A model generated the notes under the pieces. That model did no database searches. It was not told where the DNA came from and was given only the letters and a program-made list of their open reading frames with translations. A stretch of DNA of 64,000 nucleotides, from the IMG/VR virus record IMGVR_UViG_3300032291_002057, positions 14,305 to 78,304 of that record; one strand, 5' to 3'. Source of the DNA: a virus. Taxonomy: Duplodnaviria; Heunggongvirae; Uroviricota; Caudoviricetes. The position numbers were made by a program, and so were the translations under genes. This document shows positions 1-64,000 of this stretch, one piece after another; position 1 is the first letter of the stretch; every line of letters begins with the position of its first letter.

Positions 1-1
1 T

Positions 2-1132
2 ACATTACAACTTACAGAGTGGAATGAACGTGTGTTCAAACGTAGGGGTATTGACTATGTAGTAGTACCCGGTGATACATTATCTACTGACCAACAAATT
101 GTTACAGGTCAAGTATTAGATGCACATGGTCGTACATATTTTGGTATGAGTCAATTAATGACACTAATCAAATGGATGAAAGAGGGACTGCTTAACAATG
201 AAGATGTTATCTACTTTGAAGATATGTTTCAGCCAGGTATTGAATCTTTACCCTATATTCTTAAACAAATCGACAAAGCTAACAGGCCTCGGATTTATGT
301 TCGCTGTCTTGCTCAGTCCATTGATCCTGATGATTTTGTTCATGTATGGGGTATGTCTGAGTTTATGGGCCATTATGAAAAGATGGTAGATAGCTTTGTT
401 GATGGCGTACTTGCTAGTAATGAAGAAATGGTAATGCATATGAAAGTAGCAGGGTGGAAGAGTCCCATCTATAACATCAGTGGATTAGCGTTTGGTAAAC
501 AAGAAGTTATTGAACGAGTGGCTGGTAAAATTATTCCATGGAATGAACGAAAGCCCCGTGTTGTGTTCTCAGCACGTTGGGATCAAGAAAAGCAACCTGA
601 CTTTTATATGGATGTTATTGAAGCATGGCATGAACGTCATCCAGGTAGTCCAGTAGAGTTTTGTATTTGTAGTGGTGCTAAACTACGTAGCAATAATCAG
701 AGTTACATGAAACGCACATACGAACTGCAAGCAAAAGGACTATTAACTATTAATGAGGATTTGAACAAAAATTCATACTATGATATTGTTAACAATTCTA
801 GGGTTGTTTTTAATTGTGCGTTACAAGACTGGGTGTCTAACACTGTCAGTGAAGCAGATAGTTTGGGTTGTAATGTTCTCTATCCTGCTTACCGTAGTTT
901 CCCTGAAACTTTTAGTAATGACCATACCAGGCTCTACGTTCCCTGGTCTATAGAAGATGCATTAGATAAACTTGAAAAATTATTGAAGAAGCCAAGTGAC
1001 AACATGGGTAAGATTAGTGATTGGACAGATAAAACAATTGATCGTATCTGTGATATTATCGAAGGAAAAGGCGAACAGTGGTTGCGTATGAGTACCGACT
1101 ATCGTAAACATACACGTGAAGGTAAATATTAA
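2..1132 (+). CDS. glycosyltransferase (GT-B, family 1/4-like), 5'-truncated at window edge
   Basis: Reading frame is open to nt 2. The C-terminal segment [32 protein letters not shown] resembles the R-x-x-EK-G-x-D nucleotide-sugar binding motif of GT4 enzymes. Confidence 0.4.
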
Positions 1133-2163
1133 TGAGAATTGAAGATGATATTAAGTTAGACTTTAAAGATGTACTGATCCGCCCTAAGCGCAGTACATTA
1201 TCAAGTCGTAAAGAAGTAGAACTGTTTAGAGATTATAAATTTAAACACAGCGGTAATACCTATCGTGGTATCCCTATCATGGCAGCTAACATGGATGGTG
1301 TTGGTACTTTTGGTATGGCACAGTCATTACAAAAACACGGATTGTTCACTTGTATGGTCAAGAATTATACACTAGATGACTATCGTACTATTAACACTCA
1401 ATGGATTCGAGACTGGGGCGCAGTCAGTAGTGGTACTAGTAATGAAGATTTTGAACGCCTAAAAGAAATTGTCAATAACATTGAATGGATCAGATTCATT
1501 TGTATTGATGTTGCTAACGGTTACAGTGAACACTTTGGAGATTTTGTAGAAAAGGTTCGAAAAGAATTTCCAAATATCACTATTATTGCAGGTAACGTTG
1601 TTACCGCAGATATGACACAAGAACTTATTTTAAGAGGAGCTGATATTGTCAAAGTTGGAATCGGACCGGGCTCGGTATGCACGACTCGGCTACAAACTGG
1701 GGTTGGCTACCCGCAACTTTCTGCGATCATTGAGTGCGCTGATGCGGCTCATGGCCTCGGTGCCCATATCATTGCTGATGGTGGCTGTATTTGCCCAGGC
1801 GATGTGGCTAAAGCATTTGGGGCAGGCGCAGATTTTGTCATGCTCGGTGGAATGTTTGCTGGACATGATGAAGGTGGTGGAGAAGTTATAGAAGACAATT
1901 ACAAAAAAGTTGTACAATTTTATGGTATGAGTAGTGATACTGCTATGGAAAAACATAGTGGTGGTGTTGCTGAATATCGTAGTAGCGAAGGGCGCACAGT
2001 AACTATCCCGTATCGAGGTGCAGTTAAATATACTGTATTAGATTTATTGGGTGGGTTACGGTCAACATGCACTTATGTAGGTGCATCGGGATTAAAGCAT
2101 TTGGCTAAATGTACTACATTTATCCGAGTTAGTAGACAAATCAATGATGTATTTGTAAAATGA
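1132..2163 (+). CDS. guaC: GMP reductase
   Basis: Near full-length colinear match to enterobacterial GuaC ([23 protein letters not shown]..., [23 protein letters not shown]). ATGA overlap with the upstream gene. Confidence 0.9.
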
Positions 2164-2190
2164 TAGAAGCGATATTTTAAGGAGAAAAAA

Positions 2191-2379
2191 ATGACCGCAC
2201 ATAATGATATTGAAACAAGTTTGGCAGCATACAATGCTGAGAATGATAAGTTTAACAAAGGTAATGCAGCCGCTGGCACCCGTGCCCGTAAAGCATTAGC
2301 AGAGTTAGCTAAAGCCGTCAAAGCACGCCGTAATGAAATTACAGCAGAAAAAACTGCACGTAAAGAAGCTAAGGCATAA
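2191..2379 (+). CDS. small basic Ala/Lys-rich protein (possible DNA-binding)
   Basis: Strong SD (AAGGAG) 8 nt upstream; 62 aa, K/A/R-rich. Confidence 0.45.
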   Translation: MTAHNDIETSLAAYNAENDKFNKGNAAAGTRARKALAELAKAVKARRNEITAEKTARKEAKA

Positions 2380-2560
2380 TTATGACATGCAGAGGATACG
2401 ATAGCAGGGCAATTAAATTGCCAAAAGAAGTAAAACGCAGAGCGGCAACTATTTTAGATAATCATCAGCGAGGTGAATTTATGCGTAGTTGGGTAGTAAT
2501 ATATCAAGAAGCCTCACGTTCAAAAGGCTCTAACAAAAAACAGTCTAAGGAAGATTAATC

Positions 2561-2743
2561 ATGTCACGAAAAAAAATTGAATTATATGCAGAAGCACCTT
2601 ATAAGCAAGGATATGATTCTGCAAAAGCAAATGAAAAATTTATTAATCCATATACCAATGTCAAAGATGCAGAGGCTGATGCTGATGACTATCAGCGTGG
2701 ATATGACAATGCTATGGAAGAAATGAGTGAGCATCATGGATAA
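2561..2743 (+). CDS. hypothetical protein
   Basis: ORF with SD-like AAGGAAG upstream; acidic C-terminus. Confidence 0.3.
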   Translation: MSRKKIELYAEAPYKQGYDSAKANEKFINPYTNVKDAEADADDYQRGYDNAMEEMSEHHG

Positions 2744-3221
2744 AGTCTATTGTATTAAACCTCTAGAAAAGAAAAGTATTAGCTGGCGGGTAGAAATGTA
2801 CCGTGAGAATGATGACGGTTCTATTAGTTGGTTTAATATGGAAGAACTTTATAGATGGGGTCAGGGTTTTATTGAAGCAGATATGGATAGTAATCTGCCT
2901 TATAAAGATTCTACCCTAGTATATTGTAAAACAAATGTCGGCTGGGGATGTGAATTTGAAGATTCAATTAGTATTGATTGGGAATTCTCAGACGATATTT
3001 CAGAATTGGAACAACAAGAAATTAAAGAGTTGTACTATGAAGGTGGGGCAAGTTGGTTATTTGACGGTGAGCATGATTGGCAAACCGAAGATGATTACGT
3101 AATAGTCTTGGCACCCTTTAGTGTTGATTATGCTAATGACAACGGTGATATAATCAATGAGAATGTAGAATTAAAAGAACGTCCCCCGCTTGATAAAGAT
3201 GCCGCTTGGCCTTTTTCTTAA
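2727..3221 (+). CDS. hypothetical acidic protein
   Basis: 164-aa ORF overlapping the previous stop; D/E/W-rich. Confidence 0.4.
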   Translation: MSIMDKVYCIKPLEKKSISWRVEMYRENDDGSISWFNMEELYRWGQGFIEADMDSNLPYKDSTLVYCKTNVGWGCEFEDSISIDWEFSDDISELEQQEIKELYYEGGASWLFDGEHDWQTEDDYVIVLAPFSVDYANDNGDIINENVELKERPPLDKDAAWPFS

Positions 3222-3304
3222 TCAAACACACACTAAGATAAATAAAGATGTAACAAAACGGTTACAAAATATCAAAACAAAACCATCACAAAGGAAGGTT
3301 ATCT

Positions 3305-3979
3305 ATGAGTTATAATAAAACAAAAACAGATCCAGAGTTGGGTCAAAAAGTACACGAACATCTAGTTAAAGTGGGTGTTGAAACTCCTACAGTTAATAAC
3401 AGTATTGACCGCAAAGCTAAAATTGAAATCATTGAAAATGCTTTTACAAACATCATGCTAACACTGGGTCTCGACTTATCAGACGATAGTTTAATTGAAA
3501 CACCCAAACGTGTTGCTAAGATGTATGTTAATGAAATCTTTTGGGGACTAGACTACGATGCATTCCCTAAATGCACAACAGTTGACAACAAGATGAAATA
3601 CAATGAAATGGTATGTGAACGTAATGTTAACGTACAAAGTAATTGTGAACATCACTTTGTAATCATTGATGGGCTTGCTACTGTAGCATATGTTCCTAAA
3701 GACAGAGTACTTGGCTTAAGCAAAATCAATCGCATTGTAGAATACTTTAGCAAGCGACCACAAATCCAAGAACGGTTAACTGAACAAATCTTTCACACAC
3801 TACAATATATTCTGGACACAGAAGATGTTGCAGTTATGATTGACGCACAACATTATTGTGTTAAGAGTCGTGGTGTAGAAGATACTGGTAGTAGCACAGT
3901 TACTAGTCGTTTAGGTGGTGGTTTCAAGACTGACCCAGCGGCACGTGCAGAGTTCTATCAAATTGCTAGACAAAAATGA
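3305..3979 (+). CDS. folE: GTP cyclohydrolase I
   Basis: Strong colinear similarity to FolE: ETPKRVAKMYVNEIFWGLDY, CEHHFVIIDGLATVAYVPKD, LSKINRIVEYFSKRPQIQERLT, HYCVKSRG. SD AAGGAAGG upstream. Confidence 0.9.
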   Translation: MSYNKTKTDPELGQKVHEHLVKVGVETPTVNNSIDRKAKIEIIENAFTNIMLTLGLDLSDDSLIETPKRVAKMYVNEIFWGLDYDAFPKCTTVDNKMKYNEMVCERNVNVQSNCEHHFVIIDGLATVAYVPKDRVLGLSKINRIVEYFSKRPQIQERLTEQIFHTLQYILDTEDVAVMIDAQHYCVKSRGVEDTGSSTVTSRLGGGFKTDPAARAEFYQIARQK

Positions 3980-4102
3980 AATGGTATAAACACAGCAACG
4001 GTAAGATACATTTCTTTCCTGAAGTAATCCCAAAAGGATGGGAAGTTATGTTGAATCCAAATACATTTGATGTTATATGGCGTAGAATTAGGAGTTTAAA
4101 TA

Positions 4103-4339
4103 ATGGGATTTAGAAAACCAATGGACTTTAATCAAATACATCATCAAATTCATATGGCAGGCGTAGAACTACGCAGTCCATATAACGATGGTTTCACTCA
4201 ATGGGAAATAAAAAAAGATTTATATGCAATAAAATGGATGCTAGATCAGATTATGAAAGACAGCCCTACTTTTTCTGATGAAGAAGAATTCTTAAAAGAG
4301 AACGAACAGAGGGTAATGTGGCGCACTTTGAAAAAATGA
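4103..4339 (+). CDS. hypothetical protein
   Basis: 78-aa ORF, SD-like GGAG upstream. Confidence 0.3.
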   Translation: MGFRKPMDFNQIHHQIHMAGVELRSPYNDGFTQWEIKKDLYAIKWMLDQIMKDSPTFSDEEEFLKENEQRVMWRTLKK

Positions 4340-4581
4340 CTAAAGAGGAAGCTAAGGCTTTCATTCGAAGGGTAATGGGCCATGAGAGAAGAACTTTATT
4401 TGACCAAGAGCATGACTACATGCTTACTATTTTTAGATTAATAGATCCTATTGAATCAAGTAATAATCAACTTTCTTGGACTGATGTGTACGAACATGCA
4501 GGAAAAACATACCACGTTCATACTTTTAATGATGGTATTGAAATAGAGGAAATAATAACAAATGATATTCAACAAGATTAA
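4318..4581 (+). CDS. hypothetical protein
   Basis: 87-aa ORF overlapping the previous gene end. Confidence 0.3.
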   Translation: MAHFEKMTKEEAKAFIRRVMGHERRTLFDQEHDYMLTIFRLIDPIESSNNQLSWTDVYEHAGKTYHVHTFNDGIEIEEIITNDIQQD

Positions 4582-5032
4582 AGAATTAAAAGATCAAGGT
4601 AAAACCATTGGTATTACCTTCTCAACGTTTGATATGTTACATGCAGGACATATTGCTATGTTGAGTGAAGCAAAAAATCATTGCGATTATCTTATTGTAG
4701 GATTGCAAACTGATCCTACAATAGATAGACCAGACACTAAAAATAAACCTATTCAAAGTGTAGTAGAAAGACAGATTCAATTAAGTGCTTGTCGCTTTGT
4801 TGATGAAATTGTAGTATATCAAACAGAACAAGACCTAAGAGATTTGATTCTTATTTTACCATTAGATGTTCGCATACTAGGAGTAGAATATCAAAATCAA
4901 GATTTTTCTGGTCGTAAAGAAGGTAGTGACAGAAATATTAAGTGCATATTTAATAGTCGTGACCATTCATTTAGTAGTTCAAGTTTACGTAAACGAGTAG
5001 CAGAAGCTGAAAAAAATAAAGGAGCAAGATGA
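4562..5032 (+). CDS. nucleotidyltransferase of the cytidylyltransferase/HxGH family (sugar-phosphate or NMN adenylyl/cytidylyl-transferase-like)
   Basis: GITFSTFDMLHAGH (G-x-F-D-x-x-H-x-GH) and C-terminal SSSSLRKR (ISST-IR-like) motifs, as in the HldE domain II / TagD / NadD superfamily. Confidence 0.55.
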   Translation: MIFNKIKELKDQGKTIGITFSTFDMLHAGHIAMLSEAKNHCDYLIVGLQTDPTIDRPDTKNKPIQSVVERQIQLSACRFVDEIVVYQTEQDLRDLILILPLDVRILGVEYQNQDFSGRKEGSDRNIKCIFNSRDHSFSSSSLRKRVAEAEKNKGAR

Positions 5033-5826
5033 TGACAAAAAGAATTTTAATTATGGGATTACCTGGATCAGGTAAAACTACATTAGCAAAAGAATTACAA
5101 AAGCAATTGCAAACTGCTAATAAACAAGCAGGCTGGTTAAATGCTGATGAAATACGTGAACAGTATAATGACTGGGACTTTTCAGAAACAGGACGTATTC
5201 GTCAAGCAAAAAGAATGCGTGAACTAGCTGACAAATTAACTGCATATGATTTTATGATTGCTGATTTTGTAGCACCATTAGTAGAAATGCGTAATTTATA
5301 CAAAGCGGATTGGACTATTTGGGTAGACACTATCCGTGAAGGTCGCTATGCTGATACCAACAAAATGTTCGTAGAACCCGAAGTATATGATTTCCGTGTC
5401 AATGAACAAAACAGTGAGAAATGGGCTGAATTTATTGCAGATCATATCATTGAAAATCGCAGACGTCCTGTATTTGATTGGCAAAAAGAAACAGTACAGA
5501 TGTTAGGTCGTTGGCAACCATGGCATGATGGACATCGTGCATTGTTTGAACGTGCTATTGCTAAGACAGGTCAAGTATGTATTATGATTCGTGACTGTCA
5601 AGGTTGGCAAGGATCTAATCCCTTTGAAATTGAAAAAGTAAAAGCGTTTATTAAACGTGATTTAGATCCATTGTATCAAGGTCAATATGAAATACAAGTT
5701 GTTCCAAATATAGTAAATATAACATATGGACGTGACGTTGGATATAAGATTGAACAAGAAAGTTTTGACGAAACTATCCATAGTATTAGTGCTACTAAAA
5801 TTCGTAAAGATTTAGGCTTAAAATGA
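5029..5826 (+). CDS. bifunctional P-loop kinase / HxGH nucleotidyltransferase (NadR-like arrangement, reversed domain order)
   Basis: N-terminal Walker A GLPGSGKTTLAKEL; C-terminal GRWQPWHDGH plus ISATKIRKD, matching NMN/NaMN adenylyltransferase signature motifs. ATGA overlap with upstream gene. Confidence 0.55.
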   Translation: MMTKRILIMGLPGSGKTTLAKELQKQLQTANKQAGWLNADEIREQYNDWDFSETGRIRQAKRMRELADKLTAYDFMIADFVAPLVEMRNLYKADWTIWVDTIREGRYADTNKMFVEPEVYDFRVNEQNSEKWAEFIADHIIENRRRPVFDWQKETVQMLGRWQPWHDGHRALFERAIAKTGQVCIMIRDCQGWQGSNPFEIEKVKAFIKRDLDPLYQGQYEIQVVPNIVNITYGRDVGYKIEQESFDETIHSISATKIRKDLGLK

Positions 5827-6047
5827 ACAAATACCACATTAGATTTAATACCAAACATAATGGTTCTGAACTAGTGTGGCGTGTGTTTGAAAATGGCGTA
5901 GAATATTTGGCTAGTGATGTAAGACTGATTGGCGAAACATTTACTGAATGCACTCACGAATACGGAGAGACAAAATGGAACATTGCTTGCTATGGTAGAT
6001 TAATTTGGAACGACAAGTTAGCAATCATTGTTACCGAAAAAGATTAA
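5823..6047 (+). CDS. hypothetical protein
   Basis: 74-aa ORF with ATGA overlap. Confidence 0.3.
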   Translation: MNKYHIRFNTKHNGSELVWRVFENGVEYLASDVRLIGETFTECTHEYGETKWNIACYGRLIWNDKLAIIVTEKD

Positions 6048-6122
6048 TTATAACCGGCCTTTGGTCATCATCCCGGTATACAAACTCTGCTGCCTATGCT
6101 ATAATTAACATAGGAGAAAAAT

Positions 6123-6662
6123 ATGGCAACCTTAAATCAAATTGGATTTGAACATCATGTTTGGCGTTCAGCCAAACAATACAAATATACTTCAACTAAA
6201 GAGTATCACGATGCATTTCCGTGTGCATATCGTCAATGGCGTGCAGATAGCCATTGTAATTTAATTCATGGTTATAGTTTCAGTATGAAATTTTATTTTG
6301 GTACAGATAATTTAGATGTTCGTAACTGGGCGGCTGATTACGGTGGTTTAAAAGAATTAAAGAAAACTTTAGAAAGTCAATTTGATCACACATTATTAGT
6401 TGCAGAAGACGATCCTGAACTAGAAATATACAAATTGCTAGAACAAAGGAATATGGCTAAACTCACTATTCTTCCTAGACTAGGTTGTGAAGGCCTGGCA
6501 GACATGCTATACAAGTATGTTAATGGTGTTTATATTCCAGACTTATGGGGACCAGGTGAAGCAGAACGTTTGTGGTGTTATCGTGTAGAAGTCCGTGAAA
6601 CTCAAAGTAACATGGCTTGTCGTGAAGGACATCGTGAATGGAATGAGGACTTATTTGTATGA
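6123..6662 (+). CDS. queD: 6-pyruvoyl-tetrahydropterin synthase family protein (QueD-like, 6-carboxy-tetrahydropterin synthase)
   Basis: C-x3-HGY-SF motif (CNLIHGYSF) matching the QueD CxxxHGH zinc site. Strong SD AGGAGAAAAAT upstream. Sits between folE and the queE-like gene. Confidence 0.55.
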   Translation: MATLNQIGFEHHVWRSAKQYKYTSTKEYHDAFPCAYRQWRADSHCNLIHGYSFSMKFYFGTDNLDVRNWAADYGGLKELKKTLESQFDHTLLVAEDDPELEIYKLLEQRNMAKLTILPRLGCEGLADMLYKYVNGVYIPDLWGPGEAERLWCYRVEVRETQSNMACREGHREWNEDLFV

Positions 6663-6850
6663 ATAGCCTAGAGAAAATTTGGGCAAGAGCAACCGGTCAT
6701 CTGATGGGTAATACTGATGATGACCGGCCCGATGTTCCCATTCTTACTTTGCGAGAAGCAAGAGTTGCATTGTTCCTAAAAACTTTCTGGATTATACTAC
6801 ATGTGATAACATGTTGTTTTATTATCGCAAACACAATTAGGCATTGGTAA
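6659..6850 (+). CDS. hypothetical small hydrophobic protein
   Basis: 63-aa ORF, hydrophobic C-terminus. Confidence 0.25.
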   Translation: MNSLEKIWARATGHLMGNTDDDRPDVPILTLREARVALFLKTFWIILHVITCCFIIANTIRHW

Positions 6851-7705
6851 ATGACACAAATTAAAATATCAGAATTATTTTATAGTATTCAGGGTGAAGG
6901 TCGCTATATGGGCGTTCCTTCTGTGTTTCTACGTACATTTGGGTGTAACTTTAAATGTGCAGGCTTTGGCATGCCACGTGGCGAGTTAAGCAAAGAAGTA
7001 GAAGATATTGCTAGTAGAATTCACTATTATGATGATTATAAAAAGCTACCACTTGTAAGTACAGGATGTGATAGTTACGCTAGTTGGGATCCGCGCTTTA
7101 GAAATTTATCTCCGCGACTTTCTACTGATGCAATTGCTGAAGGCATAGTAGATACTCTTCCGTATGGTGAATGGCGTGACGAGCATCTAGTTATTACAGG
7201 TGGTGAGCCTTTGCTAGGTTGGCAACGTGCTTATCCAGACTTACTAGATCATGCTAGTATGAGAAAACTTAAAGAAATTACATTTGAAACTAATGGTACT
7301 CAAAAACTTAGTTTAGAGTTTAGAAAATATTTGATAGATTGGAAAAACAACCAGGTATTGTTTCCTAGAGAAATTACATTTAGTGTCAGTGCTAAACTGC
7401 CATGTAGTGGTGAGAAATGGGAAAAAGCAATTCTACCCGATGTAGTCCGTGAATACGGAGAAGTTGGTACAACATATTTAAAATTTGTTATTGCCAACGA
7501 ACAAGACTTACAAGATGCTGAAAGAGCAGTGAATGCATATCGTAAAGCAGGTTTTAATGGTCATGTATATATTATGCCTTGCGGTGGTGTTGAGCGGGTG
7601 TATTCCCTTAACAATCGTGCAGTGGCAGAAATGGCAATGCGAAAAGGATGGCGATACAGTGATAGACTTCAAGTGCCACTTTTTAAAAATGAATGGGGAA
7701 CTTGA
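6851..7705 (+). CDS. queE: 7-carboxy-7-deazaguanine synthase-like radical SAM protein
   Basis: N-terminus ISELFYSIQGEGRYMGVPSVFLRTFGC matches the QueE signature (IQGEG...G.P..F.R..GC). The Cys spacing after it is atypical. Confidence 0.7.
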   Translation: MTQIKISELFYSIQGEGRYMGVPSVFLRTFGCNFKCAGFGMPRGELSKEVEDIASRIHYYDDYKKLPLVSTGCDSYASWDPRFRNLSPRLSTDAIAEGIVDTLPYGEWRDEHLVITGGEPLLGWQRAYPDLLDHASMRKLKEITFETNGTQKLSLEFRKYLIDWKNNQVLFPREITFSVSAKLPCSGEKWEKAILPDVVREYGEVGTTYLKFVIANEQDLQDAERAVNAYRKAGFNGHVYIMPCGGVERVYSLNNRAVAEMAMRKGWRYSDRLQVPLFKNEWGT

Positions 7706-7948
7706 TTGATGGGCACAGGATATGGTACAAGTATAGCATCAGAATCAGGTGATGCATTTTATAGATGGTCTTTAGGGGCTGAACTTAAATTTGCTTGGCT
7801 ACCCCAAACTTGTTATATATCCAAGAAACGTATTTGGTTAAAGTATGGGTACCGCATGACTAGATTGATTACTGGCCCCGGTGATACAATATTTGAACAC
7901 AGATGGCATGACAAACTAGAACACATTATTTGGAAGTTAAAACAATGA
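7706..7948 (+). CDS. hypothetical protein
   Basis: 80-aa ORF. Confidence 0.3.
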   Translation: MMGTGYGTSIASESGDAFYRWSLGAELKFAWLPQTCYISKKRIWLKYGYRMTRLITGPGDTIFEHRWHDKLEHIIWKLKQ

Positions 7949-8169
7949 ATAAGAAAATTAAAGAAATAGCATTGCAAACAGGTGGTAGTCACTACCCTAA
8001 TGTAAACAGCAAATTATTAGAAATGTTTGCTAACATGATTATTGATGAATGCATTAATGCGGTAAAAGAAACAGAATTTAAAGAAATTATATACACTACG
8101 TTTGATAGAGATATGGCACATGGTATAAAAATTAAATGTGTAGATAATATCAAACAGAGATTTAATTAA
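7930..8169 (+). CDS. small protein, divergent member of the MNE...ELIVREC family
   Basis: MNKKIKEIALQ...FANMIIDECINAVKE parallels the MNERIKEL...FAELIVRECA paralogs elsewhere in the window. Confidence 0.4.
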   Translation: MEVKTMNKKIKEIALQTGGSHYPNVNSKLLEMFANMIIDECINAVKETEFKEIIYTTFDRDMAHGIKIKCVDNIKQRFN

Positions 8170-8172
8170 AAA

Positions 8173-9510
8173 ATGAGAACATATACTAAAAGAATTGGCT
8201 TTTTAGTTAGTTATCAAACATTGATACCACACGGTGGTATTGGACAGTTTGCAAAAAGTTTTTGCGAGTTGATGGATAGTCATAATATCAAGGTTGATAT
8301 CATCACTGACAAAATGCCACAGGATACTGATTTCATTAAGTCACTAAAGGCTAATATAATAAGTCCTGATGAAACTCTAGTATACACCCAACATAGTAAT
8401 ATCTTTATGTACGGTGATACCTTTTGCTATGAACGTATGGCTAACTTTCGCAATAGTGTCATCAAAGCGTTGAGCCATAATTTATACAATGCCTTTGTGT
8501 GTAATACATACGAAACAGTGCAGGTTGCTAGTACTATGGGTCTTGAGGATGTAATTCAAATCATTGCGTATACTCATTTAGAAAGTCAAATCTTTAAGGA
8601 TACTAAGAATCCTTTCTTGTACAACACAAATGTATTGATGCGTCAGCAATTAGAAACAGACAATATTTTTATTGGCACACAAAGCGTTTTTAATCTATTA
8701 AATGTTAACGGTACAGCATATCATCTTCCTATTCCAATTACCGAACAAGGATTATTAGAAGAACATCATAAACCACGTGAAGGTATATTGTTTGTTGGTC
8801 GTTGGGAAGAAGGTAAGAATCCAGAACTATTCTTAGACTTGATTGAACAAACACAGTTACCAGCTAAAGTAATGACTAGTGCAAACGGTGCTAAGAAGTT
8901 TGAAGAACGACTAAAGAAGATTGGTGCACCTTATGAAATTCGTGTAGGTATTATTGGTCAAGAGAAAGTTGACTTTATGACTAGTGCTAGAGTTGCTTTT
9001 AATCCTAGTATAGTAGAGAGTTATGGTATGGCTTTCTATGAACAAATTACACAACTACCCACATTTTGTTTACAAAATCAAAGATGGACTACAAATTTTG
9101 AGGGTAGATTATTCTTTGAAACCAACAAAAAAGATATGGCAAAAGATGTATTGGATGTATATAATATATTTGATACTGCTAAATCTTGGTATGACAAAAA
9201 TGCATTACAAGATACCCAACAAAAAGAAAAAGGTGTATTTCATAAATGGAATAAGTGCTTTAATGATTTTGACCCAAAACAATCAAATAGCAATACAGCC
9301 AAGATACTAGAGAACACAACAGTTAAACATAGTGAATACATCAAAGATTTGGGTCGTAATTTAATTTGTATTGATGATGTTCGTAGTGTATTGACTAACA
9401 AACATAAGTACCGTATAATTTACACAGACGATGACACATACTTAACAAAAGACCCCGCATTTGAACCAACAGAAGAAGTTGAGGGTCTATCGCTATTTGA
9501 AGGATTATAA
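8173..9510 (+). CDS. glycosyltransferase (GT-B, family 4-like)
   Basis: GILFVGRWEEGKNPELFLDLIEQ resembles the GT4 donor-binding region; 445 aa. Confidence 0.45.
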   Translation: MRTYTKRIGFLVSYQTLIPHGGIGQFAKSFCELMDSHNIKVDIITDKMPQDTDFIKSLKANIISPDETLVYTQHSNIFMYGDTFCYERMANFRNSVIKALSHNLYNAFVCNTYETVQVASTMGLEDVIQIIAYTHLESQIFKDTKNPFLYNTNVLMRQQLETDNIFIGTQSVFNLLNVNGTAYHLPIPITEQGLLEEHHKPREGILFVGRWEEGKNPELFLDLIEQTQLPAKVMTSANGAKKFEERLKKIGAPYEIRVGIIGQEKVDFMTSARVAFNPSIVESYGMAFYEQITQLPTFCLQNQRWTTNFEGRLFFETNKKDMAKDVLDVYNIFDTAKSWYDKNALQDTQQKEKGVFHKWNKCFNDFDPKQSNSNTAKILENTTVKHSEYIKDLGRNLICIDDVRSVLTNKHKYRIIYTDDDTYLTKDPAFEPTEEVEGLSLFEGL

Positions 9511-10364
9511 TGAAGAAAGTTTTAATTACAGGTTGTTCAGGCTACATTGGCAGTCATCTAAGTAAGATGCTAATGGATACATTACGATATGAAGTTCATG
9601 GATTAGATATACGTGAGCCCCAGTATCCAATGCATAGATTTTATCGGCAAGATATCAATAGATTATTTACCATTGATGAAGAATTTGATTGTGTGATTCA
9701 TTTGGCTGCACTAGTTCGTGTAGGTGAAAGTGAACAGCAACCAATCAGTTATTACATAACTAACTTGAATGGCACAATGAATATAGTAAACAAGATTAAA
9801 ACTAAAAACTTTATCTTTGCTAGCACAGGTGCCGCACAAGACTGTGAATCAACATATGGTATTAGTAAACGTGCGGCAGAAGATGTTGTTAAAGAATTTT
9901 GTACAATCCATCGACCAACACCATATACAATCTTTAGATTTTATAATGTTATCGGAAGCACCGTCGTGGCTCCCACTAACCCCGATGGATTAATGTACAA
10001 TTTAATGAAGGCACGTGATACTGGTGAATTTACTATTTTTGGTAATGATTATGCTACACGTGATGGTACTTGTGTCCGTGACTATGTACATGTCATGGAG
10101 ATATGTGACGCACTAAAACAAGCAATTGAAAAACCTAGCAATCAGATAGAATGTCTTGGGCATGGTGTAGGACATACTGTGGGTGAAATAGTTGATCTAT
10201 TCAGAAAAGTAAACAATATACCTAATATTGATTTGTTAACTAAAATAGGTCCAAGAAGAAAGGGTGACCTTGAAACGAGCGTACTCGCCAATGTATCACC
10301 CTATATGCGTAATCTCTATACTATAGAAGATTTGCTTAATGTTTCAACAATAGTGTCGAAATAA
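9510..10364 (+). CDS. NAD-dependent sugar epimerase/dehydratase (SDR family)
   Basis: N-terminal Rossmann motif VLITGCSGYIGSHL; catalytic Y-x3-K (YGISKRAAE); ~284 aa, typical of UDP-sugar 4-epimerase-like enzymes. Confidence 0.7.
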   Translation: MKKVLITGCSGYIGSHLSKMLMDTLRYEVHGLDIREPQYPMHRFYRQDINRLFTIDEEFDCVIHLAALVRVGESEQQPISYYITNLNGTMNIVNKIKTKNFIFASTGAAQDCESTYGISKRAAEDVVKEFCTIHRPTPYTIFRFYNVIGSTVVAPTNPDGLMYNLMKARDTGEFTIFGNDYATRDGTCVRDYVHVMEICDALKQAIEKPSNQIECLGHGVGHTVGEIVDLFRKVNNIPNIDLLTKIGPRRKGDLETSVLANVSPYMRNLYTIEDLLNVSTIVSK

Positions 10365-13029
10365 TATTAGAATCATTTGCACTGATATCACCTTCACCCG
10401 GTGCAACAATAACATTATACTTCATACCAGCAGGAATAGACTTGCGTTTTGCCATATACTCATTGTAATCTAATATAGAGTTAGCACTTAATCCATACTC
10501 TTTAGCAAGACGTTGTTTTAATTCAGGTAACTTGTCAGGTTGAACCTGCCATTGACCTTCTGCGCCCTTAACTAAGTTTTTCTTTTCATCCTTAACTAAC
10601 AAGTCTTGGAACAAGTTATCAGGAACAATACGACTATTCTTAGTTGTATCTAAATTAGTATCTTTAGCTTTAACTTGTTTTTCTTGTGCTGTATTAGCAC
10701 CTTCACTCCAGTTGATAATGAAGTTAGGTGGTTTGTTACCTAGTGCGGCTGCAGCCATCTTGGTATAAGCATAGAACTTAGTGTCAGGATGCTTTGCTGC
10801 CATCTTTAATGCTAAGTCTAAGTATTCTGGACTAAAGAAGTCACCAGCATCGTGCCAGCGAATAGTAGTTTGCCAACCCTTAGGAAACTTCTTGTCACCC
10901 TTTTGTCCTGCTGCCTCTTCTTTAGAAATTTCAGCACTTAGTTGATTGAAGAAACCATCTGGATCATTTAATAGATATGTCAAGATACGACCATCACTTT
11001 GCCATGCATTCTTAAATTGAATTTTACCACCCTTCATAGCAAAACAATCTATTTTACATGAACCAGCACCTGGGCATGTATTAACAATGATTAGTTTGTT
11101 TGTGTCTTCATCTAGTGCAATACCAGTTAGCGCAGCAAAGCCAACGTTAAAGAATTGTTCAAACTCTCCGTTACTATGCTTCATCTTTTCATTTTGCTTT
11201 AGTAATGCTTTAGGGCGCTGTGCTAGTGTTTTCTTAACAGCATCCTCATCGTATGTTGTACCATCAGGCCCTAAGTATTCAACTACACTACTACGATGAA
11301 TGTATGGCATTTTGTATCTGTCTGTTTTTGTTTTACCAGATACATATTTTTCAATACCCTTTTTGTCTATCTTAACATTACCTGCTTTGTCTGTATCAGG
11401 AGTACCAACAATACGTTTCATATAGTCTTGGAACTCGTCACCACCAAACTCACGGCTTTGTGCCGGTAGTTTAGTTGCTTCACCTAAGCCAGATAGTTTA
11501 CGGATTCTGTCTAAATGTTCTTGCCCTTCTGCCACACCTTGCTCAAGGCTTTCTTTGGGATTACCTCCCAAGCCATCTTGAGAGTGACTATAACTCGGAG
11601 GTTTGCCTGACGGGTAACTGAGTTCCGGTAATGCAGCAGTATAACCAGGAATTTTATTATTTTTTAGCATATCCAATACTGTTTGCGCTTGCCCCTTGAC
11701 TACTTTAATGAACCAAGTAGCAGGATATTTGTCACCGGTGAATTTTTCATTGGTAGCGCCATCTGTGTATCTAATCTCTGATGTGTTGATTCCCTGTTTT
11801 TTTAATTCGTCACTCAGCTTTTCTAGATTTACCTTTTCACCTTCCCTTGAGTTAGACCCACCATAATAACCAACTGTTGTTCCAGGAATCCATACTTGGT
11901 CGTTAGGGCTTACTTTAACCTTAAAACTGGTTAATTTATTAACCCCTTGCTTGACAGTATCAACTATTCCTTCTGCTACACCTTGCTGTTTATCGCCTTG
12001 ACGCCACCAATATGCGTTGTATTCTTTGCTGTCGTAGCCGGGTACTTTGGCATCACTACCGTGCTTGGCACGCCACTCACGCTTGAATGCGTTGTATTGC
12101 GTCATACCTTTGTCTTCTTCTAAAGAGCCTTCCGCCAGACCTTCTTCAAGATCGTTAATTGCAGCCGAATAAGCCTTTAACACATAATCTTCTATATCTG
12201 GGTGATTACCCCCTATAAACCAATCCATACCAAAGTTACTATTAGGTTGAGGATATATAGTAGCAACTAACCCATTACGAAATTCTAAAACCCAAGTATC
12301 ATCTTCTCCGGGTGGACCGAACGCAAACTCTAAATCTTTTTTAGATGTTCTTAGTGAACCTTGTCTTGTTGTCCTATGTGCCTTCATTTCGGGATCATCA
12401 CTAATGTTCATAACTTCAGTTGGATCAAATTTATCTAAATACCGTTTATCATATTTTGATCTACCAAGCATACCTTCACCTTCCGCCATAGCTTGCTCAC
12501 CTTTAATTGCTTGTAGCATTGCACGGGCAACTACACGGTCTTTTTCTTTTTCGTCTTCTGGTAATTGAGCATAATTCTTTTTCATCAACTCTGCACGTTG
12601 TTGAAGTTTTGCTTCTAATTTACCTGCGGCTTGCAACTTAGCAGTATCATCAAATTGTTTAGGGTTCTGCACAAATGCTTGTGCTGTCACATTCCAACCT
12701 TTGTGAATAGCATCACTGATTGCTTCAATGTCAGTAACACCTTTATCAATCATTTGTTTGGCAAAAGCGGCTGACTTCAAGTTGGCTTGCCAACCAAATG
12801 TATTACCTGGACTACTACGACCGTATCCATATGCTTTGTCTAATGCTTCATCACTGATGGTTGCCAATTGCTGTACGCTTAATTGTTGTCCTTGACCTTC
12901 ATCAACCTCTTCTTCACCAGGCATGTCACCAGCTTTAGCAACGAATTGTTGCGGAGTCATAATTTGGATACCCTTAGGGGCTCCGGGCATCGTTGGCTCT
13001 ACTCCCTCAAATAATTCTTTAAAGTTCAT
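10336..13029 (-). CDS. large hypothetical protein (897 aa; acidic N-terminus, Cys cluster CPGAGSCKIDC)
   Basis: Long uninterrupted minus-strand ORF with protein-like composition; no family recognised by eye. Confidence 0.6.
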   Translation of the reverse strand: MNFKELFEGVEPTMPGAPKGIQIMTPQQFVAKAGDMPGEEEVDEGQGQQLSVQQLATISDEALDKAYGYGRSSPGNTFGWQANLKSAAFAKQMIDKGVTDIEAISDAIHKGWNVTAQAFVQNPKQFDDTAKLQAAGKLEAKLQQRAELMKKNYAQLPEDEKEKDRVVARAMLQAIKGEQAMAEGEGMLGRSKYDKRYLDKFDPTEVMNISDDPEMKAHRTTRQGSLRTSKKDLEFAFGPPGEDDTWVLEFRNGLVATIYPQPNSNFGMDWFIGGNHPDIEDYVLKAYSAAINDLEEGLAEGSLEEDKGMTQYNAFKREWRAKHGSDAKVPGYDSKEYNAYWWRQGDKQQGVAEGIVDTVKQGVNKLTSFKVKVSPNDQVWIPGTTVGYYGGSNSREGEKVNLEKLSDELKKQGINTSEIRYTDGATNEKFTGDKYPATWFIKVVKGQAQTVLDMLKNNKIPGYTAALPELSYPSGKPPSYSHSQDGLGGNPKESLEQGVAEGQEHLDRIRKLSGLGEATKLPAQSREFGGDEFQDYMKRIVGTPDTDKAGNVKIDKKGIEKYVSGKTKTDRYKMPYIHRSSVVEYLGPDGTTYDEDAVKKTLAQRPKALLKQNEKMKHSNGEFEQFFNVGFAALTGIALDEDTNKLIIVNTCPGAGSCKIDCFAMKGGKIQFKNAWQSDGRILTYLLNDPDGFFNQLSAEISKEEAAGQKGDKKFPKGWQTTIRWHDAGDFFSPEYLDLALKMAAKHPDTKFYAYTKMAAAALGNKPPNFIINWSEGANTAQEKQVKAKDTNLDTTKNSRIVPDNLFQDLLVKDEKKNLVKGAEGQWQVQPDKLPELKQRLAKEYGLSANSILDYNEYMAKRKSIPAGMKYNVIVAPGEGDISANDSNIISTLLLKH

Positions 13030-13385
13030 TTCTTATTATTCCTAATATATTGTTCAGCAATCATTACTAATTCTTGTAATTGTTCTACACTCTCGCAGTT
13101 CCAACGGCGTAATGCCTTATTGATTGGGCTGTTAGGGTCTCGTTTAGTTTTAGCACTTGCACGTGACTTTTTCATGCCACTCATACGGGCACAGAATGAT
13201 TTGCGGCGTTTAGCGGCTTTACTACCCTTTTTCAACTTACTAGGTTTAGTAGTAACAGCAGTCTTTAGTTTACTGCCCGGATTCTCTCTACGATAGGCTT
13301 TTACCGCTTTACGGCTCATACCAGAGGTTTTGTCTTTTTTATTGACCTTTTGCCAATCTTCATTTATAATTTCATCTACTCTCAT
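13026..13385 (-). CDS. small highly basic (Lys/Arg-rich) protein, co-transcribed with the 897-aa gene
   Basis: ATGA-type overlap with the downstream gene; 119 aa, K/R-rich (possibly nucleic-acid binding or packaged). Confidence 0.5.
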   Translation of the reverse strand: MRVDEIINEDWQKVNKKDKTSGMSRKAVKAYRRENPGSKLKTAVTTKPSKLKKGSKAAKRRKSFCARMSGMKKSRASAKTKRDPNSPINKALRRWNCESVEQLQELVMIAEQYIRNNKK

Positions 13386-13402
13386 TTTAGTATCCTAAAT
13401 AG

Positions 13403-13431
13403 TTGACTTTATTGCGTAGGTGTGCTACACT
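13403..13431 (+). promoter_or_regulatory. sigma70-like promoter (TTGACT-17-TACACT) upstream of uvdE
   Basis: Hexamers with 17-nt spacing in the divergent intergenic region. Confidence 0.4.
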
Positions 13432-13460
13432 ATATCTATTATTTATCACTTTGGGCTTTT

Positions 13461-14477
13461 ATGTACACAAATCAGTTAGTCAAGCGTATTGGTTTTGCTT
13501 GCAAATGGGCAGAACTTAATCACAAAGGTGAGATTGTTTCAACTGAAGGACTTAATACAGGCGGTACTACTTATGCTTGGGCAAAGCGTAATAGTCGTAG
13601 TGTAGTAGAAGAAAAGATTATGGATGTTGCTAAACGTAACATCATCAATACACATGCATTGGTTAAAAAAGTTGCCTCACTAGAACCTGAACTACGCATG
13701 TTACGGTTAACCAGCGATATGTTTAGTTTTTATACAATGGATGAATATAAAGACTTTTGGAAAAGTAGTGATGTACAAAACAGTTTAGAACGTTGGATGG
13801 CACCAATTGGTGAAACTGCACGTGCCAATGATGTTCGCCTCAGCTTTCACCCTGACCAATTTGTAGTTTTAGCAAGTGATCGTCCTGAGGTAGTAAATAA
13901 GAGTATAGAGGAGTTTGAATATCATGCAGATATGGCCCGTTGGATGGGGTACGGTAAACAATTTCAAGACATTAAAATCAATGTCCACATCTCGGGTCGA
14001 GCCGGTCCAGAAGGTATCAGACAAGCCTATAAAAGACTCTCGCCAGAAGCAAGAAACGCACTTACAATCGAAAACGAGGAAATGACATATGACTTACACA
14101 CAGTATTACAAATTGCAGATTTGGTTCCAATTGTTATGGACATCCATCATCACTGGATCAACTGCGGCGAATACATTGAACCTACTGATGACCGTGTTAA
14201 AAAGGTTATTGATAGTTGGCGCGGTATTCGCCCTACTATGCACTACAGTGTATCTAGGGAAGATTGCCTTATTGAACACCCCAGTGACCAACGTCCCTCC
14301 CGTGATGCGTTGATGGAAAGTGGCCACAATAGGCAAAAATTACGTGCCCATAGTGATTACTTTTGGAATGATGCAGTGAACGATTGGGCATTGACATTTC
14401 GTGATAACTTTGATATCATGTGCGAGAGTAAAGGCAAAAACTTAGCTAGCTTTAAATTACTTGAATATGCCAACTGA
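13461..14477 (+). CDS. uvdE: UV damage endonuclease
   Basis: Colinear similarity to UvsE/Uve1: SFHPDQFVVLAS, INVHISG, TIENEEMTY, DIHHHW, HSDYF. ATG at 13461 chosen over GTG 13422, which lies inside the promoter. Confidence 0.85.
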   Translation: MYTNQLVKRIGFACKWAELNHKGEIVSTEGLNTGGTTYAWAKRNSRSVVEEKIMDVAKRNIINTHALVKKVASLEPELRMLRLTSDMFSFYTMDEYKDFWKSSDVQNSLERWMAPIGETARANDVRLSFHPDQFVVLASDRPEVVNKSIEEFEYHADMARWMGYGKQFQDIKINVHISGRAGPEGIRQAYKRLSPEARNALTIENEEMTYDLHTVLQIADLVPIVMDIHHHWINCGEYIEPTDDRVKKVIDSWRGIRPTMHYSVSREDCLIEHPSDQRPSRDALMESGHNRQKLRAHSDYFWNDAVNDWALTFRDNFDIMCESKGKNLASFKLLEYAN

Positions 14478-14940
14478 TAACAATTCTGCTAACGGTGTAC
14501 ATAGCTATGATAGCACTAGCACCGGGAAATTGATTCACTTCTTTAATAGAAATGTGAGTGAATATCCTACTGAGGCAGGAGGTCCAAAGTTTGATTTAGT
14601 CCCTGTTACTAAGCAGAAGGATTTAATGATTAATCATGCTAGGATGTATGCACAGCAAGAGTATGATCGTATTATGGAATTGGTTAAAGTTTTAGAGAAA
14701 CAAGCGCAAGATATTCAACGTAGGTTATCAATTACTGATGCCGTACATGCGGCTGAATATCAGTTTCAAATTGTTATGGGTAATTCATATTGGTTAGTAT
14801 GGGAACAACGAAAACAAAAAACGTTATTGGTCTTGTTAGGACCTAATGATTGGTGCACAGGCGTGCCAGAATTTTACGAGTATATCACTCAAGTTAAATA
14901 TATGGGTGATCATACATGGATGGAAATAAAAGAGGATTAA
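14461..14940 (+). CDS. hypothetical protein
   Basis: 159-aa ORF overlapping the uvdE end. Confidence 0.4.
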   Translation: MNMPTDNNSANGVHSYDSTSTGKLIHFFNRNVSEYPTEAGGPKFDLVPVTKQKDLMINHARMYAQQEYDRIMELVKVLEKQAQDIQRRLSITDAVHAAEYQFQIVMGNSYWLVWEQRKQKTLLVLLGPNDWCTGVPEFYEYITQVKYMGDHTWMEIKED

Positions 14941-14941
14941 T

Positions 14942-15391
14942 ATGGGAATATTTGATAAATGGTTTAATAAGAAGGCACCTTTGCCTGAACCAGTAAAACC
15001 ACCAGAGATGCCGAAGGTAAAGAAACCTCGCAAACCTAAAGAAAAAAAGATTCAATCTGTACATTCTGATAAGGAAAAAGCTATTCAAGAGGGCTTGCCC
15101 TATGTTAATATTTTAAAAATGGAAATTGATCCATATGATATTAACAGTGGTGCATTTGAACTTGATTTTAATGATAAGTTTGTGTTGAACTTAATACGTG
15201 CAGGATATAAGATACGTGATGATGACACTGATACAATCATTGTAGATCGTTGGTTCCAAACTGTATGTCGCAACGTTGCATTAGAACTATATGAGCAACA
15301 ACAAGCTGATCCTGAGAATCGGGCAATGGCTAGTGACATGCGAGTAGTAAAAGCTAAAGATTTAGGTAACGGACGTACAGAAGTAAGTTAA
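14942..15391 (+). CDS. hypothetical protein with basic PKKP-rich N-terminus
   Basis: 149-aa ORF immediately after the previous stop. Confidence 0.4.
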   Translation: MGIFDKWFNKKAPLPEPVKPPEMPKVKKPRKPKEKKIQSVHSDKEKAIQEGLPYVNILKMEIDPYDINSGAFELDFNDKFVLNLIRAGYKIRDDDTDTIIVDRWFQTVCRNVALELYEQQQADPENRAMASDMRVVKAKDLGNGRTEVS

Positions 15392-15472
15392 TAGTATTAA
15401 TTTTTTCGGTTGACTGCGTATATGTGTTATGTTACACTACGTTCTTCTTAAACAACTTTTTATAGGTTAACA

Positions 15473-16690
15473 ATGGCAGCGACTACACACAATCCCTTTC
15501 CGTTTGTATATGTAAAACCTAAAGCAGTTAAACTGTTGCGTCAAATTGTGCATCGATTGAAACGCAAAAAGGGTGAATACAATGAGGCAAGCATTGAAGA
15601 TCGGCTGAAACAATTATTTGACCCTAGTAATGGTTCTTGGCACAAGCATGTTGCAACACTCAATAAAAAGGGTACAAAATACAATCGTAAGTTGCGTTTA
15701 CAATTTGCAATGGTAAAATTACGAGATATTTTTATTGATGACGATATACAGCGTGATTTGGATATCAAACATCTTGTAAAAATTATGAACATTGCACGTT
15801 TCCGTGTAGAGTTTATGTCTGCAATTCAAGGTATTAAAGAAGTTGGCAAATGGCGATTCCATTCAACTAATGCACAACACACTGTAGTGATTGAAGCCGC
15901 ACTTGCTTATCATGGATTGTGGGACGGATATGATGGTGACTGGCAAGATTTAGAAGTGCCATTCACTTATATTGAAACAGATGACCGTTCTTTTGCACGC
16001 CAGCAATTTGATGTATTCAATGGCAAGTATTCTAAACCAATTGGTCCTTATGACAATCACAAGATTGAAGTATTGTCATATCGTGTTGACGGCAATCTGG
16101 AAACAGAATATAAACAAGCCGCTGAGTTGCAACAAATTTGTGAAGATAACGGCTATGAACCTTTGTCAGGTGATGAAGATGAAAATCGTGGTCATCCCAA
16201 ATGTATCTCACACGTTAGTGCAATGCGTAAGTACAAAGGTAAACCACAACATTGGGAATTCATTTTGAAAACTCATGCTAAGTATTGGCCTAATATTGAA
16301 CTTCATGGTATGGAAATTGACTTGTATGGTTTCTTGTATGAATACTTCAATGTCAAAATGAAATTTGATGTATATTCTAAGAAATTTGAAAAAGACTTTT
16401 TAGAACCATTTCATGCAGTCATTCAATCACTTTTCAGTTCTCCAGAAAACTTGAGTAGTGAAAGTGCTAACACATTCAAGCGATGGTATGCTAAAACATG
16501 GGATGTAACTGTTGATGAAGCAGATAATAAAGTTGAGGCGCAGGCATCGTTTGTTTTGTTGATGAAAATCTATCGTGAATTAGGCGGCACACAACAACTG
16601 CCTGATATCGTAGATTTGTATGACAATACAAAAGCAGGTAACTTGACTACATACTTATCTACTCCCGTCAAGAAAGCTATGAAGCCATGA
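15473..16690 (+). CDS. hypothetical protein (405 aa)
   Basis: Long ORF with protein-like composition; no family recognised. Confidence 0.45.
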   Translation: MAATTHNPFPFVYVKPKAVKLLRQIVHRLKRKKGEYNEASIEDRLKQLFDPSNGSWHKHVATLNKKGTKYNRKLRLQFAMVKLRDIFIDDDIQRDLDIKHLVKIMNIARFRVEFMSAIQGIKEVGKWRFHSTNAQHTVVIEAALAYHGLWDGYDGDWQDLEVPFTYIETDDRSFARQQFDVFNGKYSKPIGPYDNHKIEVLSYRVDGNLETEYKQAAELQQICEDNGYEPLSGDEDENRGHPKCISHVSAMRKYKGKPQHWEFILKTHAKYWPNIELHGMEIDLYGFLYEYFNVKMKFDVYSKKFEKDFLEPFHAVIQSLFSSPENLSSESANTFKRWYAKTWDVTVDEADNKVEAQASFVLLMKIYRELGGTQQLPDIVDLYDNTKAGNLTTYLSTPVKKAMKP

Positions 16691-17133
16691 GTGGATGTTT
16701 CTTTTACATCATTTTGACTGCTCATTACATTAAATATGGTGATGAGTTTGTTCAACTATTGGGGTATGGTATTACTATCAACCCCAAAAAACGTTCTAAG
16801 CAATATAGTGATCATTCAGGCACAGAGCAAGAGTTTTGTAGTTTGTATTTTGGATCCGTTTTACAAATTAAAGCACTTGAATCTATCATCAAACAACGGG
16901 TAGCAAGTAAAACACATAAAATTTACGGGGAGCCTGTTGAATGGATTAGCCCAAAAGCTAACATGAAAGTAGAAGAATTAATTCAATTGGTTAGTGATAC
17001 TATCAAAGAAGAAGGGTTTGACATTAGAGTAATTAAAGATGATTATTTGCCATTTAGTAACTTAGAACATCACCGAAAAGTTACTGTTAAAGAATTAAAG
17101 GAAAATCCAGATATGTATTTGGAAAAAAATTAA
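16687..17133 (+). CDS. hypothetical protein
   Basis: 148-aa ORF, ATGA overlap with upstream gene. Confidence 0.4.
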   Translation: MSGCFFYIILTAHYIKYGDEFVQLLGYGITINPKKRSKQYSDHSGTEQEFCSLYFGSVLQIKALESIIKQRVASKTHKIYGEPVEWISPKANMKVEELIQLVSDTIKEEGFDIRVIKDDYLPFSNLEHHRKVTVKELKENPDMYLEKN

Positions 17134-17134
17134 C

Positions 17135-17163
17135 TTGACATTAACTAAATATACGTATATAAT
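17135..17163 (+). promoter_or_regulatory. consensus sigma70 promoter (TTGACA-17-TATAAT) abutting the ATG at 17170 (leaderless transcript likely)
   Basis: Perfect hexamers; the -10 ends 6 nt before the start codon. Confidence 0.55.
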
Positions 17164-17169
17164 ACACAC

Positions 17170-18183
17170 ATGAAATACGCACTCATTGACACCGCAAATA
17201 CATTCTTCCGTGCTAGGCACGTTGCATCACGCAATAGTACCTTAGATGAAAAGATCGGCATGGCTCTACACTTGACACTTGCATCAGTCAATCAGGCTGT
17301 GCGTAAATATGGAATTGATCACGTAGTCTTTTGTTTAGAAGGTAGGTCGTTTCGCAAAGACTTGTATGCACCTTACAAAAAGAATCGTGTGGTCGATGCA
17401 CAATCAGTTACAGAGGCTGAAGCTGAGGAATCTAAAATGTTTTGGGAAACGTATGAAAAATTCACTACGTACATCAAGGAAAAGACCAATGTGTCTGTAC
17501 TAAGGCATGAACGTGCTGAGGCTGATGACATGATTGCCCGATTCATTCACTTACATCCAAATGACAATCACTGGATAATTTCAACAGATACGGATTATGA
17601 TCAACTCATAACTGAAAAAGTGGTACGCTACAATGGAGTAGGCAATGAACTTGTAACATTAAAGGGCTACTTTAAAGAAAATGGTAAGCCTGTTGTTGAC
17701 AAGAAAACTAAAGAGCCCAAACTATTAGAGGACCCTCAATACTTGCTATTCAAAAAATGTATGCGCGGTGATGCAAGCGATAATGTGTTTAGTGCATATC
17801 CCGGTGTACGTGAAAAAGGTAGCAAAAACAAAGTAGGACTTATGGAAGCATATGCTGACCGTAATAAACAGGGCTTTGATTGGAACAATCTGATGTTGCA
17901 ACGCTGGGTGGATCATGATAGTGTTGAGCATAGGGTACGTGAGGATTATGAACGTAACCGTAAATTAATTGATTTGACTGCACAGCCCCAAGATATCAAG
18001 GATGCAGTTGACGCACGTATCAAAGAGAGTGTCCGTATTGATACCATTCCACAAGTTGGAATTCATTTTATGAAATTTTGCGGAAAATATGAACTTACTA
18101 AAATTTCTGAACAAGCTGAGACTTATGCTAAGTGGCTTAATAGCCCATACAAAGGCACGTTACATGAATCACATACTGCATAG
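17170..18183 (+). CDS. 5'-3' exonuclease / flap endonuclease (RNase H-like, T4 rnh / T5 D15 type)
   Basis: N-terminal LIDTANTFFRA, acidic clusters (ADDMIARF, STDTDYDQL) and a PolI-type 5' nuclease layout. Confidence 0.8.
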   Translation: MKYALIDTANTFFRARHVASRNSTLDEKIGMALHLTLASVNQAVRKYGIDHVVFCLEGRSFRKDLYAPYKKNRVVDAQSVTEAEAEESKMFWETYEKFTTYIKEKTNVSVLRHERAEADDMIARFIHLHPNDNHWIISTDTDYDQLITEKVVRYNGVGNELVTLKGYFKENGKPVVDKKTKEPKLLEDPQYLLFKKCMRGDASDNVFSAYPGVREKGSKNKVGLMEAYADRNKQGFDWNNLMLQRWVDHDSVEHRVREDYERNRKLIDLTAQPQDIKDAVDARIKESVRIDTIPQVGIHFMKFCGKYELTKISEQAETYAKWLNSPYKGTLHESHTA

Positions 18184-18394
18184 ACAAATCTATTCTGGTC
18201 TATTTGAAATTCTCAAAGACAAAGAATTATATTACTACAGCACTGTAGGCAAAGAATATTGCCATTTAACTGAACCAGGGAGAGAGGCTGTAGCAACGTG
18301 GATTAACTTGATGGCATGGGAAATGCTTGAACTTGAAAAAGTAGAGTTAGATATTCGTGCCAAAAAACTAGTATGGGAAGAACTTAAAAAATGA
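18164..18394 (+). CDS. hypothetical protein
   Basis: Internal ATG of ORF 18089-18394, chosen to overlap the upstream gene end. Confidence 0.3.
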   Translation: MNHILHRQIYSGLFEILKDKELYYYSTVGKEYCHLTEPGREAVATWINLMAWEMLELEKVELDIRAKKLVWEELKK

Positions 18395-18582
18395 AATCAA
18401 TTACTCTTAATCGTAAACAAATTAACGACCTAATTCAAATGGTAACACATTTTAATGAGGTTGACGAATTCACAATTAAATGCGATAATTCAAGTGGAAT
18501 AGGTCCTGTAATTAGTGTGACCTTTAACTTGTTTAATAAAAATCCTACAACAGTAGATATCAGTGATGTAGAAAGTTGGTAA
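18391..18582 (+). CDS. hypothetical protein
   Basis: 63-aa ORF, ATGA overlap. Confidence 0.3.
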   Translation: MKSITLNRKQINDLIQMVTHFNEVDEFTIKCDNSSGIGPVISVTFNLFNKNPTTVDISDVESW

Positions 18583-18788
18583 TGAAGTTTAAAAAAATCA
18601 AGCAGGGTGAGGCTGACTTTTTAATGTCAGACGGCATCAAACTTGTACCCCGAGCATGTTTAGAAATTAGTAAAGACTGCTCACCCTATATGAAAAACGT
18701 TATTGCCGAAGCATCCCGAAGAGGATGGTTGAAATCAATTGCGTATGTTAAAGAAACAGATTTTATGTGGGAAGAATTAGCAAAATGA
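18576..18788 (+). CDS. hypothetical protein
   Basis: 70-aa ORF in an overlapping chain. Confidence 0.3.
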   Translation: MVMKFKKIKQGEADFLMSDGIKLVPRACLEISKDCSPYMKNVIAEASRRGWLKSIAYVKETDFMWEELAK

Positions 18789-19246
18789 AAAAGGTGTATT
18801 ATGAAAAAATTGGACGTCGGTATTATCCTGTATGTGAGTATGATAATGATCTTTTGGATAGTTTCCCTAAAGGTAATCACTTGGTCATGTGTTACCCCGG
18901 GGGACAATCCCGTAGGTTTAACGTGGAACCTAACTATGCCGCGTTGATTGCCGCTAGTCGTGTGGCCGAAGATGCAATCTGCCGAGCTATTAGCAAGGCC
19001 AGTGAGCTACGCCCAAAACAGACTCCCATTACTCCCAAGCAGAAAAAGGCCTGGGAAGCACTGGCAAAATCATTTGGTGATGACTTGTGTACCCTACATG
19101 GACTCAGTGTGCATGACTGTGCCGAAGCAGGAGTCAAGGCCATGCAAGATGAAGCAGAAAAATTAATGACTGTACCATCAGTTAAAAAAGCCTATGAACA
19201 TTTTCTATTAGTAGCAGAATTAACAAAGGAACAAAGCTATGATTGA
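18785..19246 (+). CDS. hypothetical protein
   Basis: Start taken at the ATGA overlap (MKKVYYEK...) inside track ORF 18767-19246. Confidence 0.35.
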   Translation: MKKVYYEKIGRRYYPVCEYDNDLLDSFPKGNHLVMCYPGGQSRRFNVEPNYAALIAASRVAEDAICRAISKASELRPKQTPITPKQKKAWEALAKSFGDDLCTLHGLSVHDCAEAGVKAMQDEAEKLMTVPSVKKAYEHFLLVAELTKEQSYD

Positions 19247-19604
19247 TGCAGTATTATTTTTGTTGGTTCTACTTTTTATTAAACATTGGTATATTGATTT
19301 TGTCAATCAAACTAATGAAGAAGTGGCAAGCAAAGGTATCTATGGCGATGGTGCTGGTCTGGGGCATTCAATTAAACATGGCTTTGCCACACTGTTATGT
19401 ATTCTTTCAGTAACAGGATCACAATTCTTTGGATATGCAATGATTCTAGCATTTATTGACTTTGTTGTGCATTACCATGTTGATTGGCTTAAAATGAATT
19501 ATGGCAATCGTGATATCACGACCCCTGCTTTCTGGAATCATTTAGGGCTAGATCAACTTGCACATTATTTGACTTATTTGTTTATTGCAAGGATGATTGT
19601 ATGA
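19239..19604 (+). CDS. hypothetical membrane protein (3-4 predicted TM helices)
   Basis: Hydrophobic segments LFLLVLLFI, LCILSVTGSQFFGYAMILAFIDFVV. Confidence 0.4.
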   Translation: MIDAVLFLLVLLFIKHWYIDFVNQTNEEVASKGIYGDGAGLGHSIKHGFATLLCILSVTGSQFFGYAMILAFIDFVVHYHVDWLKMNYGNRDITTPAFWNHLGLDQLAHYLTYLFIARMIV

Positions 19605-19804
19605 ACGAACGAATTAAAGAACTAATGCAACAAGCAGGCACTGATATTAGTGGCAAATGGATGGGCGTGGACCATGCTGAAAAATTTGCCGAGTTGCTTG
19701 TACGGGAATGTGCCGACGTTCTACTTGAGCAGAAGAAAGAACCTTTCCCTCTTGATCCTGATTTTGCCGCAAGTTTAATCAAAGAACATTTTGAAGTTGA
19801 CTGA
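19601..19804 (+). CDS. MNERIKEL-family small protein (paralog 1)
   Basis: MNERIKELMQQ...FAELLVRECADVL...EHFEVD; 5' nucleotide sequence ATGAACGAACGAATTAAAGAACT is shared with the other copies. Confidence 0.5.
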   Translation: MNERIKELMQQAGTDISGKWMGVDHAEKFAELLVRECADVLLEQKKEPFPLDPDFAASLIKEHFEVD

Positions 19805-19903
19805 TGACTTACATTACTAATAAACACAACAATATTACTCTTCCCTATGAAGAAGGTTTGTTAGAATGGTTGCACAAAAATTATCCAAACTCTCAGTACA
19901 GAA

Positions 19904-20215
19904 TTGTCACCGATGAATAAATTTAGACCGCAAGATATCAATACTCGCTACATTATGAAACAACGGCGTATTACTGGCCGTTCTGAAAATTATAATTGGC
20001 AGACTCGCATCAAATGGTATCCTGCTAGTTGGAAAGTAAATCAAATCAGTATAGGTCGTAGATTTGGTCAACTACATTATTTGGCTTGCCATGCTCCCCT
20101 GCCTATACAAAAGAAATGGAAGCAAGCATACACAACTTTTTGCAGTAAACATTTACCATATCATAACTCAAGTATACGTTTTTTAAATCAATATACTGCA
20201 CATAGGTGGCTATAA
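19904..20215 (+). CDS. hypothetical protein
   Basis: 103-aa ORF. Confidence 0.3.
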   Translation: MSPMNKFRPQDINTRYIMKQRRITGRSENYNWQTRIKWYPASWKVNQISIGRRFGQLHYLACHAPLPIQKKWKQAYTTFCSKHLPYHNSSIRFLNQYTAHRWL

Positions 20216-20550
20216 TGACATTAGCGGAATATTTTGCATTGCATAGATATAAAGCCAAATACGATATAGGAGATAGAGTATTTGGTCATTGGAAGAAAAT
20301 TCCATTTATGGGAACTGTCGGCAACGACACTTTAGTAAATGAAACTGAAGGGCCTCGCATCACTATACATTTGGATTTACCAATTAAGTATGAAAATACA
20401 ATTCATAACTTTATAATAGTAAAGCACAAAGATGTAAAAAAACTTACACCATACAACGAAAAGGAAATATATGACAAAGACACTGATAGCAAAACCAGTA
20501 GTAAAAAACCAGTTTTGGATAGTAACGGACGGAAAAGAAAAAGTCGGTAA
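20206..20550 (+). CDS. hypothetical protein
   Basis: 114-aa ORF; its low-complexity C-terminal tail overlaps the next ORF. Confidence 0.3.
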   Translation: MAIMTLAEYFALHRYKAKYDIGDRVFGHWKKIPFMGTVGNDTLVNETEGPRITIHLDLPIKYENTIHNFIIVKHKDVKKLTPYNEKEIYDKDTDSKTSSKKPVLDSNGRKRKSR

Positions 20551-20932
20551 TGTAATTGCTGATGGTTCTGGATTTAAAGTTAAATTGAATGGTAATAAAA
20601 GCCATTTTAAAAACACTACTGCTATACAGAAACAGATTCAAATAGAATTTCAACCTGCACAGAATAACAAAGTTACCAAAGACACCCCTTTTGCTGAGTT
20701 TCCTACTACAAAAAAAGTGTGTAATTCAATACTTGATATAAAAAGAAAAATACATTTATACACTAAAACCCCCAAAAGTAAATGTTATTATGCCGCAGGT
20801 TGGTATCTAGTGTATCAAGGTATTGAGCCTGTTGTGACTTTTTGCCCAAAATATATCTTTATTCAGCGGTACAAGTACTTAGGACCATTTAAAACTGAAA
20901 ACGAAGCAGAAAACATGATAAATAGTATATGA
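20471..20932 (+). CDS. hypothetical protein
   Basis: 153-aa ORF with protein-like composition; overlaps the previous ORF by 80 nt. Confidence 0.35.
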   Translation: MTKTLIAKPVVKNQFWIVTDGKEKVGNVIADGSGFKVKLNGNKSHFKNTTAIQKQIQIEFQPAQNNKVTKDTPFAEFPTTKKVCNSILDIKRKIHLYTKTPKSKCYYAAGWYLVYQGIEPVVTFCPKYIFIQRYKYLGPFKTENEAENMINSI

Positions 20933-21129
20933 TTCATATAAAAAGGTTTATTGATAAAGTTTCTTATATAGAAACTAAACAAGGAAAAGACGTAGTGATT
21001 CCTGTCTCAGAGGCAAGAGGGTTGCGTGATGAACTTGCTAAATTATTAGTAGACCAATATGAGAATACTGAAAAAATGAAAAACATACCTGATGTTATAG
21101 AGGTAGAGATCATCGGGGGCAAATTTTAA
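20929..21129 (+). CDS. hypothetical protein
   Basis: 66-aa ORF, ATGA overlap. Confidence 0.35.
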   Translation: MIHIKRFIDKVSYIETKQGKDVVIPVSEARGLRDELAKLLVDQYENTEKMKNIPDVIEVEIIGGKF

Positions 21130-21425
21130 TGAGTAGAACACAACCAAAAGTCTTACTTGAACTAGTAGACAAAGTAACATACAAGTGTGATCAAATTGTA
21201 GAAGCATCTGGAATTTGGGCAGTGTTCTATGACGGACAACCTATCAATCTAAAATCACAGCATTACTTAGATAATGAAGCAACTCCTAAATATAAAAAAA
21301 CAAGTTTTAGTAATCCAGGACATGCTAGAAACTTGTGTAGGAAATTGAACACACAATTCAAAACAGATAAGTTTACTGTAGTGTTTATGAACAACGGTAC
21401 AGTAGTGTACCCAGATGAGTCATAA
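21129..21425 (+). CDS. hypothetical protein
   Basis: 98-aa ORF, TAATG overlap. Confidence 0.35.
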   Translation: MSRTQPKVLLELVDKVTYKCDQIVEASGIWAVFYDGQPINLKSQHYLDNEATPKYKKTSFSNPGHARNLCRKLNTQFKTDKFTVVFMNNGTVVYPDES

Positions 21426-21807
21426 CAAAACTAAAAAACAAATTATCACTGAGGCTGTTTTACAACAGCTTCCGCCAAATAACGAACCAATAGATAGAAC
21501 TATAAATGAATGGTGGTTCACCCGTTCCGGAGATGGATTGAGATTATCTGCACACGGTGATTTATGTTTTAGACTAGCAGAGATAGAATTTTTTGATTTA
21601 CCTTTAGAAGTCAAACAACCTAACTGGCACAAATTCATTGTTGATTGTAGTAAAAAAATCAAATGTCCTTATTTTATTGGTGTAAATACAAAGGAAGAAA
21701 AACAAAAGAAAGCCTTCATTAGATTGTATGATAGTAAAATTGCTATGCTTGTACAACTATACGGAGACTTACAAAGTTATTTAGAATCAATAAAGGTAAG
21801 ACAATGA
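21415..21807 (+). CDS. hypothetical protein
   Basis: 130-aa ORF. Confidence 0.35.
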   Translation: MSHNKTKKQIITEAVLQQLPPNNEPIDRTINEWWFTRSGDGLRLSAHGDLCFRLAEIEFFDLPLEVKQPNWHKFIVDCSKKIKCPYFIGVNTKEEKQKKAFIRLYDSKIAMLVQLYGDLQSYLESIKVRQ

Positions 21808-21974
21808 CAGAAGAAAAGAAAAGTAAAAATCCATTTATTAATTTAGCCAATGAAGCTAAGAAAAATAATATTCATCCTGGTTTAGGCAAAGCCCCTAAAA
21901 AACAAGGACCTAAGGTAAATACAAAAGGTTTTGGTGGCGCTAGTACAGTGCGTAGAACCGGACGTGGTGGTTAA
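21804..21974 (+). CDS. small Lys/Gly-rich protein (56 aa), not in the ORF track
   Basis: ATGA overlap with the upstream stop; MTEEKKSKNPFINLANEAKKNNIHPGLGKAPKKQGPKVNTKGFGGASTVRRTGRGG. Confidence 0.3.
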   Translation: MTEEKKSKNPFINLANEAKKNNIHPGLGKAPKKQGPKVNTKGFGGASTVRRTGRGG

Positions 21975-22459
21975 TACCAAACACCTTCATTACGCATTCG
22001 TTTAATTAATGTAACCATATTGCTACATATGCCAAAGCATTTTAATTGAACAGTGCTAAACAAACTTTGATCTTTTACCTCAGGTAAAAAAACAATACTA
22101 GTGTTGTTTATAGCAACAGTTCCCGGGGTGATTAATTTTCCACTGCTAGTTTCGGTTGGAGTGTTTTCTTGTAGATTAGAAAAATAAAAATAATTTGGAT
22201 ATAAATTAGCAGGTTGACTAGAAATCCAATTTCGCATTTCAGTGTTTTTAGCATTGATCCAAAATCTAGGACCTTGTAAATATTTTTCAGTTACCTGAGT
22301 AATTGGTTCGTTTGTACCTAAATATAGTACCCCATTAACTCTCCAAGCATCGACCAGGCAAGAAAAACCAGCATTAAATGCTTTACTTATTTGTTTGGGA
22401 GTATTAGCATCTTGATAGTTTTGCCCATCAAAAATTCCTTGATAAGATATAAATAACAT
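21971..22459 (-). CDS. hypothetical protein (single minus-strand gene island)
   Basis: 162-aa ORF convergent with the upstream plus-strand genes. Confidence 0.45.
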   Translation of the reverse strand: MLFISYQGIFDGQNYQDANTPKQISKAFNAGFSCLVDAWRVNGVLYLGTNEPITQVTEKYLQGPRFWINAKNTEMRNWISSQPANLYPNYFYFSNLQENTPTETSSGKLITPGTVAINNTSIVFLPEVKDQSLFSTVQLKCFGICSNMVTLIKRMRNEGVWY

Positions 22460-22560
22460 CTATTATTTATCTGCAAAATGTCAACGGACATCTATGGTAG
22501 CACGTTATATATATGTAGACAATAAAATCTACAATTTCATTAATCTCAAAGGAAACCAAA

Positions 22561-22827
22561 ATGAAACAAATCGCAACTTTAATTGTTACCCTAGTCGCCG
22601 CAACCGCTTTTGCCGCAGAACCTGCAAAGAAGCCAGCTGACAAAGTTGAAGCTAAACCAGCCGCAACTGCACCGGCTGCTCCTGCTAAAGCAGAAGCACC
22701 AAAAGAAGAAATGAAATTAGCTAAGAAAAAGGATGCTCCCAAAGCAGATACTAAAAGTACCCCTGCCAAGACAGAAGCGGCTCCAGCAAAAACTGCTCCA
22801 AAAGCAGACGCTAAACCAGCCAAATGA
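22561..22827 (+). CDS. small secreted Ala/Pro/Lys-rich protein
   Basis: N-terminal signal peptide MKQIATLIVTLVAATAFAAEP followed by low-complexity AKP/APA repeats; SD AAAGGAAACC upstream. Confidence 0.45.
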   Translation: MKQIATLIVTLVAATAFAAEPAKKPADKVEAKPAATAPAAPAKAEAPKEEMKLAKKKDAPKADTKSTPAKTEAAPAKTAPKADAKPAK

Positions 22828-23007
22828 AGTAGATGATGACGATAACTACAATATAGTTGAATTAGACTTTCATCGTAGTTATAGTCGTCCTAAAGTAGTT
22901 AGTTCTAATCTATGGGATGATGATACGGAATTACCCGATCATATTACTAGTAGATTAGAACTTGCAAGGATAAAAGCATTAGAAGCATATCATAATAAAT
23001 ATGTGTT

Positions 23008-23748
23008 ATGATCTTACCTACTTTAAAACTATCATTTAAGTGTCATCTGTATGCCAGATATACCGGTATAGATAGTGTTAATAAATGTTTAGATAAAGAA
23101 CATTTTTTAAATTATCCATATAAGATAGAATATAAACATAATTCTAGAGGTTTCAGAGGGCCCGAGTGGCCCTCTGATATTGATAATGTATGTTGGTGTA
23201 TAGGTGATAGTTTTACCAGTGGTGTGGGACAGCCATATGAACATACATGGCCGTATGTATTTTCAAGTAAATCAAATATTCCAGTAATCAATGTATCTAT
23301 GGACGGTGCTAGTAACACTTGGATTTCCCGTAAAATACTAGAATTACTAGAAATACAGCCAAAATATATTATCATTCAATGGTCATATATTCATCGTAGA
23401 GAAAAAGACATAGATATAAATGTAGATAGTAAAAATCATATTAATTGTGATGAACAAAGAACTATATGGTATTCATCTGAAACGTCTGAGGACGACATGC
23501 AAAACAATATTGATTGTATTAACTTGGTCGAAGCCAATAAAAGAAATACAACCGTTATACATACTTTCATACCAAAAAATGTTCCTGAAGAATACAAATT
23601 AATATTTAAAGACTTGATTGAAAAAATGAATATAAACGTAGTTTGGTTTGACCAAATTGACTATGCAAGAGATTACTTGCATTATGATATTAAAACCAGT
23701 ACTGATTTGGTAGAAAAAATCATAGCATCTAAATATATAAATATTTAA
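23008..23748 (+). CDS. SGNH/GDSL-like hydrolase (paralog A)
   Basis: CIGDSFTSGVG (GDS-x-x-x-G block I) 60 aa into the protein; paralogous to 59834-60457 and 60454-61206. Confidence 0.5.
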   Translation: MILPTLKLSFKCHLYARYTGIDSVNKCLDKEHFLNYPYKIEYKHNSRGFRGPEWPSDIDNVCWCIGDSFTSGVGQPYEHTWPYVFSSKSNIPVINVSMDGASNTWISRKILELLEIQPKYIIIQWSYIHRREKDIDINVDSKNHINCDEQRTIWYSSETSEDDMQNNIDCINLVEANKRNTTVIHTFIPKNVPEEYKLIFKDLIEKMNINVVWFDQIDYARDYLHYDIKTSTDLVEKIIASKYINI

Positions 23749-23831
23749 CAGCAGTATGTTGTATAAATATTAATGCAGTTATGAGTTCTGTATAAAAACT
23801 CACTTTTAAACACACACATAGGAGATATAAA

Positions 23832-24119
23832 ATGTTTAACACAGCAACTTACGCCTTAGTTGACGGCGTTTCAGACTTCAAAAAGAAATTTGTAGAACAA
23901 ACAGTTCAACACGAAGGCATCAAAACAGCATTGAATTCATTCGTTGATGCACAATCAAACTATACAAAAGCAGCCGCAGATGCAGGAATGCAATCAATGA
24001 TGGCCTTGGGTATGATTTTCACAAGCAAAGATTTTTACACACAATTAGCTGACCAGTATAAAGCAATGGTTCCTGCTTTTAATTTTGCTAAAACTGCAAA
24101 ATCTGCAAAGGCAAAGTAA
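23832..24119 (+). CDS. hypothetical protein with strong RBS
   Basis: AGGAGATATAAA-ATG; 95 aa, amphipathic, Ala-rich. Confidence 0.5.
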   Translation: MFNTATYALVDGVSDFKKKFVEQTVQHEGIKTALNSFVDAQSNYTKAAADAGMQSMMALGMIFTSKDFYTQLADQYKAMVPAFNFAKTAKSAKAK

Positions 24120-24488
24120 TGAAAAATATTCTAGGAACATTAAAAGCGTTCCTAGGTTTCTCAGAAACCTACGGCACTGAGTTAGAAAAATATATTGTCG
24201 GCCGAAATCCACAAGATTTAAGCGACATTGAGCGATTGACCTACGAGTTCCATCGCAAACAATCAAATTGGAGATTTCTATGAACACACTTAAGCAACTT
24301 TTCAACAGCCTCTTAGAGGCAATCAGTGATATTAAAAAATACAAAGCGAGTAAAATGCAATGAACCAATGGCAACCAATGACCGATGAAGATTGGGAGTG
24401 GGTCAATCATGGTACATTACCAAAACCAATTGACATTCCAGTCAATACAAACTACAATTAATACACATACACTTTTAAGGAAAACAAA

Positions 24489-24767
24489 ATGACAGACTCT
24501 AAAGATTGGGCACCAAAATTGCCCGAAGTTAAATTTAACAAGAATGGCTATGAACTACGTACAGATATCCTGGCTATGGCTAAGGATCTAGTACAGAGTG
24601 AATACAGCGTTAAGTTCCAAGGTTGGGAAATGTCAGCCGAGCGTGACCCAAAGACAAATCAAATTGTATCTACTGTTAAAATGCCCGAGTTTCCGGGTCT
24701 AGATAAGATACTAGAAACTGCTGAAAAAATGTACGGCTTTGTAAATCAAGGTCAATCTAAGAAGTAA
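24489..24767 (+). CDS. hypothetical protein
   Basis: AAGGAAAACAAA-ATG; 92 aa; followed by a hairpin (GAAGGCTC/GAGCCTTC). Confidence 0.4.
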   Translation: MTDSKDWAPKLPEVKFNKNGYELRTDILAMAKDLVQSEYSVKFQGWEMSAERDPKTNQIVSTVKMPEFPGLDKILETAEKMYGFVNQGQSKK

Positions 24768-24805
24768 TTCTTAACAACCGAAGGCTCTTTTATGAGCCTT
24801 CCTTT

Positions 24806-25915
24806 ATGGCTATAAATAATGGTATGAATGTACTAATACTAACCCCTGACCGTGTAGGAAGCACCCTACTACAACGCTTAATAACCATATATATGAATGC
24901 ACATACATATGATAAACCTGTTATAAATCTACATGAACTTACCAATGGGTTAGAATCATATTACAGCGATATTTATAATAAAGAGATATTAGGGAAACCC
25001 AAATCAAAAGCATGGGGTTATTATCAAACATTAGAAGAAGTGACAACCCTATTAAGAAACGCCGATCACTACAAGACATGTCGTTTGGCTAGATATCATA
25101 TTGTTAGTAGATTCGATTCATTACCAGACCAGGTGCAATTTTATAATTATATCAATGAAAACTTTTATGTTATATCAGCACGAAGAAACAATCTATTTGA
25201 ACATGCTATCAGTTGGGGAATTCATGGAGTATCAAACAAGTTAAATGTATTTACTCACCAAGAAAAAATAGACACATTCTATAACATTTATAAAAATGGT
25301 GTGACTATTCACCCGACTAAATTAACAAAGCATCTAAATGATTATAAAGAATATATAAATTGGTGTGATACTTATTTCAATGTTTCTTCATATTTTGATT
25401 ACGAAAAAGACTTAAAAAATATTGAAAAATATATATTAGGACTGGATATCTTTCCAAATCAAGAACGTAAAACATGGGAAGACATATTTGATATCCCCTG
25501 GACTGATTGGAATAAATGTCATAAGTTAATTAGTGACTTTGGCGGGTCCGATATTAAATTACTAGAAAACAATACTGTTACTGATTTAACTCCAACTGTA
25601 TTGCAAACAAGTTTAAGTTTAGTTGACCAAAATTATTTATTACAGCACGGGCCAAAATATATGAATGCACACAACGGAATAGCGCAACTTGTTTTCCAAG
25701 GCGCTTTAGTTACTAACGTTCCTATTAAGTTACAAACACTAGCGGAAAAAAGAAAGATAATTAAAAACTTTGATGAATGTGTTGATGTTTATAATAAATG
25801 GGTAGATGATAATGGAATGGGTATAAAATATACACATGATGAATTAAAACTACTTTCTAATAACGAAGTAAAAGAATGGTACAAAGAAGTACCGGAAACT
25901 TTACTACTAAAATAA
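24806..25915 (+). CDS. hypothetical protein, possible sulfotransferase-like fold
   Basis: N-terminal LILTPDRVGSTLLQRLI (PAPS 5'-PSB-like) and VISARRNNLFEHAISW (Stf0-type RR-x-x-x-x-x-A-VS-like). Assignment tentative. Confidence 0.35.
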   Translation: MAINNGMNVLILTPDRVGSTLLQRLITIYMNAHTYDKPVINLHELTNGLESYYSDIYNKEILGKPKSKAWGYYQTLEEVTTLLRNADHYKTCRLARYHIVSRFDSLPDQVQFYNYINENFYVISARRNNLFEHAISWGIHGVSNKLNVFTHQEKIDTFYNIYKNGVTIHPTKLTKHLNDYKEYINWCDTYFNVSSYFDYEKDLKNIEKYILGLDIFPNQERKTWEDIFDIPWTDWNKCHKLISDFGGSDIKLLENNTVTDLTPTVLQTSLSLVDQNYLLQHGPKYMNAHNGIAQLVFQGALVTNVPIKLQTLAEKRKIIKNFDECVDVYNKWVDDNGMGIKYTHDELKLLSNNEVKEWYKEVPETLLLK

Positions 25916-25929
25916 TACTTTTATACCAC

Positions 25930-25958
25930 TTGACAATAAATCCAAAGTATGTGATACT
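25930..25958 (+). promoter_or_regulatory. degenerate copy of the early promoter (TTGACAATAAATCC...GATACT) abutting the lipoprotein gene start
   Basis: Shares the TTGACAATAAATC core with the six cassette promoters. Confidence 0.35.
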
Positions 25959-27200
25959 TTGGACGTGAATAAATTAACCCTATTATCTCTTTTATTTCTT
26001 GCAGGTTGCGGCGGAGGTGGCGGATCACAACCTCCTGCGACAACTGGTATAAACACTACAGCAGTAGATACATCATGCAGTGTTAGTTCCAGTATTGCAC
26101 CTGCAAGTTACACAGGCGTCTATCAGATTCCTGTACCAACTCAAAGATTAGATACAAATATTCAACGTGCAGTGGGCTTAAAGGACTATTACTCAGGTAG
26201 CACATGTTCGTATACTGTCACACTAGATAGATTACAAAAATTAGGTGTTGATAGAGTTTGGGTTTACAACTATGGAGTATGGGATGACTTTAGTAAACCC
26301 GTTTGGTCAATTGCAGATAATAATTGGCAAATCCCACAAGCATCATTTGCACATTTGTTATCAGAAGCAAATAAAAGAAACATCAAAGTGTTTGTGGCAT
26401 TACAGTTTACTGCTATTGATTCGAAGGGTAATATGTTGCCGTTTGGACAGAATATATCACCTACATTATTACAATCAATGCTTGACAGTCACAAAAAAGC
26501 ATTAACTAGTATAACTAACAAATATGGAAATAGTTTAGGCGGTGTCAGTTTAGATTGGAATGCATTTCATATTATAAATATGCAGGATCATACTGATAGA
26601 TGGGCTACCAATATGGTAGCACTAGCAAATGAAATTCGTAAAAACTTCTCAGGTGTCATTACATATGGACAACACGGTATGCCAAGTTATGATAGTAGAA
26701 TTTACAATGTTATTGACGAAATTCATATTAGCCTTGTACCAAGACTTACCTTAACAGAAAATAATAATATATCGGTCGCTTTATTAAAAACAAAATTTAC
26801 TGAGTTGATAAACCAATCGTTTACACAATTACAAAATACAACTAAACCAGTAACTTGGGAACTTAGTATTCAAAGCAGAGACAAGTATTTCTTAGAAGGT
26901 TGGGTAGAAGATGGATTCTGTATTGTGTCGGGAGGTAATGGCTCACCAACTGATTACAACAATCCATTATGCTCTCAAAAAAATCATGTAACTGATTTTA
27001 GTATCCAAGCTATGGGCGTAGAAGCGGCATTACAGGCTATTGCATCGCAAAACAAGTTTATAACTAAATCAGTTGATTTTCACACAAGCTATTGGCACAC
27101 TGATACCGTTACTCCTGGCAATGAAGGATTCCCTAACTTCTCACAATCTATTCGTGGTAAGCCAGCTGAAAGTATTATTAAATACTGGTTCACTAAATAA
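25959..27200 (+). CDS. lipoprotein (lipobox LAGC followed by a Gly-rich linker), possible carbohydrate-active exported enzyme
   Basis: LTLLSLLFLAGCGGGGGSQPP lipoprotein signal; 413 aa. Start codon uncertain (TTG 25959 or GTG 25965). Confidence 0.55.
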   Translation: MDVNKLTLLSLLFLAGCGGGGGSQPPATTGINTTAVDTSCSVSSSIAPASYTGVYQIPVPTQRLDTNIQRAVGLKDYYSGSTCSYTVTLDRLQKLGVDRVWVYNYGVWDDFSKPVWSIADNNWQIPQASFAHLLSEANKRNIKVFVALQFTAIDSKGNMLPFGQNISPTLLQSMLDSHKKALTSITNKYGNSLGGVSLDWNAFHIINMQDHTDRWATNMVALANEIRKNFSGVITYGQHGMPSYDSRIYNVIDEIHISLVPRLTLTENNNISVALLKTKFTELINQSFTQLQNTTKPVTWELSIQSRDKYFLEGWVEDGFCIVSGGNGSPTDYNNPLCSQKNHVTDFSIQAMGVEAALQAIASQNKFITKSVDFHTSYWHTDTVTPGNEGFPNFSQSIRGKPAESIIKYWFTK

Positions 27201-27204
27201 TAAT

Positions 27205-27831
27205 ATGGCACAATATTCAATCATAGGCATCAGTGGGACAGTTGACAATTTTATTGTTGATACTTTTACAAAGTTGGGATTGAGTGTGGAATATAATATT
27301 GATCGCCCGCTAGATGATTCACAAACTGCTGTTATTATTTCATATGGTCACGGTGGTTATGCCTGGGTTATGACTTCACACGCATTAAGAACGGTATTTA
27401 CATTTACACCTGAACTGTTTGATTCTTGGAAAAAGCACTGGGTAGGTGATGAACAAATTTTATGTAGTGAAGATATTACACATGAACGTTGGGCAAATCA
27501 TGTTCTAAAAAGTTATAATCACATCGGAGTCCACGCCCCGCTCAACGGACTACATGTTGAAGTTGAAAAAAGAATAGGTAATGACAAGTGCCCCAGACAT
27601 GAAATCAAACTTGAGGATATAGTCACCAATCCTGAAAAAGTATTGATACAAATTAGCATGATTGTCAACAAAGATATTCCTATAAATGTCAGAGAATTCT
27701 TCCTTACAGAACAAAAAAAGAAGAAGGAAATCATGGCTCCTTGGATGAATGCTATAGTATTACAAAATGAAAACTCACGAAACTTAAAAGTAAAACATTT
27801 TGATTACACTATTGATTTATTGATTGATTGA
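27205..27831 (+). CDS. hypothetical protein
   Basis: Internal ATG (MAQYSIIG...) of track ORF 27073-27831, chosen to avoid overlap with the lipoprotein gene. Confidence 0.4.
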   Translation: MAQYSIIGISGTVDNFIVDTFTKLGLSVEYNIDRPLDDSQTAVIISYGHGGYAWVMTSHALRTVFTFTPELFDSWKKHWVGDEQILCSEDITHERWANHVLKSYNHIGVHAPLNGLHVEVEKRIGNDKCPRHEIKLEDIVTNPEKVLIQISMIVNKDIPINVREFFLTEQKKKKEIMAPWMNAIVLQNENSRNLKVKHFDYTIDLLID

Positions 27832-27853
27832 ACAATTGTCCAAACAAAAATGG

Positions 27854-27882
27854 TTGACAATAAATCGTTTTGGACTTATACT
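27854..27882 (+). promoter_or_regulatory. early promoter copy A (TTGACAATAAATCGTTTTGGACTTATACT)
   Basis: TTGACA-17-TATACT; the downstream leader is near-identical to copy E at 43446. Confidence 0.6.
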
Positions 27883-27915
27883 ATAGTCTGTTCAGTTGAT
27901 TAAAGGAGTTTTCAA

Positions 27916-28116
27916 ATGATTAACGAATCAAAAGTTTTGGAAGTTGTCAAATCTGTAACCGAGACCAATGCTTATTTTTTCAACGGTACGTTGTTTTTGG
28001 AAACTATTGATAGCAAAATTGCTACTGACGTTTTCTTTGAAATTTGCGAAAAGGTTACAGCCGCGCTTGCTTTTGGTAAGGTTGGTAATGAAACTTCTTA
28101 CGATTTTTTCGGTTGA
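27916..28116 (+). CDS. hypothetical small protein (cassette gene)
   Basis: AAAGGAG RBS; its stop TGA lies inside the -35 TTGACA of the next promoter. Confidence 0.5.
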   Translation: MINESKVLEVVKSVTETNAYFFNGTLFLETIDSKIATDVFFEICEKVTAALAFGKVGNETSYDFFG

Positions 28117-28141
28117 CAATAAATCGTTTTGGGCATATAAT
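28113..28141 (+). promoter_or_regulatory. early promoter copy B (TTGACAATAAATCGTTTTGGGCATATAAT)
   Basis: Perfect TTGACA-17-TATAAT. Confidence 0.65.
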
Positions 28142-28166
28142 ACTTGTATTGATTGATTAAAGGAGC

Positions 28167-28505
28167 TTGCAAATGATTAACGTTAAAACACCCCTGAGTA
28201 CTAATGGTTCTGGTTATTGGTCTGATGTCGCTAAGACAGTACTTGTGACTGGATTAGAACTTTCGTATGTAAATGATGAGAATGACTTTGGTGAACTACG
28301 TGTTCATTTTGATACAAATACTTGGGACGTTGACGCTGACGGTCTTATCTATACTGACAAACAATTCATTAATGATTTAAAAGTATTACTTAATCGCATG
28401 GAATTAGATACCGATGTTTCTTATTCTGAACAAGGTATGCAAGGTGATACTTTTGTTAGTTTGGATGTTGGTCCTGAATTCATTAAATCTTTCAAAATGG
28501 CTTGA
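28167..28505 (+). CDS. hypothetical small protein (cassette gene)
   Basis: AAAGGAG RBS; its stop TGA is embedded in the next TTGACA. Confidence 0.5.
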   Translation: MQMINVKTPLSTNGSGYWSDVAKTVLVTGLELSYVNDENDFGELRVHFDTNTWDVDADGLIYTDKQFINDLKVLLNRMELDTDVSYSEQGMQGDTFVSLDVGPEFIKSFKMA

Positions 28506-28530
28506 CAATAAATCGTTTCGGGTATATAAT
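28502..28530 (+). promoter_or_regulatory. early promoter copy C (TTGACAATAAATCGTTTCGGGTATATAAT)
   Basis: TTGACA-17-TATAAT; leader near-identical to copy F at 43727. Confidence 0.65.
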
Positions 28531-28562
28531 AGAATCTTAAACAGTCGAAACAAGGAGTTAAA

Positions 28563-28835
28563 ATGTCTGCACTAGTTGAATACACATTGGAACTGTACAA
28601 ATCTGACAAACGTGTTAAGGGCGGTAAGCGTCTGGTCACTAAAGAAGAATTTGCCCCTGTCACTAGAGCCTACATCAAGGCTGTGATTGAAGCTAAAACT
28701 AAGTTGGGTTTTATTGTAGAACCCCATGAGACTTTTGTTACCAAACGCAACATGATGACTGGTAAGACTTACCAGGAACGTTACGATACTCCTTATTTCT
28801 GTTCTCCTTCTAGCGAATCTTACTGGAGCAACTAA
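28563..28835 (+). CDS. hypothetical small protein (cassette gene)
   Basis: CAAGGAG RBS; 90 aa. Confidence 0.5.
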   Translation: MSALVEYTLELYKSDKRVKGGKRLVTKEEFAPVTRAYIKAVIEAKTKLGFIVEPHETFVTKRNMMTGKTYQERYDTPYFCSPSSESYWSN

Positions 28836-29485
28836 TGCCTAAGTATCAGAAACCTGTTCTTAATTTTAATGCCGATGATGTTTGGGCCGCGGCATGTCAG
28901 GCCCAACGAGTCAATGGTGCGTATGTTAAACTGAGTGTGTCGTCCGAATCTGATCCTAGTATGGATCGAAAATCTAATCGCCAACTGGTAGAATTATTGT
29001 TGGCAGACACTACACAAATTACTGACGAGGATCGTGAGCAGGCTAAAACGGTTCGCAAGTATTATCAAGCACTTACCTTTAAAATCCTTAAGGGAATTAA
29101 ATTGAGTGAGTTTGATAACACTGCAATGCTTATTGCCAATCGTGATATCATTGATAGTAATTATGATGTGGCAGTTATGGCAAGTTTGCCAAGTTGCTAT
29201 GAGCGTAGTATCAAGCGTGATAGTGTTGATCAACGTATTACTTTTGCTAACGGCGGCTATGTAGGTTGTCCCGGTGACAAAGTAACTCACCAAGTAGAAG
29301 TACTCAAGTGTTTTTATTCTCAGAAATGGGATACTCACTATGTAACAGGTATTACTGAGGCAGAACAAGTATTTTTCTTTGCTTATAAAAATCCCGTTGA
29401 TCTTGGTAGTACAATTAAAATTCAAGGCACTGTCAAAGCACATCGGGATAACTCAACTCAACTTAATCGTGTAAAGGTGATATAA
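28835..29485 (+). CDS. hypothetical protein
   Basis: 216-aa ORF with TAATG overlap. Confidence 0.5.
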   Translation: MPKYQKPVLNFNADDVWAAACQAQRVNGAYVKLSVSSESDPSMDRKSNRQLVELLLADTTQITDEDREQAKTVRKYYQALTFKILKGIKLSEFDNTAMLIANRDIIDSNYDVAVMASLPSCYERSIKRDSVDQRITFANGGYVGCPGDKVTHQVEVLKCFYSQKWDTHYVTGITEAEQVFFFAYKNPVDLGSTIKIQGTVKAHRDNSTQLNRVKVI

Positions 29486-29625
29486 TGTCTAAATTGTTTA
29501 TTGGTTTTATTCTTGGCGTAGTCGTAAGTTCAGTAGGCTTTAGTGGTATTGCACGTATGCTTGACAACGGGGTAAATAAAGTGAAAGAAGTTTCACAGGA
29601 GCAAATCAAGTAATGAAAGAAATTA

Positions 29626-29853
29626 ATGCATCCGGTATTTAAAGATATTATTATAATTATTATTGCAGTTGGTACTATACTTTTTTGGCTAGAACCGGAT
29701 GAAGAAGAATATGAAGAGGATCCTGATACTGTTACCATAGAATATCGTTGTTCTCTTATTGAAGAATACAACAATGTTCCACAGGCAGTAAAAGAAGAAT
29801 GTTTAAATCGTAATCGTTTTAATAATTCTACAGAAAACAAAGATACAATTTAA
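29626..29853 (+). CDS. small membrane protein with acidic C-terminal domain
   Basis: TM segment IIIIIIAVGTILFWL followed by an EEEYEEDPD stretch. Confidence 0.35.
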   Translation: MHPVFKDIIIIIIAVGTILFWLEPDEEEYEEDPDTVTIEYRCSLIEEYNNVPQAVKEECLNRNRFNNSTENKDTI

Positions 29854-29863
29854 AGGAAAAAAA

Positions 29864-31213
29864 ATGTCAGCAAGTTGGATTCGTAAGTTAAACGAGAGTG
29901 ATAGTCGCCTTCATAAAGAAGATGTAATTTTGCAGGCGCTTGAGGCAAGTGTCCTAGGTAGCAGTAACGCTATCAATTTCTTGTCATTTACTAAAGCATG
30001 TTACAATCCTTATGTGACGTTTGGTGTTCGTCAAGTGCCAGACACAGTTGGTATTACTGATGCAGAAAATCCTTGGGAAGAGTTTAACGAGTTGATGCTA
30101 CAACTTAGTCAACGTAGATTGACCGGACATGCCGCACGTGATGCTATTCAAAGTATGGCTGAACGATTTGATAGTGATGAGTGGAATACATTCTTAGCAC
30201 CTGTATTGCGTAGAGACTTACGTGCAGGTATTAGTGATAAGACAATTAACAAAATTTGTAAAAAAACAGATTATGAAATTCCTGTATTTGGTTGTCAACT
30301 AGCAACCAATAGTGAAGGTCGCCCTGAGATGAAAGGCATCAAACGTCTTGAACCTAAACTTGACGGTGTGCGTATGTTGTTGATGGTTATCCCAGGTGCA
30401 AGTGAAGGTGTAACTACTATTTGTTTTAGTCGTAATGGAAAACAGTTTGATAACTTTGGTCACATTGAAGAACAAGTACGTGACAATTGGGTTAAGATTG
30501 TTCGTGCATGTAAAGGGGTAGATCAAGGTCGTAGTTTGATTGATGGTTTTGTACTTGATGGTGAAGTGATTGGTAATACATTCCAAGAACTAATGCGCCA
30601 AGCACGCCGCAAAACTGATGTCCAAGCTGATGACAGTGTGTTTAATATTTTTGATATTATTCCATTAAGTGATTTCCGTGAAGGACATTGGAATGCTCAA
30701 CTACGTAAACGTATTGCACTACTTGATGCAATGCGACCTGTTGTTGATACGATGCCCAACGTAGAACTATTACCTCACATCATGGTTGACTTAGATACAG
30801 CCGCAGGTCGTGATCAACTTGAACGTTATGCCAAAGACAACGTGAATGCAGGCTTTGAAGGCATTATGATTAAAGAGTTAGAAGCCCCATATGTCTGTAA
30901 ACGTAGTACAGACTGGATGAAATGGAAACCTACGATTACTGTAGACTTGGAGGTCATCGGTGTTGAAGAAGGTACAGGACGAAATATGGGAAGAGTTGGA
31001 GCTCTTGTTTGCGCCGGAATTGATGACGGTAAAGAGATCCATGTCAATGTTGGTAGTGGCTTTAGCGATACTGATAGAGATAATCTTTGGAGTGACCGCA
31101 ATTTGGTTATTGGTCGAACTTGTGAAATCTTGTGTGATGTAATTACACAAAATCGTGATGGTACATACAGTTTGCGATTCCCTCGCTTTGTTAGATTTAG
31201 GGATGATAAATGA
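29864..31213 (+). CDS. ATP-dependent DNA ligase
   Basis: Adenylation motif I KLDGVRM (K-x-DG-x-R); 449 aa; strong RBS AAAGGAAAAAAA-ATG. Confidence 0.85.
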   Translation: MSASWIRKLNESDSRLHKEDVILQALEASVLGSSNAINFLSFTKACYNPYVTFGVRQVPDTVGITDAENPWEEFNELMLQLSQRRLTGHAARDAIQSMAERFDSDEWNTFLAPVLRRDLRAGISDKTINKICKKTDYEIPVFGCQLATNSEGRPEMKGIKRLEPKLDGVRMLLMVIPGASEGVTTICFSRNGKQFDNFGHIEEQVRDNWVKIVRACKGVDQGRSLIDGFVLDGEVIGNTFQELMRQARRKTDVQADDSVFNIFDIIPLSDFREGHWNAQLRKRIALLDAMRPVVDTMPNVELLPHIMVDLDTAAGRDQLERYAKDNVNAGFEGIMIKELEAPYVCKRSTDWMKWKPTITVDLEVIGVEEGTGRNMGRVGALVCAGIDDGKEIHVNVGSGFSDTDRDNLWSDRNLVIGRTCEILCDVITQNRDGTYSLRFPRFVRFRDDK

Positions 31214-31422
31214 ACGAACGAATTAAAGAACTTTACGACCAGGCTAACATCCGTTATTCAGTATATGAAATATTGAAACCACGAGATGAACGAAAAAATA
31301 TTCCGGATATATTCGCCGAGTTGATTGTGCGGGAATGTGTCCAGGCCGTAAAAAATGTCGGTGGCTACAACGAAGACTATCATATGAATGCTATCAAAAA
31401 ATATTTCGGAGTTGAAGAATGA
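31210..31422 (+). CDS. MNERIKEL-family small protein (paralog 2)
   Basis: MNERIKELYDQ...FAELIVRECVQAV...KYFGVEE; ATGA overlap with ligase. Confidence 0.5.
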   Translation: MNERIKELYDQANIRYSVYEILKPRDERKNIPDIFAELIVRECVQAVKNVGGYNEDYHMNAIKKYFGVEE

Positions 31423-31604
31423 TTAAACTTTGGTTAGCATTTATTATTATCGCTGTTCTTATTCACTTTGGTATTACTGCTTTGAGAAATATGAATGGTT
31501 TGGAACAATTAGCCTTGACAAAAAGCATAGGATATAGTATACTTGTATCAATGGCAGCAGTAATGTTGATCACAGTATTTGTAATTTTATTTTAAAGGAA
31601 AAAC

Positions 31605-32408
31605 ATGAAACGTATTTTGACACTCTCCGTAATCGCAGCCTCTATCTTGATGACTGGCTGTACCCGTATTGAAACTGGTGAGGTTGGCTTGCGAGTTGGC
31701 TTTGACAAACAGATCAAGAATGAGGAATTGCTTCCGGGTTCATTTAATCAAATTATCATCGGAGAAGTACTTACTTTCCCGATCAAAGAAATCTCAGTCA
31801 AAGTTGAAGACATGACGCCATTGGCTAAAGACAACAGCACAATGAAAGACTTTGATACACTAGTTACTTATAACATCAATCAAGCACAAGTGGCTGAGAT
31901 TTATAATGCCAAGAACCGTAGCTTCCACGCTAATCATAATGGTGATGTTTACTTGATGTACAATTACATCTATAATGCCGCACGTAATGCTATCTACAAG
32001 GCATCACGTAAGTATGAAGCATTAGAAATGGGTGATGCACGGCAAGCAATGGAAACTGAAATCAAAGAACAGATCACACGCACCTTGGCAGAAGAAAAGT
32101 TAGATGGTACTATTGTAATTGGACAAGTGTTGATTCGTAACATTGTTCCAGCAGATAGTGTTGTTGCAAGTGCTAACGAATTGGTCAAGGCTAAAAACGA
32201 ATTCAAAACCGAAGAAGTTAAGGTAGCTACTGCCAAGAAACGCAATGAGTCTATGCAGGCTAACCCAATGGCTATTCCCTTGTTGATGGCAGAAGCACAA
32301 GCAGACGCAATGCGTAAGTTGCCGGATGCTATTGCTAGCTTTAAAGGTCAGACACTAGTTATTAACGGAGTAGTTACCCCCACAGTTCAAACTAATACAG
32401 GTAAGTAA
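31605..32408 (+). CDS. SPFH/band-7 (prohibitin/HflC-like) lipoprotein
   Basis: Lipobox LMTGC; ETGEVGLRVGFDKQI and downstream coiled-coil region typical of SPFH domain proteins; RBS AAAGGAAAAAC-ATG. Confidence 0.65.
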   Translation: MKRILTLSVIAASILMTGCTRIETGEVGLRVGFDKQIKNEELLPGSFNQIIIGEVLTFPIKEISVKVEDMTPLAKDNSTMKDFDTLVTYNINQAQVAEIYNAKNRSFHANHNGDVYLMYNYIYNAARNAIYKASRKYEALEMGDARQAMETEIKEQITRTLAEEKLDGTIVIGQVLIRNIVPADSVVASANELVKAKNEFKTEEVKVATAKKRNESMQANPMAIPLLMAEAQADAMRKLPDAIASFKGQTLVINGVVTPTVQTNTGK

Positions 32409-32430
32409 TATACAATTTTTAATTTAAACA

Positions 32431-32937
32431 ATGACAAATACTAATATTTACCTAGACATGGATGATGTAGTAGCCGATTGGTTAGTCTACGCACAAGAGT
32501 TTTTAAAGATGCGTTGGGACGAATCAAAAGGCGAACGCATCCCTCAAGCCGATTGGGATAGATTGAAAGAGAATGCACGATTCTACCGCAATTTGCCATT
32601 GAAGCCCGGAGCACACGAACTTGTTAATTGGTGTCGTACATATTGTGCGAGGACAGGTGCAAACTTGTACTTTTTAACAGCACTTCCCCATGACTATTCA
32701 ACACCTTATGCGGCAATGGATAAAGTCAATTGGGCGGCAGAACACTTTCCTGGTATCCCTGTCTTCTTGGGTCCTTTCAGCCATGATAAGTATCGTTATT
32801 GTAAAAGCCCAGAAGATATTTTAATTGATGACCGTCATTCAAACTGTCACGAATGGACAGCAGCCGGTGGGCGAAGTCATATCTATACTACTTGGGAAAA
32901 TTGCAAACCTTGGTTAGAATCAACATTAGGAGTTTAA
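32431..32937 (+). CDS. 5'(3')-deoxyribonucleotidase (HAD superfamily, NT5C family)
   Basis: N-terminal YLDMDDVVADW matches the NT5C D-M-D-G/D-V-L-A-D motif. Confidence 0.7.
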   Translation: MTNTNIYLDMDDVVADWLVYAQEFLKMRWDESKGERIPQADWDRLKENARFYRNLPLKPGAHELVNWCRTYCARTGANLYFLTALPHDYSTPYAAMDKVNWAAEHFPGIPVFLGPFSHDKYRYCKSPEDILIDDRHSNCHEWTAAGGRSHIYTTWENCKPWLESTLGV

Positions 32938-32938
32938 A

Positions 32939-33445
32939 ATGGTAACTATTGTAAAACATGAATGGCATCAACATGACCGCCAATATGCAATTGAACTTGA
33001 TGAAAGTTTGTTAGGTGAAATCTATCCTGACTTGGATGAAGATGAAATTGCTGAAAAATTAAAACAAATCGAAAACGGTGAAGTTGATTATGAAGAAGTT
33101 ATCAATGATGCATATGAAAACGATGTTGAAATTGAATGGGAGTTTCAATATGATGACTGTTGGACTGACCGTAAAGGTGGTTACGATGTTACATACGAAC
33201 TAGGTGATGAAGATAGTTGGCACATTGATCCGCCCCCACCAGAACCAACACACAAGTGTACTAAGTGTAAGTGGGTAGGTCAGAATTATGATGCTGATTG
33301 GCAATGGCAAGACAGTGATGGCAAAGACCTTGATGAACCAAAGAAAGTTTGCCCAATGTGCGACAGTGATACTGAATTAACCGAAGCCGGTATCAAAGAA
33401 GAAAAAGAAAAAGCAGAACGTGTTGCACGTTTAGCAATGGTGTAA
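32939..33445 (+). CDS. acidic protein with C-terminal zinc-ribbon (CTKC...CPMC)
   Basis: Four Cys in C-x2-C...C-x2-C spacing; D/E-rich. Confidence 0.45.
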   Translation: MVTIVKHEWHQHDRQYAIELDESLLGEIYPDLDEDEIAEKLKQIENGEVDYEEVINDAYENDVEIEWEFQYDDCWTDRKGGYDVTYELGDEDSWHIDPPPPEPTHKCTKCKWVGQNYDADWQWQDSDGKDLDEPKKVCPMCDSDTELTEAGIKEEKEKAERVARLAMV

Positions 33446-33449
33446 AATA

Positions 33450-33677
33450 ATGGCAGTTGCTGAATTAATGGGTAAAAAGTATATCTTTGAAGATGGTAAT
33501 GCAATTGAAGTTATTCAAGTAAAAAAGACTGATCCGGATAGGGGACATTTAATCACCTATCTGGTTCATCAAGGTGCTAACAACCTGCCACGTAAATTAG
33601 TTATGTCAACCAAAGAATTTAATGATAACTTTGGTCATTTGTTTGATGTTGACTTAACAGAAGATGACATATATTAG
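33450..33677 (+). CDS. hypothetical protein
   Basis: 75-aa ORF. Confidence 0.35.
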   Translation: MAVAELMGKKYIFEDGNAIEVIQVKKTDPDRGHLITYLVHQGANNLPRKLVMSTKEFNDNFGHLFDVDLTEDDIY

Positions 33678-35262
33678 TGGCTACAATAGAATAAATATAA
33701 AGATGTTTAAAAAATTATTTGGATTCTCCAACCTTACCTTATTAGTAGCACTTATATTAAGTACAATTGCCGCATGGTATAGTATCATAGGTTTAACTGC
33801 TATCTTTGCTGGGGCGGTTATACCCATTATTATTATGGGTTCAGCATTAGAACTTGCAAAGATAATCACAACCGTTTGGTTACGTAAGTACTGGACACGG
33901 TGTAACTGGATTATAAAAATGTATCTAGTGCCTGCTGTTATGGCACTAGCAATATTAACCAGCATGGGTATATTTGGATTCTTAAGTAAAGCACACTTAG
34001 ATCAAGGTGTGCCTACCAGTGATATTGCTGCCAAAGTTGCATTGTTTGATGAAAAGATTAAAACAGAACGAGACAATATAGAGACCAGCAGAAAAGCATT
34101 ACAACAAATGGATGCACAAGTTGATCAAATGTTAGGACGCACGGACAATGACAAAGGTGCTGAACGTGCTGTAACTATTCGTAGACAACAACAAAAAGAA
34201 CGAAGTGCCCTGCAAGCTGACATAGCTAAATCTCAAACTACTATTGCTAAATTAAATGAAGAACGAGCACCTATTGCTACCGAGTTACGTAAAGTAGAAG
34301 CCGAAGTAGGACCAATCAAATACATTGCGGCTTTGATATACGGAGATAATCCTGATGCAAATCTATTAGAACGTGCTGTGCGTTGGGTTATCATATTATT
34401 AGTTCTTGTATTTGACCCACTTGCCCTAATGTTAGTGATTGCGGCTAATCAAAGTCGTGAATGGGATAAGGAAGAAGAAAAAGAAAAAGAACTACAAGCA
34501 TTCATAGATAATAGCAAGGAAGTTGCACGTAGATTAGATTCAGGAGAAAGTCTAGAAGGTTTACCTGACGTAACCACAAATTATGAACCTGACGATGGCC
34601 CCTTGACTGACGAGCAAGTTGAACAACTTAAAAAATCAATAGAAGCATTTAAAGAAGAATCGGTACCAGAACCTATCAATTGCTATAAGTGTAATACTGA
34701 ATTGGTAGACGTTCCTAGTATAGGATTAGTTTGTCCAAATAAAGATTGTAAAGATTCTGAACTAGAAGAAGTTGAAGTTCGAGTAGAAGTCACTGAACCC
34801 ACAATCGACCAAGAAATAACAGCAGATTCATCCGTAGTAGTTACTGAAATAGAAACTGACGGTGTGACTACAGTAAAACCTTTTAAAGAATTAGAGGGCG
34901 GATATGTAGTATTTGACGGCAAGCATATGCATCGTGATGTATTGAAGGATTCACACCCAGATTTATTTAAATTAGTAGCAGACTCAGCAAGATCAAGTAA
35001 TACGAGTTTTGGAACTGATTTCCCAAAAACAGCAGAAAAGGGTGATACCTTCGTCAGGGTAGATGTATTACCAAATCGTGTATATAAATTCGACGGTATA
35101 CGTTGGATTGCAGTAAACAAGGAAATATCAACCAGTTACCTTCATGACCAAGAATATATCAAATTCTTGATTAAAATGATTGATAAGGGTGAATATGATG
35201 TTGAATTGTTGTCCGACACTGAAAAACAACAGATAGAAGAATATTTGACCCAAAATCGTTGA
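33664..35262 (+). CDS. membrane protein with N-terminal TM helices, central coiled coil and C-terminal zinc ribbon
   Basis: Hydrophobic helices at aa 20-110 and ~230-250; CYKCN...CPNKDC. Confidence 0.5.
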   Translation: MTYISGYNRINIKMFKKLFGFSNLTLLVALILSTIAAWYSIIGLTAIFAGAVIPIIIMGSALELAKIITTVWLRKYWTRCNWIIKMYLVPAVMALAILTSMGIFGFLSKAHLDQGVPTSDIAAKVALFDEKIKTERDNIETSRKALQQMDAQVDQMLGRTDNDKGAERAVTIRRQQQKERSALQADIAKSQTTIAKLNEERAPIATELRKVEAEVGPIKYIAALIYGDNPDANLLERAVRWVIILLVLVFDPLALMLVIAANQSREWDKEEEKEKELQAFIDNSKEVARRLDSGESLEGLPDVTTNYEPDDGPLTDEQVEQLKKSIEAFKEESVPEPINCYKCNTELVDVPSIGLVCPNKDCKDSELEEVEVRVEVTEPTIDQEITADSSVVVTEIETDGVTTVKPFKELEGGYVVFDGKHMHRDVLKDSHPDLFKLVADSARSSNTSFGTDFPKTAEKGDTFVRVDVLPNRVYKFDGIRWIAVNKEISTSYLHDQEYIKFLIKMIDKGEYDVELLSDTEKQQIEEYLTQNR

Positions 35263-35322
35263 TAGTGAATACGTTATATATTATACTATCTTTATTCTTT
35301 AACTACACCGAAAGGTAATTGT

Positions 35323-35946
35323 ATGAAACACACACTCACAACTATTGCGTTGGTTAGCTTGCTTTCCGCTTGCTCAAGCACTAAATCGGTTAATCCAGAT
35401 GAACCGATTCGCAATCAGAAACTTTCTACAAACTTTACTCAGGACAATATTAAAATTGAAACAAATTGTGCTTGGTATAAGCCTTGGAAAAGTGATTGTG
35501 AAGTTATCTCAATTGAAGCCACTGCTAGTACTTTTACTAATGGTGGAAGTACCGTACAAGTTAGCGAAGCACGTAAGGTTGCACGTATGGAAGCAAGTGC
35601 AAACGTTGCACATTTTCTTAATGAAGAAGTTACTAGTAATCGTGTAGTAAGCACTATGGCTAAACATATTGAAAAAGCCCAAGATAAAATGTCTAAAGGT
35701 GATAGTAGCGATAGTGACATGACTGACAAGGAAGCTAAAGCAACCAACAAGGCAATACGTGAGAATAGCAATGATACTGCACGAACTGTTACCCGAACAG
35801 TAAACACAAACGCAAAAACCATGCTTAAAGGCTTTTATGTAAAAGATGAAGGTAAGGCTGGTGATCAGGAAGTTTACGTTACTATTCGATGGGATAAAAA
35901 TAGTGACAGTACCGCAAGCCAATTACGTAAACGTTTCGGTAATTAA
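35323..35946 (+). CDS. lipoprotein
   Basis: Signal peptide with lipobox LLSACSS; 207 aa. Confidence 0.5.
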   Translation: MKHTLTTIALVSLLSACSSTKSVNPDEPIRNQKLSTNFTQDNIKIETNCAWYKPWKSDCEVISIEATASTFTNGGSTVQVSEARKVARMEASANVAHFLNEEVTSNRVVSTMAKHIEKAQDKMSKGDSSDSDMTDKEAKATNKAIRENSNDTARTVTRTVNTNAKTMLKGFYVKDEGKAGDQEVYVTIRWDKNSDSTASQLRKRFGN

Positions 35947-35948
35947 TT

Positions 35949-36938
35949 ATGAAAATGCTACTAAGCATAGTAGCATTTTTTTTGTTTGTGTTTAATGCCA
36001 ACGCCAGCAATTACATACGTGTAACAGGCGAGGGTGCTACATTAGAACATGCAAAAGAAAATGCTTTCACAGAAGCCATACAAATTCGTGTAGGTATGGT
36101 TGTACTCAGTGAACGTCAATCTAATTTACGTAAACTAGAAAAAGATATAATATCAGTTTATAGCGCGGGCTACGTTGATGACTTTAAAATAATTGATATT
36201 AGCCATACCTCCAGAACGGTCAAACTAACAGTTGATGTATTGGTTGCCGATAGCAAATTGTTTAATCAAACTCTTTCTACTGGTAAATCAAAAGATAGTA
36301 TTGACGGTGAAAGTGCCGGCGCTAGATATCAAACATACTTGAACCAAAAAAATAAAGGTGATAAGGTATTGAGCAGAGTATTAAATACCTATCCACAAAA
36401 TGCATTTATTGTAAATCAAAAACCCTATAGGTTATCAGTTGATAGTTTTAGAAATGCAGTATTAGAAGTACCGTATCAACTTAAATGGAACTATGATTAC
36501 ATAGTAGCATTGAATGAGGCTATGTCATTACTAGAAGATAGCAAGTTTAGTTTCTTACAAAAAGCACCTAGTAATGTTGTTATCATGGCAAAGAATCCTA
36601 AAGATTTACTTATAGGAGAAAAAAATCATTACAAGTTTAATGATATTCCCTTGCTTAATAACATCAAAGATTCAATGACGGGTGATAAAGAAGTCCGTAT
36701 TATGTTGACAATTGCTGACGTTTCTAATAAAATTCTATACAAGAACTGTTGGATACCTTATTCATTATCAGGTAGAAAATCTAGTTTTTATTCAATAGGA
36801 ATACCCGAAGCATTGATTATATACGGCAATGAAAAAGAGGAAAATGTATTGAGAATAGATATTCCCCCGTCACATGATTACGTGATACACCGTGCAAAAA
36901 ATGTGGAAGTTTCCGTAGTTCCACATAACAAATGTTAA
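35949..36938 (+). CDS. secreted protein
   Basis: Sec signal MKMLLSIVAFFLFVFNANAS; 329 aa. Confidence 0.5.
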   Translation: MKMLLSIVAFFLFVFNANASNYIRVTGEGATLEHAKENAFTEAIQIRVGMVVLSERQSNLRKLEKDIISVYSAGYVDDFKIIDISHTSRTVKLTVDVLVADSKLFNQTLSTGKSKDSIDGESAGARYQTYLNQKNKGDKVLSRVLNTYPQNAFIVNQKPYRLSVDSFRNAVLEVPYQLKWNYDYIVALNEAMSLLEDSKFSFLQKAPSNVVIMAKNPKDLLIGEKNHYKFNDIPLLNNIKDSMTGDKEVRIMLTIADVSNKILYKNCWIPYSLSGRKSSFYSIGIPEALIIYGNEKEENVLRIDIPPSHDYVIHRAKNVEVSVVPHNKC

Positions 36939-36974
36939 AAATAACAGAAGAAAATTAAAACGATAAATTAATAC

Positions 36975-38180
36975 ATGACCACTGATTCTAAACTAAACCA
37001 TTGCTCTTTTTGTAATACACATAAAGATAAAGTTAAAAAGCTAATTGTCGGAGATGATGTTGCAATTTGTAGTGACTGTATTGATTTATGCACCCAGCTT
37101 ATAGTTGATGATTCGTCAATTCCAGAAACCGAAACCAAACCAGAAGAAATAAAACACGACCCTTCATCTATTAAAGAATATTTAGATTTGCATGTGATTG
37201 GGCAAGACAGTGCAAAAGCAGTATTAAGCGTTGCTATTGCTAATCACTATAAACGTATTACTCATCCTCCTAAAGATTTAGAAATACAAAAAGGTAATGT
37301 ATTGATAATTGGACCCACTGGATCAGGTAAAACATTACTTGCTAAAACTGTCGCCAAATATCTCAAAGTGCCCTTTGTAGTAGCTGATGCTACGAGTTTG
37401 ACCGAAGCTGGATATGTGGGTGATGACGTTGAAAGTATGATTAGTATGCTAGTAAACGCCGCGGGCGGCGATGCTAAATTAGCTGAACGTGGTATTGTAT
37501 TTGTTGATGAAATTGACAAGATTGCACGTAAAAGTGAAGGATCTAGTATTACCCGTGATGTATCAGGTGAAGGTGTACAGCAAGCACTATTGAAATTAGT
37601 TGAAGGAACAGTATGTCGCATTCCAGCAGGTGGCGGAAGAAAACACCCCGGTGGTGACATGTTAGAAGTTAACACCAAAAATATTTTATTCATTGCAGGA
37701 GGAGCCTTTGTGGGATTGAAAGAAATTATCAACAATCGCACAAACGGAACAAGTATGGGATTTGGTGCTAAGATTAAAGATCAGAATACAGAGGGTGACT
37801 TAACATTAGTTACGCCTGATGACTTAACACGTTTTGGAATGATTCCTGAATTTATTGGACGATTTACAACCACAGTTAGTATTGGTGAACTAAGTAGAGA
37901 AGACCTTAAAAAGGTATTGACAGAAGTAAAAAATAATTACATCCAACAATATCAATATTTGTTGAGTATTGACGATATTGAGTTAACTTTTACAGACGAT
38001 GCACTTGACCAAATTGTAGATAATTGTCTTAAACTAAAAACAGGGGCACGTGGATTGCATACTGAAATTGAAAAAGTGTTGATGCCACACATGTTCAATA
38101 CTCGCAAATACCGTGAAAACAACATTAAAAAGATAAATATCAATCAGGAGCAAGTATTAAAACCAAAAGCAATTTTATGA
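36975..38180 (+). CDS. clpX: ATP-dependent Clp protease ATP-binding subunit ClpX
   Basis: N-terminal zinc-binding domain CSFC...CSDC; Walker A GPTGSGKTLLAKT; near full-length colinear match to ClpX including the IGF-loop region. Confidence 0.9.
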   Translation: MTTDSKLNHCSFCNTHKDKVKKLIVGDDVAICSDCIDLCTQLIVDDSSIPETETKPEEIKHDPSSIKEYLDLHVIGQDSAKAVLSVAIANHYKRITHPPKDLEIQKGNVLIIGPTGSGKTLLAKTVAKYLKVPFVVADATSLTEAGYVGDDVESMISMLVNAAGGDAKLAERGIVFVDEIDKIARKSEGSSITRDVSGEGVQQALLKLVEGTVCRIPAGGGRKHPGGDMLEVNTKNILFIAGGAFVGLKEIINNRTNGTSMGFGAKIKDQNTEGDLTLVTPDDLTRFGMIPEFIGRFTTTVSIGELSREDLKKVLTEVKNNYIQQYQYLLSIDDIELTFTDDALDQIVDNCLKLKTGARGLHTEIEKVLMPHMFNTRKYRENNIKKININQEQVLKPKAIL

Positions 38181-38398
38181 GTATATTAGGAAGACGAGTT
38201 ATAGTTACTGACGGAAACGTTGAAAAAGCCCTACGTAAATTTAAAAAGAAAATTAACGATTTGGGTTTGTTGCAAGAAGTGCGTGACCGTCAGGAATTTG
38301 TAAAACCTACTGTACAAAGAAAAATTGAAAAAGGTCTAGCTAAACGTAGATGGCAAAAATACTTGCGTGATCAAAGTCTTCCCAAGAAACTTTTTTAA
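38177..38398 (+). CDS. rpsU: 30S ribosomal protein S21
   Basis: EKALRKFKKK...LLQEVRDRQEFVKPTVQRK pattern matches the bS21 family; ATGA overlap with clpX. Confidence 0.8.
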   Translation: MSILGRRVIVTDGNVEKALRKFKKKINDLGLLQEVRDRQEFVKPTVQRKIEKGLAKRRWQKYLRDQSLPKKLF

Positions 38399-38501
38399 CC
38401 TAAATAATAGAATTTTTTGCGTATTTTTATTATAATAAATACGTATTCAGATGCCGATGGTCGGGTCTGAAAACAGTCATCTTGCTTAATAGGAGAAAAA
38501 A

Positions 38502-38954
38502 ATGACAAAAACTTTAACCCTTCGTTCCCTTGACATTCCGTCACTACACAAATTTGGAATCGGTTTTGATTCAATGTTTGATGAGTTACACAGAATCCAT
38601 TCTCAACAATCCAACTCAAACTATCCCCCATATAATATCGTCCAACTCAATGAGGACGAATATATGATTAGTGTTGCCGTTGCAGGATTTGGTCTTGAAA
38701 ATCTTTCAATAACAAAAGAGAAAAACTTTTTGATTATTGAAGGTAAAGAGTATAACCAAGAGAGTGAACAAATTGTACCGAACTATCTACACAAAGGTAT
38801 TAGCAACAGAGACTTCCGTCGTGAATTCAAACTTGCAGACCATGTAGAGATAGTAAATGCAAACTTGGAATTAGGTATTCTGAATATTCACTTAAAACGT
38901 GAAGTTCCTGAAGAACAAAAACCCAAGACTATTGCTATTACTTACACTAAATAA
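38502..38954 (+). CDS. ibpA: small heat-shock protein (IbpA/IbpB, Hsp20 family)
   Basis: GFDSMFDELHRI, YPPYNIVQLNEDEYMISVAVAGF, ISNRDFRREFKLAD match IbpA; RBS AGGAGAAAAAA-ATG. Confidence 0.85.
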   Translation: MTKTLTLRSLDIPSLHKFGIGFDSMFDELHRIHSQQSNSNYPPYNIVQLNEDEYMISVAVAGFGLENLSITKEKNFLIIEGKEYNQESEQIVPNYLHKGISNRDFRREFKLADHVEIVNANLELGILNIHLKREVPEEQKPKTIAITYTK

Positions 38955-38964
38955 TATAATAGCA

Positions 38965-38995
38965 AGTGTGTAGTTGAAAGGCTACACACTTTATT
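38965..38995 (+). terminator. rho-independent terminator after ibpA
   Basis: AGTGTGTAG / CTACACACT 9-bp stem followed by TTTATT. Confidence 0.5.
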
Positions 38996-39016
38996 AAATC
39001 CATTATAGGTAACAAA

Positions 39017-39328
39017 ATGTCAAAAACATCAACTGAAACAAAAATTAGAATTAAACCCAATCTTGCTATCAAAGAACCTCCGTTGTTCAAGATTATCTAC
39101 ATGAATGATAATGTTACTAGTATGGAATTTGTCGTAGGTACGTTGATCGATTATTTTAATTATAATGAAGATACTGCTACTTCTATCACTCATAATATTC
39201 ATGAGGAAGGAAGTGCAATTGTTGCAGTTTTACCCTATGAAATTGCAGAACAAAAAGGCATGGAAGTAACACTTGAAGCACGTAGTCAAGGATTCCCTTT
39301 GCTAGTTAAAGTGGAATCTGAAGCCTAA
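39017..39328 (+). CDS. clpS: ATP-dependent Clp protease adaptor ClpS
   Basis: PPLFKIIYMNDNVTSMEFVVGTL matches the ClpS core (VILLNDDYTPMEFV). Confidence 0.8.
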   Translation: MSKTSTETKIRIKPNLAIKEPPLFKIIYMNDNVTSMEFVVGTLIDYFNYNEDTATSITHNIHEEGSAIVAVLPYEIAEQKGMEVTLEARSQGFPLLVKVESEA

Positions 39329-40023
39329 ATAGTGACTTCTATTCGTTTAGCCCAATATGGTTTACGCTTAAAATATCCATTGTTAACATAGTTGATGCCT
39401 CTTACATGAGTATCAACTATTTTATCATACGTGCCATATGCCCAATGTGATATTTTACTTTCAGTATCTGAGACTAATACTATTCCCAAACTAAGTTGTG
39501 TCATAATATCATCTGGCTCCTCACCAAAATACAAATCTGGGCTAGGCACTGAATTAGACACTAAAATAATTTTCTTTACGTCTAGGTGTTTTTGTAGTCG
39601 TTCTACTGTATTTCTAAGATACAATAAATCTTCATTTCTATGCTGTTCTACTTCCATACCCGTTATTAAATCGGGGATGACTGAATCACCAAACCATCCG
39701 TTAGCACCCGCTATTGCAATTCCGTCTATGATTACTACATGGTGATGTAATATTGCAATATTTCTAACGGCTCTGCACATTCTATATATTTCCTCAGTGC
39801 GTTTTTCTATGGAAATAGCATTTTTATATTCTAGTGAACCTAGAACATAAAAAATGCCTTGATAATGTTTGGATAAATGTAATAGAGTTTGTCTTATTGT
39901 TCGTAAGTCAGAACTAATATTACCTGCTATTATACAGTATAAACTAGTTGCTTTACCTTCCCAATTAAAGCTGTCCTCAGGTGACAGATTTAAATCGCTG
40001 ATAATATCAAACCCTATTGACAT
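39325..40023 (-). CDS. hypothetical protein (weak metallophosphoesterase-like pattern)
   Basis: 232-aa minus-strand ORF; DLNL...AGNIS and HHHVVIIDG segments. Family assignment uncertain. Confidence 0.4.
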   Translation of the reverse strand: MSIGFDIISDLNLSPEDSFNWEGKATSLYCIIAGNISSDLRTIRQTLLHLSKHYQGIFYVLGSLEYKNAISIEKRTEEIYRMCRAVRNIAILHHHVVIIDGIAIAGANGWFGDSVIPDLITGMEVEQHRNEDLLYLRNTVERLQKHLDVKKIILVSNSVPSPDLYFGEEPDDIMTQLSLGIVLVSDTESKISHWAYGTYDKIVDTHVRGINYVNNGYFKRKPYWAKRIEVTI

Positions 40024-40026
40024 TAA

Positions 40027-40347
40027 TTACTTTGCCACTGTCATTCTAGGCTTTCTCGGAGCCTTTGGCTTAGCAGGTGCTTTAGTTTTAGGGGCAGCCG
40101 GAGCTTTTGGCTTAGCAGGCGCTTTAGCTTTTGGTGTTTCAACTGGAGTTGCAGTTTCAACTGGAGTTGCAGTTTCAACTGGAGTTGCAGTTTCAACTTT
40201 CACTGGTTCTGCAACAGGTACAACAGGGGTTTCTATCTTATATGGTACCTCTGTTGCTGTGTGAGGTGCTACACCTAACGGTAACGTTGATGGGGTAGAT
40301 TCTCTGGGTTTGTCCATACCGAATAGATTTTTTAAAAACTTAATCAT
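40027..40347 (-). CDS. repeat protein: TPVETA x4 plus KAPAKPKAP lysine-rich tail (histone H1-like low complexity)
   Basis: Encoded by 18-bp tandem DNA repeats; RBS AGGAGAAAAT on minus strand. Confidence 0.5.
   Translation of the reverse strand: MIKFLKNLFGMDKPRESTPSTLPLGVAPHTATEVPYKIETPVVPVAEPVKVETATPVETATPVETATPVETPKAKAPAKPKAPAAPKTKAPAKPKAPRKPRMTVAK
40057..40198. repeat. tandem repeats (18-bp unit CAACTGGAGTTGCAGTTT x3.5 and an adjacent ~36-bp unit x2) inside the gene
   Basis: Direct reading of 40057-40198. Confidence 0.8.
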
Positions 40348-40447
40348 AATTTTCTCCTTATATTATATTTAATATCGGACAAAAAAACCTTAATTTTTCC
40401 TAATGTATACATAGTTTGCGTGATTTGCTATAATTAAATACAGGATC

Positions 40448-40939
40448 ATGCTATACAAAAATGAGCTACGTGATATGATGCTAGAAGACCTTCCTGGCAT
40501 AGGGTATCAAAAAAGACTCGGTTATAGAACCAACTATGACGAGGTGGTATATCTTTACCGCTTGATTAATAAAACTATATTCAATAATGAACTAGAAATG
40601 CCTGAAATTGAAGTATTTCCTAGATGCAGAAAATATTGGGGAATGTGTTTTGGTTCTTATGAAAGAATTCGCGGCCGTAGAAGTTTTTGTAAAATACGAC
40701 TAATGGACAAATGGTATTGCAAGCAATGGTTAATTAGCACACTAGCGCATGAAATGTGTCATCAGTATCAATGGGATATTATGGGTAATAAACGTGAGGC
40801 TGAAGGCAAGGATAGGCTTATGAGCCATGGAATTAGCTTTTTTGTTTTTAAAGAAAAACTTGCTAAACATGGTATTTCACTAAAAAGAGCGCACGGAAGA
40901 CGCCGTTGGTTTAAATATCAAGATTTCTGGAAGTGTTAA
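40448..40939 (+). CDS. SprT-like zinc metallopeptidase domain protein
   Basis: HEMCHQYQWD (HExxH-x-x-x-x-x) in a SprT-like context. Confidence 0.5.
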   Translation: MLYKNELRDMMLEDLPGIGYQKRLGYRTNYDEVVYLYRLINKTIFNNELEMPEIEVFPRCRKYWGMCFGSYERIRGRRSFCKIRLMDKWYCKQWLISTLAHEMCHQYQWDIMGNKREAEGKDRLMSHGISFFVFKEKLAKHGISLKRAHGRRRWFKYQDFWKC

Positions 40940-40956
40940 GTCTAGATAAATACTAG

Positions 40957-42489
40957 ATGCGTGATATTTTAGAACAATTGGAACAACTGAATGAAAGCAC
41001 TGGATTAGCAGGACGAAAAGTAGGTGATACTTTTAAGAATGATGAAGGCGCAACTCTTACCTTTCAGGATTTGAAGTTTTTTCCTGAAGAAGGAAAATAT
41101 GATCCAGAACAATTGGATCAAGCACTAACTCAAATAACCAAACAAGCACCAAATATTTATTGGCAAAATGAAAGATCCAATAGAACAGGTGGATTTGGCA
41201 TTGCAAGTTTTATGGATGATGCAGGAGGTATAGTCAATGTAGGCCGGTATGTGCAAGAAGTTAAGCCTTCTTATACAGATAATTATATATCCAATAGTTT
41301 TAAAGCACTTGATATGGATTGGCAATACGGTAGCGCTGCCGCTGTTAAAGCACAATCATTTTTAACACCACAAGATTTATTAACTGACAAAATTGATTTA
41401 ACAACTCCTGACATAATGAAACAACTTGCAGTAAGTTTAGGAACAGATAATCCATTGTATGCAGTAGCCCATCATATTGCAATAGGTGGAGAATTACCTT
41501 ATCAATTTAAAGCACCTAGCAATGTAAGTTTTACTGCATTTCGTGATTACTTCTGTGAGATATTGCAACCAATGGCATTACAAAAGGGTACATACGAAGG
41601 TAATGCAGGTGAAGCAGCCGCAAGATTTTTAGATGGAGATTTTAGTGATACTGTGATTACTTTTGATCAAAGTAAAACAGCTGGATTGAGCGATAGTATT
41701 ATGAGTGATTCCAAAGGTCGTTATGTAAAAATCAGTAGCAAAGGTAAAAAAGGAGCAACTGCTAGTACACAAAATTTAATTGATGGTGTGAATGAATTAC
41801 GTCAAACACCAATCGGTAAAAAGATGATTAACAATTACAAAGAAGAAATAGATATTTTAGAAACAATAGCAAATAATGGACAAGCAGATGCACCATTAAT
41901 ATTAGGTATTGAGTACGGTATAATCAAAGATGATGAAGTTGGAATGATTCAAGATTTAAAAAGTCAACGTAACATTAATTTAAAAAATATTGAACGTGTT
42001 GGATTGACTCCTAATCTAACAAAACTAGCAATGGAACGCGGAACAGATAATCCGCAGAATTTGAATTTATATTACCATTTAATGGCTGCAGTAGCACACA
42101 AAGTAGCAAATTATATCAATGAAAATACAAAATTCACTAAAGCTGCTACTGATATTCTTAACAACGGTGCATTGGTACAAATATATACAATAGCTAGTCA
42201 AGGTAAAGAAACATGGACATTAGAAAATTTTAAAACAATATATCCAGGTGAAACTATTAAGGGTGTTTTTTTAGATGCTGGTAAAACGTATTATAGTACA
42301 GGAATAAAAGGTAAATTTACTTTTAAGATTGACAAAGGCAAAGGTGTCCCCAAAGATGATGTAACATCATCGCAATCTGATGTGGGTAGAAATAAACGTA
42401 ACACTGATTTGGCAACAATGGCAAAGCAAGTTGTAGGTGGTGCAGTTAAAGCAAAAGAAACAAGCCCAAGAAAAAAACGAAAAAAATAA
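40957..42489 (+). CDS. hypothetical protein (510 aa, basic KKRKK C-terminus)
   Basis: Long ORF, no family recognised. Confidence 0.5.
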   Translation: MRDILEQLEQLNESTGLAGRKVGDTFKNDEGATLTFQDLKFFPEEGKYDPEQLDQALTQITKQAPNIYWQNERSNRTGGFGIASFMDDAGGIVNVGRYVQEVKPSYTDNYISNSFKALDMDWQYGSAAAVKAQSFLTPQDLLTDKIDLTTPDIMKQLAVSLGTDNPLYAVAHHIAIGGELPYQFKAPSNVSFTAFRDYFCEILQPMALQKGTYEGNAGEAAARFLDGDFSDTVITFDQSKTAGLSDSIMSDSKGRYVKISSKGKKGATASTQNLIDGVNELRQTPIGKKMINNYKEEIDILETIANNGQADAPLILGIEYGIIKDDEVGMIQDLKSQRNINLKNIERVGLTPNLTKLAMERGTDNPQNLNLYYHLMAAVAHKVANYINENTKFTKAATDILNNGALVQIYTIASQGKETWTLENFKTIYPGETIKGVFLDAGKTYYSTGIKGKFTFKIDKGKGVPKDDVTSSQSDVGRNKRNTDLATMAKQVVGGAVKAKETSPRKKRKK

Positions 42490-42501
42490 TATCCAAAATA
42501 C

Positions 42502-42530
42502 TTGAAATAGTATAGACAATACTTTATACT
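42502..42530 (+). promoter_or_regulatory. sigma70-like promoter (TTGAAA-17-TATACT) upstream of clpP
   Basis: Hexamers and spacing, followed by RBS TAAGGAG. Confidence 0.5.
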
Positions 42531-42555
42531 AGCAACAAGTTAATTAAGGAGCATT

Positions 42556-43146
42556 ATGAATTTAGTCCCAATCGTTTTAGAACAAACAGCAAAAGGTGAG
42601 CGTAGTTATGATATCTATTCACGCCTCTTGCGTGACCGTGTAATCTTACTTGAAGGTGAAGTACACGACCAAATGGCAAATCTTATCGTTGCCCAATTAC
42701 TTTACTTAGAAAGTGAAGGCGATAAAGATATCTCAATGTATATCAATAGCCCGGGTGGTAGTGTAACTGCTGGTATGGCTATCTATGATACAATGCAATT
42801 TATCAAACCTGAAGTTATGACAATCGTTATGGGTCAGGCTTGTTCAATGGGAAGTCTATTAGCACAAGCAGGTGCACCAAACAAACGTTTTATTCTTCCA
42901 AATGCACGACACATGATCCATCAGCCTAGTGGTGGCGCACGTGGTCAAGCAACTGATATGCTAATTCAAGTAGAAGAAATTCTTGAAATGAAACGTAACT
43001 TAACCAATATATATGTTAAACACAATTCAAAAGAAAAAACTTTTGAACAACTAACACAAGATATGGAACGTGATAATTTTATGAGTGCTGATCAAGCCGT
43101 AAATTATGGCCTTGCAGACAAAATACTTACATCACGAAATAGTTAA
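42556..43146 (+). CDS. clpP: ATP-dependent Clp protease proteolytic subunit ClpP
   Basis: Colinear match to ClpP: catalytic Ser in GQACSMGS, His in MIHQP, Asp in DNFMSAD; [21 protein letters not shown]. Confidence 0.9.
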
Positions 43147-43160
43147 TTAGTATTACTTTT

Positions 43161-43184
43161 AGCCCCGTTTTTGGGGCTTTTTTA
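43161..43184 (+). terminator. rho-independent terminator after clpP
   Basis: AGCCCC-GTTTTT-GGGGCT followed by TTTTTT. Confidence 0.7.
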
Positions 43185-43187
43185 CGG

Positions 43188-43216
43188 TTGACAATAAAAT
43201 ATTTTGGGCATATAAT
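43188..43216 (+). promoter_or_regulatory. early promoter copy D (TTGACAATAAAATATTTTGGGCATATAAT), leaderless
   Basis: TTGACA-17-TATAAT; ATG 43223 lies 6 nt after the -10. Confidence 0.6.
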
Positions 43217-43222
43217 TCATGT

Positions 43223-43441
43223 ATGAAATCAAGAATTTATATCACTCAAAAAGATAACGACAAATACTTTAAGCAAAAATTACCTACATTCCGTAATGGT
43301 TTTTGCTATATTGAACGTGTTGTAACTTTTGAACAGGACCCAACCAATTCGTTTGACGAGGGTGAGTGGGGTTACATCACTGTAGGTAAACAAAAAGTAT
43401 TCGTTTTTGGTGACAAAAATTCCTTCGAAATTTGGAAGTAA
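43223..43441 (+). CDS. hypothetical small protein (cassette gene)
   Basis: 72-aa ORF directly downstream of promoter D. Confidence 0.45.
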   Translation: MKSRIYITQKDNDKYFKQKLPTFRNGFCYIERVVTFEQDPTNSFDEGEWGYITVGKQKVFVFGDKNSFEIWK

Positions 43442-43445
43442 ATGG

Positions 43446-43474
43446 TTGACAACAAATCATTTTGGGTTTATACT
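43446..43474 (+). promoter_or_regulatory. early promoter copy E (TTGACAACAAATCATTTTGGGTTTATACT)
   Basis: TTGACA-17-TATACT; leader TATAGTCTGTTCAGTTGATTAAAGGAG is identical to copy A. Confidence 0.6.
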
Positions 43475-43505
43475 ATAGTCTGTTCAGTTGATTAAAGGAG
43501 CATTT

Positions 43506-43730
43506 ATGTCTTTCACACAGTACATGATGGATTTTTATGGTCCCCAAAGTGATCTTTACCCCGAGTTGAATTTCAACGAAACACAAATCGCCATCGCTAC
43601 AGGCATCTACAAAATGCGCCTGACTACCGAAGGTAGGGAATTCTATGGGGACACTATGGATCGTGAAATGGTTCGTGATATCATCCTTGAAGCCCGTGAA
43701 AAAGTTTTGCCAGAGTTTGCAAAGGCTTGA
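43506..43730 (+). CDS. hypothetical small protein (cassette gene)
   Basis: ATG 8 nt after AAAGGAG (as in copy A); the track ORF start at 43488 would read through the RBS; stop TGA inside the next TTGACA. Confidence 0.45.
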   Translation: MSFTQYMMDFYGPQSDLYPELNFNETQIAIATGIYKMRLTTEGREFYGDTMDREMVRDIILEAREKVLPEFAKA

Positions 43731-43755
43731 CAATAAATCATTTTGGGTATATAAT
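43727..43755 (+). promoter_or_regulatory. early promoter copy F (TTGACAATAAATCATTTTGGGTATATAAT)
   Basis: Perfect TTGACA-17-TATAAT; leader AGAATCTTAAACAGTC...GGAGTTAAAA shared with copy C. Confidence 0.65.
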
Positions 43756-43789
43756 AGAATCTTAAACAGTCAACAAACAGGAGTTAAAA

Positions 43790-44245
43790 ATGGGTACACG
43801 TTCACTTATTGCAGTTGTTCATGGTGACAATTACAAAACAGTTTATTGTCATTGGGATGGCTACCTGTCGCACAATGGTCGCATTTTGCAAGAACACTAC
43901 AATAGTTCAAAAGCCAATCATCTTGTTGCATTGGGCAATATCTCTAGTCTTGGAACTGAGATTGGCGAAAAGCATCCCTTCAGTCAATTTGATACTGACA
44001 TGCCAGCCAAAGAGTTTGAAGAAAAGTATGGCAACATGACTACATTCTATGGTCGTGACCGTGAAGAAGAAGGTCAAGAGTTTATCACGCACACCAGCAA
44101 AGAATCATTGATTGAACATTTCAACGAGTCTTGGTGTGAGTTTGCATACATTATGAAAGACAGCACATGGTATGTTATGTATCAAGGTGATACTGAATTG
44201 CGTGTGTTGTCAGAAGAATTGGCTAAAGTAACTGAGGAAGTTTAA
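43790..44245 (+). CDS. hypothetical protein (cassette gene)
   Basis: 151-aa ORF after the shared leader. Confidence 0.5.
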   Translation: MGTRSLIAVVHGDNYKTVYCHWDGYLSHNGRILQEHYNSSKANHLVALGNISSLGTEIGEKHPFSQFDTDMPAKEFEEKYGNMTTFYGRDREEEGQEFITHTSKESLIEHFNESWCEFAYIMKDSTWYVMYQGDTELRVLSEELAKVTEEV

Positions 44246-44574
44246 TGGAAGCAGTAGTAGAAACAACAGTATGGAGTGATAGCAATCTTGCCAATCACAC
44301 TTACCTTCTTGATGGTACTAAAATGATTGCGTACATTAAAGTTGGTTCTACTACTCCATTCTATTTTAAGAACCCGATCACCATCGACAAACGTGGTCGC
44401 AAGTTCCAAGCATTGAAAGTTAATCCTTTCAAAAAGATAAAAGAAAAATCTACTATAATTAAAGTATCTGGTAGCAAGGGTAATATATATAGTATTGATA
44501 CAGTAGATAAAACATGCACATGCCCTGGATACACATTTCGCGGTACTTGTAAACATATTACGGAGTTGGTATGA
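44245..44574 (+). CDS. SWIM zinc-finger protein
   Basis: C-terminal CTCPGYTFRGTCKHI (C-x-C-x(n)-C-x-H). Confidence 0.5.
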   Translation: MEAVVETTVWSDSNLANHTYLLDGTKMIAYIKVGSTTPFYFKNPITIDKRGRKFQALKVNPFKKIKEKSTIIKVSGSKGNIYSIDTVDKTCTCPGYTFRGTCKHITELV

Positions 44575-44810
44575 ACGAACAAACAATTGATCTTTACAAA
44601 CAAGCAACAGAGTTTGCCTATGATTCTATCGGAAAAGAACATTCCAATACCGCATACTTTCAAGGTACTATTGCAGGAAAGTTTGCCGAGTTGATGTTGA
44701 CAGAATTTAAAAGTGTATTACTTAACATGATGAATAAAGGTCAAGGTGAGTTTGATACTTTGGACCAAGCACTTACAGAAATTAACGAACATTTCGGAGT
44801 TGAAGAATGA
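44571..44810 (+). CDS. MNE-family small protein (paralog 3)
   Basis: MNEQTIDLYKQ...FAELMLTEF...EHFGVEE; starts ATGAACGAAC. Confidence 0.5.
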   Translation: MNEQTIDLYKQATEFAYDSIGKEHSNTAYFQGTIAGKFAELMLTEFKSVLLNMMNKGQGEFDTLDQALTEINEHFGVEE

Positions 44811-45178
44811 CCAATGAAATCACCGTAGAAATGCTGGACCGCAAGATTGCATGGTGTGAGCAAAAGCTAGCGGACGCCAAGGCAGCAGCCATCCAGCACA
44901 TGCAGGATTTTTACTTTGAAAAGACCCGGGCCAGTGTGACCGAGTCTTGGCCTGAAACATTCTCATCACAGGAACTTGCTGATACTTTGGGTATAGAGCA
45001 AGTGCGGTATAGAATCTACTACAGCCGAGATAATCTCACTTGCCGACTGTTTGTGTTTCGCCCTTACTGTACACCAACTGAAATGGAAACAATGTTGGGT
45101 ATGGGGTTTGTGTTTGCACAAGATGGTGATACAGAAAATATCCCTGATAAACCAGTAGAAGAGGAAGTTGAAGAATGA
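44807..45178 (+). CDS. hypothetical acidic protein embedded in the MNE array
   Basis: 123 aa, ends VEEEVEE; ATGA overlaps on both sides. Confidence 0.45.
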   Translation: MTNEITVEMLDRKIAWCEQKLADAKAAAIQHMQDFYFEKTRASVTESWPETFSSQELADTLGIEQVRYRIYYSRDNLTCRLFVFRPYCTPTEMETMLGMGFVFAQDGDTENIPDKPVEEEVEE

Positions 45179-45351
45179 ACGAACGAATGTTTGAACTATT
45201 AGCGCAAGCCCGCAATCAACCACTTGATGTGGTCAAGGCTGCACCATTTGGATCAGCCATGCTTACCCCTGCACAATTGGAAACATACACCAAATTGGTT
45301 ATTGAAGAATGTGCTAAAATAACCAAACAACATTTTGGAGTTGAAGAATGA
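45175..45351 (+). CDS. MNE-family small protein (paralog 4, 58 aa, not in the ORF track)
   Basis: MNERMFELLAQ...LVIEECAKITKQHFGVEE; ATGA overlaps. Confidence 0.45.
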   Translation: MNERMFELLAQARNQPLDVVKAAPFGSAMLTPAQLETYTKLVIEECAKITKQHFGVEE

Positions 45352-45584
45352 ACGAACGAATTAAACAACTTGAACTTCAGGCTGCTGACGGCACTGTCGA
45401 TCCTAATGGACCATTTACAGCGGAAGAATTCAACAACTTTACAAAAAAGTTCGCCGAGTTGATTGTTAAGGAAATGTGTAGTGTGTTAGACAAGGCACAA
45501 TGGGACAAAGGTGAAGATTGGATATGTGCTGACGGCACACGAATCATCCCACAGATTAAAGAACATTTCGGAGTTGAAGAATGA
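45348..45584 (+). CDS. MNERIKEL-family small protein (paralog 5)
   Basis: MNERIKQLELQ...FAELIVKEMCSV...EHFGVEE. Confidence 0.5.
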   Translation: MNERIKQLELQAADGTVDPNGPFTAEEFNNFTKKFAELIVKEMCSVLDKAQWDKGEDWICADGTRIIPQIKEHFGVEE

Positions 45585-45819
45585 TTGAAAGTATTATTAT
45601 TGTCGCAGTTGTTATTATTGTTGGTGTAAATATTCTAACAACAGTATCAACAAGATTTCGCCGCTGGTTATATAAGGATATGACATGAATGAAGAATTAA
45701 AGCAATTGGTTTTAAAAGCAGGTGCACCTAAAGAAGTGCTTGATGAATTGTGGTTCAATATCTTTTGTCAACAATTCGTTGATGTATTACTCACCGAAGT
45801 AGAAACAATTTTATAAATT

Positions 45820-46662
45820 ATGAAAATAGCAGTATGTAGTGATTTGCACCTAGAGTTTCAGGACATCAATCTCAAAAATGAAGAGGGTGCAGAGGTCCTG
45901 ATCCTCAGCGGTGATATTATGCTTGCGGAAGATTTACACAATCATCCGCCTGTGCATCCAAATGATCCAGTTAATATCCCTAACTTAGGGCGCAGACAAG
46001 AGACTGCACTGCGATTCCGTAACTTTCTTAGCCGTTGTAGTTTTCAATTTCCGCATGTAATTTATATTGCAGGTAACCATGAATTCTATCACGGACTTTG
46101 GAAAGCTAGCCTACAACATTTGCGTGATGAATGTGCAAGATATCCAAACGTTTATTTCCTTGAAAACGATATCAAGGTAATTAATGAAGTGTCCTTTATC
46201 GGTGCTACATTGTGGACTGACTGCAACAAAGGTGATCCATTAACATTACATGCATTAACTGATATGATGAATGACTTTAGAATCATTCGTAATGATGAGC
46301 ATGGGTACACTAAATTGCGTCCTGCACACATAATGTATCGGCACCAGCAAACTCTGTCATATCTAAAAGCGGTTCTTCCTGATATGAAAGATAAGAAGGT
46401 TGTCTTTGTTGGTCACCATACACCAAGTCACCAATCGGTCCATGAAAGATACAAGGGTGATTACTTGATGAACGGTGGGTATCATAGTGACTTGAGTGAA
46501 TTTATTTTGGATCATCCTGAGATTGTCTTATGGACGCATGGTCATACACATGAACCATTTGACTATATGATTGGTACTACCCGTGTATTTGCTAATCCTC
46601 GTGGTTACGGTGGACATGATCCTCAAGCTGATGTGTTTGAATTAAAGTATTTGGACATCTAA
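45820..46662 (+). CDS. calcineurin-like metallophosphoesterase
   Basis: Motifs CSDLH (D-x-H), SGD (GD), AGNHE, GHHT, HGHTHE in canonical order. Confidence 0.75.
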   Translation: MKIAVCSDLHLEFQDINLKNEEGAEVLILSGDIMLAEDLHNHPPVHPNDPVNIPNLGRRQETALRFRNFLSRCSFQFPHVIYIAGNHEFYHGLWKASLQHLRDECARYPNVYFLENDIKVINEVSFIGATLWTDCNKGDPLTLHALTDMMNDFRIIRNDEHGYTKLRPAHIMYRHQQTLSYLKAVLPDMKDKKVVFVGHHTPSHQSVHERYKGDYLMNGGYHSDLSEFILDHPEIVLWTHGHTHEPFDYMIGTTRVFANPRGYGGHDPQADVFELKYLDI

Positions 46663-46761
46663 TTGAAGCAAGGTGTCCAATACTTATTGATTAATAATAG
46701 ATATCATCGTATAATCTATGTACGTTGTGAGAACAACGAATTAACCAAAAGGAAATCAAAA

Positions 46762-47016
46762 ATGATGACAAAGAGCGAACGCCTAATTGGGGCACTCAAG
46801 ACTGGTGAAAAACTCACTGCAAAGCAAATTGCCGCACGTTTCGGCATTGCTAACCCAACTGCTACTGTAAGCGACTTGCGCTTGCGTGGTGGCCATGCAG
46901 TTTATGCTAATGAGCATAAAGATACTAAAGGTCGCATGACCGTTAAGTATGAGTTGGGTCGTCCAAGCCGCAAGGTAGTAGCCGCTGGCTACCGTGCATT
47001 GGCACAACAAGCCTGA
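46762..47016 (+). CDS. small helix-turn-helix DNA-binding protein
   Basis: RBS AAAAGGAAATCAAAA-ATG; LTAKQIAARFGI...TATVSDLR HTH-like; followed by tandem terminators. Confidence 0.45.
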   Translation: MMTKSERLIGALKTGEKLTAKQIAARFGIANPTATVSDLRLRGGHAVYANEHKDTKGRMTVKYELGRPSRKVVAAGYRALAQQA

Positions 47017-47059
47017 TACAAGGCTTTTTAATTAAAAGGGTGATTCGTCACCCTTTTTC
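47009..47059 (+). terminator. two tandem rho-independent terminators
   Basis: AAGCCT-GATACA-AGGCTT TTTTAATT, then AGGGTGA-TTCG-TCACCCT TTTTT. Confidence 0.65.
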
Positions 47060-47062
47060 TAC

Positions 47063-47091
47063 TTGCATTTAAATAAAAGTTGTGTTATAAT
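47063..47091 (+). promoter_or_regulatory. sigma70-like promoter (TTGCAT-17-TATAAT)
   Basis: Hexamers and spacing immediately after the terminators. Confidence 0.45.
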
Positions 47092-47118
47092 TATTACTCT
47101 ACTTCTATAGGATTCAAT

Positions 47119-47652
47119 ATGGGTTTGTTTCACAAAATAATGAATAAGCTAGATCGGTATCGATTGATTCCTGATCGTCAAACAGGCGAAGATTATATGC
47201 ACCGTTATTATCTTTTTTTGAAAGATCGTAAATGGTTTCCCTTTAATTTGACACTTCACAAAATTGTAAAAAGTGATGATCCAATCTTTCATGATCATCC
47301 TTGGCCCTATATGACAATCATTCTTAAAGGTGGTTATTGGGAACATACTCCTGTCTTTAATAGTGAAGGCAACATGATTGCACAATTTCAGCAATGGCGT
47401 GGCCCTGGTTCTGTTATCATTCGTAAAGCAAAAGATTATCACTGGCTAGAACTTGATGACCGTGTAGGACCTGCAACTACATTATTTTTTATGGGAGCCC
47501 AACAACGAGAATGGGGTTTTCTTGTTGACAAGTCTAAGACTAAAAAGAAAACTCAATGGATTCAATGGCAGTACTATTTGGATCATTATAAAGAATATCA
47601 TAAACAGTATATCCATCCTAAAATGCAAGCTATGAATAAAAAGAAAGACTAA
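47119..47652 (+). CDS. hypothetical protein
   Basis: Internal ATG of track ORF 47080-47652 chosen because 47080 lies in the promoter -10. Confidence 0.4.
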   Translation: MGLFHKIMNKLDRYRLIPDRQTGEDYMHRYYLFLKDRKWFPFNLTLHKIVKSDDPIFHDHPWPYMTIILKGGYWEHTPVFNSEGNMIAQFQQWRGPGSVIIRKAKDYHWLELDDRVGPATTLFFMGAQQREWGFLVDKSKTKKKTQWIQWQYYLDHYKEYHKQYIHPKMQAMNKKKD

Positions 47653-47653
47653 C

Positions 47654-47935
47654 ATGAATGAAGATTTGAGAGAAACACTAGTTATTTTAGGTGAAGAGTG
47701 CAATGAAGTATCAAAAGAAATTTTTAAAATTTTGCGTTATGGACCAGATCAGATTAAACCCGAAACTGAAAAAACAAACATTAAACATTTAGAAACTGAA
47801 ATAGGTGACTTGGAAGCAATGATTGAATTGCTCAAAGACTTGCATGTAGGCGTGTCTGCACAAGGTACATTTGAAGCTAAACTAAAAAAGTTTACAAAAC
47901 TCAAAAAATGGTCTACTCTAAAAATTAATAAATAA
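47654..47935 (+). CDS. mazG: MazG-like nucleoside triphosphate pyrophosphohydrolase (small single-domain type)
   Basis: LVILGEECNEVSKEI (E-E-x-x-E) and ETEIGDLEAMIELL (E-x-x-D) metal-binding motifs typical of MazG/HisE folds. Confidence 0.55.
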   Translation: MNEDLRETLVILGEECNEVSKEIFKILRYGPDQIKPETEKTNIKHLETEIGDLEAMIELLKDLHVGVSAQGTFEAKLKKFTKLKKWSTLKINK

Positions 47936-47939
47936 CATT

Positions 47940-48269
47940 ATGGATATACTTTTATACTTCATTATATTTTACTTAGGTATTCAATTAGGAGAAATCCTAA
48001 CTTCTTTGCGTATACGTCATTTTATATCAAATATAGAAATGGAAAAAATTCAAGGTAAAGAAACGGAAATCAAAAAATTAATTACAGAACAAATTAATGA
48101 CGTATTATATCTATATAACTATGAAACAAAAGATTTTATTTGCCAAGGATCTTCTATAGAAGAATTAGCAAAAATGGCTAAAGAATATAAAAATATAAAT
48201 TTGGCAGCAGTAATTCATAAAGAAAAACTGTTTTTGTTTAATAACGGCACTTGCAAAGAACAAGTATGA
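47940..48269 (+). CDS. hypothetical protein with N-terminal TM helix
   Basis: MDILLYFIIFYLGIQLGEIL hydrophobic start. Confidence 0.35.
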   Translation: MDILLYFIIFYLGIQLGEILTSLRIRHFISNIEMEKIQGKETEIKKLITEQINDVLYLYNYETKDFICQGSSIEELAKMAKEYKNINLAAVIHKEKLFLFNNGTCKEQV

Positions 48270-48805
48270 AAGTAAAAATCGGGAAGTATCCCAAAAATAA
48301 TCGTAGAAAAATCAATATAGAAATTGACAAGTACGATACATGGAGTTTGGATCATACGTTAGCTATGATTATCTATCCTGCTTTGTTGCAACTTAAGGCT
48401 ACTAAACATGGAGTACCCAGTGAGTTTGTAAATGATATCGGCGGTGCTGAATGGGAAGAACAAAATAGTTTTGATTTCTATAAAGAAACACATGACGAAG
48501 CCTGGAAAGAAGGTAATAAACGCTGGGATGAAGTATTAGACAAAATGATTTGGTCGTTTGAGCAAATACTCAAAGATGACTATGATTCAAATCTATATCA
48601 TCATGGCACTGCAAAGTACGACTGGGTTAAAACTGACAAGACATTTCCAAATCCGATTACGGGTAAACTTGAAGAAACATATCAAATGGTCGATAAGAAT
48701 CCCGATGAACATTGGTATGACCATGTTGGTCATATGAAACATGAAGAACGTGTTCAAGAAGGTCTTGAATTGTTTGGTAAACATTTTCGTAATCTTTGGG
48801 ATTAA
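48251..48805 (+). CDS. hypothetical protein
   Basis: 184-aa ORF. Confidence 0.4.
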   Translation: MQRTSMKVKIGKYPKNNRRKINIEIDKYDTWSLDHTLAMIIYPALLQLKATKHGVPSEFVNDIGGAEWEEQNSFDFYKETHDEAWKEGNKRWDEVLDKMIWSFEQILKDDYDSNLYHHGTAKYDWVKTDKTFPNPITGKLEETYQMVDKNPDEHWYDHVGHMKHEERVQEGLELFGKHFRNLWD

Positions 48806-49043
48806 AATGTTTGATAATATAGCCAAACAATTAGAAGTTCAAACTTTGGGTAAAACACAAAATTTAAAAATTACACAACAAGAGTTTGATGACTTTTGTA
48901 AGGGATTTTTATTTGAAATTTTAAAAGATAACAAATCATTGGGTGTAGCTTTTTGCGAAAAATATAATGAACCTAATTTTGTACTAAGTATATTACCCAA
49001 TCAATCAGCAAAAAAACATATAAAGAAATTTTACGTAAAATGA
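48806..49043 (+). CDS. hypothetical protein
   Basis: ATG right after the previous stop (internal start of track ORF 48741-49043). Confidence 0.3.
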
Positions 49044-49366
49044 CACATTTAGTAACCGAAGGTTGCATTAATTGCAAATACACAGACTGCGTAATAGTTT
49101 GCCCTGTTGATTGTTTTTACGAAGGACCTAACTTTCTGGCAATCAATCCTGATGAATGCATTGATTGTGCAGTATGTATTCCTGAATGCCCCACAAATGC
49201 TATTGTTGATGAAGCAGATTTATCAGAAGAAGAACGTAAAAAATGGTATGACATTAATGCAGAATTAGCTAAGAAATGGCCAAACATTACTAAAATGAAA
49301 CCTGCATTACCAAGTGCAGATGAATGGGCTAATAGATCAGATAAATTAATCTTTTTAGAAAAATGA
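49040..49366 (+). CDS. fdxA: 7Fe (3Fe-4S/4Fe-4S) ferredoxin, Azotobacter FdxA type
   Basis: [21 protein letters not shown]...[14 protein letters not shown] matches the FdxA cysteine pattern and its flanking residues. Confidence 0.85.
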
Positions 49367-49884
49367 TGAAACAAAAATTTGTTGACTACTTTATGGATGT
49401 TGCTGAACGCACAAGTCAATTAAGCTATGCTATACGTTTGAAGGTAGGTGCTATCATTGTTAAAGACAATAGAATCATTAGCATTGGATATAACGGTATG
49501 CCTGCAGGGTGGGACAATGACTGCGAAGATAGAGTTTGGGATTCCGGAGCAGGTGGTTGGCTTGATCCAGAAGAGATTTTAGAACAATATCCCTACGAAG
49601 GATGGCACAAAGAAGCAGGACGTAATGTTCGTTACGGACTAAAAACTAAACCGGAGGTATTACATGCAGAAACGAACGCAATCAGTAAACTCGCTAGAAG
49701 TAATGAAGCTGGCGATAATTCTACTATGTTTTGCACTCATGCTCCGTGCATTGATTGTGCTAAACTAATATACCAATCAGGTATAAAAAATCTTTATTAT
49801 CGTGATACATATCGTGATAATAAAGGATTAGAGTTTTTGGAAAAGAGTAATATCAGTGTCAATAGATACGAACACAAAAACTGA
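49363..49884 (+). CDS. dCMP deaminase (cytidine/deoxycytidylate deaminase family)
   Basis: HAETNAI and PCIDCAKLI zinc-binding motifs (H-A-E...P-C-x-x-C). Confidence 0.8.
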
Positions 49885-50056
49885 AATTATTATTGATTTT
49901 GGTCAACTAAAATCCATGATTGATTGGTTAGAGCGCAATTGTGTTGGTGAATGGGGGTATAATTGCGTTATCCCCGCAGGACGTGATGCAGGGTTGTATG
50001 AATTTTATTTTGAATCAAACAAAGATTTAGTAGCATTTAGGATTTGGAAACAATGA
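49856..50056 (+). CDS. hypothetical protein
   Basis: 66-aa ORF. Confidence 0.3.
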   Translation: MSIDTNTKTEIIIDFGQLKSMIDWLERNCVGEWGYNCVIPAGRDAGLYEFYFESNKDLVAFRIWKQ

Positions 50057-50331
50057 AATATTACACCTTTTACCGAGAGAACAATAATTTTAATGATTTA
50101 TTAAAAGATCCTATTGTTAAAAAAATTGTAGACATTAAGATTCAATGGACTAATTATCTAATGATCGGCATTGAGTCTTATTCAAATGGCAACGATCAAA
50201 ATTTTAGTTATATTACTCTTAAGTATGGCGATGATATGGTTGGTTATCTTTGTAAAGATTTTACACCAATACCTGGTGTAGATTATATTCCCGATAAGAA
50301 TAAGAGTAAATTCAATAAAGTAATTACTTAA
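50044..50331 (+). CDS. hypothetical protein
   Basis: 95-aa ORF. Confidence 0.3.
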   Translation: METMKYYTFYRENNNFNDLLKDPIVKKIVDIKIQWTNYLMIGIESYSNGNDQNFSYITLKYGDDMVGYLCKDFTPIPGVDYIPDKNKSKFNKVIT

Positions 50332-51071
50332 TACAAAGTAGAAAGCAGATATGCTTCCGGTAGTCTTGTTTTAGTATTTTTACTACCTAATAATATTACT
50401 GTTCGTATACCTTGAACGGTATCCATCATCATAACAATACAACCTCCACTTTTTGTTATCCATCCTGTTTTGCTAACAATAAAATGATGTCCGTGTTTTA
50501 CAAGCGAGTTAGTATTATGAAACTCTAAAAACTTCTTTTTATTTGTTTCTACCTTAACACTATTTTTTCCGCTTGAATTTACTATAATGGGATATTTACT
50601 TGCTGCCATTACAAGTTTAACTAAATCTTCGGCTGTGCTAATATTAGACGCAAGCAAACCAGTTGGGTCAGTAAATACGCTAGTATACATATTTAAATAT
50701 TTTGCTTTTTCATTCATAGCTTGTATGCAAGATTTTATACCACCGGGATAATATTCACAAAGCATTTTAGCCGCAGTGTTATCTGATTTTACAATAGCTA
50801 GTTCAATTAAAGTTTTTCTGGTTAGTTTTTTATTATATAAATTTTTAGGGATAGTTTCGGTCAATGATTGATTACTGTCTAAAACAACCATTACAGTCAT
50901 TAACTTAGTTATACTAGCAATAGACCTTATAGTTGAAGTGTTCGTTCCCTCCAACATTTTTCCATTTTCGTCTGCTATTAACCATGCTTGGGCAGTAACA
51001 GAAGGCATTGCGGCATTTACTAAACCAAATGAAAATAGTGATATCAATAATAAGAAAAGATGTTTAATCAT
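50328..51071 (-). CDS. D-alanyl-D-alanine carboxypeptidase (PBP5/S11 serine peptidase family), secreted
   Basis: Signal peptide; S-x-x-K (SITKLM), S-x-N (KSDNTAA) and K-T-G (SKTGWIT) motifs in canonical order. Confidence 0.7.
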   Translation of the reverse strand: MIKHLFLLLISLFSFGLVNAAMPSVTAQAWLIADENGKMLEGTNTSTIRSIASITKLMTVMVVLDSNQSLTETIPKNLYNKKLTRKTLIELAIVKSDNTAAKMLCEYYPGGIKSCIQAMNEKAKYLNMYTSVFTDPTGLLASNISTAEDLVKLVMAASKYPIIVNSSGKNSVKVETNKKKFLEFHNTNSLVKHGHHFIVSKTGWITKSGGCIVMMMDTVQGIRTVILLGSKNTKTRLPEAYLLSTLY

Positions 51072-51081
51072 TATGCAATCC

Positions 51082-51423
51082 TTAGATATTAGGGCCTTTG
51101 GGGTAAGGAATTAAATTCATTTCTATTCCATATCCAATAACGCATGACAATGTATCTTTAGTTGCGATTATAGTCCATGTTTTTGATAATGGATTAACCC
51201 AAACAGTCATTACTGTTCCGGCAGTATCACTTGTTTTTCCATACAAAAAGGGAATTTCTCGAAATGACCCGCTTAATTGTTTTATTAATTTTTCAGTTTC
51301 AAAACAGGGGATATCTGTAACTATAGATTCTACAATAGCGTTTTCTATTGGTTCTTTAGCATGTGTATTATTTGCTAGTAGCCCTATACACACCATCCCA
51401 ATCAGTAGGTAAATTTTGTTCAC
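51082..51423 (-). CDS. small secreted protein
   Basis: Signal peptide MNKIYLLIGMVCIGLLANNTHA; 113 aa; overlaps the cyclase gene end. Confidence 0.45.
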   Translation of the reverse strand: MNKIYLLIGMVCIGLLANNTHAKEPIENAIVESIVTDIPCFETEKLIKQLSGSFREIPFLYGKTSDTAGTVMTVWVNPLSKTWTIIATKDTLSCVIGYGIEMNLIPYPKGPNI

Positions 51424-53425
51424 GTAGTTCTCCTATTCTTTCAATCATCATTTCATAATAATGATCCATTTTACCGTCAAACTCTCCTTTGAGTTTATCA
51501 ATATAGTGTAACGCACTTGTCCACTTTTGTTCACGGTAATAGTCAAGCATTAGGTCATGCAACTCACGTGCCGATAGATACTCTACCATTGCGCCTGCAT
51601 CTGTTTCTAATACTGTATAGATGTTTACACCTTCTTTTTTGCCTTTAACAGCAATACAGTCTAATTCTAACACAAAATATTCGTCTTGTATATACTCTGC
51701 GGTTTTACTGCCCAATACAATTTTCACTCCGTAGGGCTTACTCTGACCTTCCAATCTACTAGCCAAATTAACGCCATCACCCAAACAAGTGTAATCAAAG
51801 CGTTGAATTGATCCCATGTTACCAACGACCACAGTATCGGTATTAATGCCAAGACCCATACCGAAAGCAGGAATACCTTCTGCCGTAACTTCTTTATTAA
51901 ATTCATCTAAACTCCCCATCATTTGTAAACCTGTACGTACAGCATTCTTTGCATGATTAATATCATCTAACGGAGCATTCCAAAATGCCATCTGTGCGTC
52001 ACCAATATACTTATCTAGTGTGCCTTCGTTCTCTATTATTTTAGCAGTCATTGCAGTCATATATCGATTCATAATCTTTGTAAGGCCTTGTACATCTTTG
52101 CCATAGTGTTCGCTGATACTAGTAAAGCCGCGAACATCTGTAAACATAATACTCAATTCACGTGATTCACCGCCAAGTTGCAATAACTTAGGATTCTTTT
52201 GTAATTTCTCAACCATAGCTGGACTCAAGTATGTCCCAAACTGTTTCTTTATTTGTTGCTTTTGTAAGAACTCGCTGATGAACTTGACACCATAGGCGTG
52301 CAGAGAGACCAAGATAATTCCAAGGGTAAACGCAGTACTGTCAAATAACCATAAAAAATTAGAGAACATATAGGCACTACCAAAGACAGCACCAACACAT
52401 AACGCAATAACCGACGCCAATCCAACATAAGTCCACCTTGTTAAAAATAATAATAACACACTTGCAATAGCTATAGCAAGTATTTCTAGTCCATCTGCAT
52501 AATCAGGTCTTTGTATAACTGATCCGTTAATCATTGTTCCGATTACAGCGGCTTGCATATCTTGTGGCCACACACTACCTATACTAGTGGGCACTGGATT
52601 GCCTAATCCTGCGGCTGCTGTACCTACTATCACAATAGCACCCTCAAAGTCTTTTGGCATATTCATTAGACTTACATTTTTGTTTACTTGGCTGTAGTCA
52701 ATCCAAATGCGACCTAAATTGTCTGTAGTTATAGGCCCGAACTTTGGTATACGCATTTTCTCAACGCCATTACTACTCAATTTAACCTGAACAGTAGAAT
52801 CACCTGCGGCTACTCTTAATGTTTCCATTGATAATGATGGGTACACCTTACCATCAACTGTTATGATTAATGGTATTCTGCGATTGACACCGTCTACTTC
52901 AGGTAGAGTACTTACGATACCTACACCTGCAGCATTGTTTTCTAACTGTGGTATGTTAGCTATTAATCCAGGATACTGAACAATTTGATTCATGTGTTCA
53001 GGGCCTAAAATCGCACTACCTGGATTACGAGGTTCGTTGCGTGTTTTATCACTGGGTATGCTTGGAAGCACAACTGGATATTTATTTAAAGTTCGTGCTA
53101 AGATTGGGTCTTGACCCAATCTATCTGAATTAGGCATAAGCACGTTGAAAACAACAAGTCCTGCATTACGTTGATACAGGTCTTCGATAATTTTTGCGTA
53201 CTCGCCTCTTGGTAAAGGCCATTGTCCATACTTAGCTAACGCATCTTCATCAATGTTAACTGTGTAAATGTTGTTAGTTGTTTTTTCTTTGTGTGTTATT
53301 AGTGTGTCAAAATAACGTAATCTAACACTTTCAACAAAGGAAGGGTCTATAGTTCTTACTAATAATACTAAGATTAATGTAAGAAGTGCAGTCCAGGGGC
53401 TTATTATTATTTTTTTAATGTCCAT
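51368..53425 (-). CDS. CHASE2-sensor membrane-anchored class III adenylate/guanylate cyclase
   Basis: N-terminal TM plus periplasmic CHASE2-like region, three central TM helices, C-terminal cyclase domain (FTDVRGFTSISE, YIGDAQMAFWNAP, GLGINTDTVVVGNMGS, LGDGVNLASRLE). Confidence 0.8.
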   Translation of the reverse strand: MDIKKIIISPWTALLTLILVLLVRTIDPSFVESVRLRYFDTLITHKEKTTNNIYTVNIDEDALAKYGQWPLPRGEYAKIIEDLYQRNAGLVVFNVLMPNSDRLGQDPILARTLNKYPVVLPSIPSDKTRNEPRNPGSAILGPEHMNQIVQYPGLIANIPQLENNAAGVGIVSTLPEVDGVNRRIPLIITVDGKVYPSLSMETLRVAAGDSTVQVKLSSNGVEKMRIPKFGPITTDNLGRIWIDYSQVNKNVSLMNMPKDFEGAIVIVGTAAAGLGNPVPTSIGSVWPQDMQAAVIGTMINGSVIQRPDYADGLEILAIAIASVLLLFLTRWTYVGLASVIALCVGAVFGSAYMFSNFLWLFDSTAFTLGIILVSLHAYGVKFISEFLQKQQIKKQFGTYLSPAMVEKLQKNPKLLQLGGESRELSIMFTDVRGFTSISEHYGKDVQGLTKIMNRYMTAMTAKIIENEGTLDKYIGDAQMAFWNAPLDDINHAKNAVRTGLQMMGSLDEFNKEVTAEGIPAFGMGLGINTDTVVVGNMGSIQRFDYTCLGDGVNLASRLEGQSKPYGVKIVLGSKTAEYIQDEYFVLELDCIAVKGKKEGVNIYTVLETDAGAMVEYLSARELHDLMLDYYREQKWTSALHYIDKLKGEFDGKMDHYYEMMIERIGELREQNLPTDWDGVYRATSK

Positions 53426-53428
53426 CTA

Positions 53429-53584
53429 CTATTTAGTAGATTTTGGTTCCTTATTATCTTCATTGTATTTGCTAGGTCCTAATTTCTTTGATTCGTCTAA
53501 TATTTTTTCAGTAGTAGGGCCACGACGGTGACGTGGCAGTTTTACTGGTTCTTTTATTCTAGGCTTTCTGTTAAACCAACTCAT
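53429..53584 (-). CDS. small basic protein (51 aa) translationally coupled to the cyclase, not in the ORF track
   Basis: RBS GGAAGGAAAAAAA-ATG on the minus strand; stop 4 nt before the cyclase ATG; MSWFNRKPRIKEPVKLPRHRRGPTTEKILDESKKLG... Confidence 0.3.
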   Translation of the reverse strand: MSWFNRKPRIKEPVKLPRHRRGPTTEKILDESKKLGPSKYNEDNKEPKSTK

Positions 53585-53598
53585 TTTTTTTCCTTCCG

Positions 53599-53620
53599 TA
53601 AAAAATCCCCTTTCGGGGAA
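53599..53620 (-). terminator. rho-independent terminator (minus strand), possibly bidirectional
   Basis: TCCCC-GAAA-GGGGA followed by TTTTTT on the minus strand. Confidence 0.55.
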
Positions 53621-53622
53621 TA

Positions 53623-53826
53623 TTATTTGTAAAAATATTCATATGCTTTATTTTTAGCTTCCACTTCATCCAACGCAAGCAATGTCACTTGTGCAGTTTT
53701 TCCTTTTATTGTCATGTCAAAAGGAATTGTTCCCGAAAACATAAAATCTTCCGGTAGTTCTACTGTAACTGTATGTTCAGTAAGATTTTTTATTCTATTA
53801 ATTATGTCTTTCATCAATATTGCCAT
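53623..53826 (-). CDS. hypothetical small cytoplasmic protein ending the curli-like operon
   Basis: 67-aa ORF with RBS GGAG on the minus strand. Confidence 0.4.
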   Translation of the reverse strand: MAILMKDIINRIKNLTEHTVTVELPEDFMFSGTIPFDMTIKGKTAQVTLLALDEVEAKNKAYEYFYK

Positions 53827-53849
53827 CCTAAAATGCTCCTATATTGTAT

Positions 53850-54431
53850 TTAGTTCTTTATGTAATTCCACGTACCTCCGCAACCAAAATTACAATTTAT
53901 CAACATACTTGCAGAATCCGGAGCTGATCCTGTTTGCTGAACGTTCACCGTTGATCCTATTGCTCCGTTTAAGTTAACTTGAAACCATTTATTTGCACCT
54001 ACTCCACCTGATTGAGTAGCGTTTATATTGTTTCCATTATTAGTAGAACCATTCCAATTATCCACATTAAATGTATGACTTCCTACACCACTCTGATTTA
54101 CATTTATGCCATTATTAGATCCATTTAGATTTATAACACTTGCAGTATGATTACCAGTGCCTTGTTGATTGACATTGATGTTATTATAAATTCCTGCATT
54201 TAAAGTAATACTAGTGGTTTTTATTCCTGGATCTTGTTGTGTTACATTGATAGAGTTATTATTCGCATTAATTGCTTTACCCATTACAATACTAGTAATA
54301 TGCTGGTCATCAGTTTGATTAACTGTGATTGTGTTATTGTCACCTATTTGGTCAATATGTACGTTTGGTGATGGTTGTGCAAATGATATAGAACAAAAAA
54401 ATAAAAGAATAATAAATCTCATTTTAATCAC
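53850..54431 (-). CDS. secreted curlin-repeat protein (CsgA/CsgB-like amyloid subunit candidate 2)
   Basis: Sec signal; repeated S/N-x5-Q-x-G-x-G-N-x-A-x3-Q-like units (IDQIGDNNTITVNQ, INVNQQGTGNHTASV, INVNQSGVGSHTFNV, NINATQSGGVGANKW); Asn/Gln/Gly-rich. Confidence 0.65.
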   Translation of the reverse strand: MIKMRFIILLFFCSISFAQPSPNVHIDQIGDNNTITVNQTDDQHITSIVMGKAINANNNSINVTQQDPGIKTTSITLNAGIYNNINVNQQGTGNHTASVINLNGSNNGINVNQSGVGSHTFNVDNWNGSTNNGNNINATQSGGVGANKWFQVNLNGAIGSTVNVQQTGSAPDSASMLINCNFGCGGTWNYIKN

Positions 54432-55533
54432 TCTGCCTTAATGTAATTATTGTATTGCCACCTTGATTTATACGGTTGTTAACTTCAAAACTTCCCTGAA
54501 CCATAGATACTAATGAATTTTGTGTTCGGGGAGTTTGCACACATGCAATGTTGCTCCCTGCATCTTCTCTACATAACTGAACAGACAAATCATCCACAGC
54601 AACTTTGACACCTGTCAATGCATTATAATCCGGTAACAATTTTCCGTCAATAGTATTCAGTACATTCAGTTGCGCTGCCAGTTGCATATTAATTAGATCC
54701 AATACATTAACTAAAAAGTCTTGTTCTAAAAAGTTTTGACTAAGTTTGTCTTGCCACATTTCTTTTTCTATTTTATCTAACTCATTTATTAATTTGTTTT
54801 CAGCAAGAAAGTCTACATCTAACGACCCTGATGCATTTACTCTTACTGTTGATCTTTCTTCTTTAAATTCTTTAGGTGGACTAACAATAATCATGTTATT
54901 AATTTCAATGTCAGTGAGTTTTAAAATTACTGACTTAAGTGAACTACGCGGTGTTTCTACACGTGTTGCTTGAAATGCTTGATTTAGTATAATAGTCCCA
55001 ATTTCATTAGTGATACTGATTTCACCCACTTTACAATCACGGTCAATTACTTTCCAATTAGGAGGACAACTAGGTAGTAATATAACTGTGCTACGACCTA
55101 TTTCATCAACACTAGCAGTAAAATCAGTACCACGAACACTGATTGTAGCGGTTGGAGTGTTAACTGAGACATTTTGAGGAGAGTTTTTAGCAATTTGTCC
55201 ACTAGCATATCTTACAGTCCCTAAAGCTACTTTCATCCCTAATTTACCAACTTTGCTTTTAGGGTCATAAACAAAATCATCAATTACTAATCTACTGTTT
55301 TCAGTAATTTGAACTTTGGTGTCATCATCAAATGTTATCCCTGCTTTGCCTTGAACTGTTCTCACCGCATCGTTCATTTCTACTGCGGTGCCTTTCTTCC
55401 CATCCACGGTCGTCTTCTGTCGTTGTATCGAAGCTGGGTTGTTGGATATCTCTGTTATTGTCCCAATCCCCGCGACGGCGTGCAGAGATATACTTAGCAA
55501 CAATAAACATTTTAGCTGGTTCCATATTTTCAT
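54424..55533 (-). CDS. secreted protein with FecR-like beta-sandwich region, embedded between the two curlin genes
   Basis: Signal peptide; ISVRGTDFTASV resembles the FecR domain core (RGT-x-F). Confidence 0.45.
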   Translation of the reverse strand: MKIWNQLKCLLLLSISLHAVAGIGTITEISNNPASIQRQKTTVDGKKGTAVEMNDAVRTVQGKAGITFDDDTKVQITENSRLVIDDFVYDPKSKVGKLGMKVALGTVRYASGQIAKNSPQNVSVNTPTATISVRGTDFTASVDEIGRSTVILLPSCPPNWKVIDRDCKVGEISITNEIGTIILNQAFQATRVETPRSSLKSVILKLTDIEINNMIIVSPPKEFKEERSTVRVNASGSLDVDFLAENKLINELDKIEKEMWQDKLSQNFLEQDFLVNVLDLINMQLAAQLNVLNTIDGKLLPDYNALTGVKVAVDDLSVQLCREDAGSNIACVQTPRTQNSLVSMVQGSFEVNNRINQGGNTIITLRQSD

Positions 55534-55542
55534 TAATACACC

Positions 55543-56346
55543 TTATTTTGTATTACTGTTTATAGTGAATGTGTTACCGTTACCAGTTGTTTTAATACTA
55601 ACTATACTGTTTCCACTTGTTCCGGCTTGTGTGATATCAAACGTATTATTACTTCCACCTGCACTTCCGTCAACAGTAGTACTATGTCCACTTCCGGTTC
55701 CACTGTCTTGTGTTAACGTAATTTTGTTTCCTGTTCCGTTAGTTGTAATAGAGTTAGTTGCGGCAACTACTGCGGTAGTTGCACCGGCAGTATATGTAAA
55801 CTCATTACCTGCACCACCTGTCATACTAACCGTAGTGCTTGTATTTGAACCAGTAATGCTAGCAAGAACTACTTGATTTACACCACCGTATTGAGTAGTA
55901 TTCAACGTATTCTGTGAACCGTTAATAGTTACATTAGCAGTAGAACCATCTGCTGTGTTGCCACTTGTACCTTGCACAACAGATATTGTGTTATTGTCAC
56001 AAGTTTTACCACCTGATGCATCACAACTAATATTTGCGGTAGAATTATTACCTTGCATTGTATAAGTTAATGAATTATTACTTCCTAAATTACCTGCATT
56101 CAACGCAAGTTTTAACAAGTTACTACTACCTATTTGGTCTATAAGTACAGTGGTGCCATTCCCATATATTCTGGCATCATCATCACTTGCTACCCCAGGA
56201 CCTTTTACGGTATTACCCGCGCCGTCTTGGGTCATAGTGATAGTGCTATTATCACCTATCTGGTCAATATAAATTTTATTATCTGCGGCAAAAGCAGAAA
56301 CCATATATAATGCCATCATTGTTATTATTATTTTTTTCAATGACAT
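55543..56346 (-). CDS. secreted curlin-repeat protein (CsgA/CsgB-like amyloid subunit candidate 1)
   Basis: Sec signal MSLKKIIITMMALYMVSAFAA; repeated IDQIGDNSTITMTQDG / LIDQIGSSN units; G/N/T/S-rich beta-solenoid-like repeats. Confidence 0.6.
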   Translation of the reverse strand: MSLKKIIITMMALYMVSAFAADNKIYIDQIGDNSTITMTQDGAGNTVKGPGVASDDDARIYGNGTTVLIDQIGSSNLLKLALNAGNLGSNNSLTYTMQGNNSTANISCDASGGKTCDNNTISVVQGTSGNTADGSTANVTINGSQNTLNTTQYGGVNQVVLASITGSNTSTTVSMTGGAGNEFTYTAGATTAVVAATNSITTNGTGNKITLTQDSGTGSGHSTTVDGSAGGSNNTFDITQAGTSGNSIVSIKTTGNGNTFTINSNTK

Positions 56347-56349
56347 TTT

Positions 56350-57153
56350 TTATTTTTCCTTTGTGTTAAGTTCAGCGTACTTCCATATGCCTTTACGCTC
56401 TCCTTCCTTTATTAACTCTATCACACTTGCTTCAATGGCACTCTTAACTGCAAATGTTCCGGGCTCATTTATCGTGACCCCTGTTTCAAACTCAAATGCA
56501 TTAGTACCGGCATCTAAAAACTTCAATGCTGAAATACTATCACTTGCGCTTAAAATTCTTTTTTGTACTGTTACTGTTATTAAAACTTCTCCAGTACTTA
56601 CACTAATTGCTCTTAAACTTACAGTTACAATATCTTCACTATATTGTGTCTGTGGCCCTACTCCTAACCAACGAGCAGCCATACCACCTGATTTTACAGA
56701 ACTATCATATCCTATAATTCCACCGTCAAGTATTATACCTGCGAACTTCAATGGTGTTAAAGGTTTTGCATTTGGTCCTTCATATGCTTCACGCATTTGA
56801 CGAATGATAGTGCGCTCACGTGTCAATGCATCAATACTAACTCTTTCTATAACAGTAAACCATTTACCTTTTCCAACATCTTGTAATGCTTTGATTAAGA
56901 ATGTTTCTGCACCTTGTGTAACCGCTGTACTTAAACTTGCTATGTTTGCTTGTGGTCTACGCTGTCCTGTTTTATCAGCAAAACTATAAACTGCTACTGT
57001 CATAGGCGCTGATGCCGGTAACGGCACCAAATCAATATCACGTGCCATTTTTGTAGGCACTATCTCAGGTTCGCTGCCGCCCTTTTCTAAGTAGCTTATA
57101 GCACATCCTGACAATGAAAATATCAAACATAGTAATAAAAATTTTTGTTTCAT
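56350..57153 (-). CDS. csgG: curli production assembly/transport outer-membrane lipoprotein CsgG
   Basis: Lipobox LSGC; colinear similarity to E. coli CsgG: VAVYSFADKTGQ, STAVTQGAETFLIKALQD, GGIIGYDSSVKSGGMAARWLGVGPQTQY, VSLRAISVSTGEVL. Confidence 0.9.
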   Translation of the reverse strand: MKQKFLLLCLIFSLSGCAISYLEKGGSEPEIVPTKMARDIDLVPLPASAPMTVAVYSFADKTGQRRPQANIASLSTAVTQGAETFLIKALQDVGKGKWFTVIERVSIDALTRERTIIRQMREAYEGPNAKPLTPLKFAGIILDGGIIGYDSSVKSGGMAARWLGVGPQTQYSEDIVTVSLRAISVSTGEVLITVTVQKRILSASDSISALKFLDAGTNAFEFETGVTINEPGTFAVKSAIEASVIELIKEGERKGIWKYAELNTKEK

Positions 57154-57602
57154 TAAAATTGAAATTGTCCTAATGGTACTGTTATTTGTGTGCTAGTCCC
57201 TGTAGTATCTGTTACTGTTAGATATACATTGCTAGAATCCTTACTCCAAAAAATAGTATTCCCTTCAAAGTTTAGTGTTCCAGAACTACTACCGCCATTT
57301 GCAAACATAGCAGTGGCTAAGTTTTGACTAATCTGTGCATAGATACGACTTTCTAAGTTATTTAAAAATTTCTGTAAATTCGTGTTTTTTGCATCAGAAG
57401 CTGCCTTATCAATTGCTGCCTGTATAGCATCTTTCATGGCTTTTTTTCTAGTGGATTCTTGATTCTCAATTGTTAACACATGACTGCTATAACCTTGGCC
57501 GTTAAAACTAGGACTTTTAAAACTATAATCAGGCAACGGAGCACTATACACAACACTTGTGCAAGTTAATAACGTCAACAATAATATAGGTTTTGTATCC
57601 AT
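57153..57602 (-). CDS. csgF: curli assembly protein CsgF
   Basis: Signal peptide; mature N-terminus FKSPSFNGQGYS (compare FQFRNPNFGG in E. coli CsgF) and C-terminal TGTSTQITVPLGQFQF. TAATG overlap with csgG, same order as E. coli csgFG. Confidence 0.7.
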   Translation of the reverse strand: MDTKPILLLTLLTCTSVVYSAPLPDYSFKSPSFNGQGYSSHVLTIENQESTRKKAMKDAIQAAIDKAASDAKNTNLQKFLNNLESRIYAQISQNLATAMFANGGSSSGTLNFEGNTIFWSKDSSNVYLTVTDTTGTSTQITVPLGQFQF

Positions 57603-57678
57603 AGTTTTGATAAATATATATAATATTTAGTTGATATATATCAATAAAATATTAGATTACATAACAAAAGGGATAAAT

Positions 57679-57960
57679 ATGGACCAGTTTTTGAAGTTAG
57701 TAGCCGAAGTAGGTTTTCCTATAGCAGCCGCATGCGGTGCAGGATATTTTGTATTTTTAACATTAAAATTTATTCTTGCTGGAGTGACGAGTAGTGTTAA
57801 CGGCATTAAAGGTATTATTGGTGCATTAGATAATCGTGTTAAAACCATGAACCATGATGTTGTACGTATTGATGTTACAGTAAGTAATGCTTTAGGGTTA
57901 AGACCAGACGTTGACCGCATTGCACGTGCTGACGGCAAAAATGACGCAAGGAGAGACTAA
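57679..57960 (+). CDS. small membrane protein (GFPxxAAxGxGY family, paralog 1)
   Basis: RBS AAAAGGGATAAAT-ATG; MDQFLKLVAEVGFPIAAACGAGYFVFL TM segment. Start chosen inside track ORF 57631-57960. Confidence 0.4.
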   Translation: MDQFLKLVAEVGFPIAAACGAGYFVFLTLKFILAGVTSSVNGIKGIIGALDNRVKTMNHDVVRIDVTVSNALGLRPDVDRIARADGKNDARRD

Positions 57961-58154
57961 TGCGGCATTTTGATTACGAGTGGGATTTGAATCCTGATTC
58001 AATTATCTTTGACAAAGAATTAGACACTAATAAATTAGGTTGGAAAATAGGTGAGTACTGGAAATCAGTAGAAGTAGACGGAAGATTAATGTTTAGAAAA
58101 GTAGATAAGTTAGAAGAATTTATATTAAAAGGAGTTGATAATGGAAATAGCTGA
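57960..58154 (+). CDS. hypothetical protein
   Basis: 64-aa ORF, TAATG overlap. Confidence 0.3.
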   Translation: MRHFDYEWDLNPDSIIFDKELDTNKLGWKIGEYWKSVEVDGRLMFRKVDKLEEFILKGVDNGNS

Positions 58155-58479
58155 AATGATAAACAAATATGGATTTCCTGTGATTGCCGCAGGTGGCATG
58201 GGATACTTGATATACTATGTTTGGGAATGGGCTACCAAAGAAATCAAACCTGTTTTAAGTGAGGCAAACACCACTTTAATTGCATTGATTGACCGAATTC
58301 GTATGTTAGATAATGACCTAATTAGGTTACAACAGAAGGTAAATACTACTTTACATTTGCGCGGGAAAATTATAGAATCAGAACGTGTATTAGAAGCACA
58401 TAAAGTAGATAATGAAGCTGAAAATAAATTTAAAAGTGCAATTGATGACAAGAAAACTGCAGGTAGTGGTGAAGGATAA
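58135..58479 (+). CDS. small membrane protein (GFPxxAAxGxGY family, paralog 2) with coiled-coil tail
   Basis: KYGFPVIAAGGMGYLIYYVW parallels paralog 1. Confidence 0.4.
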   Translation: MIMEIAEMINKYGFPVIAAGGMGYLIYYVWEWATKEIKPVLSEANTTLIALIDRIRMLDNDLIRLQQKVNTTLHLRGKIIESERVLEAHKVDNEAENKFKSAIDDKKTAGSGEG

Positions 58480-58523
58480 ATTATCCAAACATAAGTATAC
58501 GATAAATATTTCTACCAAAGCAG

Positions 58524-58552
58524 TTGACAACACATTAATTAATTAGTATCAT
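58524..58552 (+). promoter_or_regulatory. sigma70-like promoter (TTGACA-17-TATCAT)
   Basis: Located 8 nt upstream of the unlisted 59-aa ORF. Confidence 0.4.
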
Positions 58553-58559
58553 TATAAGT

Positions 58560-58739
58560 ATGACGAAACCCAATCCCGGACAAGATAATGTCCGATACGA
58601 AGTTATAACCCAAGAAGATGGTGATGATGTATTGTTGCCCATTCCACAAATTTTATTAGATCAAATGGGATGGAAAGAAGGAGACACCATAGATTTTGGG
58701 CTGGATCAAGAAGGTCGTTATATTTTAAAGAAAATCTAA
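58560..58739 (+). CDS. AbrB/MazE-like (swapped-hairpin) small DNA-binding protein, 59 aa, not in the ORF track
   Basis: VLLPIPQILLDQMGWKEGDTIDFGLDQEGRYIL matches the SpoVT/AbrB-MazE beta-hairpin pattern. Confidence 0.35.
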   Translation: MTKPNPGQDNVRYEVITQEDGDDVLLPIPQILLDQMGWKEGDTIDFGLDQEGRYILKKI

Positions 58740-58740
58740 C

Positions 58741-59139
58741 ATGAGTACAAATTTAAATTCAGGTACTTACACTATTGGAGATAACCTTACAGAAAATTTC
58801 CCTAGTATTAGTGTAACAAGTATTGACCCCGGATATATATTTACAACAAACAATACCGGTGCTAGTTCTTGGAATTGGGGTAATATTACTACTGATCCAA
58901 ATTTACAAGGTGCTTCTATTCAAATTAAAGGTGACGCTGAGTTTGATGGTGAAGTTACTATCAAGGGCAAGAACATAGCTGATATGTTTGCCAAGATTGA
59001 AGAACGATTGGCTATTCTTCATCCAAATGAAAAACTAGAAGAAAAATGGGATGAGTTAAAAGAATTGGGTAAACGCTATAAAGAACTTGAAGCCGAAATC
59101 ATAGAGAAAGAAAAGATTTGGGATATACTAAAAAAGTAG
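58741..59139 (+). CDS. hypothetical protein with C-terminal coiled coil
   Basis: 132-aa ORF. Confidence 0.4.
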   Translation: MSTNLNSGTYTIGDNLTENFPSISVTSIDPGYIFTTNNTGASSWNWGNITTDPNLQGASIQIKGDAEFDGEVTIKGKNIADMFAKIEERLAILHPNEKLEEKWDELKELGKRYKELEAEIIEKEKIWDILKK

Positions 59140-59142
59140 TAC

Positions 59143-59171
59143 TTGACAACGTATCTATAATCCACTATAAT
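59143..59171 (+). promoter_or_regulatory. consensus sigma70 promoter (TTGACA-17-TATAAT) with duplicated CTATAATCCACTAT element
   Basis: Perfect hexamers; a second copy of TCTATAATCCACTAT overlaps the -10. Confidence 0.55.
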
Positions 59172-59200
59172 TGTCTATAATCCACTATGAACCAAGTTCT

Positions 59201-59596
59201 ATGACAATGCACCTCGCACATCCTGCCCTAACTATGGGCGGCAAACGTAAAGGCAAAACTAAATTCAAGAATTCAGCAGAGGCTCAAAAAGCCCGTGATC
59301 TTGATGCATCTTGGAAAGAATTACAAAAAAAGTGGGGAGTTGAGCAAGAAAACAAGAAACGTAAACGTGCGTTATCTCAACCTACACTCAGTTATAAACT
59401 GTCTGCCCCTCCGGGTCGTTCAACTAGCAATCATATTCCATCACTCAACACTGGTGACGGTATTGCATCTGCAAAAAAGATTCCACAGTATACTGGAACT
59501 AAAATTATTGGCATTGGTACCATGCATAAATCTAATGCTGTACCTATCTTTAGTGACGAGCAAGCAAAAGATATTTCAACAATGCGCCGAAATTAA
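59201..59596 (+). CDS. hypothetical basic protein (start uncertain)
   Basis: Frame of track ORF 59171-59596, trimmed to the first ATG downstream of the promoter -10; no clear SD. Confidence 0.3.
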
Positions 59597-59618
59597 AAGG
59601 AGTTTTAAAGGTAACCAA

Positions 59619-59834
59619 ATGGCTAAAGAAGAAGGCATTAAAATGGATGGCAAGGTAATTGACGTATTACCCAACGCTATGTTTCGTATTGAGATGGATC
59701 CGGGCAACACAGTGACGGGTTACATTAGTGGCCGTATGCGTAAGCATGATATTAAGATTCTACTAGGAGATACAGTAGAAATTGAGTTTAGTCCTTATGA
59801 CTTGACTAAAGGAAGAATTGTAAGGCGTAGGTAA
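59619..59834 (+). CDS. infA: translation initiation factor IF-1
   Basis: [71 protein letters not shown] is a near full-length match to bacterial IF-1; AAAAGGAG upstream. Confidence 0.85.
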
Positions 59835-60457
59835 TGAAATTTTATGATGGATTTTTAGGACATGAATTAGCTCCAATATTTAACAGTAGAGGTCATCGCT
59901 GTAGGGAATTAGAAGATATAAACCTACGCAAATATATTTTGTTTGCAGGCGATAATGTAGGTGTTGGGTGGGACAAGCCTATAGAAGAAACCTATCCCCA
60001 TTTAGTTTCAAAAAAATTGAACATGGATTACTATAATCTATCTATCTTCAATGGTGGATTAGATGCAATAAAATATAATCTTATCACATGGTTTAACACT
60101 GTTGATACTTTACCTAAGGCAGTAATTCTAAGCACTGAGTTTGTAAATTCGTTTTTAGTTGCTGACAAAAATTATGAATTCATAAGAGCATGTGATTTAT
60201 CCGAAGAAAATGTAAAGATAATACTAGACACCGGAAACACTACAGGATTTTTTGGTGGTAGATTAGCTATGGTAGACAAGTTGATGTTAAATTCAATTAG
60301 TGTTCCAATATATCAAATAGTGTTCAAAAATAAAATTCCATTACTCACCTCCAATGTTCATAATATTAACTATGAAGGTGATTTGCAAGATCATCATTCT
60401 ATCGCAGATGCAGTAGTTAATGAATTTAACAAAATAGGAAGAAGCACAAAGCCATGA
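59834..60457 (+). CDS. SGNH-like hydrolase family protein (paralog B)
   Basis: NSRGHRCRELEDINLRKYILFAGDNVGVGW...YYNLS aligns with the N-terminal block of 23008-23748 and 60454-61206. Confidence 0.45.
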   Translation: MKFYDGFLGHELAPIFNSRGHRCRELEDINLRKYILFAGDNVGVGWDKPIEETYPHLVSKKLNMDYYNLSIFNGGLDAIKYNLITWFNTVDTLPKAVILSTEFVNSFLVADKNYEFIRACDLSEENVKIILDTGNTTGFFGGRLAMVDKLMLNSISVPIYQIVFKNKIPLLTSNVHNINYEGDLQDHHSIADAVVNEFNKIGRSTKP

Positions 60458-61206
60458 GATGGTATAATGATTTTATTGGACTGGATGAAAATAACAGTGT
60501 AATTCCTTTCTTAACTGGTGATAGCGAAGAAAGTTTTAAAAAAAATTTACTAACCACACCCGAAGATTGGTACTATCGTAATGTACCTATCACATATCAA
60601 TATAATAAGCTAGGGCATAGAAGCAAAAATATTGATGAGATTGATTTAGAAAACTACATCTTATTCACTGGATGTAGTCACACCACAGGCATTGGTTTAG
60701 AATTAGAAAAAACATTTCCCGATATCGTTAGTAAAAAACTAGGTTATGATTATTACAATTTATCTATGCCCGGAACAGGTATAGATATCCTAGAATACAA
60801 TTTGTTAACATGGTTTGCAAAAGTAAAGAAAAAACCAAAACTAGTATGTATTCAATGGCCTGATCATAGTAGATATATGTCATTTCATCCTGAATATGTA
60901 CGTATGATAGAACGAGGAACTTGGGATAAAGAAAAAGATAATATTGCATTAGTGGTGAACTGTGAAGATTCTGGTTTATTCTATGCTAGGAAAAAATTAG
61001 CTGTAAATCTCATCAACAATGTAGTTAATTGCCCTATAATTTCAGTTAACTTTGGTAACCAAAGTCAATATGATTTAGAAAATTTTGTCATGAAGCGTAT
61101 AGATTTGGCAAGAGATTTAGGACATGCCGGGATAAAATCAAATGAAATCTTTGCCAATGACATATATAAAAAAATGACTGAAATCTTGTGTCCAAAAGAT
61201 AAATAA
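60454..61206 (+). CDS. SGNH-like hydrolase family protein (paralog C)
   Basis: NKLGHRSKNIDEIDLENYILFTGCSHTTGIGLE...YYNLSMPG; ATGA overlap with paralog B. Confidence 0.45.
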   Translation: MRWYNDFIGLDENNSVIPFLTGDSEESFKKNLLTTPEDWYYRNVPITYQYNKLGHRSKNIDEIDLENYILFTGCSHTTGIGLELEKTFPDIVSKKLGYDYYNLSMPGTGIDILEYNLLTWFAKVKKKPKLVCIQWPDHSRYMSFHPEYVRMIERGTWDKEKDNIALVVNCEDSGLFYARKKLAVNLINNVVNCPIISVNFGNQSQYDLENFVMKRIDLARDLGHAGIKSNEIFANDIYKKMTEILCPKDK

Positions 61207-61766
61207 TGACTATGCGTGACATTATTACATTATTGGAAGATAAAGCAAAACCCCAAGATATTGAAATCATCCCACTAAATTTCACTCCAAATGAAGTTAG
61301 TCCAGTACTGTCTAAAGATACATTAGAATTACATTACGGAAAACTTGCCCATGGATATGCAGAACGATATAACAAGGGTGAGGGTGACAAAGATTTTAAC
61401 TATGCAGGTGCATTCTTACATAATACATTATTCCCTCAATTCCGTGAAGTTATAAACAATAACAAACCTAATGGTCCTATGTATGGATTTATCAATAAAC
61501 ACTATGGTGATTATGATAACATGAAAAGTGAATTTGAAACTGAAGCTATGAAGATACAAGGCTCAGGATGGATTTACTTAGCTAATGACGGGAAGATAAA
61601 AACAATACCAAACCATCAAGTTCGCAATGATATATTGTTATTGATTGACTGGTGGGAACATGCTTGGATATTAGACTACGGTGCAGATAAAAAGAAGTAT
61701 TTAAAAGAGCAATGGAAAATAATTAACTGGAATGTAATTAATACACGCTGGGGTCGATCATTGTGA
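61206..61766 (+). CDS. Fe/Mn superoxide dismutase-like protein (divergent)
   Basis: LELHYGKLAHGY (compare YHYGKHHQTY), FLHNTLF (compare NHSIFW), GSGWIYL (compare GSGWAWL), DWWEHAWILDY (compare DVWEHAYYLDY). Confidence 0.55.
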   Translation: MTMRDIITLLEDKAKPQDIEIIPLNFTPNEVSPVLSKDTLELHYGKLAHGYAERYNKGEGDKDFNYAGAFLHNTLFPQFREVINNNKPNGPMYGFINKHYGDYDNMKSEFETEAMKIQGSGWIYLANDGKIKTIPNHQVRNDILLLIDWWEHAWILDYGADKKKYLKEQWKIINWNVINTRWGRSL

Positions 61767-63025
61767 GAGCAAAAGAGATACAACCCAGTAAATTAGTAAT
61801 ATTTGATATAGATGATACTTTAGTCCATACACAAACTAAGGTACATGTTATCAAAGACGGCAAAGTAATTAAAAGCCTTAATAGCCACGACTTCACACAC
61901 TACAAACTACAGCCCGAAGAATCATTTGACTTCGGCGATTTTGCCAATGCAGAAGAATTCTTTATCAATGCTAAACCAATCATACCAATGATGAATCAAC
62001 TTAAACGTGATATAGCAACTGGTAATAAGGTTGTTATGGTCACTGCCCGTAGTGATTTTAATGACAAAGAATTGTTTTTAGATACCTTCCGTAAATATGG
62101 AATAGATATGAGTAAAGTCCACGTATATCGTGCAGGCAATATAGTCAGTAAGATTCCTACAGAAGAAAAGAAAAAAATAATTATAAAAAATCTATTAGAT
62201 AAAAATAATTATACAAAAACAATTATGTATGATGATGCTATTCCTAATCTACATGCATTTATGAGTTTAAAGAAAGATTATCCAAACACTAAATTTTATG
62301 CATGGCATGTAAGTTTAGACGGAGAAGCTAGTGAATATAGTAGAACCGATGAAGGTATTATAGAAGCTGAAGAAGACACACCCAACGCTAGAGAAATTTC
62401 AAACACTTTACTAAAAGCCGGTTACAAACAATTAGGAAGCGGTGCAGATTCTACAGTCTGGTCAAAAGACGAGGGCAGTGTTATAAAAATTATTATGCCT
62501 GAAGAGGGTGAAGCTATCACTACGGCAGCTAACACTTTCTATAAGTTTTATGAATTCTGTCAGAAAAATAAAGGTGTTCCCAACTTACCCAAGTTTATAG
62601 ATATAGGTGGAAAACATCATGCTACCTTTGAGATAAACGGCAAAGAATATCTACAAATTGCTATGGAAAGATTATATCCTATTCCAAACAATAGCGTACA
62701 GGAGGCACTAGTGTGGGCATTATCAGATTTTGTTCTTAGTCACACACCTTGGAATAAAGTTATTTCTACAATTAATAACACTGAATATTTTAAAAACTAT
62801 GAAACGGCAAATGTTCAACAAATTGAACAAGCAGTAAAACAAACACTAAGTAATAAACAAGAAAACGAAAAATATCATTATCTGTATGAATTGATGAGAT
62901 TAGTATATGCAACCGGAAGAATAAACAAGGTGGGTTGGGATTTACATACAGAAAACGTTATGATGCGTAAGAATGGTGAATTAGTGATAATTGACCCGTG
63001 GTTTGCAATGAATGAAGGATCATAA
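61763..63025 (+). CDS. fusion of HAD-superfamily phosphatase (N) and protein-kinase-like/phosphotransferase domain (C)
   Basis: N-terminal [12 protein letters not shown] (HAD motif I D-x-D-x-T); C-terminal DLHTENVMM...IIDPWFA resembles the kinase catalytic loop and DFG-equivalent. Confidence 0.5.
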
Positions 63026-63026
63026 T

Positions 63027-63353
63027 ATGCTAACAGTAACAGAATCAGCACAATCTAAAATAGCAGAAATTTTAGCAGAAGAAAACAATCCTAGTTTAAA
63101 ACTACGTATGTTTGTACAAGGTGGCGGATGTAGTGGAATGCAATATGGATTCACACTTGATGAAGCAATAAACGAGGACGATTTTCAAATTGATGCTGGT
63201 TTGTCAAGTGTCCTAGTTGATGCAATGTCTGCACAATACGTTACCGGTGCGGAAATTGATTACGTAGATGACCTGCAAGGATCAAGATTTAGTATAAAAA
63301 ACCCACAAGCTACTACAACTTGTGGATGCGGGAGTAGTTTTAGTCCCGGATAA
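63027..63353 (+). CDS. erpA: A-type iron-sulfur cluster carrier protein (ErpA/IscA, HesB family)
   Basis: [19 protein letters not shown] and C-terminal [10 protein letters not shown]; close colinear match to ErpA. Start at 63027 ATG (track ORF starts at 63012). Confidence 0.8.
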
Positions 63354-63398
63354 CACTGATTTGATCCTTATTGATAAATACACTATAAGGATTAAATC

Positions 63399-64000
63399 AT
63401 GGCAATTCAAGGAATACAGGTAATAAATATTGGGTTACAAAACGAATCCGTTGGAAGTGACTCACTATACACTGCATTTACAAAAACTAAAGATAATTTT
63501 ACCACCCTATTTGGGAATTCCAGTCCCTATAACACTTTTTCAGGAAATACAGGTATTGCTGTTTCAGCAAACTCAACACTAGGAACAGTTGATATATTAA
63601 ATACCGGTGTGACAAATATCATAGCCGGCACAGGAATTGTAATTGATCAGGCTAACGGTAATGTAACTATTACTTCAACCGGTGGTGGTAATGGTGGTGG
63701 GTCAGGAACTGTAACAAGCGTTGGCGTAGAACCCGTTTCAAATACAAGACTAGTTGTTTCCGGTAGCCCTATCGTAAGTTCCGGAGTAATGACAATAGAT
63801 TTGGCAAACTCTGGAGTAACCGCAGGTACTTATGCTTACCCAACAGTTACAGTAGATCAATATGGTCGTGTTACTACCATTGCAAATGCCAACTCAGTAG
63901 GTACAGTTACAAGCGTAGGATTAACAACATCTGGAACTGGTATACAACTTTCCGGTGGCCCAATAACTACTGCTGGAAATATCAACATTATTAACACAGG
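63399..64000 (+). CDS. virion structural protein, tail-fibre-like (3'-truncated at window end)
   Basis: RBS TAAGGATTAAATC-ATG; Gly/Thr/Ser/Val-rich with repeated GTVTSVG(V/L) units, typical of beta-rich fibre shafts. Confidence 0.5.
   Translation, partial: MAIQGIQVINIGLQNESVGSDSLYTAFTKTKDNFTTLFGNSSPYNTFSGNTGIAVSANSTLGTVDILNTGVTNIIAGTGIVIDQANGNVTITSTGGGNGGGSGTVTSVGVEPVSNTRLVVSGSPIVSSGVMTIDLANSGVTAGTYAYPTVTVDQYGRVTTIANANSVGTVTSVGLTTSGTGIQLSGGPITTAGNINIINT

Follow-up and report, generated by a model that had tools for sequence, protein, structure and literature searches.

RESULTS

A large family of small genes built from anchors and cassettes

Several short open reading frames (ORFs) in the window, the whole 64,000-nt stretch of tailed-phage DNA analysed here, belong to a gene family that is probably diversified by recombination. 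Its members would exchange two variable cassettes at short blocks of near-invariant DNA, and the last of these blocks would also serve as a joint for translational coupling to the next gene. Judged from profile matches, five window ORFs (copies, named by their first position; Table 1) are members of a very large, undescribed family of uncultured lytic phages. When 1,176 window ORFs were scanned with the family hidden Markov model (HMM), these five copies scored E = 1e-34 to 1e-8, and the divergent copy 7945 was recovered in the same scan (E = 3e-6). The family comprises 8,265 clusters at 50% identity (E <= 1e-3), with at least 7,829 matches in a search that scored no more than 8,000 candidates, and arrays hold up to 12 different members within 7.6 kb.

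No window member and none of three homologues gave a match at or near the thresholds in Pfam-A, PHROGs v4, or NCBIfam 20. A PDB profile search with the family gave no significant match (best E = 0.45), Rfam gave none, and matches in BFVD were solely uncharacterised proteins of uncultured phages. No family member was found among the cultured phages of INPHARED by megablast, by tblastn with two queries, or by blastn with the junction; the searches returned only one uncultured Manatee Spring contig (E = 7e-3) and junction matches at chance level. The best-looking junction match, gp028 of Rheinheimera phage Barba, was rejected as an unrelated zinc-ribbon ORF that ends on a generic strong ribosome-binding site. 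For host assignment, the DNA pattern was searched in bacterial genomes, giving 19 matches, of which five were real members, all on MAG contigs with inconsistent taxonomic labels. The family is thus missing from Pfam, PHROGs, and NCBIfam despite its 8,000 or more clusters at 50% identity and as many as a dozen copies in one genome.

The preliminary description had listed the same five ORFs as full members, and their coordinates and translations (67, 70, 79, 58, and 78 aa in genome order) were reproduced, its count of six being one more than its own list. Three copies depart from the shared motifs that it gave, MNERIKEL, FAELIV, and HFGVEE: copy 19601 ends in HFEVD, copy 45175 carries YTKLVIEEC in place of FAELIV, and copy 44571 starts with MNEQTIDL. 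Its divergent member (7930-8169) does belong to the family, with the ATG at 7945, and its truncated 43-aa member (45687-45818) exists as an ORF at 45685-45816, a weak match that is probably a decayed or truncated relative. The run described as a tandem of three copies is interrupted: it consists of copy 44571, an unrelated 123-aa ORF, copy 45175, and copy 45348, in this order, all chained by ATGA overlaps. The 123-aa ORF has no Pfam, PHROG, or NCBIfam match, and its N-terminus is similar to an extra module fused in the homologue P0046. Of the dispersed copies, 31210 is ATGA-coupled on both sides, to a DNA ligase gene upstream and a 58-aa membrane ORF (31419-31595) downstream, and at or near the stop of copy 19601 no ORF of 40 aa or more begins.

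Table 1. Positions of family members, anchors, neighbouring ORFs, and promoter cassettes in the window
Position	Strand	Feature	Remarks
7945-8169	+	Divergent family member, 74 aa	HMM E = 3e-6; without 3ʹ anchor
19601-19804	+	Dispersed family member, 67 aa	Degenerate 3ʹ block (HFEVD, GGAG lost)
31210-31422	+	Dispersed family member, 70 aa	AF2 pLDDT 88.9
43179-43224, 43440-43500		Sister copies of the sigma70 promoter cassette	Repeat families D2, D3, D5
43718-43781	+	Repeated sigma70 promoter cassette, TTGACA-17-TATAAT (12/12)	Heads the cluster's transcription unit; repeat families D2, D3, D5
44571-44810	+	Family member, 79 aa (MNEQTIDL...FAELMLTEF...HFGVEE)	HMM E = 1e-30; V1 of the commonest type (V1 cluster 0)
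44807-45178	+	Unrelated 123-aa ORF between family copies	Starts at the ATGA of the preceding copy; C-terminus EEEVEE and stop on GTTGAAGAATGA junction
45175-45351	+	Family member, 58 aa	HMM E = 1e-8; degenerate central block 45283-45312 (TYTKLVIEEC); V2 nearly absent
45348-45584	+	Family member, 78 aa, canonical anchors	HMM E = 1e-34; AF2 pLDDT 90.5
45348-45371	+	5ʹ anchor ATGAACGAACGAATTAAACAACTT	Repeat families D4, D6; equivalents 19601-19624, 31210-31233, 44571-44594, 45175-45198
45447-45476	+	Central anchor AAGTTCGCCGAGTTGATTGT..GAA ATG	Equivalents 19682-19711, 31309-31338, 44679-44708; holds the L144 crossover zone
45558-45584	+	3ʹ anchor/junction AAAGAACATTTCGGAGTTGAAGAATGA	Repeat family D1; equivalents 31396-31422, 44784-44810, 45325-45351; final 12 nt recur at 45167-45178; degenerate version at 19778-19804
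45581-45688	+	Hydrophobic 35-aa ORF, coupled downstream gene	Begins with the ATGA that closes copy 45348 (3ʹ anchor)
45685-45816	+	43-aa ORF (MNEELKQL...QQFVDVLLTEV), probably decayed or truncated family member	HMM E = 0.2 only

Three anchors are nearly invariant at silent sites

Family genes are laid out as anchor-V1-anchor-V2-anchor. The anchors are blocks of 15-30 nt, nearly identical across thousands of genes that otherwise cannot be aligned, with the consensus ATGAACGAACGAATT for the 5ʹ block, AAGTTCGCCGAGTTGATTGT..GAATGT for the central block, and AAAGAACATTTCGGAGTTGAAGAATGA for the 3ʹ block. The preliminary description had pointed out the near-identity of the gene ends in DNA, and the conserved-end sequences are indeed far above chance in the window: GTTGAAGAATGA occurs five times (0.65 expected), ATGAACGAACGAAT seven times (0.41 expected), and TTCGCCGAGTTGATTGT five times (0.16 expected). 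The central block, which had been overlooked, is as conserved in DNA as the ends.

Codon statistics were drawn from 275 unique genes on 120 IMG/VR stretches chosen by a codon-degenerate DNA pattern. Anchor codons were near-invariant at synonymous sites and rare in other genes, with frequencies in anchors versus background of 95% versus 43% for AAC, 95% versus 11% for CGA, 95% versus 38% for AAG, 92% versus 20% for GCC, 87% versus 31% for GAG, 90% versus 24% for TTG, 99% versus 21% for GGA, and 99% versus 36% for GTT. The V cassettes of these same genes had background-like codon use. The GC content at third codon positions (GC3) of the anchors was independent of genome GC3 (slope 0.01), and that of the V cassettes tracked it weakly (slope 0.25). 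In pairs of genes whose V1 and V2 were both unrelated (n = 2,728), 77-87% of the anchor sites with identical amino acids had the same codon, compared to 57-66% in homologous V cassettes of 50-85% amino-acid identity, all homologous cassette pairs being pooled (the WDKGEDW V2 type alone gave two IMG/VR matches).

The same held among the window copies: where the amino acid in a block was identical, the codon was also the same in 115 of 135 copy pairs over the three blocks, compared to 70.7 +/- 7.2 (maximum 106) in 5,000 runs simulated from window codon usage. The possibility that amino-acid conservation alone accounts for the identical gene ends, put forward with the preliminary description as the result that would refute it, therefore fails, as the anchors are nearly invariant at silent sites with rare codons. 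Since the central block is equally invariant, this is not solely an effect of the stop/start junction.

The 3ʹ anchor as a probable translational-coupling joint

In the 3ʹ block, GGAG is followed after a 7-nt spacer by an ATG that overlaps the TGA stop (ATGA). The block finished in ATGA in 172 of 176 canonical ends, and after 93% of these came an ORF of 30 aa or more. Among the canonical ends with sufficient downstream sequence, 146 of 166 (88%) had an overlapping downstream ORF of at least 40 aa, compared to 42 of 95 non-canonical ends (44%), and 49 non-family ORFs ended on 3ʹ-block DNA. In this phage, GGAGTT with an A-rich spacer after it is a normal ribosome-binding site, which the motif of the 3ʹ block matches. 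The junction thus has the marks of a coupled one: a Shine-Dalgarno-like motif 5-9 nt before a start that overlaps the stop, and a real ORF downstream. From this arrangement, the 3ʹ block most likely also serves the next gene as ribosome-binding site and is thus a probable translational-coupling joint, which would explain the GVEE tail and the presence of the same 12-15 nt at the ends of unrelated ORFs. In this way, a conserved protein tail may be set by a ribosome-binding site and carried into unrelated genes. For the 3ʹ block, the coupled-reinitiation element suggested earlier is supported by the GGAG spacing, the ATGA, and the excess of downstream ORFs; as an account of the whole gene, it fails at the equally invariant central block.

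Could selection on mRNA explain everything, with a ribosome-binding site and reinitiation at the 3ʹ/5ʹ junction, codon choice in the 5ʹ initiation region, and recombination only incidental? The constant geometry of the canonical ends, their association with an overlapping downstream gene, and the same tail on unrelated ORFs all suit this explanation, as does an unrelated Rheinheimera phage gene that ends in EHLGGEE and a stop on AGGAGGTGAAGAATGA. We nevertheless consider it improbable. The silent-site invariance of the central block lies away from any start codon, a ribosome-binding site needs neither a fixed spacer nor fixed upstream codons, and the explanation does not account for V1 and V2 reassorting freely, as described below. 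RNA secondary structure lent the idea no support either: neither the junctions nor the central block had consistent stability, junction RNAs folded no more stably than shuffled sequence (z from -1.9 to +1.3), and Rfam held no match.

Probable exchange of V1 and V2 between family genes

Both kinds of cassette, V1 and V2, measure about 60-100 nt; they differ in length and cannot be aligned with one another. In 283 genes, 179 V1 types and 158 V2 types formed 258 combinations, and only 9% of the pairs that shared V1 also shared V2. Independence was imperfect (34 pairs shared both, compared to 13.5 expected), and from these counts V1 and V2 appear to reassort almost independently. The commonest pattern between contigs was a single cassette in common with unrelated flanks; the DNA of such shared cassettes was 94-100% identical even though the contigs had nothing in common in the other cassette or in the flanks. 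One crossover could be mapped: nt 473-615 of the sequence L144 correspond to window 45324-45466 (98%) and nt 599-718 to window 31312-31431 (99%), and what the two matches share is exactly TTCGCCGAGTTGATTGT, so that in this close relative of two window copies the crossover falls within the central block of 17 nt. In some homologues, the central anchor is present twice or a 5ʹ anchor lies in the interior. The evidence for exchange is comparative, consisting of this mosaic pattern and the one mapped crossover in metagenome assemblies; reassortment, cassettes common to unrelated contexts, the crossover, and duplicated central anchors all bear out the earlier suggestion of recombination-driven diversification of a cassette family.

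Mutagenesis by a diversity-generating retroelement was considered and rejected because the cassettes differ in length, are mutually unalignable, and recur whole in identical form. Targets of such elements have a fixed-length variable region with adenine-specific substitutions relative to a template repeat. No reverse transcriptase was found among the annotated large window ORFs.

We also considered a homing-like process, in which the anchors would be the targets of a dedicated nuclease, for example a small GIY-YIG enzyme, and repair of the breaks would drive cassette conversion. Homing endonuclease targets are typically invariant and 15-30 nt long, which is the size of the anchors. An ORF of about 105 aa with a GIY-YIG catalytic domain (PF01541) was the commonest neighbour, present at 18 of 120 loci and at most 1 kb from a family member in 12 of 17 cases, and several such ORFs end in NTFGVK and a stop on a junction variant that leads directly into a family gene. 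However, the 64-kb window and most loci have no GIY-YIG homologue, the co-occurrence may be lineage synteny, as with ligase and FEN, and the protein consists of the catalytic domain alone, with no DNA-binding domain, so that we regard this process as unlikely.

Plain descent from a recent common ancestor, with constraint on the protein, fast-diverging interiors with indels, and no role for the blocks as DNA, would suit anchors that code for conserved helices in a fold predicted with confidence, and paralogue ancestry predicts some excess of codon identity. It fits poorly with the recurrence of identical cassettes in unrelated combinations and contexts, even though V cassettes are unalignable and variable in length. 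It also fits poorly with anchor codons that are rare, independent of genome GC, and shared by unrelated-cassette pairs more often than homologous cassettes share their own, which makes this explanation very unlikely.

Chimeric assembly at the common blocks is scarcely credible and was rejected as a general cause, although all related sequences are metagenome contigs and the region in sample ERZ27247881 is broken into contigs of 0.7-0.8 kb: blocks of at most 30 nt are shorter than the reads and the final assembly k-mer (k141 in contig names), an independent Logan assembly (L142) contains window 43735-45362 with 100% identity, several mosaic proteins stand on 5-14 contigs each, and codon-level invariance does not depend on assembly.

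Predicted fold and expression

AF2 models of copies 45348 and 31210 (pLDDT 90.5 and 88.9) placed the three anchors in three helices, in line with the small helical bundle predicted earlier, and the anchor helices probably form the core of the fold. The proteins are acidic, with a median pI of 4.8 and a net charge of -6, and members of the family are thus predicted to be acidic three-helix bundles of about 60-90 aa. Fold searches returned generic helical matches only. The genetic surroundings are early replication and nucleotide-metabolism genes. As the cluster lies downstream of perfect matches to sigma70 promoters, its proteins are probably expressed early.

DISCUSSION

Cassettes shuffled by recombination, with a 3ʹ anchor that has a second use as a coupling joint, are in our judgement the probable explanation of this family. 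The anchors would act as short homology patches for homologous recombination between paralogues within one genome and between co-infecting phages. Exchange at the anchors could swap V1 and V2 independently, duplicate genes into arrays, and place cassettes beside unrelated genes; repeated exchange, together with constraint on the protein, would homogenise the anchors even at silent sites. Copies with decayed anchors would leave the exchange, for which 7945, 45175, and 45685 are the candidates in the window. In its second role, the 3ʹ anchor would supply the next gene with the Shine-Dalgarno GGAG, the 7-nt spacer, and the ATGA overlap. The two readings offered in the preliminary description, a reinitiation element and recombining cassettes, would then both hold, each for different parts of the gene. 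Some points bear on how exchange could work. An anchor length of 15-30 nt is at the low end for efficient phage recombination systems and counts against recombination, and no recombinase was recognised among the searched large window ORFs. Homogenisation across phages of 35-54% GC would require frequent co-infection or a common host pool. Instead of recombination, some other function in DNA or RNA could also lie behind the constraint on synonymous sites of the central block.

Given that the proteins are probably early, acidic, hypervariable, and present in many copies, they are candidates for host takeover or anti-defence. Their likely role would be that of a diversifiable repertoire of small binders directed against host factors. 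More speculatively, and at present with little probability, the anchors might be working parts of programmed diversification, in which a phage nuclease (the promoter-proximal GIY-YIG protein being a candidate) or a dedicated pathway cuts or pairs them, and a repertoire of anti-host binders is continually reassembled from V1 and V2 cassettes circulating in the whole population. If true, phages would have an equivalent of the antigenic variation that gene conversion produces elsewhere. The design of the anchors may also be of use for combinatorial libraries of small binders.

Modular exchange at short conserved borders has a long history. The linker model of Susskind and Botstein, dating from 1978, reportedly proposed that short conserved module borders direct the exchange of non-homologous modules. 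Boundary sequences later described in lambdoid phages belong to this model, which concerns gene or functional modules of temperate phages and has limited direct support. The modules of the present family are only parts of genes, about 60-100 nt long, and the support is statistical and drawn from hundreds of genes. If cassette shuffling at the anchors is the right explanation, the family would be an unusually clean and statistically tractable case, below the level of the gene and with thousands of variants, of modular exchange in phages directed by short conserved linkers.

The gp38 adhesins of T2/T6-type phages carry hypervariable segments between conserved glycine-rich motifs (PMC3157838; Tetart et al. 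1996/1998 cited there). As in our family, conserved structural-core motifs alternate with hypervariable segments, exchanges in or near the motifs make chimeras (PMC3157838), and the segments form a population-wide interchangeable library. The two have no kinship in sequence or fold: here the anchors are helical rather than glycine-rich, the genes lie outside a tail-fibre context, and the products are probably early, cytoplasmic-type proteins of 60-90 aa with many copies per genome, not virion adhesins. The present family also differs in having three anchors and two cassettes, silent-site invariance across contigs of 35-54% GC, and a 3ʹ anchor with a probable second use as ribosome-binding site for the gene that follows.

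PeSLs of T4-type phages are intergenic mobile units of a promoter plus a stem-loop (PMC2839356, PMC4122927). In both cases, short conserved DNA repeats run through regions rich in small uncharacterised ORFs, genes would be shuffled, deleted, and inserted when copies recombine, and an expression signal would double as the recombination site. The shuffling seen with PeSLs has its parallel here in cassettes common to unrelated contexts and in the crossover inside the central block. Unlike PeSLs, however, the anchors lie inside coding sequence (two of three) or at the stop/start overlap, not in intergenic DNA, and neither a promoter-like site on the anchors nor a stable hairpin at the junctions was found. 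Separately, the repeated promoter cassettes of the window resemble PeSLs.

In CdiA-CT and other polymorphic toxins, too, variable protein ends arise when stand-alone cassettes recombine at a conserved junction motif (PMC3482391). Such toxins are large, secreted by bacteria, and accompanied by immunity genes, whereas our family has no toxin or delivery domains and no immunity pairs.

Family members in the window

Translation of the five full members (copies 19601, 31210, 44571, 45175, and 45348, named by start coordinate) agreed with the preliminary description. When the family HMM was run against the 1,176 window ORFs, they gave E = 1e-34 to 1e-8, the divergent copy 3e-6, and the 43-aa ORF only 0.2; the last is present, although at corrected coordinates. 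That description counted six full members, of which five were listed, and ascribed to all an HFGVEE C-terminus and a FAELIV block; copy 19601 ends in HFEVD and copy 45175 is without FAELIV. The reported tandem run at 44571-45584 does hold three copies, but it is broken by an unrelated 123-aa ORF that starts and ends on family junction DNA, the junction being the 3ʹ block with its stop/start overlap. In homologue P0046, the HFG motif is followed by an additional module, fused in-frame (...HFGIDPNEITEDMLARSIKWMEQQLEDKKHFGVEE), that is similar to the N-terminus of this ORF (MTNEITVEMLDRKIAWCEQKL), a likeness suggestive of a gene fusion or fission event at the junction. Hydrophobic membrane-type ORFs lie ATGA-coupled directly upstream or downstream of family members. 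Elsewhere in the window, the CHASE2/cyclase ORF is a signalling protein unusual in a phage genome.

Features located in the window
Feature	Coordinates	Strand	Description
Full members	19601-19804, 31210-31422, 44571-44810, 45175-45351, 45348-45584
Divergent copy	7945 (ATG)
43-aa ORF	45685-45816
Non-family ORF	44807-45178	+	123 aa
Membrane-type ORFs	45581-45688, 31419-31595, 19239-19604	+	35, 58, 121 aa
Sigma70 promoter cassettes, one cluster	27845-27908, 28104-28157, 28493-28546
Sigma70 promoter cassettes, other cluster	43179-43224, 43440-43500, 43718-43781		Repeated, perfect; upstream of family cluster
Terminator-like hairpin	43161-43178		Directly 5ʹ of a promoter cassette
CHASE2/cyclase ORF	51368-53425	-	685 aa; CHASE2 sensor, adenylate/guanylate cyclase catalytic domain
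ClpX-like AAA+ ATPase	36975-38180	+	ClpX zinc finger
GP88-domain protein	10336-13029	-	897 aa
Short tandem DNA repeats	40057-40198		18-nt unit TTGCAGTTTCAACTGGAG x3, 42-nt unit x2

Nucleotide conservation of the anchors

Each gene reads anchor-V1-anchor-V2-anchor, with two variable cassettes between 5ʹ, central, and 3ʹ blocks. The end motifs GTTGAAGAATGA and ATGAACGAACGAAT matched the window 5 and 7 times, against 0.65 and 0.41 expected, and the central motif TTCGCCGAGTTGATTGT 5 times against 0.16. Terminal DNA identity beyond that expected from the amino acids, as initially suspected, was borne out: at shared-residue positions of the three blocks, the same codon was used in 115 of 135 copy pairs, compared to 70.7 +/- 7.2 (maximum 106) in 5,000 simulations with codons drawn from the window's own usage. 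The anchor codons are rare in this genome (AAC 0.32, CGA 0.09, GCC 0.11, GAG 0.18, TTG 0.21, and GGA 0.25).

Aligning genes on their anchors revealed sharp edges of conservation around the 5ʹ block, ATGAACGAACGAATT(AAAGAACTT), the central block, AAGTTCGCCGAGTTGATTGT followed by a 4-nt relaxed stretch and GAATGT, and the 3ʹ block, ATTAAAGAACATTTCGGAGTTGAAGAATGA. Among 275 unique genes, sampled independently of codon choice, a single codon, mostly a rare one, was near-exclusive at anchor sites: AAC (95% versus 43% in the background), CGA (95% versus 11%), AAG (95% versus 38%), TTC (88% versus 33%), GCC (92% versus 20%), GAG (87% versus 31%), TTG (90% versus 24%), GGA (99% versus 21%), and GTT (99% versus 36%). 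Codon use in the variable parts resembled the background. Even with V1 and V2 both unrelated (2,728 gene pairs), the same codon occupied 77-87% of identical-amino-acid anchor sites; for homologous cassettes of 50-85% amino-acid identity, the figure was only 57-66%. Anchor GC3 was independent of surrounding genome GC3 (slope 0.01), and cassette GC3 depended on it weakly (slope 0.25, r = 0.34). Conservation at the DNA level is thus real and confined to the anchors.

The 3ʹ block at gene junctions

The 3ʹ block, TTCGGAGTTGAAGAATGA, carries GGAG, 7 nt, and then an ATG overlapping the TGA stop. This ATGA terminus was found in 172 of 176 genes ending in FGV(E/K)E, and in 93% of the 172 that ATG opens an ORF of 30 aa or more; 41 of these downstream genes belong to the family, and the others are diverse. 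Overlapping downstream ORFs of at least 40 aa followed 146 of 166 canonical ends versus 42 of 95 other ends. In copy 19601, from which GGAG has been lost, no ORF of 40 aa or longer begins at or near the stop. GGAGTT with an A-rich spacer is a common ribosome-binding site in the window phage, and the 3ʹ block probably couples translation of successive genes. In all, 49 non-family ORFs finish on 12-15 nt of the block, acquiring a GVEE tail, including window ORF 44807-45178 and short remnants (e.g., IGVEE). A family-unrelated zinc-ribbon ORF, gp028 of Rheinheimera phage Barba1A (L122, 1279-1524), ends in EHLGGEE on GAACATTTAGGAGGTGAAGAATGA; this tail looks convergent, its protein end dictated by the next gene's ribosome-binding site.

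An RNA or translation signal alone is one rival explanation. As the central block is conserved too, the stop/start junction can be at most part of the explanation, and the RNA element first proposed there was, as a secondary structure, unsupported by a folding test.

Protein, promoters and gene neighborhood

AF2 models of copies 45348 (pLDDT 90.5) and 31210 (88.9) showed an identical layout of three helices bearing the three anchors; the anchors probably form the fold core, with the cassettes on variable surfaces. The family is acidic (median pI 4.8, net charge -6), and the only matches in structure searches were generic helical bundles and uncharacterized proteins from uncultured phages. Our guess is that the proteins may serve as a diversifiable binder set against host factors.

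Cluster neighbors are early-type (ligase, FEN, phosphatases, and kinases). The window's six promoter cassettes are strong and 50-60 nt long (GGTTGACAATAAATCGTTTTGGGyATATAATA...). GIY-YIG ORFs of ~105 aa (PF01541, catalytic domain only) were the commonest neighbor of family arrays, occurring in 18 of 120 IMG/VR loci (L001 11457-11946; L003, L006, L059, L062, L091, L115, and others) and nowhere in the window. A conserved TTGACA-17-TATAAT promoter cassette lies immediately before them, and their ATG comes ~6 nt past the -10 box, so their mRNA may be leaderless. Several end in ...NTFGVK and a stop on a junction variant, with a family member starting straight after.

Family size and distribution

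Among 8,000 candidates scored, a profile of the window copies matched at least 7,829 proteins, all unnamed and none with a Pfam domain. When 1.84 billion representatives were searched exhaustively with HMMER, 8,265 clusters at 50% identity passed E <= 1e-3 and 1,454 passed E <= 1e-10; almost all were single-domain proteins 68-110 aa long. Contigs of 4-460 kb contributed at least 120 IMG/VR stretches with the codon-degenerate KEHFGVEE pattern. In ~1 Mb of these loci, 332 ORFs belonged to the family, as many as 12 different members lying within 7.6 kb. No member was found among the cultured phages of INPHARED, and in bacterial genomes the family was confined to a few MAG contigs. Real members in the genome collection came only from L137 (Haliscomenobacter sp. 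MAG, 183-kb contig), L128, L136, L131, and L139, whose taxonomic labels conflict (Bacteroidota versus Actinomycetota MAGs) and which are probably mis-binned phage contigs. No description of the family turned up in the paper collection searched by motif and concept.

Mosaicism and its explanation

We split 283 genes at the anchors and clustered V1 and V2 separately. The 179 V1 and 158 V2 clusters occurred in 258 combinations; one V2 type was joined to 38 V1 types, and 17 V2 types shared one V1 type. Only 9% of V1-sharing pairs also had V2 in common (34 pairs versus 13.5 expected under independence). Some contig pairs had V2 at 94-97% DNA identity with V1 and both flanks unrelated, and the reverse was also found. 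Among 28 contig pairs with a shared cassette, a single common cassette in otherwise unrelated context was commonest, and only one pair was syntenic throughout. A gene of L144, a close relative, was 98% identical to window 45324-45466 and then 99% to window 31312-31431, the two matches overlapping exactly on the 17-nt central block, which maps one crossover inside an anchor. Judged from sequence, unequal exchange at anchors seems to have produced proteins in which the central anchor occurs twice (P0123, P0130, and P0148), a 5ʹ anchor lies internally (P0251), or one ORF contains two complete units (P0229).

The best-supported explanation is that the anchors double as conserved helices of the fold and as short homology patches. 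Homologous recombination there would swap cassettes, build arrays, and relocate cassettes; repeated exchange would homogenize the anchors, which may account for their silent-site identity, and the 3ʹ anchor would also provide the next gene with its ribosome-binding site and start. A nuclease-driven system and plain descent are rivals to anchor recombination. Chimeric assembly is unlikely as a general cause of the mosaics, since blocks are shorter than reads and the final k-mer, an independent assembly reproduced window 43735-45362 at 100% identity, and several mosaic proteins recur in 5-14 contigs each.

Comparison with known systems

In gp38 adhesins, hypervariable segments are separated by conserved motifs at which exchanges occur (PMC3157838), and T4-type phages undergo PeSL-mediated shuffling (PMC2839356). 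The family is likened in function to both, the former for its design of conserved motifs versus hypervariable segments, and is a member of neither; the window's promoter cassettes are reminiscent of the PeSL regulatory cassettes. Distinctive here are the sub-genic cassettes, joints invariant at silent sites across very diverse phages, the dual role of one joint, which also serves as ribosome-binding site, and the great size that this family has despite being unannotated.

Follow-up and report, generated by a model that had tools for sequence, protein, structure and literature searches.

The window, a 64-kb stretch of viral DNA, carries a curli-type (T8SS) cassette whose genes lie on the minus strand in the order CsgF, CsgG, a curlin-repeat protein, a FecR-domain protein, a second curlin-like protein and a nucleotidyl cyclase, the last core member (Table 1). 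From CsgF through the second curlin-like gene, neighboring genes are separated by gaps or overlaps of no more than 23 nt. The second curlin-like protein groups with the 267-aa curlin-repeat protein by BLASTP and has a sub-threshold Curlin_rpt match (E = 0.019). The divergent trio adjoining CsgF consists of two paralogous small proteins, each with a TM helix and a coiled coil (57631-57960, likely start 57679, and 58135-58479), and a 64-aa ORF (57960-58154). The paralogs have no Pfam match, yet their family is found in 71 of 77 cassette loci, and the pair occupies the position of gp011/gp012 in Pelagibacter phage HTVC008M.

Table 1. Features of the curli-type cassette and of the cyclase in the 64-kb window (window positions).
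Feature	Position	Strand	Basis
Divergent trio adjoining CsgF	57631..58479	+	paralog family, phrog_18771
CsgF	57153..57602	-	Pfam CsgF 1.7e-14
CsgG outer-membrane channel lipoprotein	56350..57153	-	Pfam CsgG 1.1e-45; NCBIfam PRK15184 1.2e-50; lipobox LSGC
Curlin-repeat protein, 267 aa, CsgA/B analogue	55543..56346	-	Pfam Curlin_rpt 7.2e-10
FecR-domain periplasmic protein, 369 aa, signal peptide, no anti-sigma domain	54424..55533	-	Pfam FecR 2.3e-10; phrog_37870
Second curlin-like secreted protein, 193 aa, signal peptide	53850..54431	-	BLASTP clustering, Curlin_rpt
orf67, small ORF	53623..53826	-	weak homologue in L003 only
Terminator-like hairpin then U-run, between orf67 and orf51	53605..53621	-	scan
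orf51, small basic cytoplasmic protein, conserved accessory family	53429..53584	-	sequence, spacing, homologues
CHASE2-sensor class IIIb cyclase, 685 aa (predicted adenylate cyclase)	51368..53425	-	ORF, Pfam, PHROG, dN/dS
Periplasmic CHASE2 sensor domain, residues 16-324	52454..53380	-	Pfam, hydropathy, AlphaFold
Three TM helices, residues ~313-378, chain back into cytoplasm	52292..52489	-	hydropathy, model
Class III cyclase catalytic domain, residues 422-604	51614..52162	-	Pfam, phmmer vs PDB, residue table
C-terminal helical extension, residues 606-685 (80 aa)	51371..51610	-	conservation, AlphaFold
Tail of minus-strand block, accessory not core	50328..51423	-	Pfam, NCBIfam
orf113, signal peptide	51082-51423	-	3' of cyclase in 9 loci
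PBP7-like D-Ala-D-Ala endopeptidase	50328-51071	-	Peptidase_S11 2.3e-33; PRK11669 1.4e-44; 3' of cyclase in 7 loci

The sequence-only reading had placed the cyclase immediately downstream of the curli genes. It is downstream and on the same strand, but orf67, orf51 and a terminator-like hairpin intervene. The hairpin, TCCCCGAAAGGGGA followed by T6, has a stability of approximately -9.3 kcal/mol, and the closest relative, L003, has a stronger hairpin with a 6-bp GC stem in the same place. Because this element separates the two in the window, co-expression of the cyclase with the curli genes is not guaranteed. The first small ORF, orf67, has no family match in Pfam or PHROG. The second, orf51, which had been noticed as a 51-aa basic ORF missing from the ORF track, is a real, conserved small gene. 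It encodes 15 Lys and Arg against 7 Asp and Glu, is preceded by a Shine-Dalgarno-like AAGGA, and has no match in Pfam, PHROG or PADLOC. Its family shares the N-terminal motif MSW[FY].(R/K).P...P.K.P.H..SP..EK, shows pN < pS, and is present in 9-10 of ~90 related loci (homologues in L003, L010, L013, L041, L054, L056/57 and L067), every time within the cassette; it is absent from HTVC008M and Methylophilales phage Melnitz. The gene ends in TAG-TAG-ATG, leaving 3 nt between its stop and the cyclase start, and the cyclase ATG has no Shine-Dalgarno sequence within ~20 nt. Both observations fit the translational coupling proposed earlier, but this arrangement is not kept elsewhere: the homologue lies ~54 nt from the cyclase in L003, and between CsgG and the curlin gene in L010, L013, L041, L056 and L067. 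Since the position of orf51 in the cassette varies, the coupling-type spacing is local to the window.

The cyclase gene begins with ATG and its reading frame is intact over 685 aa. A Pfam search bore out the CHASE2-like sensor and class III cyclase domain that had been read from the sequence, with matches to CHASE2 (PF05226, E = 3.5e-38, 132 bits against a cut-off of 26.3) and Guanylate_cyc (PF00211, E = 7e-19, 68.6 bits against 21.9) that both far exceed the gathering scores. The protein also matches phrog_35576 over its full length (2.9e-245). Hydropathy places TM1 at approximately residues 8-25, N-terminal to CHASE2, and three further peaks after it, at 310-328, 336-354 and 357-375, where the AlphaFold model has helices at 310-330, 332-357 and 363-396 in a long-helix region (310-396). 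One TM helix N-terminal to the sensor and three ahead of the output domain make up the architecture of a CHASE2 sensor; the three helices counted earlier are those between sensor and cyclase domain, and the N-terminal helix brings the total to four. The N-terminus is thus inside, CHASE2 is periplasmic between TM1 and TM2-4, and the catalytic domain is cytoplasmic. The CHASE2 region is modeled with pLDDT of ~85-97 and matches none of the solved structures compared with it, while the catalytic domain is poorly modeled in the AlphaFold monomer (pLDDT 33-70). The C-terminal extension forms three helices (pLDDT ~90) and ends in the conserved motif LPxDWDGVYRATSK. It is kept across the phage family and in alphaproteobacterial homologues, with alignments reaching residue 685, and is absent from the HTVC008M cyclase. 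Values of dN/dS against relatives are ~0.08-0.17, with synonymous sites saturated, and the gene is under strong purifying selection.

A closer look at the catalytic domain shows a complete hexad in one chain, composed of D430, K472, D476, T546, N553 and R557. The metal-binding aspartates are D430, in FTDVRGFT, and D476, in IGDAQM, and the transition-state pair N553 and R557 lies in VNLASRLE; these four residues, named beforehand as those whose loss would speak against a complete catalytic domain, are all present in the alignment. The hexad aligns residue for residue with that of P. aeruginosa CyaB, a class IIIb enzyme (PDB 3R5G; FSDIRGFT, DKFVGD, DYTIIGREVNLASRLE), which has near-identical catalytic motifs, including VNLASRLE, and is also a Foldseek match. 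The likeness to CyaB is confined to the catalytic domain. The sensor of CyaB is a MASE2 membrane domain, not CHASE2. In a phmmer search of the PDB, the catalytic domain matched 6FHT (2.6e-34), Cya2 (2W01, 9e-29) and CyaB (7e-27). Among 88 full-length viral homologues, both Asp, the Lys and the Arg of the hexad are invariant, and 73 share the complete DKDTNR set. In 14 of the 88, Melnitz among them, the transition-state Asn, kept in the window, is replaced by Ser, which could mean low activity in that sub-type. Substrate specificity was judged by two positions, with Lys plus Thr or Asp indicating an adenylate cyclase and Glu plus Cys, Gly or Ser a guanylate cyclase. Lys472 and Thr546 align with the Lys and Thr of CyaB (DKFVGD ... 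DYTIIG), unlike the Glu and Gly of the guanylyl cyclase Cya2 (DEFMGD ... KYGVVG). Because the pair is that of CyaB, the predicted product is cAMP, which narrows the earlier "cAMP or cGMP" to its first member. As a single chain carries all catalytic residues, the enzyme is expected to function as a homodimer.

The best cellular matches are full-length alphaproteobacterial CHASE2 cyclases, including an Ensifer homologue (34% identity over residues 5-685, E = 1e-111) and S. meliloti CyaK (~40% over residues 329-664). The S. meliloti enzymes CyaD1, CyaD2 and CyaK share the architecture of the phage protein from end to end, C-terminal extension included, at ~31-40% identity. Their cAMP output is triggered from outside the cell, by an extracellular protein sensed by way of NsrA, an outer-membrane barrel (PMC13001267), and CHASE2 is autoinhibitory, CyaD1 without it being constitutively active (PMC5498481). 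Unlike the phage, this system is cellular, has no T8SS nearby, and has an identified receptor, Clr, and target genes; its signal is plant uL2, which has no bearing on a phage that infects aquatic bacteria.

The S. meliloti system and the phage also share a FecR-domain gene (SMc02177 in S. meliloti) next to the cyclase. In Ensifer, Shinella, Paracoccus and S. meliloti Ak57, all four annotated loci checked, a FecR-domain gene adjoins the CHASE2 cyclase, which points to an inherited FecR-CHASE2 signaling pair. The phage FecR protein has a signal-peptide-like start, with the FecR domain from approximately residue 57, and its N-terminus is 33% identical (E = 1.5e-14) to the FecR protein adjoining the Ensifer cyclase. 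Its model matches the periplasmic cell-surface-signaling domain of PupR (PDB 6OVK), solved in complex with the signaling domain of an outer-membrane transducer, and no other part of PupR matches. An anti-sigma regulator of the FecR/PupR type was rejected, as the protein has no cytoplasmic N-terminal anti-sigma domain and the window ORFs scanned yielded neither an ECF sigma factor nor a TonB-dependent receptor. By its domain content, the phage protein appears to work like the periplasmic half only. A comparable pairing is known from Burkholderia, where FecR/LysM proteins are paired with CHASE2 histidine kinases (PMC5192318). This "BiofilmReg" operon, tied to biofilm and matrix control, likewise encodes a secreted FecR-domain protein beside a TM-CHASE2-3TM sensor, but is cellular, has LysM on the FecR protein, and has a histidine kinase and response regulator as output. 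A relay from FecR to CHASE2 is a tentative proposal at somewhat less than even odds, with the contact drawn from gene neighborhood only. A FecR gene unaccompanied by a full cyclase is present in at least one variant cassette (L109), and some podophages reportedly have one too (PMC9599517), so FecR cannot depend solely on CHASE2.

The sequence-only reading implied that a cyclase beside viral curli genes was new, which overstates the case, since a viral module of T8SS, FecR and adenylate cyclase was described from marine SAR11 phages in mSystems (Wittmers et al., 2022; PMC9599517). With CsgF, CsgG, curlin-repeat and FecR genes alongside it in a viral genome, the cyclase of the window is very probably a CHASE2 adenylate cyclase belonging to that module. 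Wittmers et al. found viral curli modules at each of the 65 GOV2.0 ocean stations and reported metatranscriptomes in which viral FecR and the components of the viral T8SS were expressed; they do not mention CHASE2 and read FecR as an iron regulator (PMC9599517). The present analysis adds the CHASE2 sensor, the FecR genes flanking the bacterial relatives, carriers of 250-375 kb, and the negative search for a cAMP receptor in the window. The pelagiphage module has the same CsgF, CsgG, curlin-repeat, FecR, second curlin and cyclase genes, with one or two small membrane proteins ahead of them, and HTVC008M gp014-019 and Melnitz gp99-104 follow the gene order of the window. The window differs in the two small ORFs and hairpin inserted before the cyclase and in the divergent orientation of the small membrane-protein pair. 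The cyclases HTVC008M gp019 and Melnitz gp104, labeled adenylate/guanylate cyclase in GenBank, also belong to phrog_35576; identity to the window protein is 37% over 84% of its length for HTVC008M and 40% over 96% for Melnitz.

Linkage of the cyclase to the cassette is kept in these two phages and in ~140 metagenomic viral loci. Cyclase-anchored IMG/VR loci have CsgF, CsgG and FecR alongside in nearly every case with enough flank, and conversely 17 of 18 CsgG-anchored loci with enough flank have a full-length cyclase. There are no fewer than 574 related viral contigs. The linkage holds where the module is inverted with respect to the cyclase (L005, L012, L016, L018, L020 and others) and where other genes, up to several kb of them, have been inserted, and it has outlasted transfer from one phage lineage to another, unrelated one. 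Such persistence argues for selection on the gene set. The cassette is also present on viral contigs of 250-375 kb, and a 328-kb contig shows synteny with the window. The DNA ligase encoded in the window is at most 34% identical to those of Bacillus-type phages, and to judge from sequence the carrier is not a T4-like pelagimyophage.

The search for a receptor of the predicted cAMP was negative. No cNMP-binding protein (PF00027) was found in the 64-kb window or among the cyclase neighbors, and E. coli CRP used as a probe for a cAMP receptor had no match in HTVC008M or Melnitz. The canonical regulation of curli by CsgD or cAMP-CRP is not encoded with the cassette, as no Pfam family of the CsgD (LuxR/GerE) or CRP type was found among the window ORFs of at least 100 aa.

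The best overall explanation, to which we give a probability of about 0.6, is that the gene product is a functional receptor-type adenylate cyclase of class IIIb, carried by a phage and acting in FecR-CHASE2 envelope signaling. The FecR-domain protein and the CHASE2 cyclase would be a signaling pair co-inherited from an alphaproteobacterium, as CyaD1 and SMc02177 suggest. During infection, an outer-membrane and periplasmic apparatus would be assembled from the pore formed by CsgG and CsgF together with the curlin-like subunits and the FecR-like protein, and an envelope or surface cue would pass through the FecR-like protein to CHASE2, relieving autoinhibition of the cyclase and raising cytoplasmic cAMP. 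As no receptor was found nearby, the cAMP may be read by a cNMP-binding protein of the host, of the CRP family or another, or by an unrecognized phage protein. Any one specific signal or output is improbable when taken singly.

The conserved FecR-CHASE2 pairing favors such envelope sensing over a simple flooding of the cell with cAMP. Another reading is a host take-over, in which cAMP would drive the CRP-family regulon of the host to re-route metabolism or gene expression, and the curli linkage would be mere co-inheritance of a horizontally acquired block. The predicted adenylate cyclase activity, the action of the characterized relatives through the CRP-like regulator Clr, and the failure to find a phage-encoded receptor in the window, HTVC008M or Melnitz, which would fit a host receptor, all agree with it. 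The persistence of the linkage to CsgF, CsgG and FecR speaks against mere co-inheritance, and the sensor is conserved (median CHASE2 identity 62%), so cyclase activity is presumably signal-gated and not constitutive. We consider a host take-over unlikely.

Rather than sensing the outside, the cyclase might control export by the cassette, through cAMP or its C-terminal helical module, by gating CsgG/CsgF or governing curlin supply. The viral cassette lacks CsgE, the usual periplasmic gate (PMC9599517). In variant cassettes that lack the full cyclase, a stand-alone 105-116-aa homologue of cyclase residues ~567-664 lies directly upstream of CsgF. Among bacteria, the FecR-cyclase pair of Ensifer and Shinella lies inside an NHLP bacteriocin export (ABC/secretion protein) locus and that of Paracoccus adjoins a cNMP-binding patatin phospholipase, so such pairs are attached to export or envelope effectors. 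Against this, no cassette protein has a cNMP-binding domain, and no cytoplasmic T8SS component is known that could be a cAMP target. Drawn from gene neighborhoods and one small homologue, control of export is a little less probable again than a host take-over.

A different nucleotide, cGMP or a cyclic pyrimidine of the Pycsar type that might act, for example, against host immune signaling, is very improbable. PADLOC models of PycC, which shares the class III catalytic fold, do match the catalytic domain (best 5.4e-22), and the guanylyl cyclase Cya2 ranks second among the solved structures matched. However, these models are class III homologues, and PycC scores 76 bits, below CyaB (97 bits) and the Cya2-derived adenylate cyclase 6FHT (122 bits). 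The phage enzyme also departs from PycC in its membrane sensor architecture and its purine-type specificity residues, with the Lys472/Thr546 pair as in ATP-using CyaB and not the Glu/Gly of Cya2. No Pycsar effector, a cNMP-binding TM or TIR protein, was found nearby with PADLOC or Pfam, and the closest cellular relatives are of the CyaD/CyaK type, with a cAMP-dependent pathway in S. meliloti. Least credible is a decayed gene, no longer active, that travels with the curli genes. A minority of homologues do have Ser for the transition-state Asn, and HTVC008M lacks the C-terminal extension, but the intact 685-aa frame, complete hexad, dN/dS of ~0.1 and at least 574 related viral contigs oppose decay.

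Curli modules are abundant in phages. As neither of the known hosts, SAR11 and OM43, has curli genes, what the modules do is an acknowledged puzzle. Returning to envelope signaling by the cyclase and FecR, one speculative and rather improbable extension is that the cassette is a self-contained, phage-encoded trans-envelope sense organ, in which a curlin-like fiber and the CsgG/CsgF pore would serve as antenna and the FecR-like protein as relay to CHASE2, with cAMP as output. If so, the infected cell of a host that lacks these parts could "feel" neighbors, aggregation or superinfecting phages and could adjust lysis timing or the production of progeny accordingly, which would make the cassette functionally analogous to T4 lysis inhibition. 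The module has spread to phages much larger than the pelagiphages in which it was first described, and the cyclase and the FecR-like protein are its only obviously regulatory parts. If the two are a CHASE2 receptor cyclase and its inherited FecR partner, a concrete signaling model takes the place of a FecR "iron regulator", and the viral curli module gains a tractable experimental entry point.

The sequence-only reading had described a 685-aa protein with a CHASE2 sensor and a class III cyclase domain, and both the open reading frame and a Pfam search bear this out. The CHASE2 domain spans residues 16-324 (E=3.5e-38; 132 bits, cut-off 26) and the class III cyclase domain residues 422-604 (E=7e-19; 69 bits, cut-off 22). 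A Kyte-Doolittle scan places one hydrophobic helix at ~8-25 and three at ~313-378, and the AlphaFold model contains the same long helices. The three TM helices originally described thus lie between sensor and output domain, with one more at the N-terminus. CHASE2 proteins are usually laid out as TM1, a periplasmic CHASE2 domain, TM2-4 and a cytoplasmic output domain. Taken together, the domains and helices therefore place the N-terminus inside, followed by TM1, periplasmic CHASE2, TM2-4 and a cytoplasmic cyclase domain; the cyclase is an inner-membrane protein. Its 80-residue C-terminal tail (606-685) is predicted by AlphaFold as three confident helices. Confidence in the modelled catalytic domain is low, and no structural argument is drawn from that part of the model. 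A search for a solved structural counterpart of the CHASE2 domain returned none.

The cyclase sits in a 7.3-kb block that is opposed to most neighbouring genes, across which the GC skew flips, and lies downstream of the curli-like genes on the same strand, as first noted (see table). Within the block, intergenic gaps and overlaps are a few nucleotides, apart from the surroundings of a hairpin. Signal-peptide-like hydrophobic N-termini are present in CsgF, CsgG, both curlin-like proteins, the FecR-domain protein and the endopeptidase, while orf51 and orf67 lack both signal peptide and TM helix. No known RNA or riboswitch was matched in Rfam at E<=0.1 in 49000-59000, and a sigma-70 promoter scan gave 42 sites against 35.5 expected, a difference that carries no information.

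Features of the window and of related loci (positions refer to the window unless a locus handle precedes them)
Feature	Position	Strand	Remarks
GMP reductase/IMPDH-like protein	1132-2163
GTP cyclohydrolase I	3305-3979
Cytidylyltransferase-like protein	4562-5032
P-loop kinase	5029-5826
PTPS/QueD-like protein	6123-6662
Radical-SAM (QueE-like) protein	6851-7705		weak match
UvdE	13422-14477
DUF3307 ORF	19239-19604
ATP-dependent DNA ligase	29864-31213
SPFH/Band 7	31605-32408
ClpX	36975-38180
HSP20	38502-38954
ClpS	39017-39328
ClpP	42556-43146
Ferredoxin with dCMP deaminase	49040-49884
Whole block	50328-57602	minus
CsgF		minus	PF10614; first in transcription order
CsgG		minus	PF03783, lipobox; second
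Curlin-repeat protein		minus	PF07012; third
FecR-domain protein		minus	PF04773; fourth
Second curlin-like protein		minus	fifth
orf67	53623-53826	minus	after second curlin-like protein
GC hairpin + T6	53605-53621	minus	short; after orf67
orf51	53429-53584	minus	after hairpin
Cyclase	51368-53425	minus	after orf51; ATG start, 685 codons
orf113	51082-51423	minus	signal peptide; after cyclase
PBP7-like D-Ala-D-Ala endopeptidase		minus	closes block; with orf113 occupies 50328-51423
Two small paralogs + 64-aa ORF	57631-58479	plus	across divergent junction from CsgF; paralogs at 57631-57960 and 58135-58479, TM helix + coiled coil each
Translation initiation factor IF-1	59295-59834
Fe/Mn superoxide dismutase	61206-61766
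IscA-like Fe-S assembly protein	63012-63353
Stand-alone C-terminal homologue	L109:9132-9482, L145:9159-9476, L147:5083-5409		also ~16 further CsgG-anchored loci
Autotransporter (PF03797) + phosphate-selective porin O/P (PF07396)	L109:15264-18976		after FecR
~660-aa protein	e.g. L011:4979-6973		7 loci, between FecR and cyclase

Further proteins flank this arrangement on both sides. Opposite CsgF, the paralogs (~93-114 aa) combine an N-terminal TM helix with a conserved ALDNR..MN.D..R.D coiled-coil segment; the pair is assigned to phrog_18771, adjoins CsgF in 71/77 cassette loci and has counterparts in gp011/gp012 of Pelagibacter phage HTVC008M and gp97/gp98 of Methylophilales phage Melnitz. Wittmers et al. 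(2022) name a "histidine kinase" beside CsgF, a label we do not adopt, as the proteins there (93 and 114 aa) are too short and have no Pfam match at E<=0.1. Behind the cyclase, the predicted start of the secreted 113-aa protein lies 56 nt inside the 3′ end of the cyclase gene. This protein and the PBP7-like endopeptidase, which carries a signal peptide, also trail the cyclase in two related loci (L010, L013), and one of the two follows it in several more, a possible sign that the cassette is tied to peptidoglycan remodelling.

On sequence evidence orf51 is a real gene. Its family, with the N-terminal motif MSW[FY].(R/K).P...P.K.P.H..SP..EK, occurs in 9-10 of ~90 related loci, always within the cassette and with pN < pS. 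In the window the orf51 stop codon (TAG) and the cyclase ATG are separated by one further TAG, with no Shine-Dalgarno sequence for the cyclase within ~20 nt of that ATG, so that termination-reinitiation coupling is plausible here. The proposed coupling fits this spacing, but the arrangement varies: the homologue lies ~54 nt from the cyclase in the related locus L003, sits between CsgG and the curlin gene in five others (L010, L013, L041, L056, L067) and is missing from HTVC008M and Melnitz. The hairpin between orf67 and orf51 is found at the corresponding position in L003, where its stem is stronger (GGCCCCGAAAGGGGCC then T6), and there is no space for a promoter between the hairpin and orf51. 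It may act as an attenuating terminator, so that orf51 and the cyclase would be expressed at a lower level than the structural genes.

Across 50,697 phage records searched by tblastn, full-length homologues were found only in HTVC008M (37%) and four Melnitz isolates (40%), where they are annotated as adenylate/guanylyl cyclase and close the order CsgF, CsgG, curlin, FecR, curlin, cyclase. At least 574 IMG/VR contigs carry a relative; among the best 80, nearly all loci with sufficient flank have CsgF, CsgG and FecR together with the cyclase, even when the curli block runs in the inverted orientation or lies several kb from the cyclase. Conversely, a CsgG-anchored search gave 64 loci, and 17 of the 18 with enough flank have a full-length cyclase. 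Contigs of 250-375 kb carry many of the relatives. The window itself is syntenic with a 328-kb NCBI contig (GCA_902729695.1, CACVCT010000001) that has ClpX, S21, GroES/EL, HSP20 and ClpS beside the cassette, and carries ClpX, HSP20, ClpS and ClpP; its DNA ligase is at most 34% identical to that of any cultured phage. Contig size, synteny and ligase divergence point to a large uncultured phage lineage as the probable carrier, not a T4-like pelagimyophage. Genes typical of cells occur in the window at 36975-43146 (ClpX, HSP20, ClpS and ClpP) and at 59295-63353 (IF-1, superoxide dismutase and the IscA-like protein), and the cluster at 1132-7705 suggests a 7-deazaguanine-type DNA modification pathway.

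In the GTDB species genomes there are just nine loci (L084-L092), all on MAG contigs assigned to at least five different bacterial lineages; the MAG labels of cassette contigs are Bacteroidetes, Luteolibacter, Rhodobacteraceae, Pelagibacter, Pirellulales and Marivivens. Every one long enough for flanks to be read carries cassette genes, and these loci are therefore probably mis-binned phage DNA contaminating MAGs. A bacterial origin by way of this collection was set aside for that reason, and cellular homologues were sought in a plasmid/replicon collection instead.

There, the best matches are alphaproteobacterial CHASE2 cyclases that align over the full length, including the tail (Ensifer, 34%, E=1e-111; Paracoccus, 31%; Shinella, 31%), while S. 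meliloti CyaK is ~40% identical over residues 329-664. A FecR-domain gene adjoins the cyclase in 4/4 loci with usable annotation (Ensifer, Shinella, Paracoccus and S. meliloti Ak57), and the phage protein is homologous to these bacterial neighbours across its signal peptide and FecR domain (33%, E=1.5e-14). In S. meliloti, a FecR domain is likewise present in SMc02177, encoded beside cyaD1, and removal of CHASE2 renders cAMP synthesis by CyaD1 constitutive (PMC5498481). The CHASE2 cyclases of this species sense an extracellular protein via the outer-membrane barrel NsrA and act through the CRP-like regulator Clr (PMC13001267), and in Burkholderia, FecR/LysM proteins are paired with CHASE2 histidine kinases (PMC5192318). 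The phage FecR-like protein has neither an anti-sigma domain nor a TM helix, and the only matches to its modelled N-terminal beta domain are the periplasmic cell-surface-signalling domains of PupR (6OVK) and BDI_1681; we read the protein as a putative periplasmic relay or co-sensor for CHASE2, not an iron regulator. Foldseek weakly matches its C-terminal beta domain (residues ~309-366, window 54436-54609, pLDDT ~60-66) to 5IX9, a "cell surface anchoring domain" (62 columns, rmsd 1.3, 27% identity, E=0.08), which is no more than a lead.

We propose that the FecR-like protein forms a signalling pair with the CHASE2 cyclase, and that the two would have been inherited together and grafted onto the viral T8SS cassette. 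A cue from the envelope or the surface would pass through the FecR-like protein to CHASE2, lifting autoinhibition, and cAMP would then rise in the infected cell. Architecture, catalytic competence as judged from sequence, selection and linkage to the cassette are the directly backed parts of this proposal. The original observation was confirmed, and the interpretation placed on it was supported in part.

The cyclase may instead take over host CRP with no tie to curli, which we consider a minor possibility. A cAMP receptor was sought on the phage side: the cNMP-binding domain PF00027 had no Pfam match in window ORFs of at least 100 aa, submitted as concatenated pseudo-proteins; the E. coli CRP and Paracoccus cNMP domains found nothing among ~14,900 ORFs drawn from the window and from 97 loci in a low-sensitivity phmmer test; and CRP matched 13 of the 50,697 phage records by tblastn, none cassette-bearing and neither HTVC008M nor Melnitz among them.

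Somewhat less probable again is control by the cyclase of the cassette's own secretion. In its favour, the FecR and CHASE2-cyclase pairs of Ensifer and Shinella (with Paracoccus, loci L093-L095) lie beside NHLP-type bacteriocin export ABC systems, and variant cassettes lacking the small TM paralog pair have, directly upstream of CsgF, a stand-alone 105-116-aa gene homologous to cyclase residues ~567-664 (the last catalytic-fold strands and the helical tail). This homologue belongs to no Pfam family, and in the variant locus L109 there is no full cyclase within 8.9 kb downstream of it. The Paracoccus pair neighbours a cNMP-binding patatin-like phospholipase and a DUF3307 gene; a DUF3307 ORF is also present in the window. 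With the autotransporter and porin of L109, and the ~660-aa protein of other loci, which has a signal-peptide-like start and no Pfam match, the cassette island looks like a general outer-membrane remodelling module.

The predicted product follows from six key positions, read from alignments to solved cyclases and an alignment of viral homologues. The metal-binding aspartates are D430 (FTDVRGFT) and D476 (IGDAQM), the base-recognising residues K472 and T546, and the transition-state pair N553 and R557 (VNLASRLE), so the catalytic domain is complete, as had been claimed. P. aeruginosa CyaB (3R5G) has nearly the same motifs (FSDIRGFT / DKFVGD / DYTIIGREVNLASRLE), whereas the Cya2 guanylyl cyclase (2W01) has Glu and Gly at the Lys and Thr positions; the best solved match, 6FHT, is an engineered adenylate-cyclase derivative of Cya2 with Lys at the first base-recognition position. 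The phage enzyme thus bears the class IIIb Lys/Thr signature by alignment, and its product is predicted to be cAMP; cGMP was rejected on the same residues. Bicarbonate would be expected to stimulate an enzyme of the Lys/Thr class IIIb type. Another nucleotide or a Pycsar-like role is very improbable, given these specificity residues and the absence of an effector, and the PycC matches are explained by a shared fold. All catalytic residues lie in one chain, and class III chains of this kind are expected to act as homodimers.

Compared with relatives 68-79% identical, synonymous sites are saturated (pS ~0.7) and pN is 0.15-0.23, with dN/dS of 0.08-0.17 where computable; the gene is by this measure under purifying selection and no remnant, which leaves a decaying passenger barely credible.

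Two catalytic-domain alleles exist in the viral family, DKDTNR (73/88, including the window) and DKDDSR (14/88, including Melnitz), the latter with the transition-state Asn changed to Ser; the HTVC008M hexad is DKDSNR. We compared residues 420-605 (window 51614-52168) with those of fourteen related loci (L010, L013, L025, L026, L028, L054, L063, L067, L072, L085, L086, L089, L091 and L001). The viral cyclases are mosaic: L010 and L013 share 77-80% identity with the window in CHASE2 and the C-terminal tail and just 55% in the catalytic domain, which implies that recombination has swapped the output domain.

Viral curli genes were described without mention of a cyclase (Zaragoza-Solas et al., 2020; Buchholz et al., 2022). 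Wittmers et al. (2022; PMC9599517) then reported that FecR and adenylate cyclase follow the curli genes in podo- and myo-pelagiphages and are absent from bacterial curli operons, and inferred an alphaproteobacterial origin from phylogenies of both; CHASE2 goes unmentioned. A cyclase beside viral curli genes is therefore already published, and the window gene is a further example of low novelty. A search of the literature found no paper joining jumbo phages with curli or CsgG. To this, the present analysis adds that the sensor is CHASE2, that the Lys/Thr pair marks an adenylate cyclase, and that FecR and CHASE2 would be an inherited pair, a pairing checked in four bacterial loci. It also adds both alleles of the catalytic domain, the family to which orf51 belongs, the conserved hairpin and the presence of the cassette on very large viral contigs. 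The probable contamination of MAGs by cassette contigs is a caution for host prediction.

Follow-up and report, generated by a model that had tools for sequence, protein, structure and literature searches.

A divergent example of a known phage-carried curli-type secretion module in a viral contig

Why would a virus carry a curli-type outer-membrane pore together with secreted curlin-repeat proteins, and is such a combination new? The locus lies in a 64,000-nucleotide stretch of the IMG/VR record IMGVR_UViG_3300032291_002057, referred to here as the window, in which a sequence-only reading had proposed five minus-strand genes encoding CsgF, CsgG, two curlin-repeat proteins and a FecR-like protein. 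All five open reading frames (ORFs) are present on that strand where they had been placed (Table 1), and four of the products (CsgF, CsgG, the curlin-repeat protein Cur1 and the FecR-like protein) score above the curated Pfam cut-offs. The block is larger than had been described, as the genes for an adenylate cyclase and a DD-carboxypeptidase and a phrog_18771 pair had been overlooked. The minus-strand order is csgF-csgG-cur1-FecR-cur2-cyclase (positions 57602 down to 51368), with operon-like packing (neighbouring genes from csgF through the cyclase gene lie -8 to +38 nt apart). N-terminal hydrophobic leaders were found on CsgF, Cur1, the FecR-like protein, Cur2 and the peptidase, and a lipobox on CsgG. 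Its sequence marks the block as a type VIII (curli-type) secretion system (T8SS) module carried by a phage, of a kind already described in pelagiphages.

Table 1. Genes and sequence elements of the module and its borders in the window
Feature	Positions	Strand	Remarks
Secreted PBP5-type DD-carboxypeptidase, 247 aa	50328..51071	-	SxxK (SITK), SDN and KTG motifs; Pfam Peptidase_S11 2.3e-33
Small ORF, 113 aa as listed	51082..51423	-	signal-peptide-like N-terminus; 56-nt overlap with end of cyclase gene
Membrane adenylate cyclase, 685 aa	51368..53425	-	CHASE2 and class III cyclase domain
Small basic ORF, 51 aa	53429..53584	-	weak homologues directly after csgG in four IMG/VR loci
Terminator-like hairpin	53606..53619	-	TCCCCGAAAGGGGA, then T-run
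Small ORF, 67 aa	53623..53826	-	no family match
cur2, second secreted curlin-like repeat protein	53850..54431	-	193 aa from GTG, 190 aa from ATG at 54422
FecR-like secreted (periplasmic) protein, 369 aa	54424..55533	-	FecR domain residues 57-151
cur1, secreted curlin-repeat protein, 267 aa	55543..56346	-	predicted β-solenoid, candidate fibre subunit
csgG, outer-membrane lipoprotein channel subunit, 267 aa	56350..57153	-	lipobox LSGC
csgF, secreted CsgF-like protein, 149 aa	57153..57602	-	signal peptide, then motif YSFKSPSFNGQGYSS
Perfect 14-bp palindrome TTGATATATATCAA	57631..57644		in 76-bp AT-rich divergent csgF/up1 region; unique in window
up1, 93 aa, phrog_18771	57679..57960	+	phrog_18771 4e-35; divergent from csgF
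up2, 64 aa, between up1 and up3	57960..58154	+	conserved in a subset of loci
up3, 114 aa, up1 paralogue	58135..58479	+	phrog_18771 1e-30

The csgG product matches Pfam CsgG at 1.1e-45 (156 bits, cut-off 20.8) and, by phmmer, CsgG in the PDB at 2.1e-46 over residues 3-259. The csgF product matches Pfam CsgF at 1.7e-14 (54.6 bits, cut-off 25.8) and phrog_35372 at 3e-65, and single-sequence searches with it returned neither a PDB match nor E. coli CsgF. Long colinear matches to E. coli had been claimed for both proteins; the claim was borne out for CsgG, whereas CsgF is tied to its family by the Pfam profile and an N-terminal motif only. This motif, YSFKSPSFNGQGYSS, stands directly behind the leader, is conserved in 66 homologues and aligns with the N-terminus of E. 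coli CsgF, FQFRNPNFGGNPNNG; CsgF thus keeps the segment that aligns with the CsgG-binding segment of the E. coli protein. CsgE, CsgC and CsgD, which had been described as not recognisable, gave no match in Pfam scans of the block and none in phmmer searches with E. coli queries over all window ORFs, the latter a weak test.

The assignment of two curlin-repeat proteins held for Cur1 by Pfam (Curlin_rpt 7.2e-10, 39.1 bits, cut-off 20.7, in three stretches), and for Cur2 at the level of its family profile but not as a single sequence. Cur2 alone does not reach the Curlin_rpt cut-off (15.4 bits, E 0.019), whereas the profile of 60 homologues matches the solved curli subunit 8C50 at 2.9e-14; the majority of Cur2 homologues have a precomputed PF07012 match, and the C-terminal cysteine pair (C180, C185) is invariant. 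The repeat units IDQIGDNxTIT and INVNQxGxG are present as described. The Q, G and N positions of the curlin ladder are invariant columns of both families, which retain them together with their leaders across >100 homologues, and the repeat-family profiles match the solved curli subunits 8C50 and 8ENQ. Structure prediction, proposed with the sequence-only reading as a check, gave a β-solenoid for both proteins, with solved curli CsgA as the best structural match. In the related locus L152, a PA14-curlin fusion of adhesin-like architecture occupies the second fibre slot.

The secreted FecR-like protein proposed between the repeat genes was confirmed (Pfam FecR 2.3e-10; phrog_37870 2.2e-126); its C-terminal 200 residues gave no family match, and its family profile gave no sequence match in the PDB. 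The cyclase is the conserved partner of the FecR-like gene. It opens with a transmembrane segment at the N-terminus; a periplasmic CHASE2 sensor comes next, followed by more transmembrane segments, the class III cyclase domain and a C-terminal helical extension of about 80 residues (Pfam CHASE2 3.5e-38, Guanylate_cyc 7e-19), and its best PDB match is the bacteriophytochrome/adenylate cyclase fusion chain 6fht_A (2.6e-34). Its catalytic residues are intact, namely the metal-binding Asp residues (FTDVRGFT, IGDA), Lys (DKYIGD), Asp (FDY) and Asn/Arg (VNLASR). This intactness favours an explanation centred on signalling, in which the FecR-like protein and the CHASE2 cyclase would raise cAMP on an envelope or external cue and reprogramme host metabolism, the T8SS supplying or modulating the cue. 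The same explanation is favoured by the conservation of the cyclase, which exceeds that of every other large protein in the block (38-73% identity where a locus gives a full-length match; phrog_35576 2.9e-245), by FecR and cyclase genes that directly adjoin or overlap, both in bacteria and in several phage loci without cur2, and by small cyclase-C-terminus-like proteins ahead of csgF in podovirus-type loci. However, some podovirus modules are without a cyclase yet have CsgF, CsgG, a curlin gene and FecR (PMC9599517), no CRP-like ORF or cAMP receptor was found in the window, and the constant retention of CsgF, CsgG and the substrates is left unexplained; we regard a primarily signalling role as rather unlikely.

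CsgF, CsgG, Cur1, the FecR-like protein and the cyclase are all kept in 20 of 22 informative IMG/VR loci and are colinear in 18, a conservation that we count as pointing to selection on the whole block. The DD-carboxypeptidase gene is also found 3' of the cyclase gene in L005, L007, L027-L030, L032 and L151. The 67-aa ORF has a counterpart only in the near-identical contig L003, and the 113-aa ORF is poorly conserved, making its membership of the module uncertain. The terminator-like hairpin may mark the boundary between a csgF-to-cur2 unit and a cyclase unit, and the palindrome between csgF and up1 could serve both genes as a promoter or operator element. The paralogues up1 and up3 (BLASTP 3e-11) encode small membrane proteins and, across the related viral contigs that were examined, show tight linkage to the module; up1 has a Gly/Ala-rich hydrophobic N-terminal segment and a helical C-terminal part (ALDNRVKTMNHDVVRID). 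In the phage collection, phrog_18771 occurs only in six HTVC008M/Melnitz records, all of which also have CsgG.

The viral context inferred earlier was upheld by the neighbouring genes, the same module in IMG/VR contigs and uniform G+C. The window encodes an ATP-dependent ligase, a FEN-like exonuclease, an endonuclease and a dCMP deaminase, as well as homologues of ribosomal protein S21, Hsp20 and ClpS, and its resemblance is to large viral contigs, the longest about 350 kb; it is not close kin of HTVC008M or Melnitz. No virion gene was recognised in the window, which would suit a non-viral segment (bacterial fragment, prophage flank or chimeric assembly) or repeat proteins that are ordinary tail-fibre β-helices. 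However, the same module was present in 64 IMG/VR contigs retrieved by CsgG and in a further 79 retrieved by the phrog_18771 pair, in cultured lytic phages it is flanked by these phrog_18771 genes too, its G+C equals the window mean, and an independent Logan contig matches exactly across the junctions. No bacterial genome was found with a CsgG more than 51% identical to that of the window (best bacterial CsgG, 41-51%), and the repeat proteins have cleavable leaders, lie inside a csg operon and match curlin profiles, all of which makes either alternative highly improbable.

The view that a pore with its own amyloid substrates is unusual in a phage proved outdated, because the gene order is annotated in HTVC008M and Melnitz and discussed in three papers (PMC7029224, PMC9004378, PMC9599517). 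By annotation, the six-gene order is identical in the cultured Pelagibacter phage HTVC008M (gp014-019) and the Methylophilales phage Melnitz (gp99-104). Marine phages have been known to carry the module since 2013, with analyses published in 2020 and 2022. The 2020 paper reported it to be widespread among pelagimyophages (PMC7029224), and in 2022 it was modelled structurally (PMC9004378) and shown to comprise CsgA/B-like fibres, FecR and adenylate cyclase in myo- and podoviruses alike, with viral curli proteins at 65/65 GOV2.0 ocean stations and module genes expressed in ocean metatranscriptomes (PMC9599517). Matrix production, superinfection shielding and export, the functions suggested for the present locus, are likewise found in these three papers.

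Surface fibre production on infected cells is the best-supported reading. In an infected Gram-negative host, the module proteins would rely on the host Sec and Lol systems for export, CsgG would form an outer-membrane channel capped by CsgF, and Cur1 and Cur2 would cross it unfolded and polymerise as curli-like fibres on the cell. The fibres could alter the cell surface, leading to adhesion or aggregation, or to exclusion of competing phages. The FecR-like protein and the CHASE2 domain would sense the envelope or extracellular state and pass it on as cAMP, which would feed back on host or phage gene expression, and the module would have been exchanged as a single block with Hyphomonadales/Caulobacteraceae-type bacteria, where the gene order is the same. 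Taken as a whole, this explanation is probable, though well short of assured. It is supported by the family assignments, packing, export signals, CsgF motif, curlin ladder and 8C50/8ENQ profile matches, and further by whole-block retention, the HTVC008M/Melnitz order, the L152 fusion, the bacterial counterparts, the pairing known from the Burkholderia BiofilmReg operon and metatranscriptome expression. Against it stand the non-conserved aromatics of the CsgG constriction (Y51 to Q, F56 to L), the failure to find a CsgE-like adaptor or CsgC-like chaperone, the subthreshold score of Cur2 alone, the failure to find a CRP-like ORF in the window and the hairpin between cur2 and the cyclase gene.

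No clumping was seen in cytograms or TEM of Melnitz-infected cultures, which also counts against fibres and, with a pinholin/secretin analogy (Buchholz et al.) and structural arguments, favours a pore acting alone (PMC9004378). CsgG, with or without CsgF, would then be a gated outer-membrane channel for lysis timing or envelope permeability, the repeat proteins being vestigial or otherwise used; the altered constriction (E. coli Y51/N55/F56 replaced by Q/S/L, with a one-residue insertion), a DD-carboxypeptidase of predicted peptidoglycan activity on the same strand, and module-linked small membrane proteins whose hydrophobic segments are Gly/Ala-rich agree with this. However, a channel in the outer membrane is unable to depolarise the inner membrane, as holins do. 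Moreover, both repeat families keep their leaders and invariant ladder, the conserved CsgF motif contradicts an uncoupling of CsgF from CsgG, and the same module is found in non-viral bacterial chromosomes, so a pore alone seems unlikely. An ungated CsgG channel that admits larger nutrients, cofactors or siderophores to the periplasm of streamlined hosts during infection has also been proposed (PMC7029224, PMC9599517) and agrees with the lack of a detected CsgE gate, but import leaves the conserved CsgF and two conserved secreted repeat proteins unexplained, the block showed no transport partner, and we consider it improbable.

Three assemblies, a Henriciella MAG (L071) and two Caulobacteraceae MAGs (L076, L079), carry the module in ordinary chromosomal context, with csgF, csgG, repeat protein gene(s), FecR and CHASE2 cyclase colinear as in the window, and in 200/200 NJ bootstraps their CsgG falls into a single clade with all phage CsgG. 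They differ from the window in G+C (52-57% versus 36%) and in their flanks, which hold metabolic genes and, in the part fetched, neither the phrog_18771 pair nor a DD-carboxypeptidase match; their CsgF, CsgG, FecR and cyclase are 33-51% identical to the window counterparts, the repeat protein 28-31%. E. coli/Salmonella curli (csgBAC-csgDEFG) share with the window the CsgG lipoprotein channel, a CsgF whose N-terminal segment is related, and secreted repeat subunits with a Q/N/G ladder that form a strand-turn-strand β-solenoid (predicted for the window proteins). In contrast to those two divergent operons, the window has one operon, with no CsgE, CsgC or CsgD detected and with added FecR-like and cyclase genes; constriction residues Y51 and F56 are not conserved, and its CsgG reaches 172.6 bits against the NCBIfam enterobacterial equivalog, below the cut-off of 505. 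The Caulobacter holdfast anchor HfaA/HfaB/HfaD, from the same bacterial group as the three assemblies, also includes a CsgG-family protein, HfaB; the csgG product was rejected as HfaB (29.7 bits, model cut-off 300), and with CsgF present the window does not encode an Hfa system.

A FecR-domain protein encoded beside a CHASE2 sensor is a combination already established for Burkholderia, in the biofilm-regulating operon BiofilmReg, which is tied to matrix or biofilm production (PMC5192318). As in the window, a secreted FecR protein (FecR/LysM, periplasmic) adjoins a CHASE2 membrane sensor, but in Burkholderia the output role falls to a histidine kinase working with a response regulator rather than to a class III adenylate cyclase, and the operon is without T8SS genes. 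The pelagiphage/methylophage module (HTVC008M, Melnitz and HTVC023P-type podoviruses) resembles the window in gene order, in phrog families and in the pair of small membrane proteins adjoining csgF. Protein identity is 28-44% (44-63% for the small membrane proteins), the pair is divergent from csgF in the window and co-directional there, the DD-carboxypeptidase after the cyclase is a feature of the window, and beyond the module Melnitz and the window have almost nothing in common. The closest relatives of the window are uncultured contigs, some of 200-350 kb, whereas published pelagimyophages have 132-164 kb. The module is a new, divergent example of a known phage module rather than a discovery.

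The five open reading frames (ORFs) of the sequence-only reading were found on the minus strand exactly where it had placed them. When they were searched against Pfam, CsgF, CsgG, the first curlin-repeat protein (Cur1) and the FecR-like protein scored above the curated cut-offs. The window protein CsgG is a CsgG-family outer-membrane lipoprotein with a lipobox (LSGC), as expected of a type VIII (curli) secretion system (T8SS), and the solved E. coli CsgG in the PDB matched its residues 3-259 at 2.1e-46, which agrees with the long colinear match claimed from the sequence. A match of the same kind had been claimed for CsgF; however, a single-sequence phmmer search of the PDB returned no CsgF match, so the likeness of CsgF to its E. 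coli counterpart lies in the profile match and an N-terminal motif. The segment YSFKSPSFNGQGYSS, directly after the leader, aligns with the mature E. coli CsgF N-terminus FQFRNPNFGGNPNNG, and the motif F-x-F-[KR]-[NS]-P-x-F-x-G is kept in 66 homologues. In solved E. coli complexes such as 6L7A and 6SI7, this N-terminal segment lies within the CsgG barrel. The window protein is a CsgF with a segment corresponding to this insert, and a CsgF–CsgG complex is predicted. Conservation of the segment argues against the uncoupling of phage CsgF and CsgG that has been suggested.

Features of the curli block and its upstream region in the window
Feature	Coordinates	Strand	Evidence or position
csgF	57153-57602	minus	Pfam CsgF, E 1.7e-14, 54.6 bits (cut-off 25.8)
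csgG	56350-57153	minus	Pfam CsgG, E 1.1e-45, 156 bits (cut-off 20.8)
cur1	55543-56346	minus	Pfam Curlin_rpt, E 7.2e-10, 39.1 bits (cut-off 20.7), three stretches
FecR-like gene	54424-55533	minus	Pfam FecR, E 2.3e-10
cur2	53850-54431	minus	Curlin_rpt, E 0.019 alone, below Pfam cut-off
Terminator-like hairpin	53606-53619		between cur2 and the cyclase gene
up1	57679-57960	plus	upstream of and divergent from csgF; small membrane protein, phrog_18771, paralogue of up3
up3	58135-58479	plus	upstream of and divergent from csgF; small membrane protein, phrog_18771, paralogue of up1

The enterobacterial CsgG equivalog (NCBIfam PRK15184) scored 172.6 bits, below its cut-off of 505, and the Caulobacter holdfast anchor HfaB was rejected as the identity of window CsgG at 29.7 bits against an equivalog cut-off of 300. 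At the constriction, E. coli Y51/N55/F56 are replaced by Q/S/L in a loop one residue longer, and the family as a whole shows [Q/A/S]...[S/N/Q][L/F]. In three relatives (locus L151, 6444-7583; L004, 9959-11101; L005, 9959-11206) the CsgG C-terminus is 110-150 residues longer, ending in L151 in a bacterial SH3 domain (SH3_4, 1.4e-8); window CsgG has no such extension. With 40% identity to CsgG, the 1,499-bp record OR851715.1 ('Salmonella phage S.Kent 1-2-1') also matches; it is unannotated, its length is insufficient to reveal phage context, and it could be a piece of bacterial csgG deposited under a phage name.

Cur1 and the second repeat protein, Cur2, both carry cleavable leaders and share a conserved first unit, IDQIGDNxTIT, followed by several CsgA-like φxφxQxGxG[N/H] units. 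Both had been read as curlin-repeat proteins. Pfam bears this out for Cur1 but not for Cur2 alone, and the family profiles extend it to both: the solved Pontibacter curli subunit 8C50 was matched at 8.1e-24 by the Cur1 profile and at 2.9e-14 by the Cur2 profile, and the E. coli CsgA fibril 8ENQ at 1.5e-5 by the Cur1 profile. Database homologues numbered 200 for Cur1 and 156 for Cur2, most of the latter with a precomputed Curlin_rpt match, and in both family alignments the columns without variation are those of the Q, G and N ladder. By Pfam for Cur1 and by the family profiles for both, the block has the secreted curlin-repeat subunits of a T8SS. AlphaFold2 models (pLDDT 83.0 and 82.8) were all-β, with regular strand-turn-strand pairs, consistent with curlin. 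Because their rmsd to CsgA was high (8.8-10.8 Å) and SufB/D-type β-helices followed closely in score, the modelled fold supports the curlin assignment and the sequence profiles decide it. The alternative named in the sequence-only reading, that the repeat proteins are ordinary tail-fibre β-helices, is not supported.

Cysteine is absent from E. coli CsgA. Cur2 has a family-invariant pair, C180 and C185, in a short C-terminal loop (CNFGC), and Cur1 has C108 and C116. In L152 (ENA contig k141_1528869, 293 kb), the second curlin slot is occupied by a secreted fusion (11904-13265) that starts with a PA14 domain (3.6e-12), continues with curlin repeats (Curlin_rpt, 2.2e-4) and has a Cur2-type Cys-pair C-terminal cap, a predicted adhesin-like fibre subunit.

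The 685-aa cyclase encoded beyond cur2 has transmembrane segments, a CHASE2 domain (Pfam, 3.5e-38) and a class III nucleotide cyclase domain (7e-19), and aligns at 2.6e-34 with 6fht_A, a bacteriophytochrome/adenylate cyclase fusion chain, within that chain's adenylate cyclase domain. The catalytic D, D, K, N and R positions can be read from the alignment; by the roles established for class III cyclases, they comprise the Asp residues that bind metal, the Lys and Asp that set ATP specificity, and the Asn/Arg pair. The protein is a predicted class III adenylate cyclase with a CHASE2 sensor. The FecR family profile had no match in the PDB. In bacterial loci and in phage loci lacking cur2, the FecR gene lies directly adjacent to or overlaps the cyclase gene, an arrangement that makes cur2 look inserted between two coupled genes. 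In Burkholderia, a biofilm-regulating operon has been described in which a CHASE2 sensor kinase neighbours a periplasmic FecR-domain protein (PMC5192318). No CRP-like receptor was found among the window ORFs by phmmer with the E. coli CRP query, a weak test. L015 (9132-9482), L049 (2281-2598) and about 20 other IMG/VR loci, mainly those without the phrog_18771 pair, encode just upstream of csgF a 100-130-aa protein similar (E 1e-9 to 1e-15) to cyclase residues 567-670, which cover the end of the catalytic domain and the C-terminal helical extension; no such separate gene is present in the window.

The block is bigger than the sequence-only reading described. Downstream of cur2, on the same strand, follow two small ORFs, the cyclase gene, a small leader-bearing ORF and a gene for a secreted PBP5-type DD-carboxypeptidase (Peptidase_S11, 2.3e-33; SxxK, SDN and KTG motifs). 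Intergenic gaps from csgF to the cyclase gene range from -8 to +38 nt. Upstream, a 64-aa ORF sits between up1 and up3, the phrog_18771 paralogues, which had no Pfam family match and no resemblance either to the cyclase or to the podovirus-type small ORFs like its C-terminus. Only six records of the searched phage collection contain phrog_18771, and all six also contain CsgG. Linkage was also examined in reverse, by fetching 79 IMG/VR loci with a phrog_18771 protein alignment and assessing the 34 of at least 18 kb. The result showed CsgG in 29 of them; the other five contain the cyclase, four also FecR and/or cur2, and in these the module continues past the limit of the retrieved sequence. Placement differs among loci: the pair may lie upstream of csgF and point the same way, diverge from csgF as it does in the window, or lie past the cyclase gene in convergent orientation. 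The pair is absent from the bacterial module loci. These proteins may be the ones that Wittmers et al. described as histidine kinases in front of csgF.

Between the divergent genes csgF and up1, a region of 76 bp contains a perfect 14-bp palindrome, TTGATATATATCAA (57631-57644), the sole exact copy in the window; -35-like hexamers facing either way overlap it. No copy of the T4 late-promoter motif TATAAATA lies near the block, the window as a whole shows no enrichment of it, and a scan for σ70-like promoters performed no better than on shuffled sequence. Downstream of the membrane-protein pair lie a 59-aa ORF (58560-58739) with a sub-threshold MazE/AbrB-like match (E 0.0013) and a 420-aa ORF (61763-63025) with polynucleotide-kinase-like and protein-kinase-like PHROG matches.

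The surroundings are viral, as had been proposed. G+C is uniform at 33-40%, with the module at the window mean; the genes present include an ATP-dependent ligase, a FEN-like exonuclease, an endonuclease, a dCMP deaminase and a QueE-like protein; and an independent Logan assembly contains an identical copy spanning the junctions. The exact CsgG protein also occurs on a second assembly contig of the 50-200 kb size class. CsgG was found at 49-73% identity on 64 IMG/VR contigs, and CsgF, CsgG, Cur1, FecR and the full-length cyclase are kept in 20 of the 22 loci with enough flank. The best bacterial CsgG proteins (GTDB, one genome per species) are only 41-51% identical. These results make a bacterial or chimeric origin of the window very unlikely.

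Within the window there is no virion or core replication gene usable for placing the phage. The module also occurs on the 346-kb ENA contig L151 and on IMG/VR contigs of 349, 285, 278, 259 and 202 kb, whereas published pelagimyophage genomes measure 132-164 kb. Apart from the module and the phrog_18771 pair, all that the window has in common with the complete Melnitz genome is ribosomal protein S21, Hsp20, one hypothetical protein and a weak FEN-like match; with L152 it shares more, the additional genes being ORF 33664-35262 (51%), ClpS (60%) and ORF 4562-5032 (78%). By these data the window probably comes from a separate lineage of larger phages, although it might belong to the described pelagimyophages (132-164 kb, T4-like) or the HTVC023P type. 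No open-access paper linking jumbo phages and curli genes was found. Scans of the window for tRNA, tmRNA and Rfam families found nothing; the window thus lacks the tmRNA and riboswitch setting that was invoked for Melnitz. Homologues of the phage-borne ribosomal protein S21, Hsp20 and ClpS stand in a row (38177-38398, 38502-38954 and 39017-39328), matching genes with those Pfam families on L152 and L151. The N-terminal half of the 532-aa ORF 33664-35262, which has no PHROG match, is common to Pelagibacter phage Mosig (46%) and the jumbo phages Xanthomonas XacN1 and Xoo-sp13, Stenotrophomonas CM1 and Salicola SCTP-2 (28-34%).

Three of 80 bacterial CsgG loci had the module in colinear order, FecR and CHASE2 cyclase included, one from a Henriciella metagenome-assembled genome (MAG; 397-kb contig) and two from Caulobacteraceae MAGs, all with a G+C of 52-57%. 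The flanks of the Henriciella locus and one Caulobacteraceae locus carry TonB-receptor, FAA-hydrolase, acyl-CoA dehydrogenase, amidohydrolase and cytochrome genes. In a neighbour-joining (NJ) tree of 139 CsgG sequences, the three bacterial and all phage proteins formed one clade in 200 of 200 bootstraps, and the three bacterial proteins grouped with the phage-like contig L140 in 162. These findings refine the published statements that FecR and the cyclase lie outside bacterial T8SS operons and that the origin of the module is 'mysterious'. By the NJ tree, transfer between phages and bacteria may have run in either direction, and a flavobacterial sister group of the clade, weakly supported (108/200), is not claimed. 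Two further loci from GTDB species-representative genomes were rejected as bacterial and are probably mis-binned viral contigs: L068 (JADHSL010000125.1, 'Pirellulales' MAG), whose proteins are ~95% identical to those of IMG/VR contig L062, and L140 (JAAXIF010000105.1, 'Sphingobacteriales' MAG, 121-kb contig), with a G+C of 36% and the phrog_18771 pair beside the module.

Judged by homology, the block encodes a complete CsgE-less T8SS, two candidate fibre subunits and an envelope-to-cAMP sensor. We consider it fairly probable that infected cells would export the subunits and polymerise them into surface fibres. This reading is favoured by conservation of every component and of the CsgF–CsgG interface motif, by the PA14-curlin fusion in a relative's second subunit slot and by the existence of a bacterial counterpart on the chromosome. 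Against it stands the lack of clumping in Melnitz cultures reported by Buchholz et al. (2022), whose study presented models of CsgG and CsgF and suggested that the system acts in lysis timing (PMC9004378). A pore acting on its own or in lysis timing, a function centred on signalling, and import share most of the remaining probability. A broader proposal is put forward only tentatively: large, possibly jumbo, phages might carry a co-inherited envelope-remodelling unit, extending beyond the six published genes and exchanged as a block with Hyphomonadales/Caulobacteraceae-type bacteria, that makes infected planktonic cells adhesive and fibre-coated under sensor control. Such a unit would comprise the T8SS pore, two fibre subunits (in some cases with a PA14-lectin/curlin fusion in the second slot), the FecR/CHASE2 cAMP sensor, the DD-carboxypeptidase and the two phage-specific membrane proteins.

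Phage-encoded curli machinery occurs widely in the ocean, and aggregation or 'sibling capture', superinfection exclusion, lysis timing and import have been proposed as its roles. The functional question predates this window, which adds an intact and divergent example from beyond the cultured pelagiphage lineages. Function becomes more testable through the whole-module cellular counterpart in Hyphomonadales/Caulobacteraceae, kin of culturable, genetically tractable bacteria, and through the lead offered by the membrane-protein pair linked to the module in myovirus-type contigs; the PA14-curlin fusion in a relative points to adhesion.

The enterobacterial csgBAC/csgDEFG system has a CsgE adaptor, a CsgC chaperone and a CsgD regulator, whereas the window has no recognisable counterparts: as the sequence-only reading had noted, Pfam gave no match to the three in the block, and phmmer with E. 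coli queries against all window ORFs, a weak test, gave only noise. The closer comparison is with phages. When the phage collection was searched by tblastn with CsgG, Pelagibacter phage HTVC008M and four Methylophilales phage Melnitz genomes were recovered at 42-44% identity. The window proteins match phrog_35372, phrog_20175, phrog_37870 and phrog_35576 at 3e-65 to 2.9e-245. Megablast of the module gave no match in the phage collection, indicating that the similarity is at the protein level only. Zaragoza-Solas et al. (2020) found that the cluster is widespread among pelagimyophages and suggested 'sibling capture' (PMC7029224). In myo- and podoviruses alike, Wittmers et al. (2022) recognised FecR, the cyclase and CsgA/B-like genes; they detected viral curli proteins at each of the 65 GOV2.0 stations as well as in metatranscriptomes, and they inferred that the origin is alphaproteobacterial (PMC9599517). 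A secretion pore with its own amyloid substrates had been called unusual for a phage; given the cultured phages and these papers, the gene calls were right but that claim was not. The GenBank order in HTVC008M and Melnitz, namely CsgF, CsgG, a curlin-associated protein, a FecR-domain protein, a second curlin-repeat protein and an adenylate/guanylate cyclase, is that of the window, and 18 of the 22 informative IMG/VR loci are colinear with it. The block is a T8SS of the viral type known from pelagiphages, csgF-csgG-curlin-FecR-(curlin)-adenylate cyclase; the system is already described, and the window is a divergent member of it that adds some anatomical and evolutionary detail.
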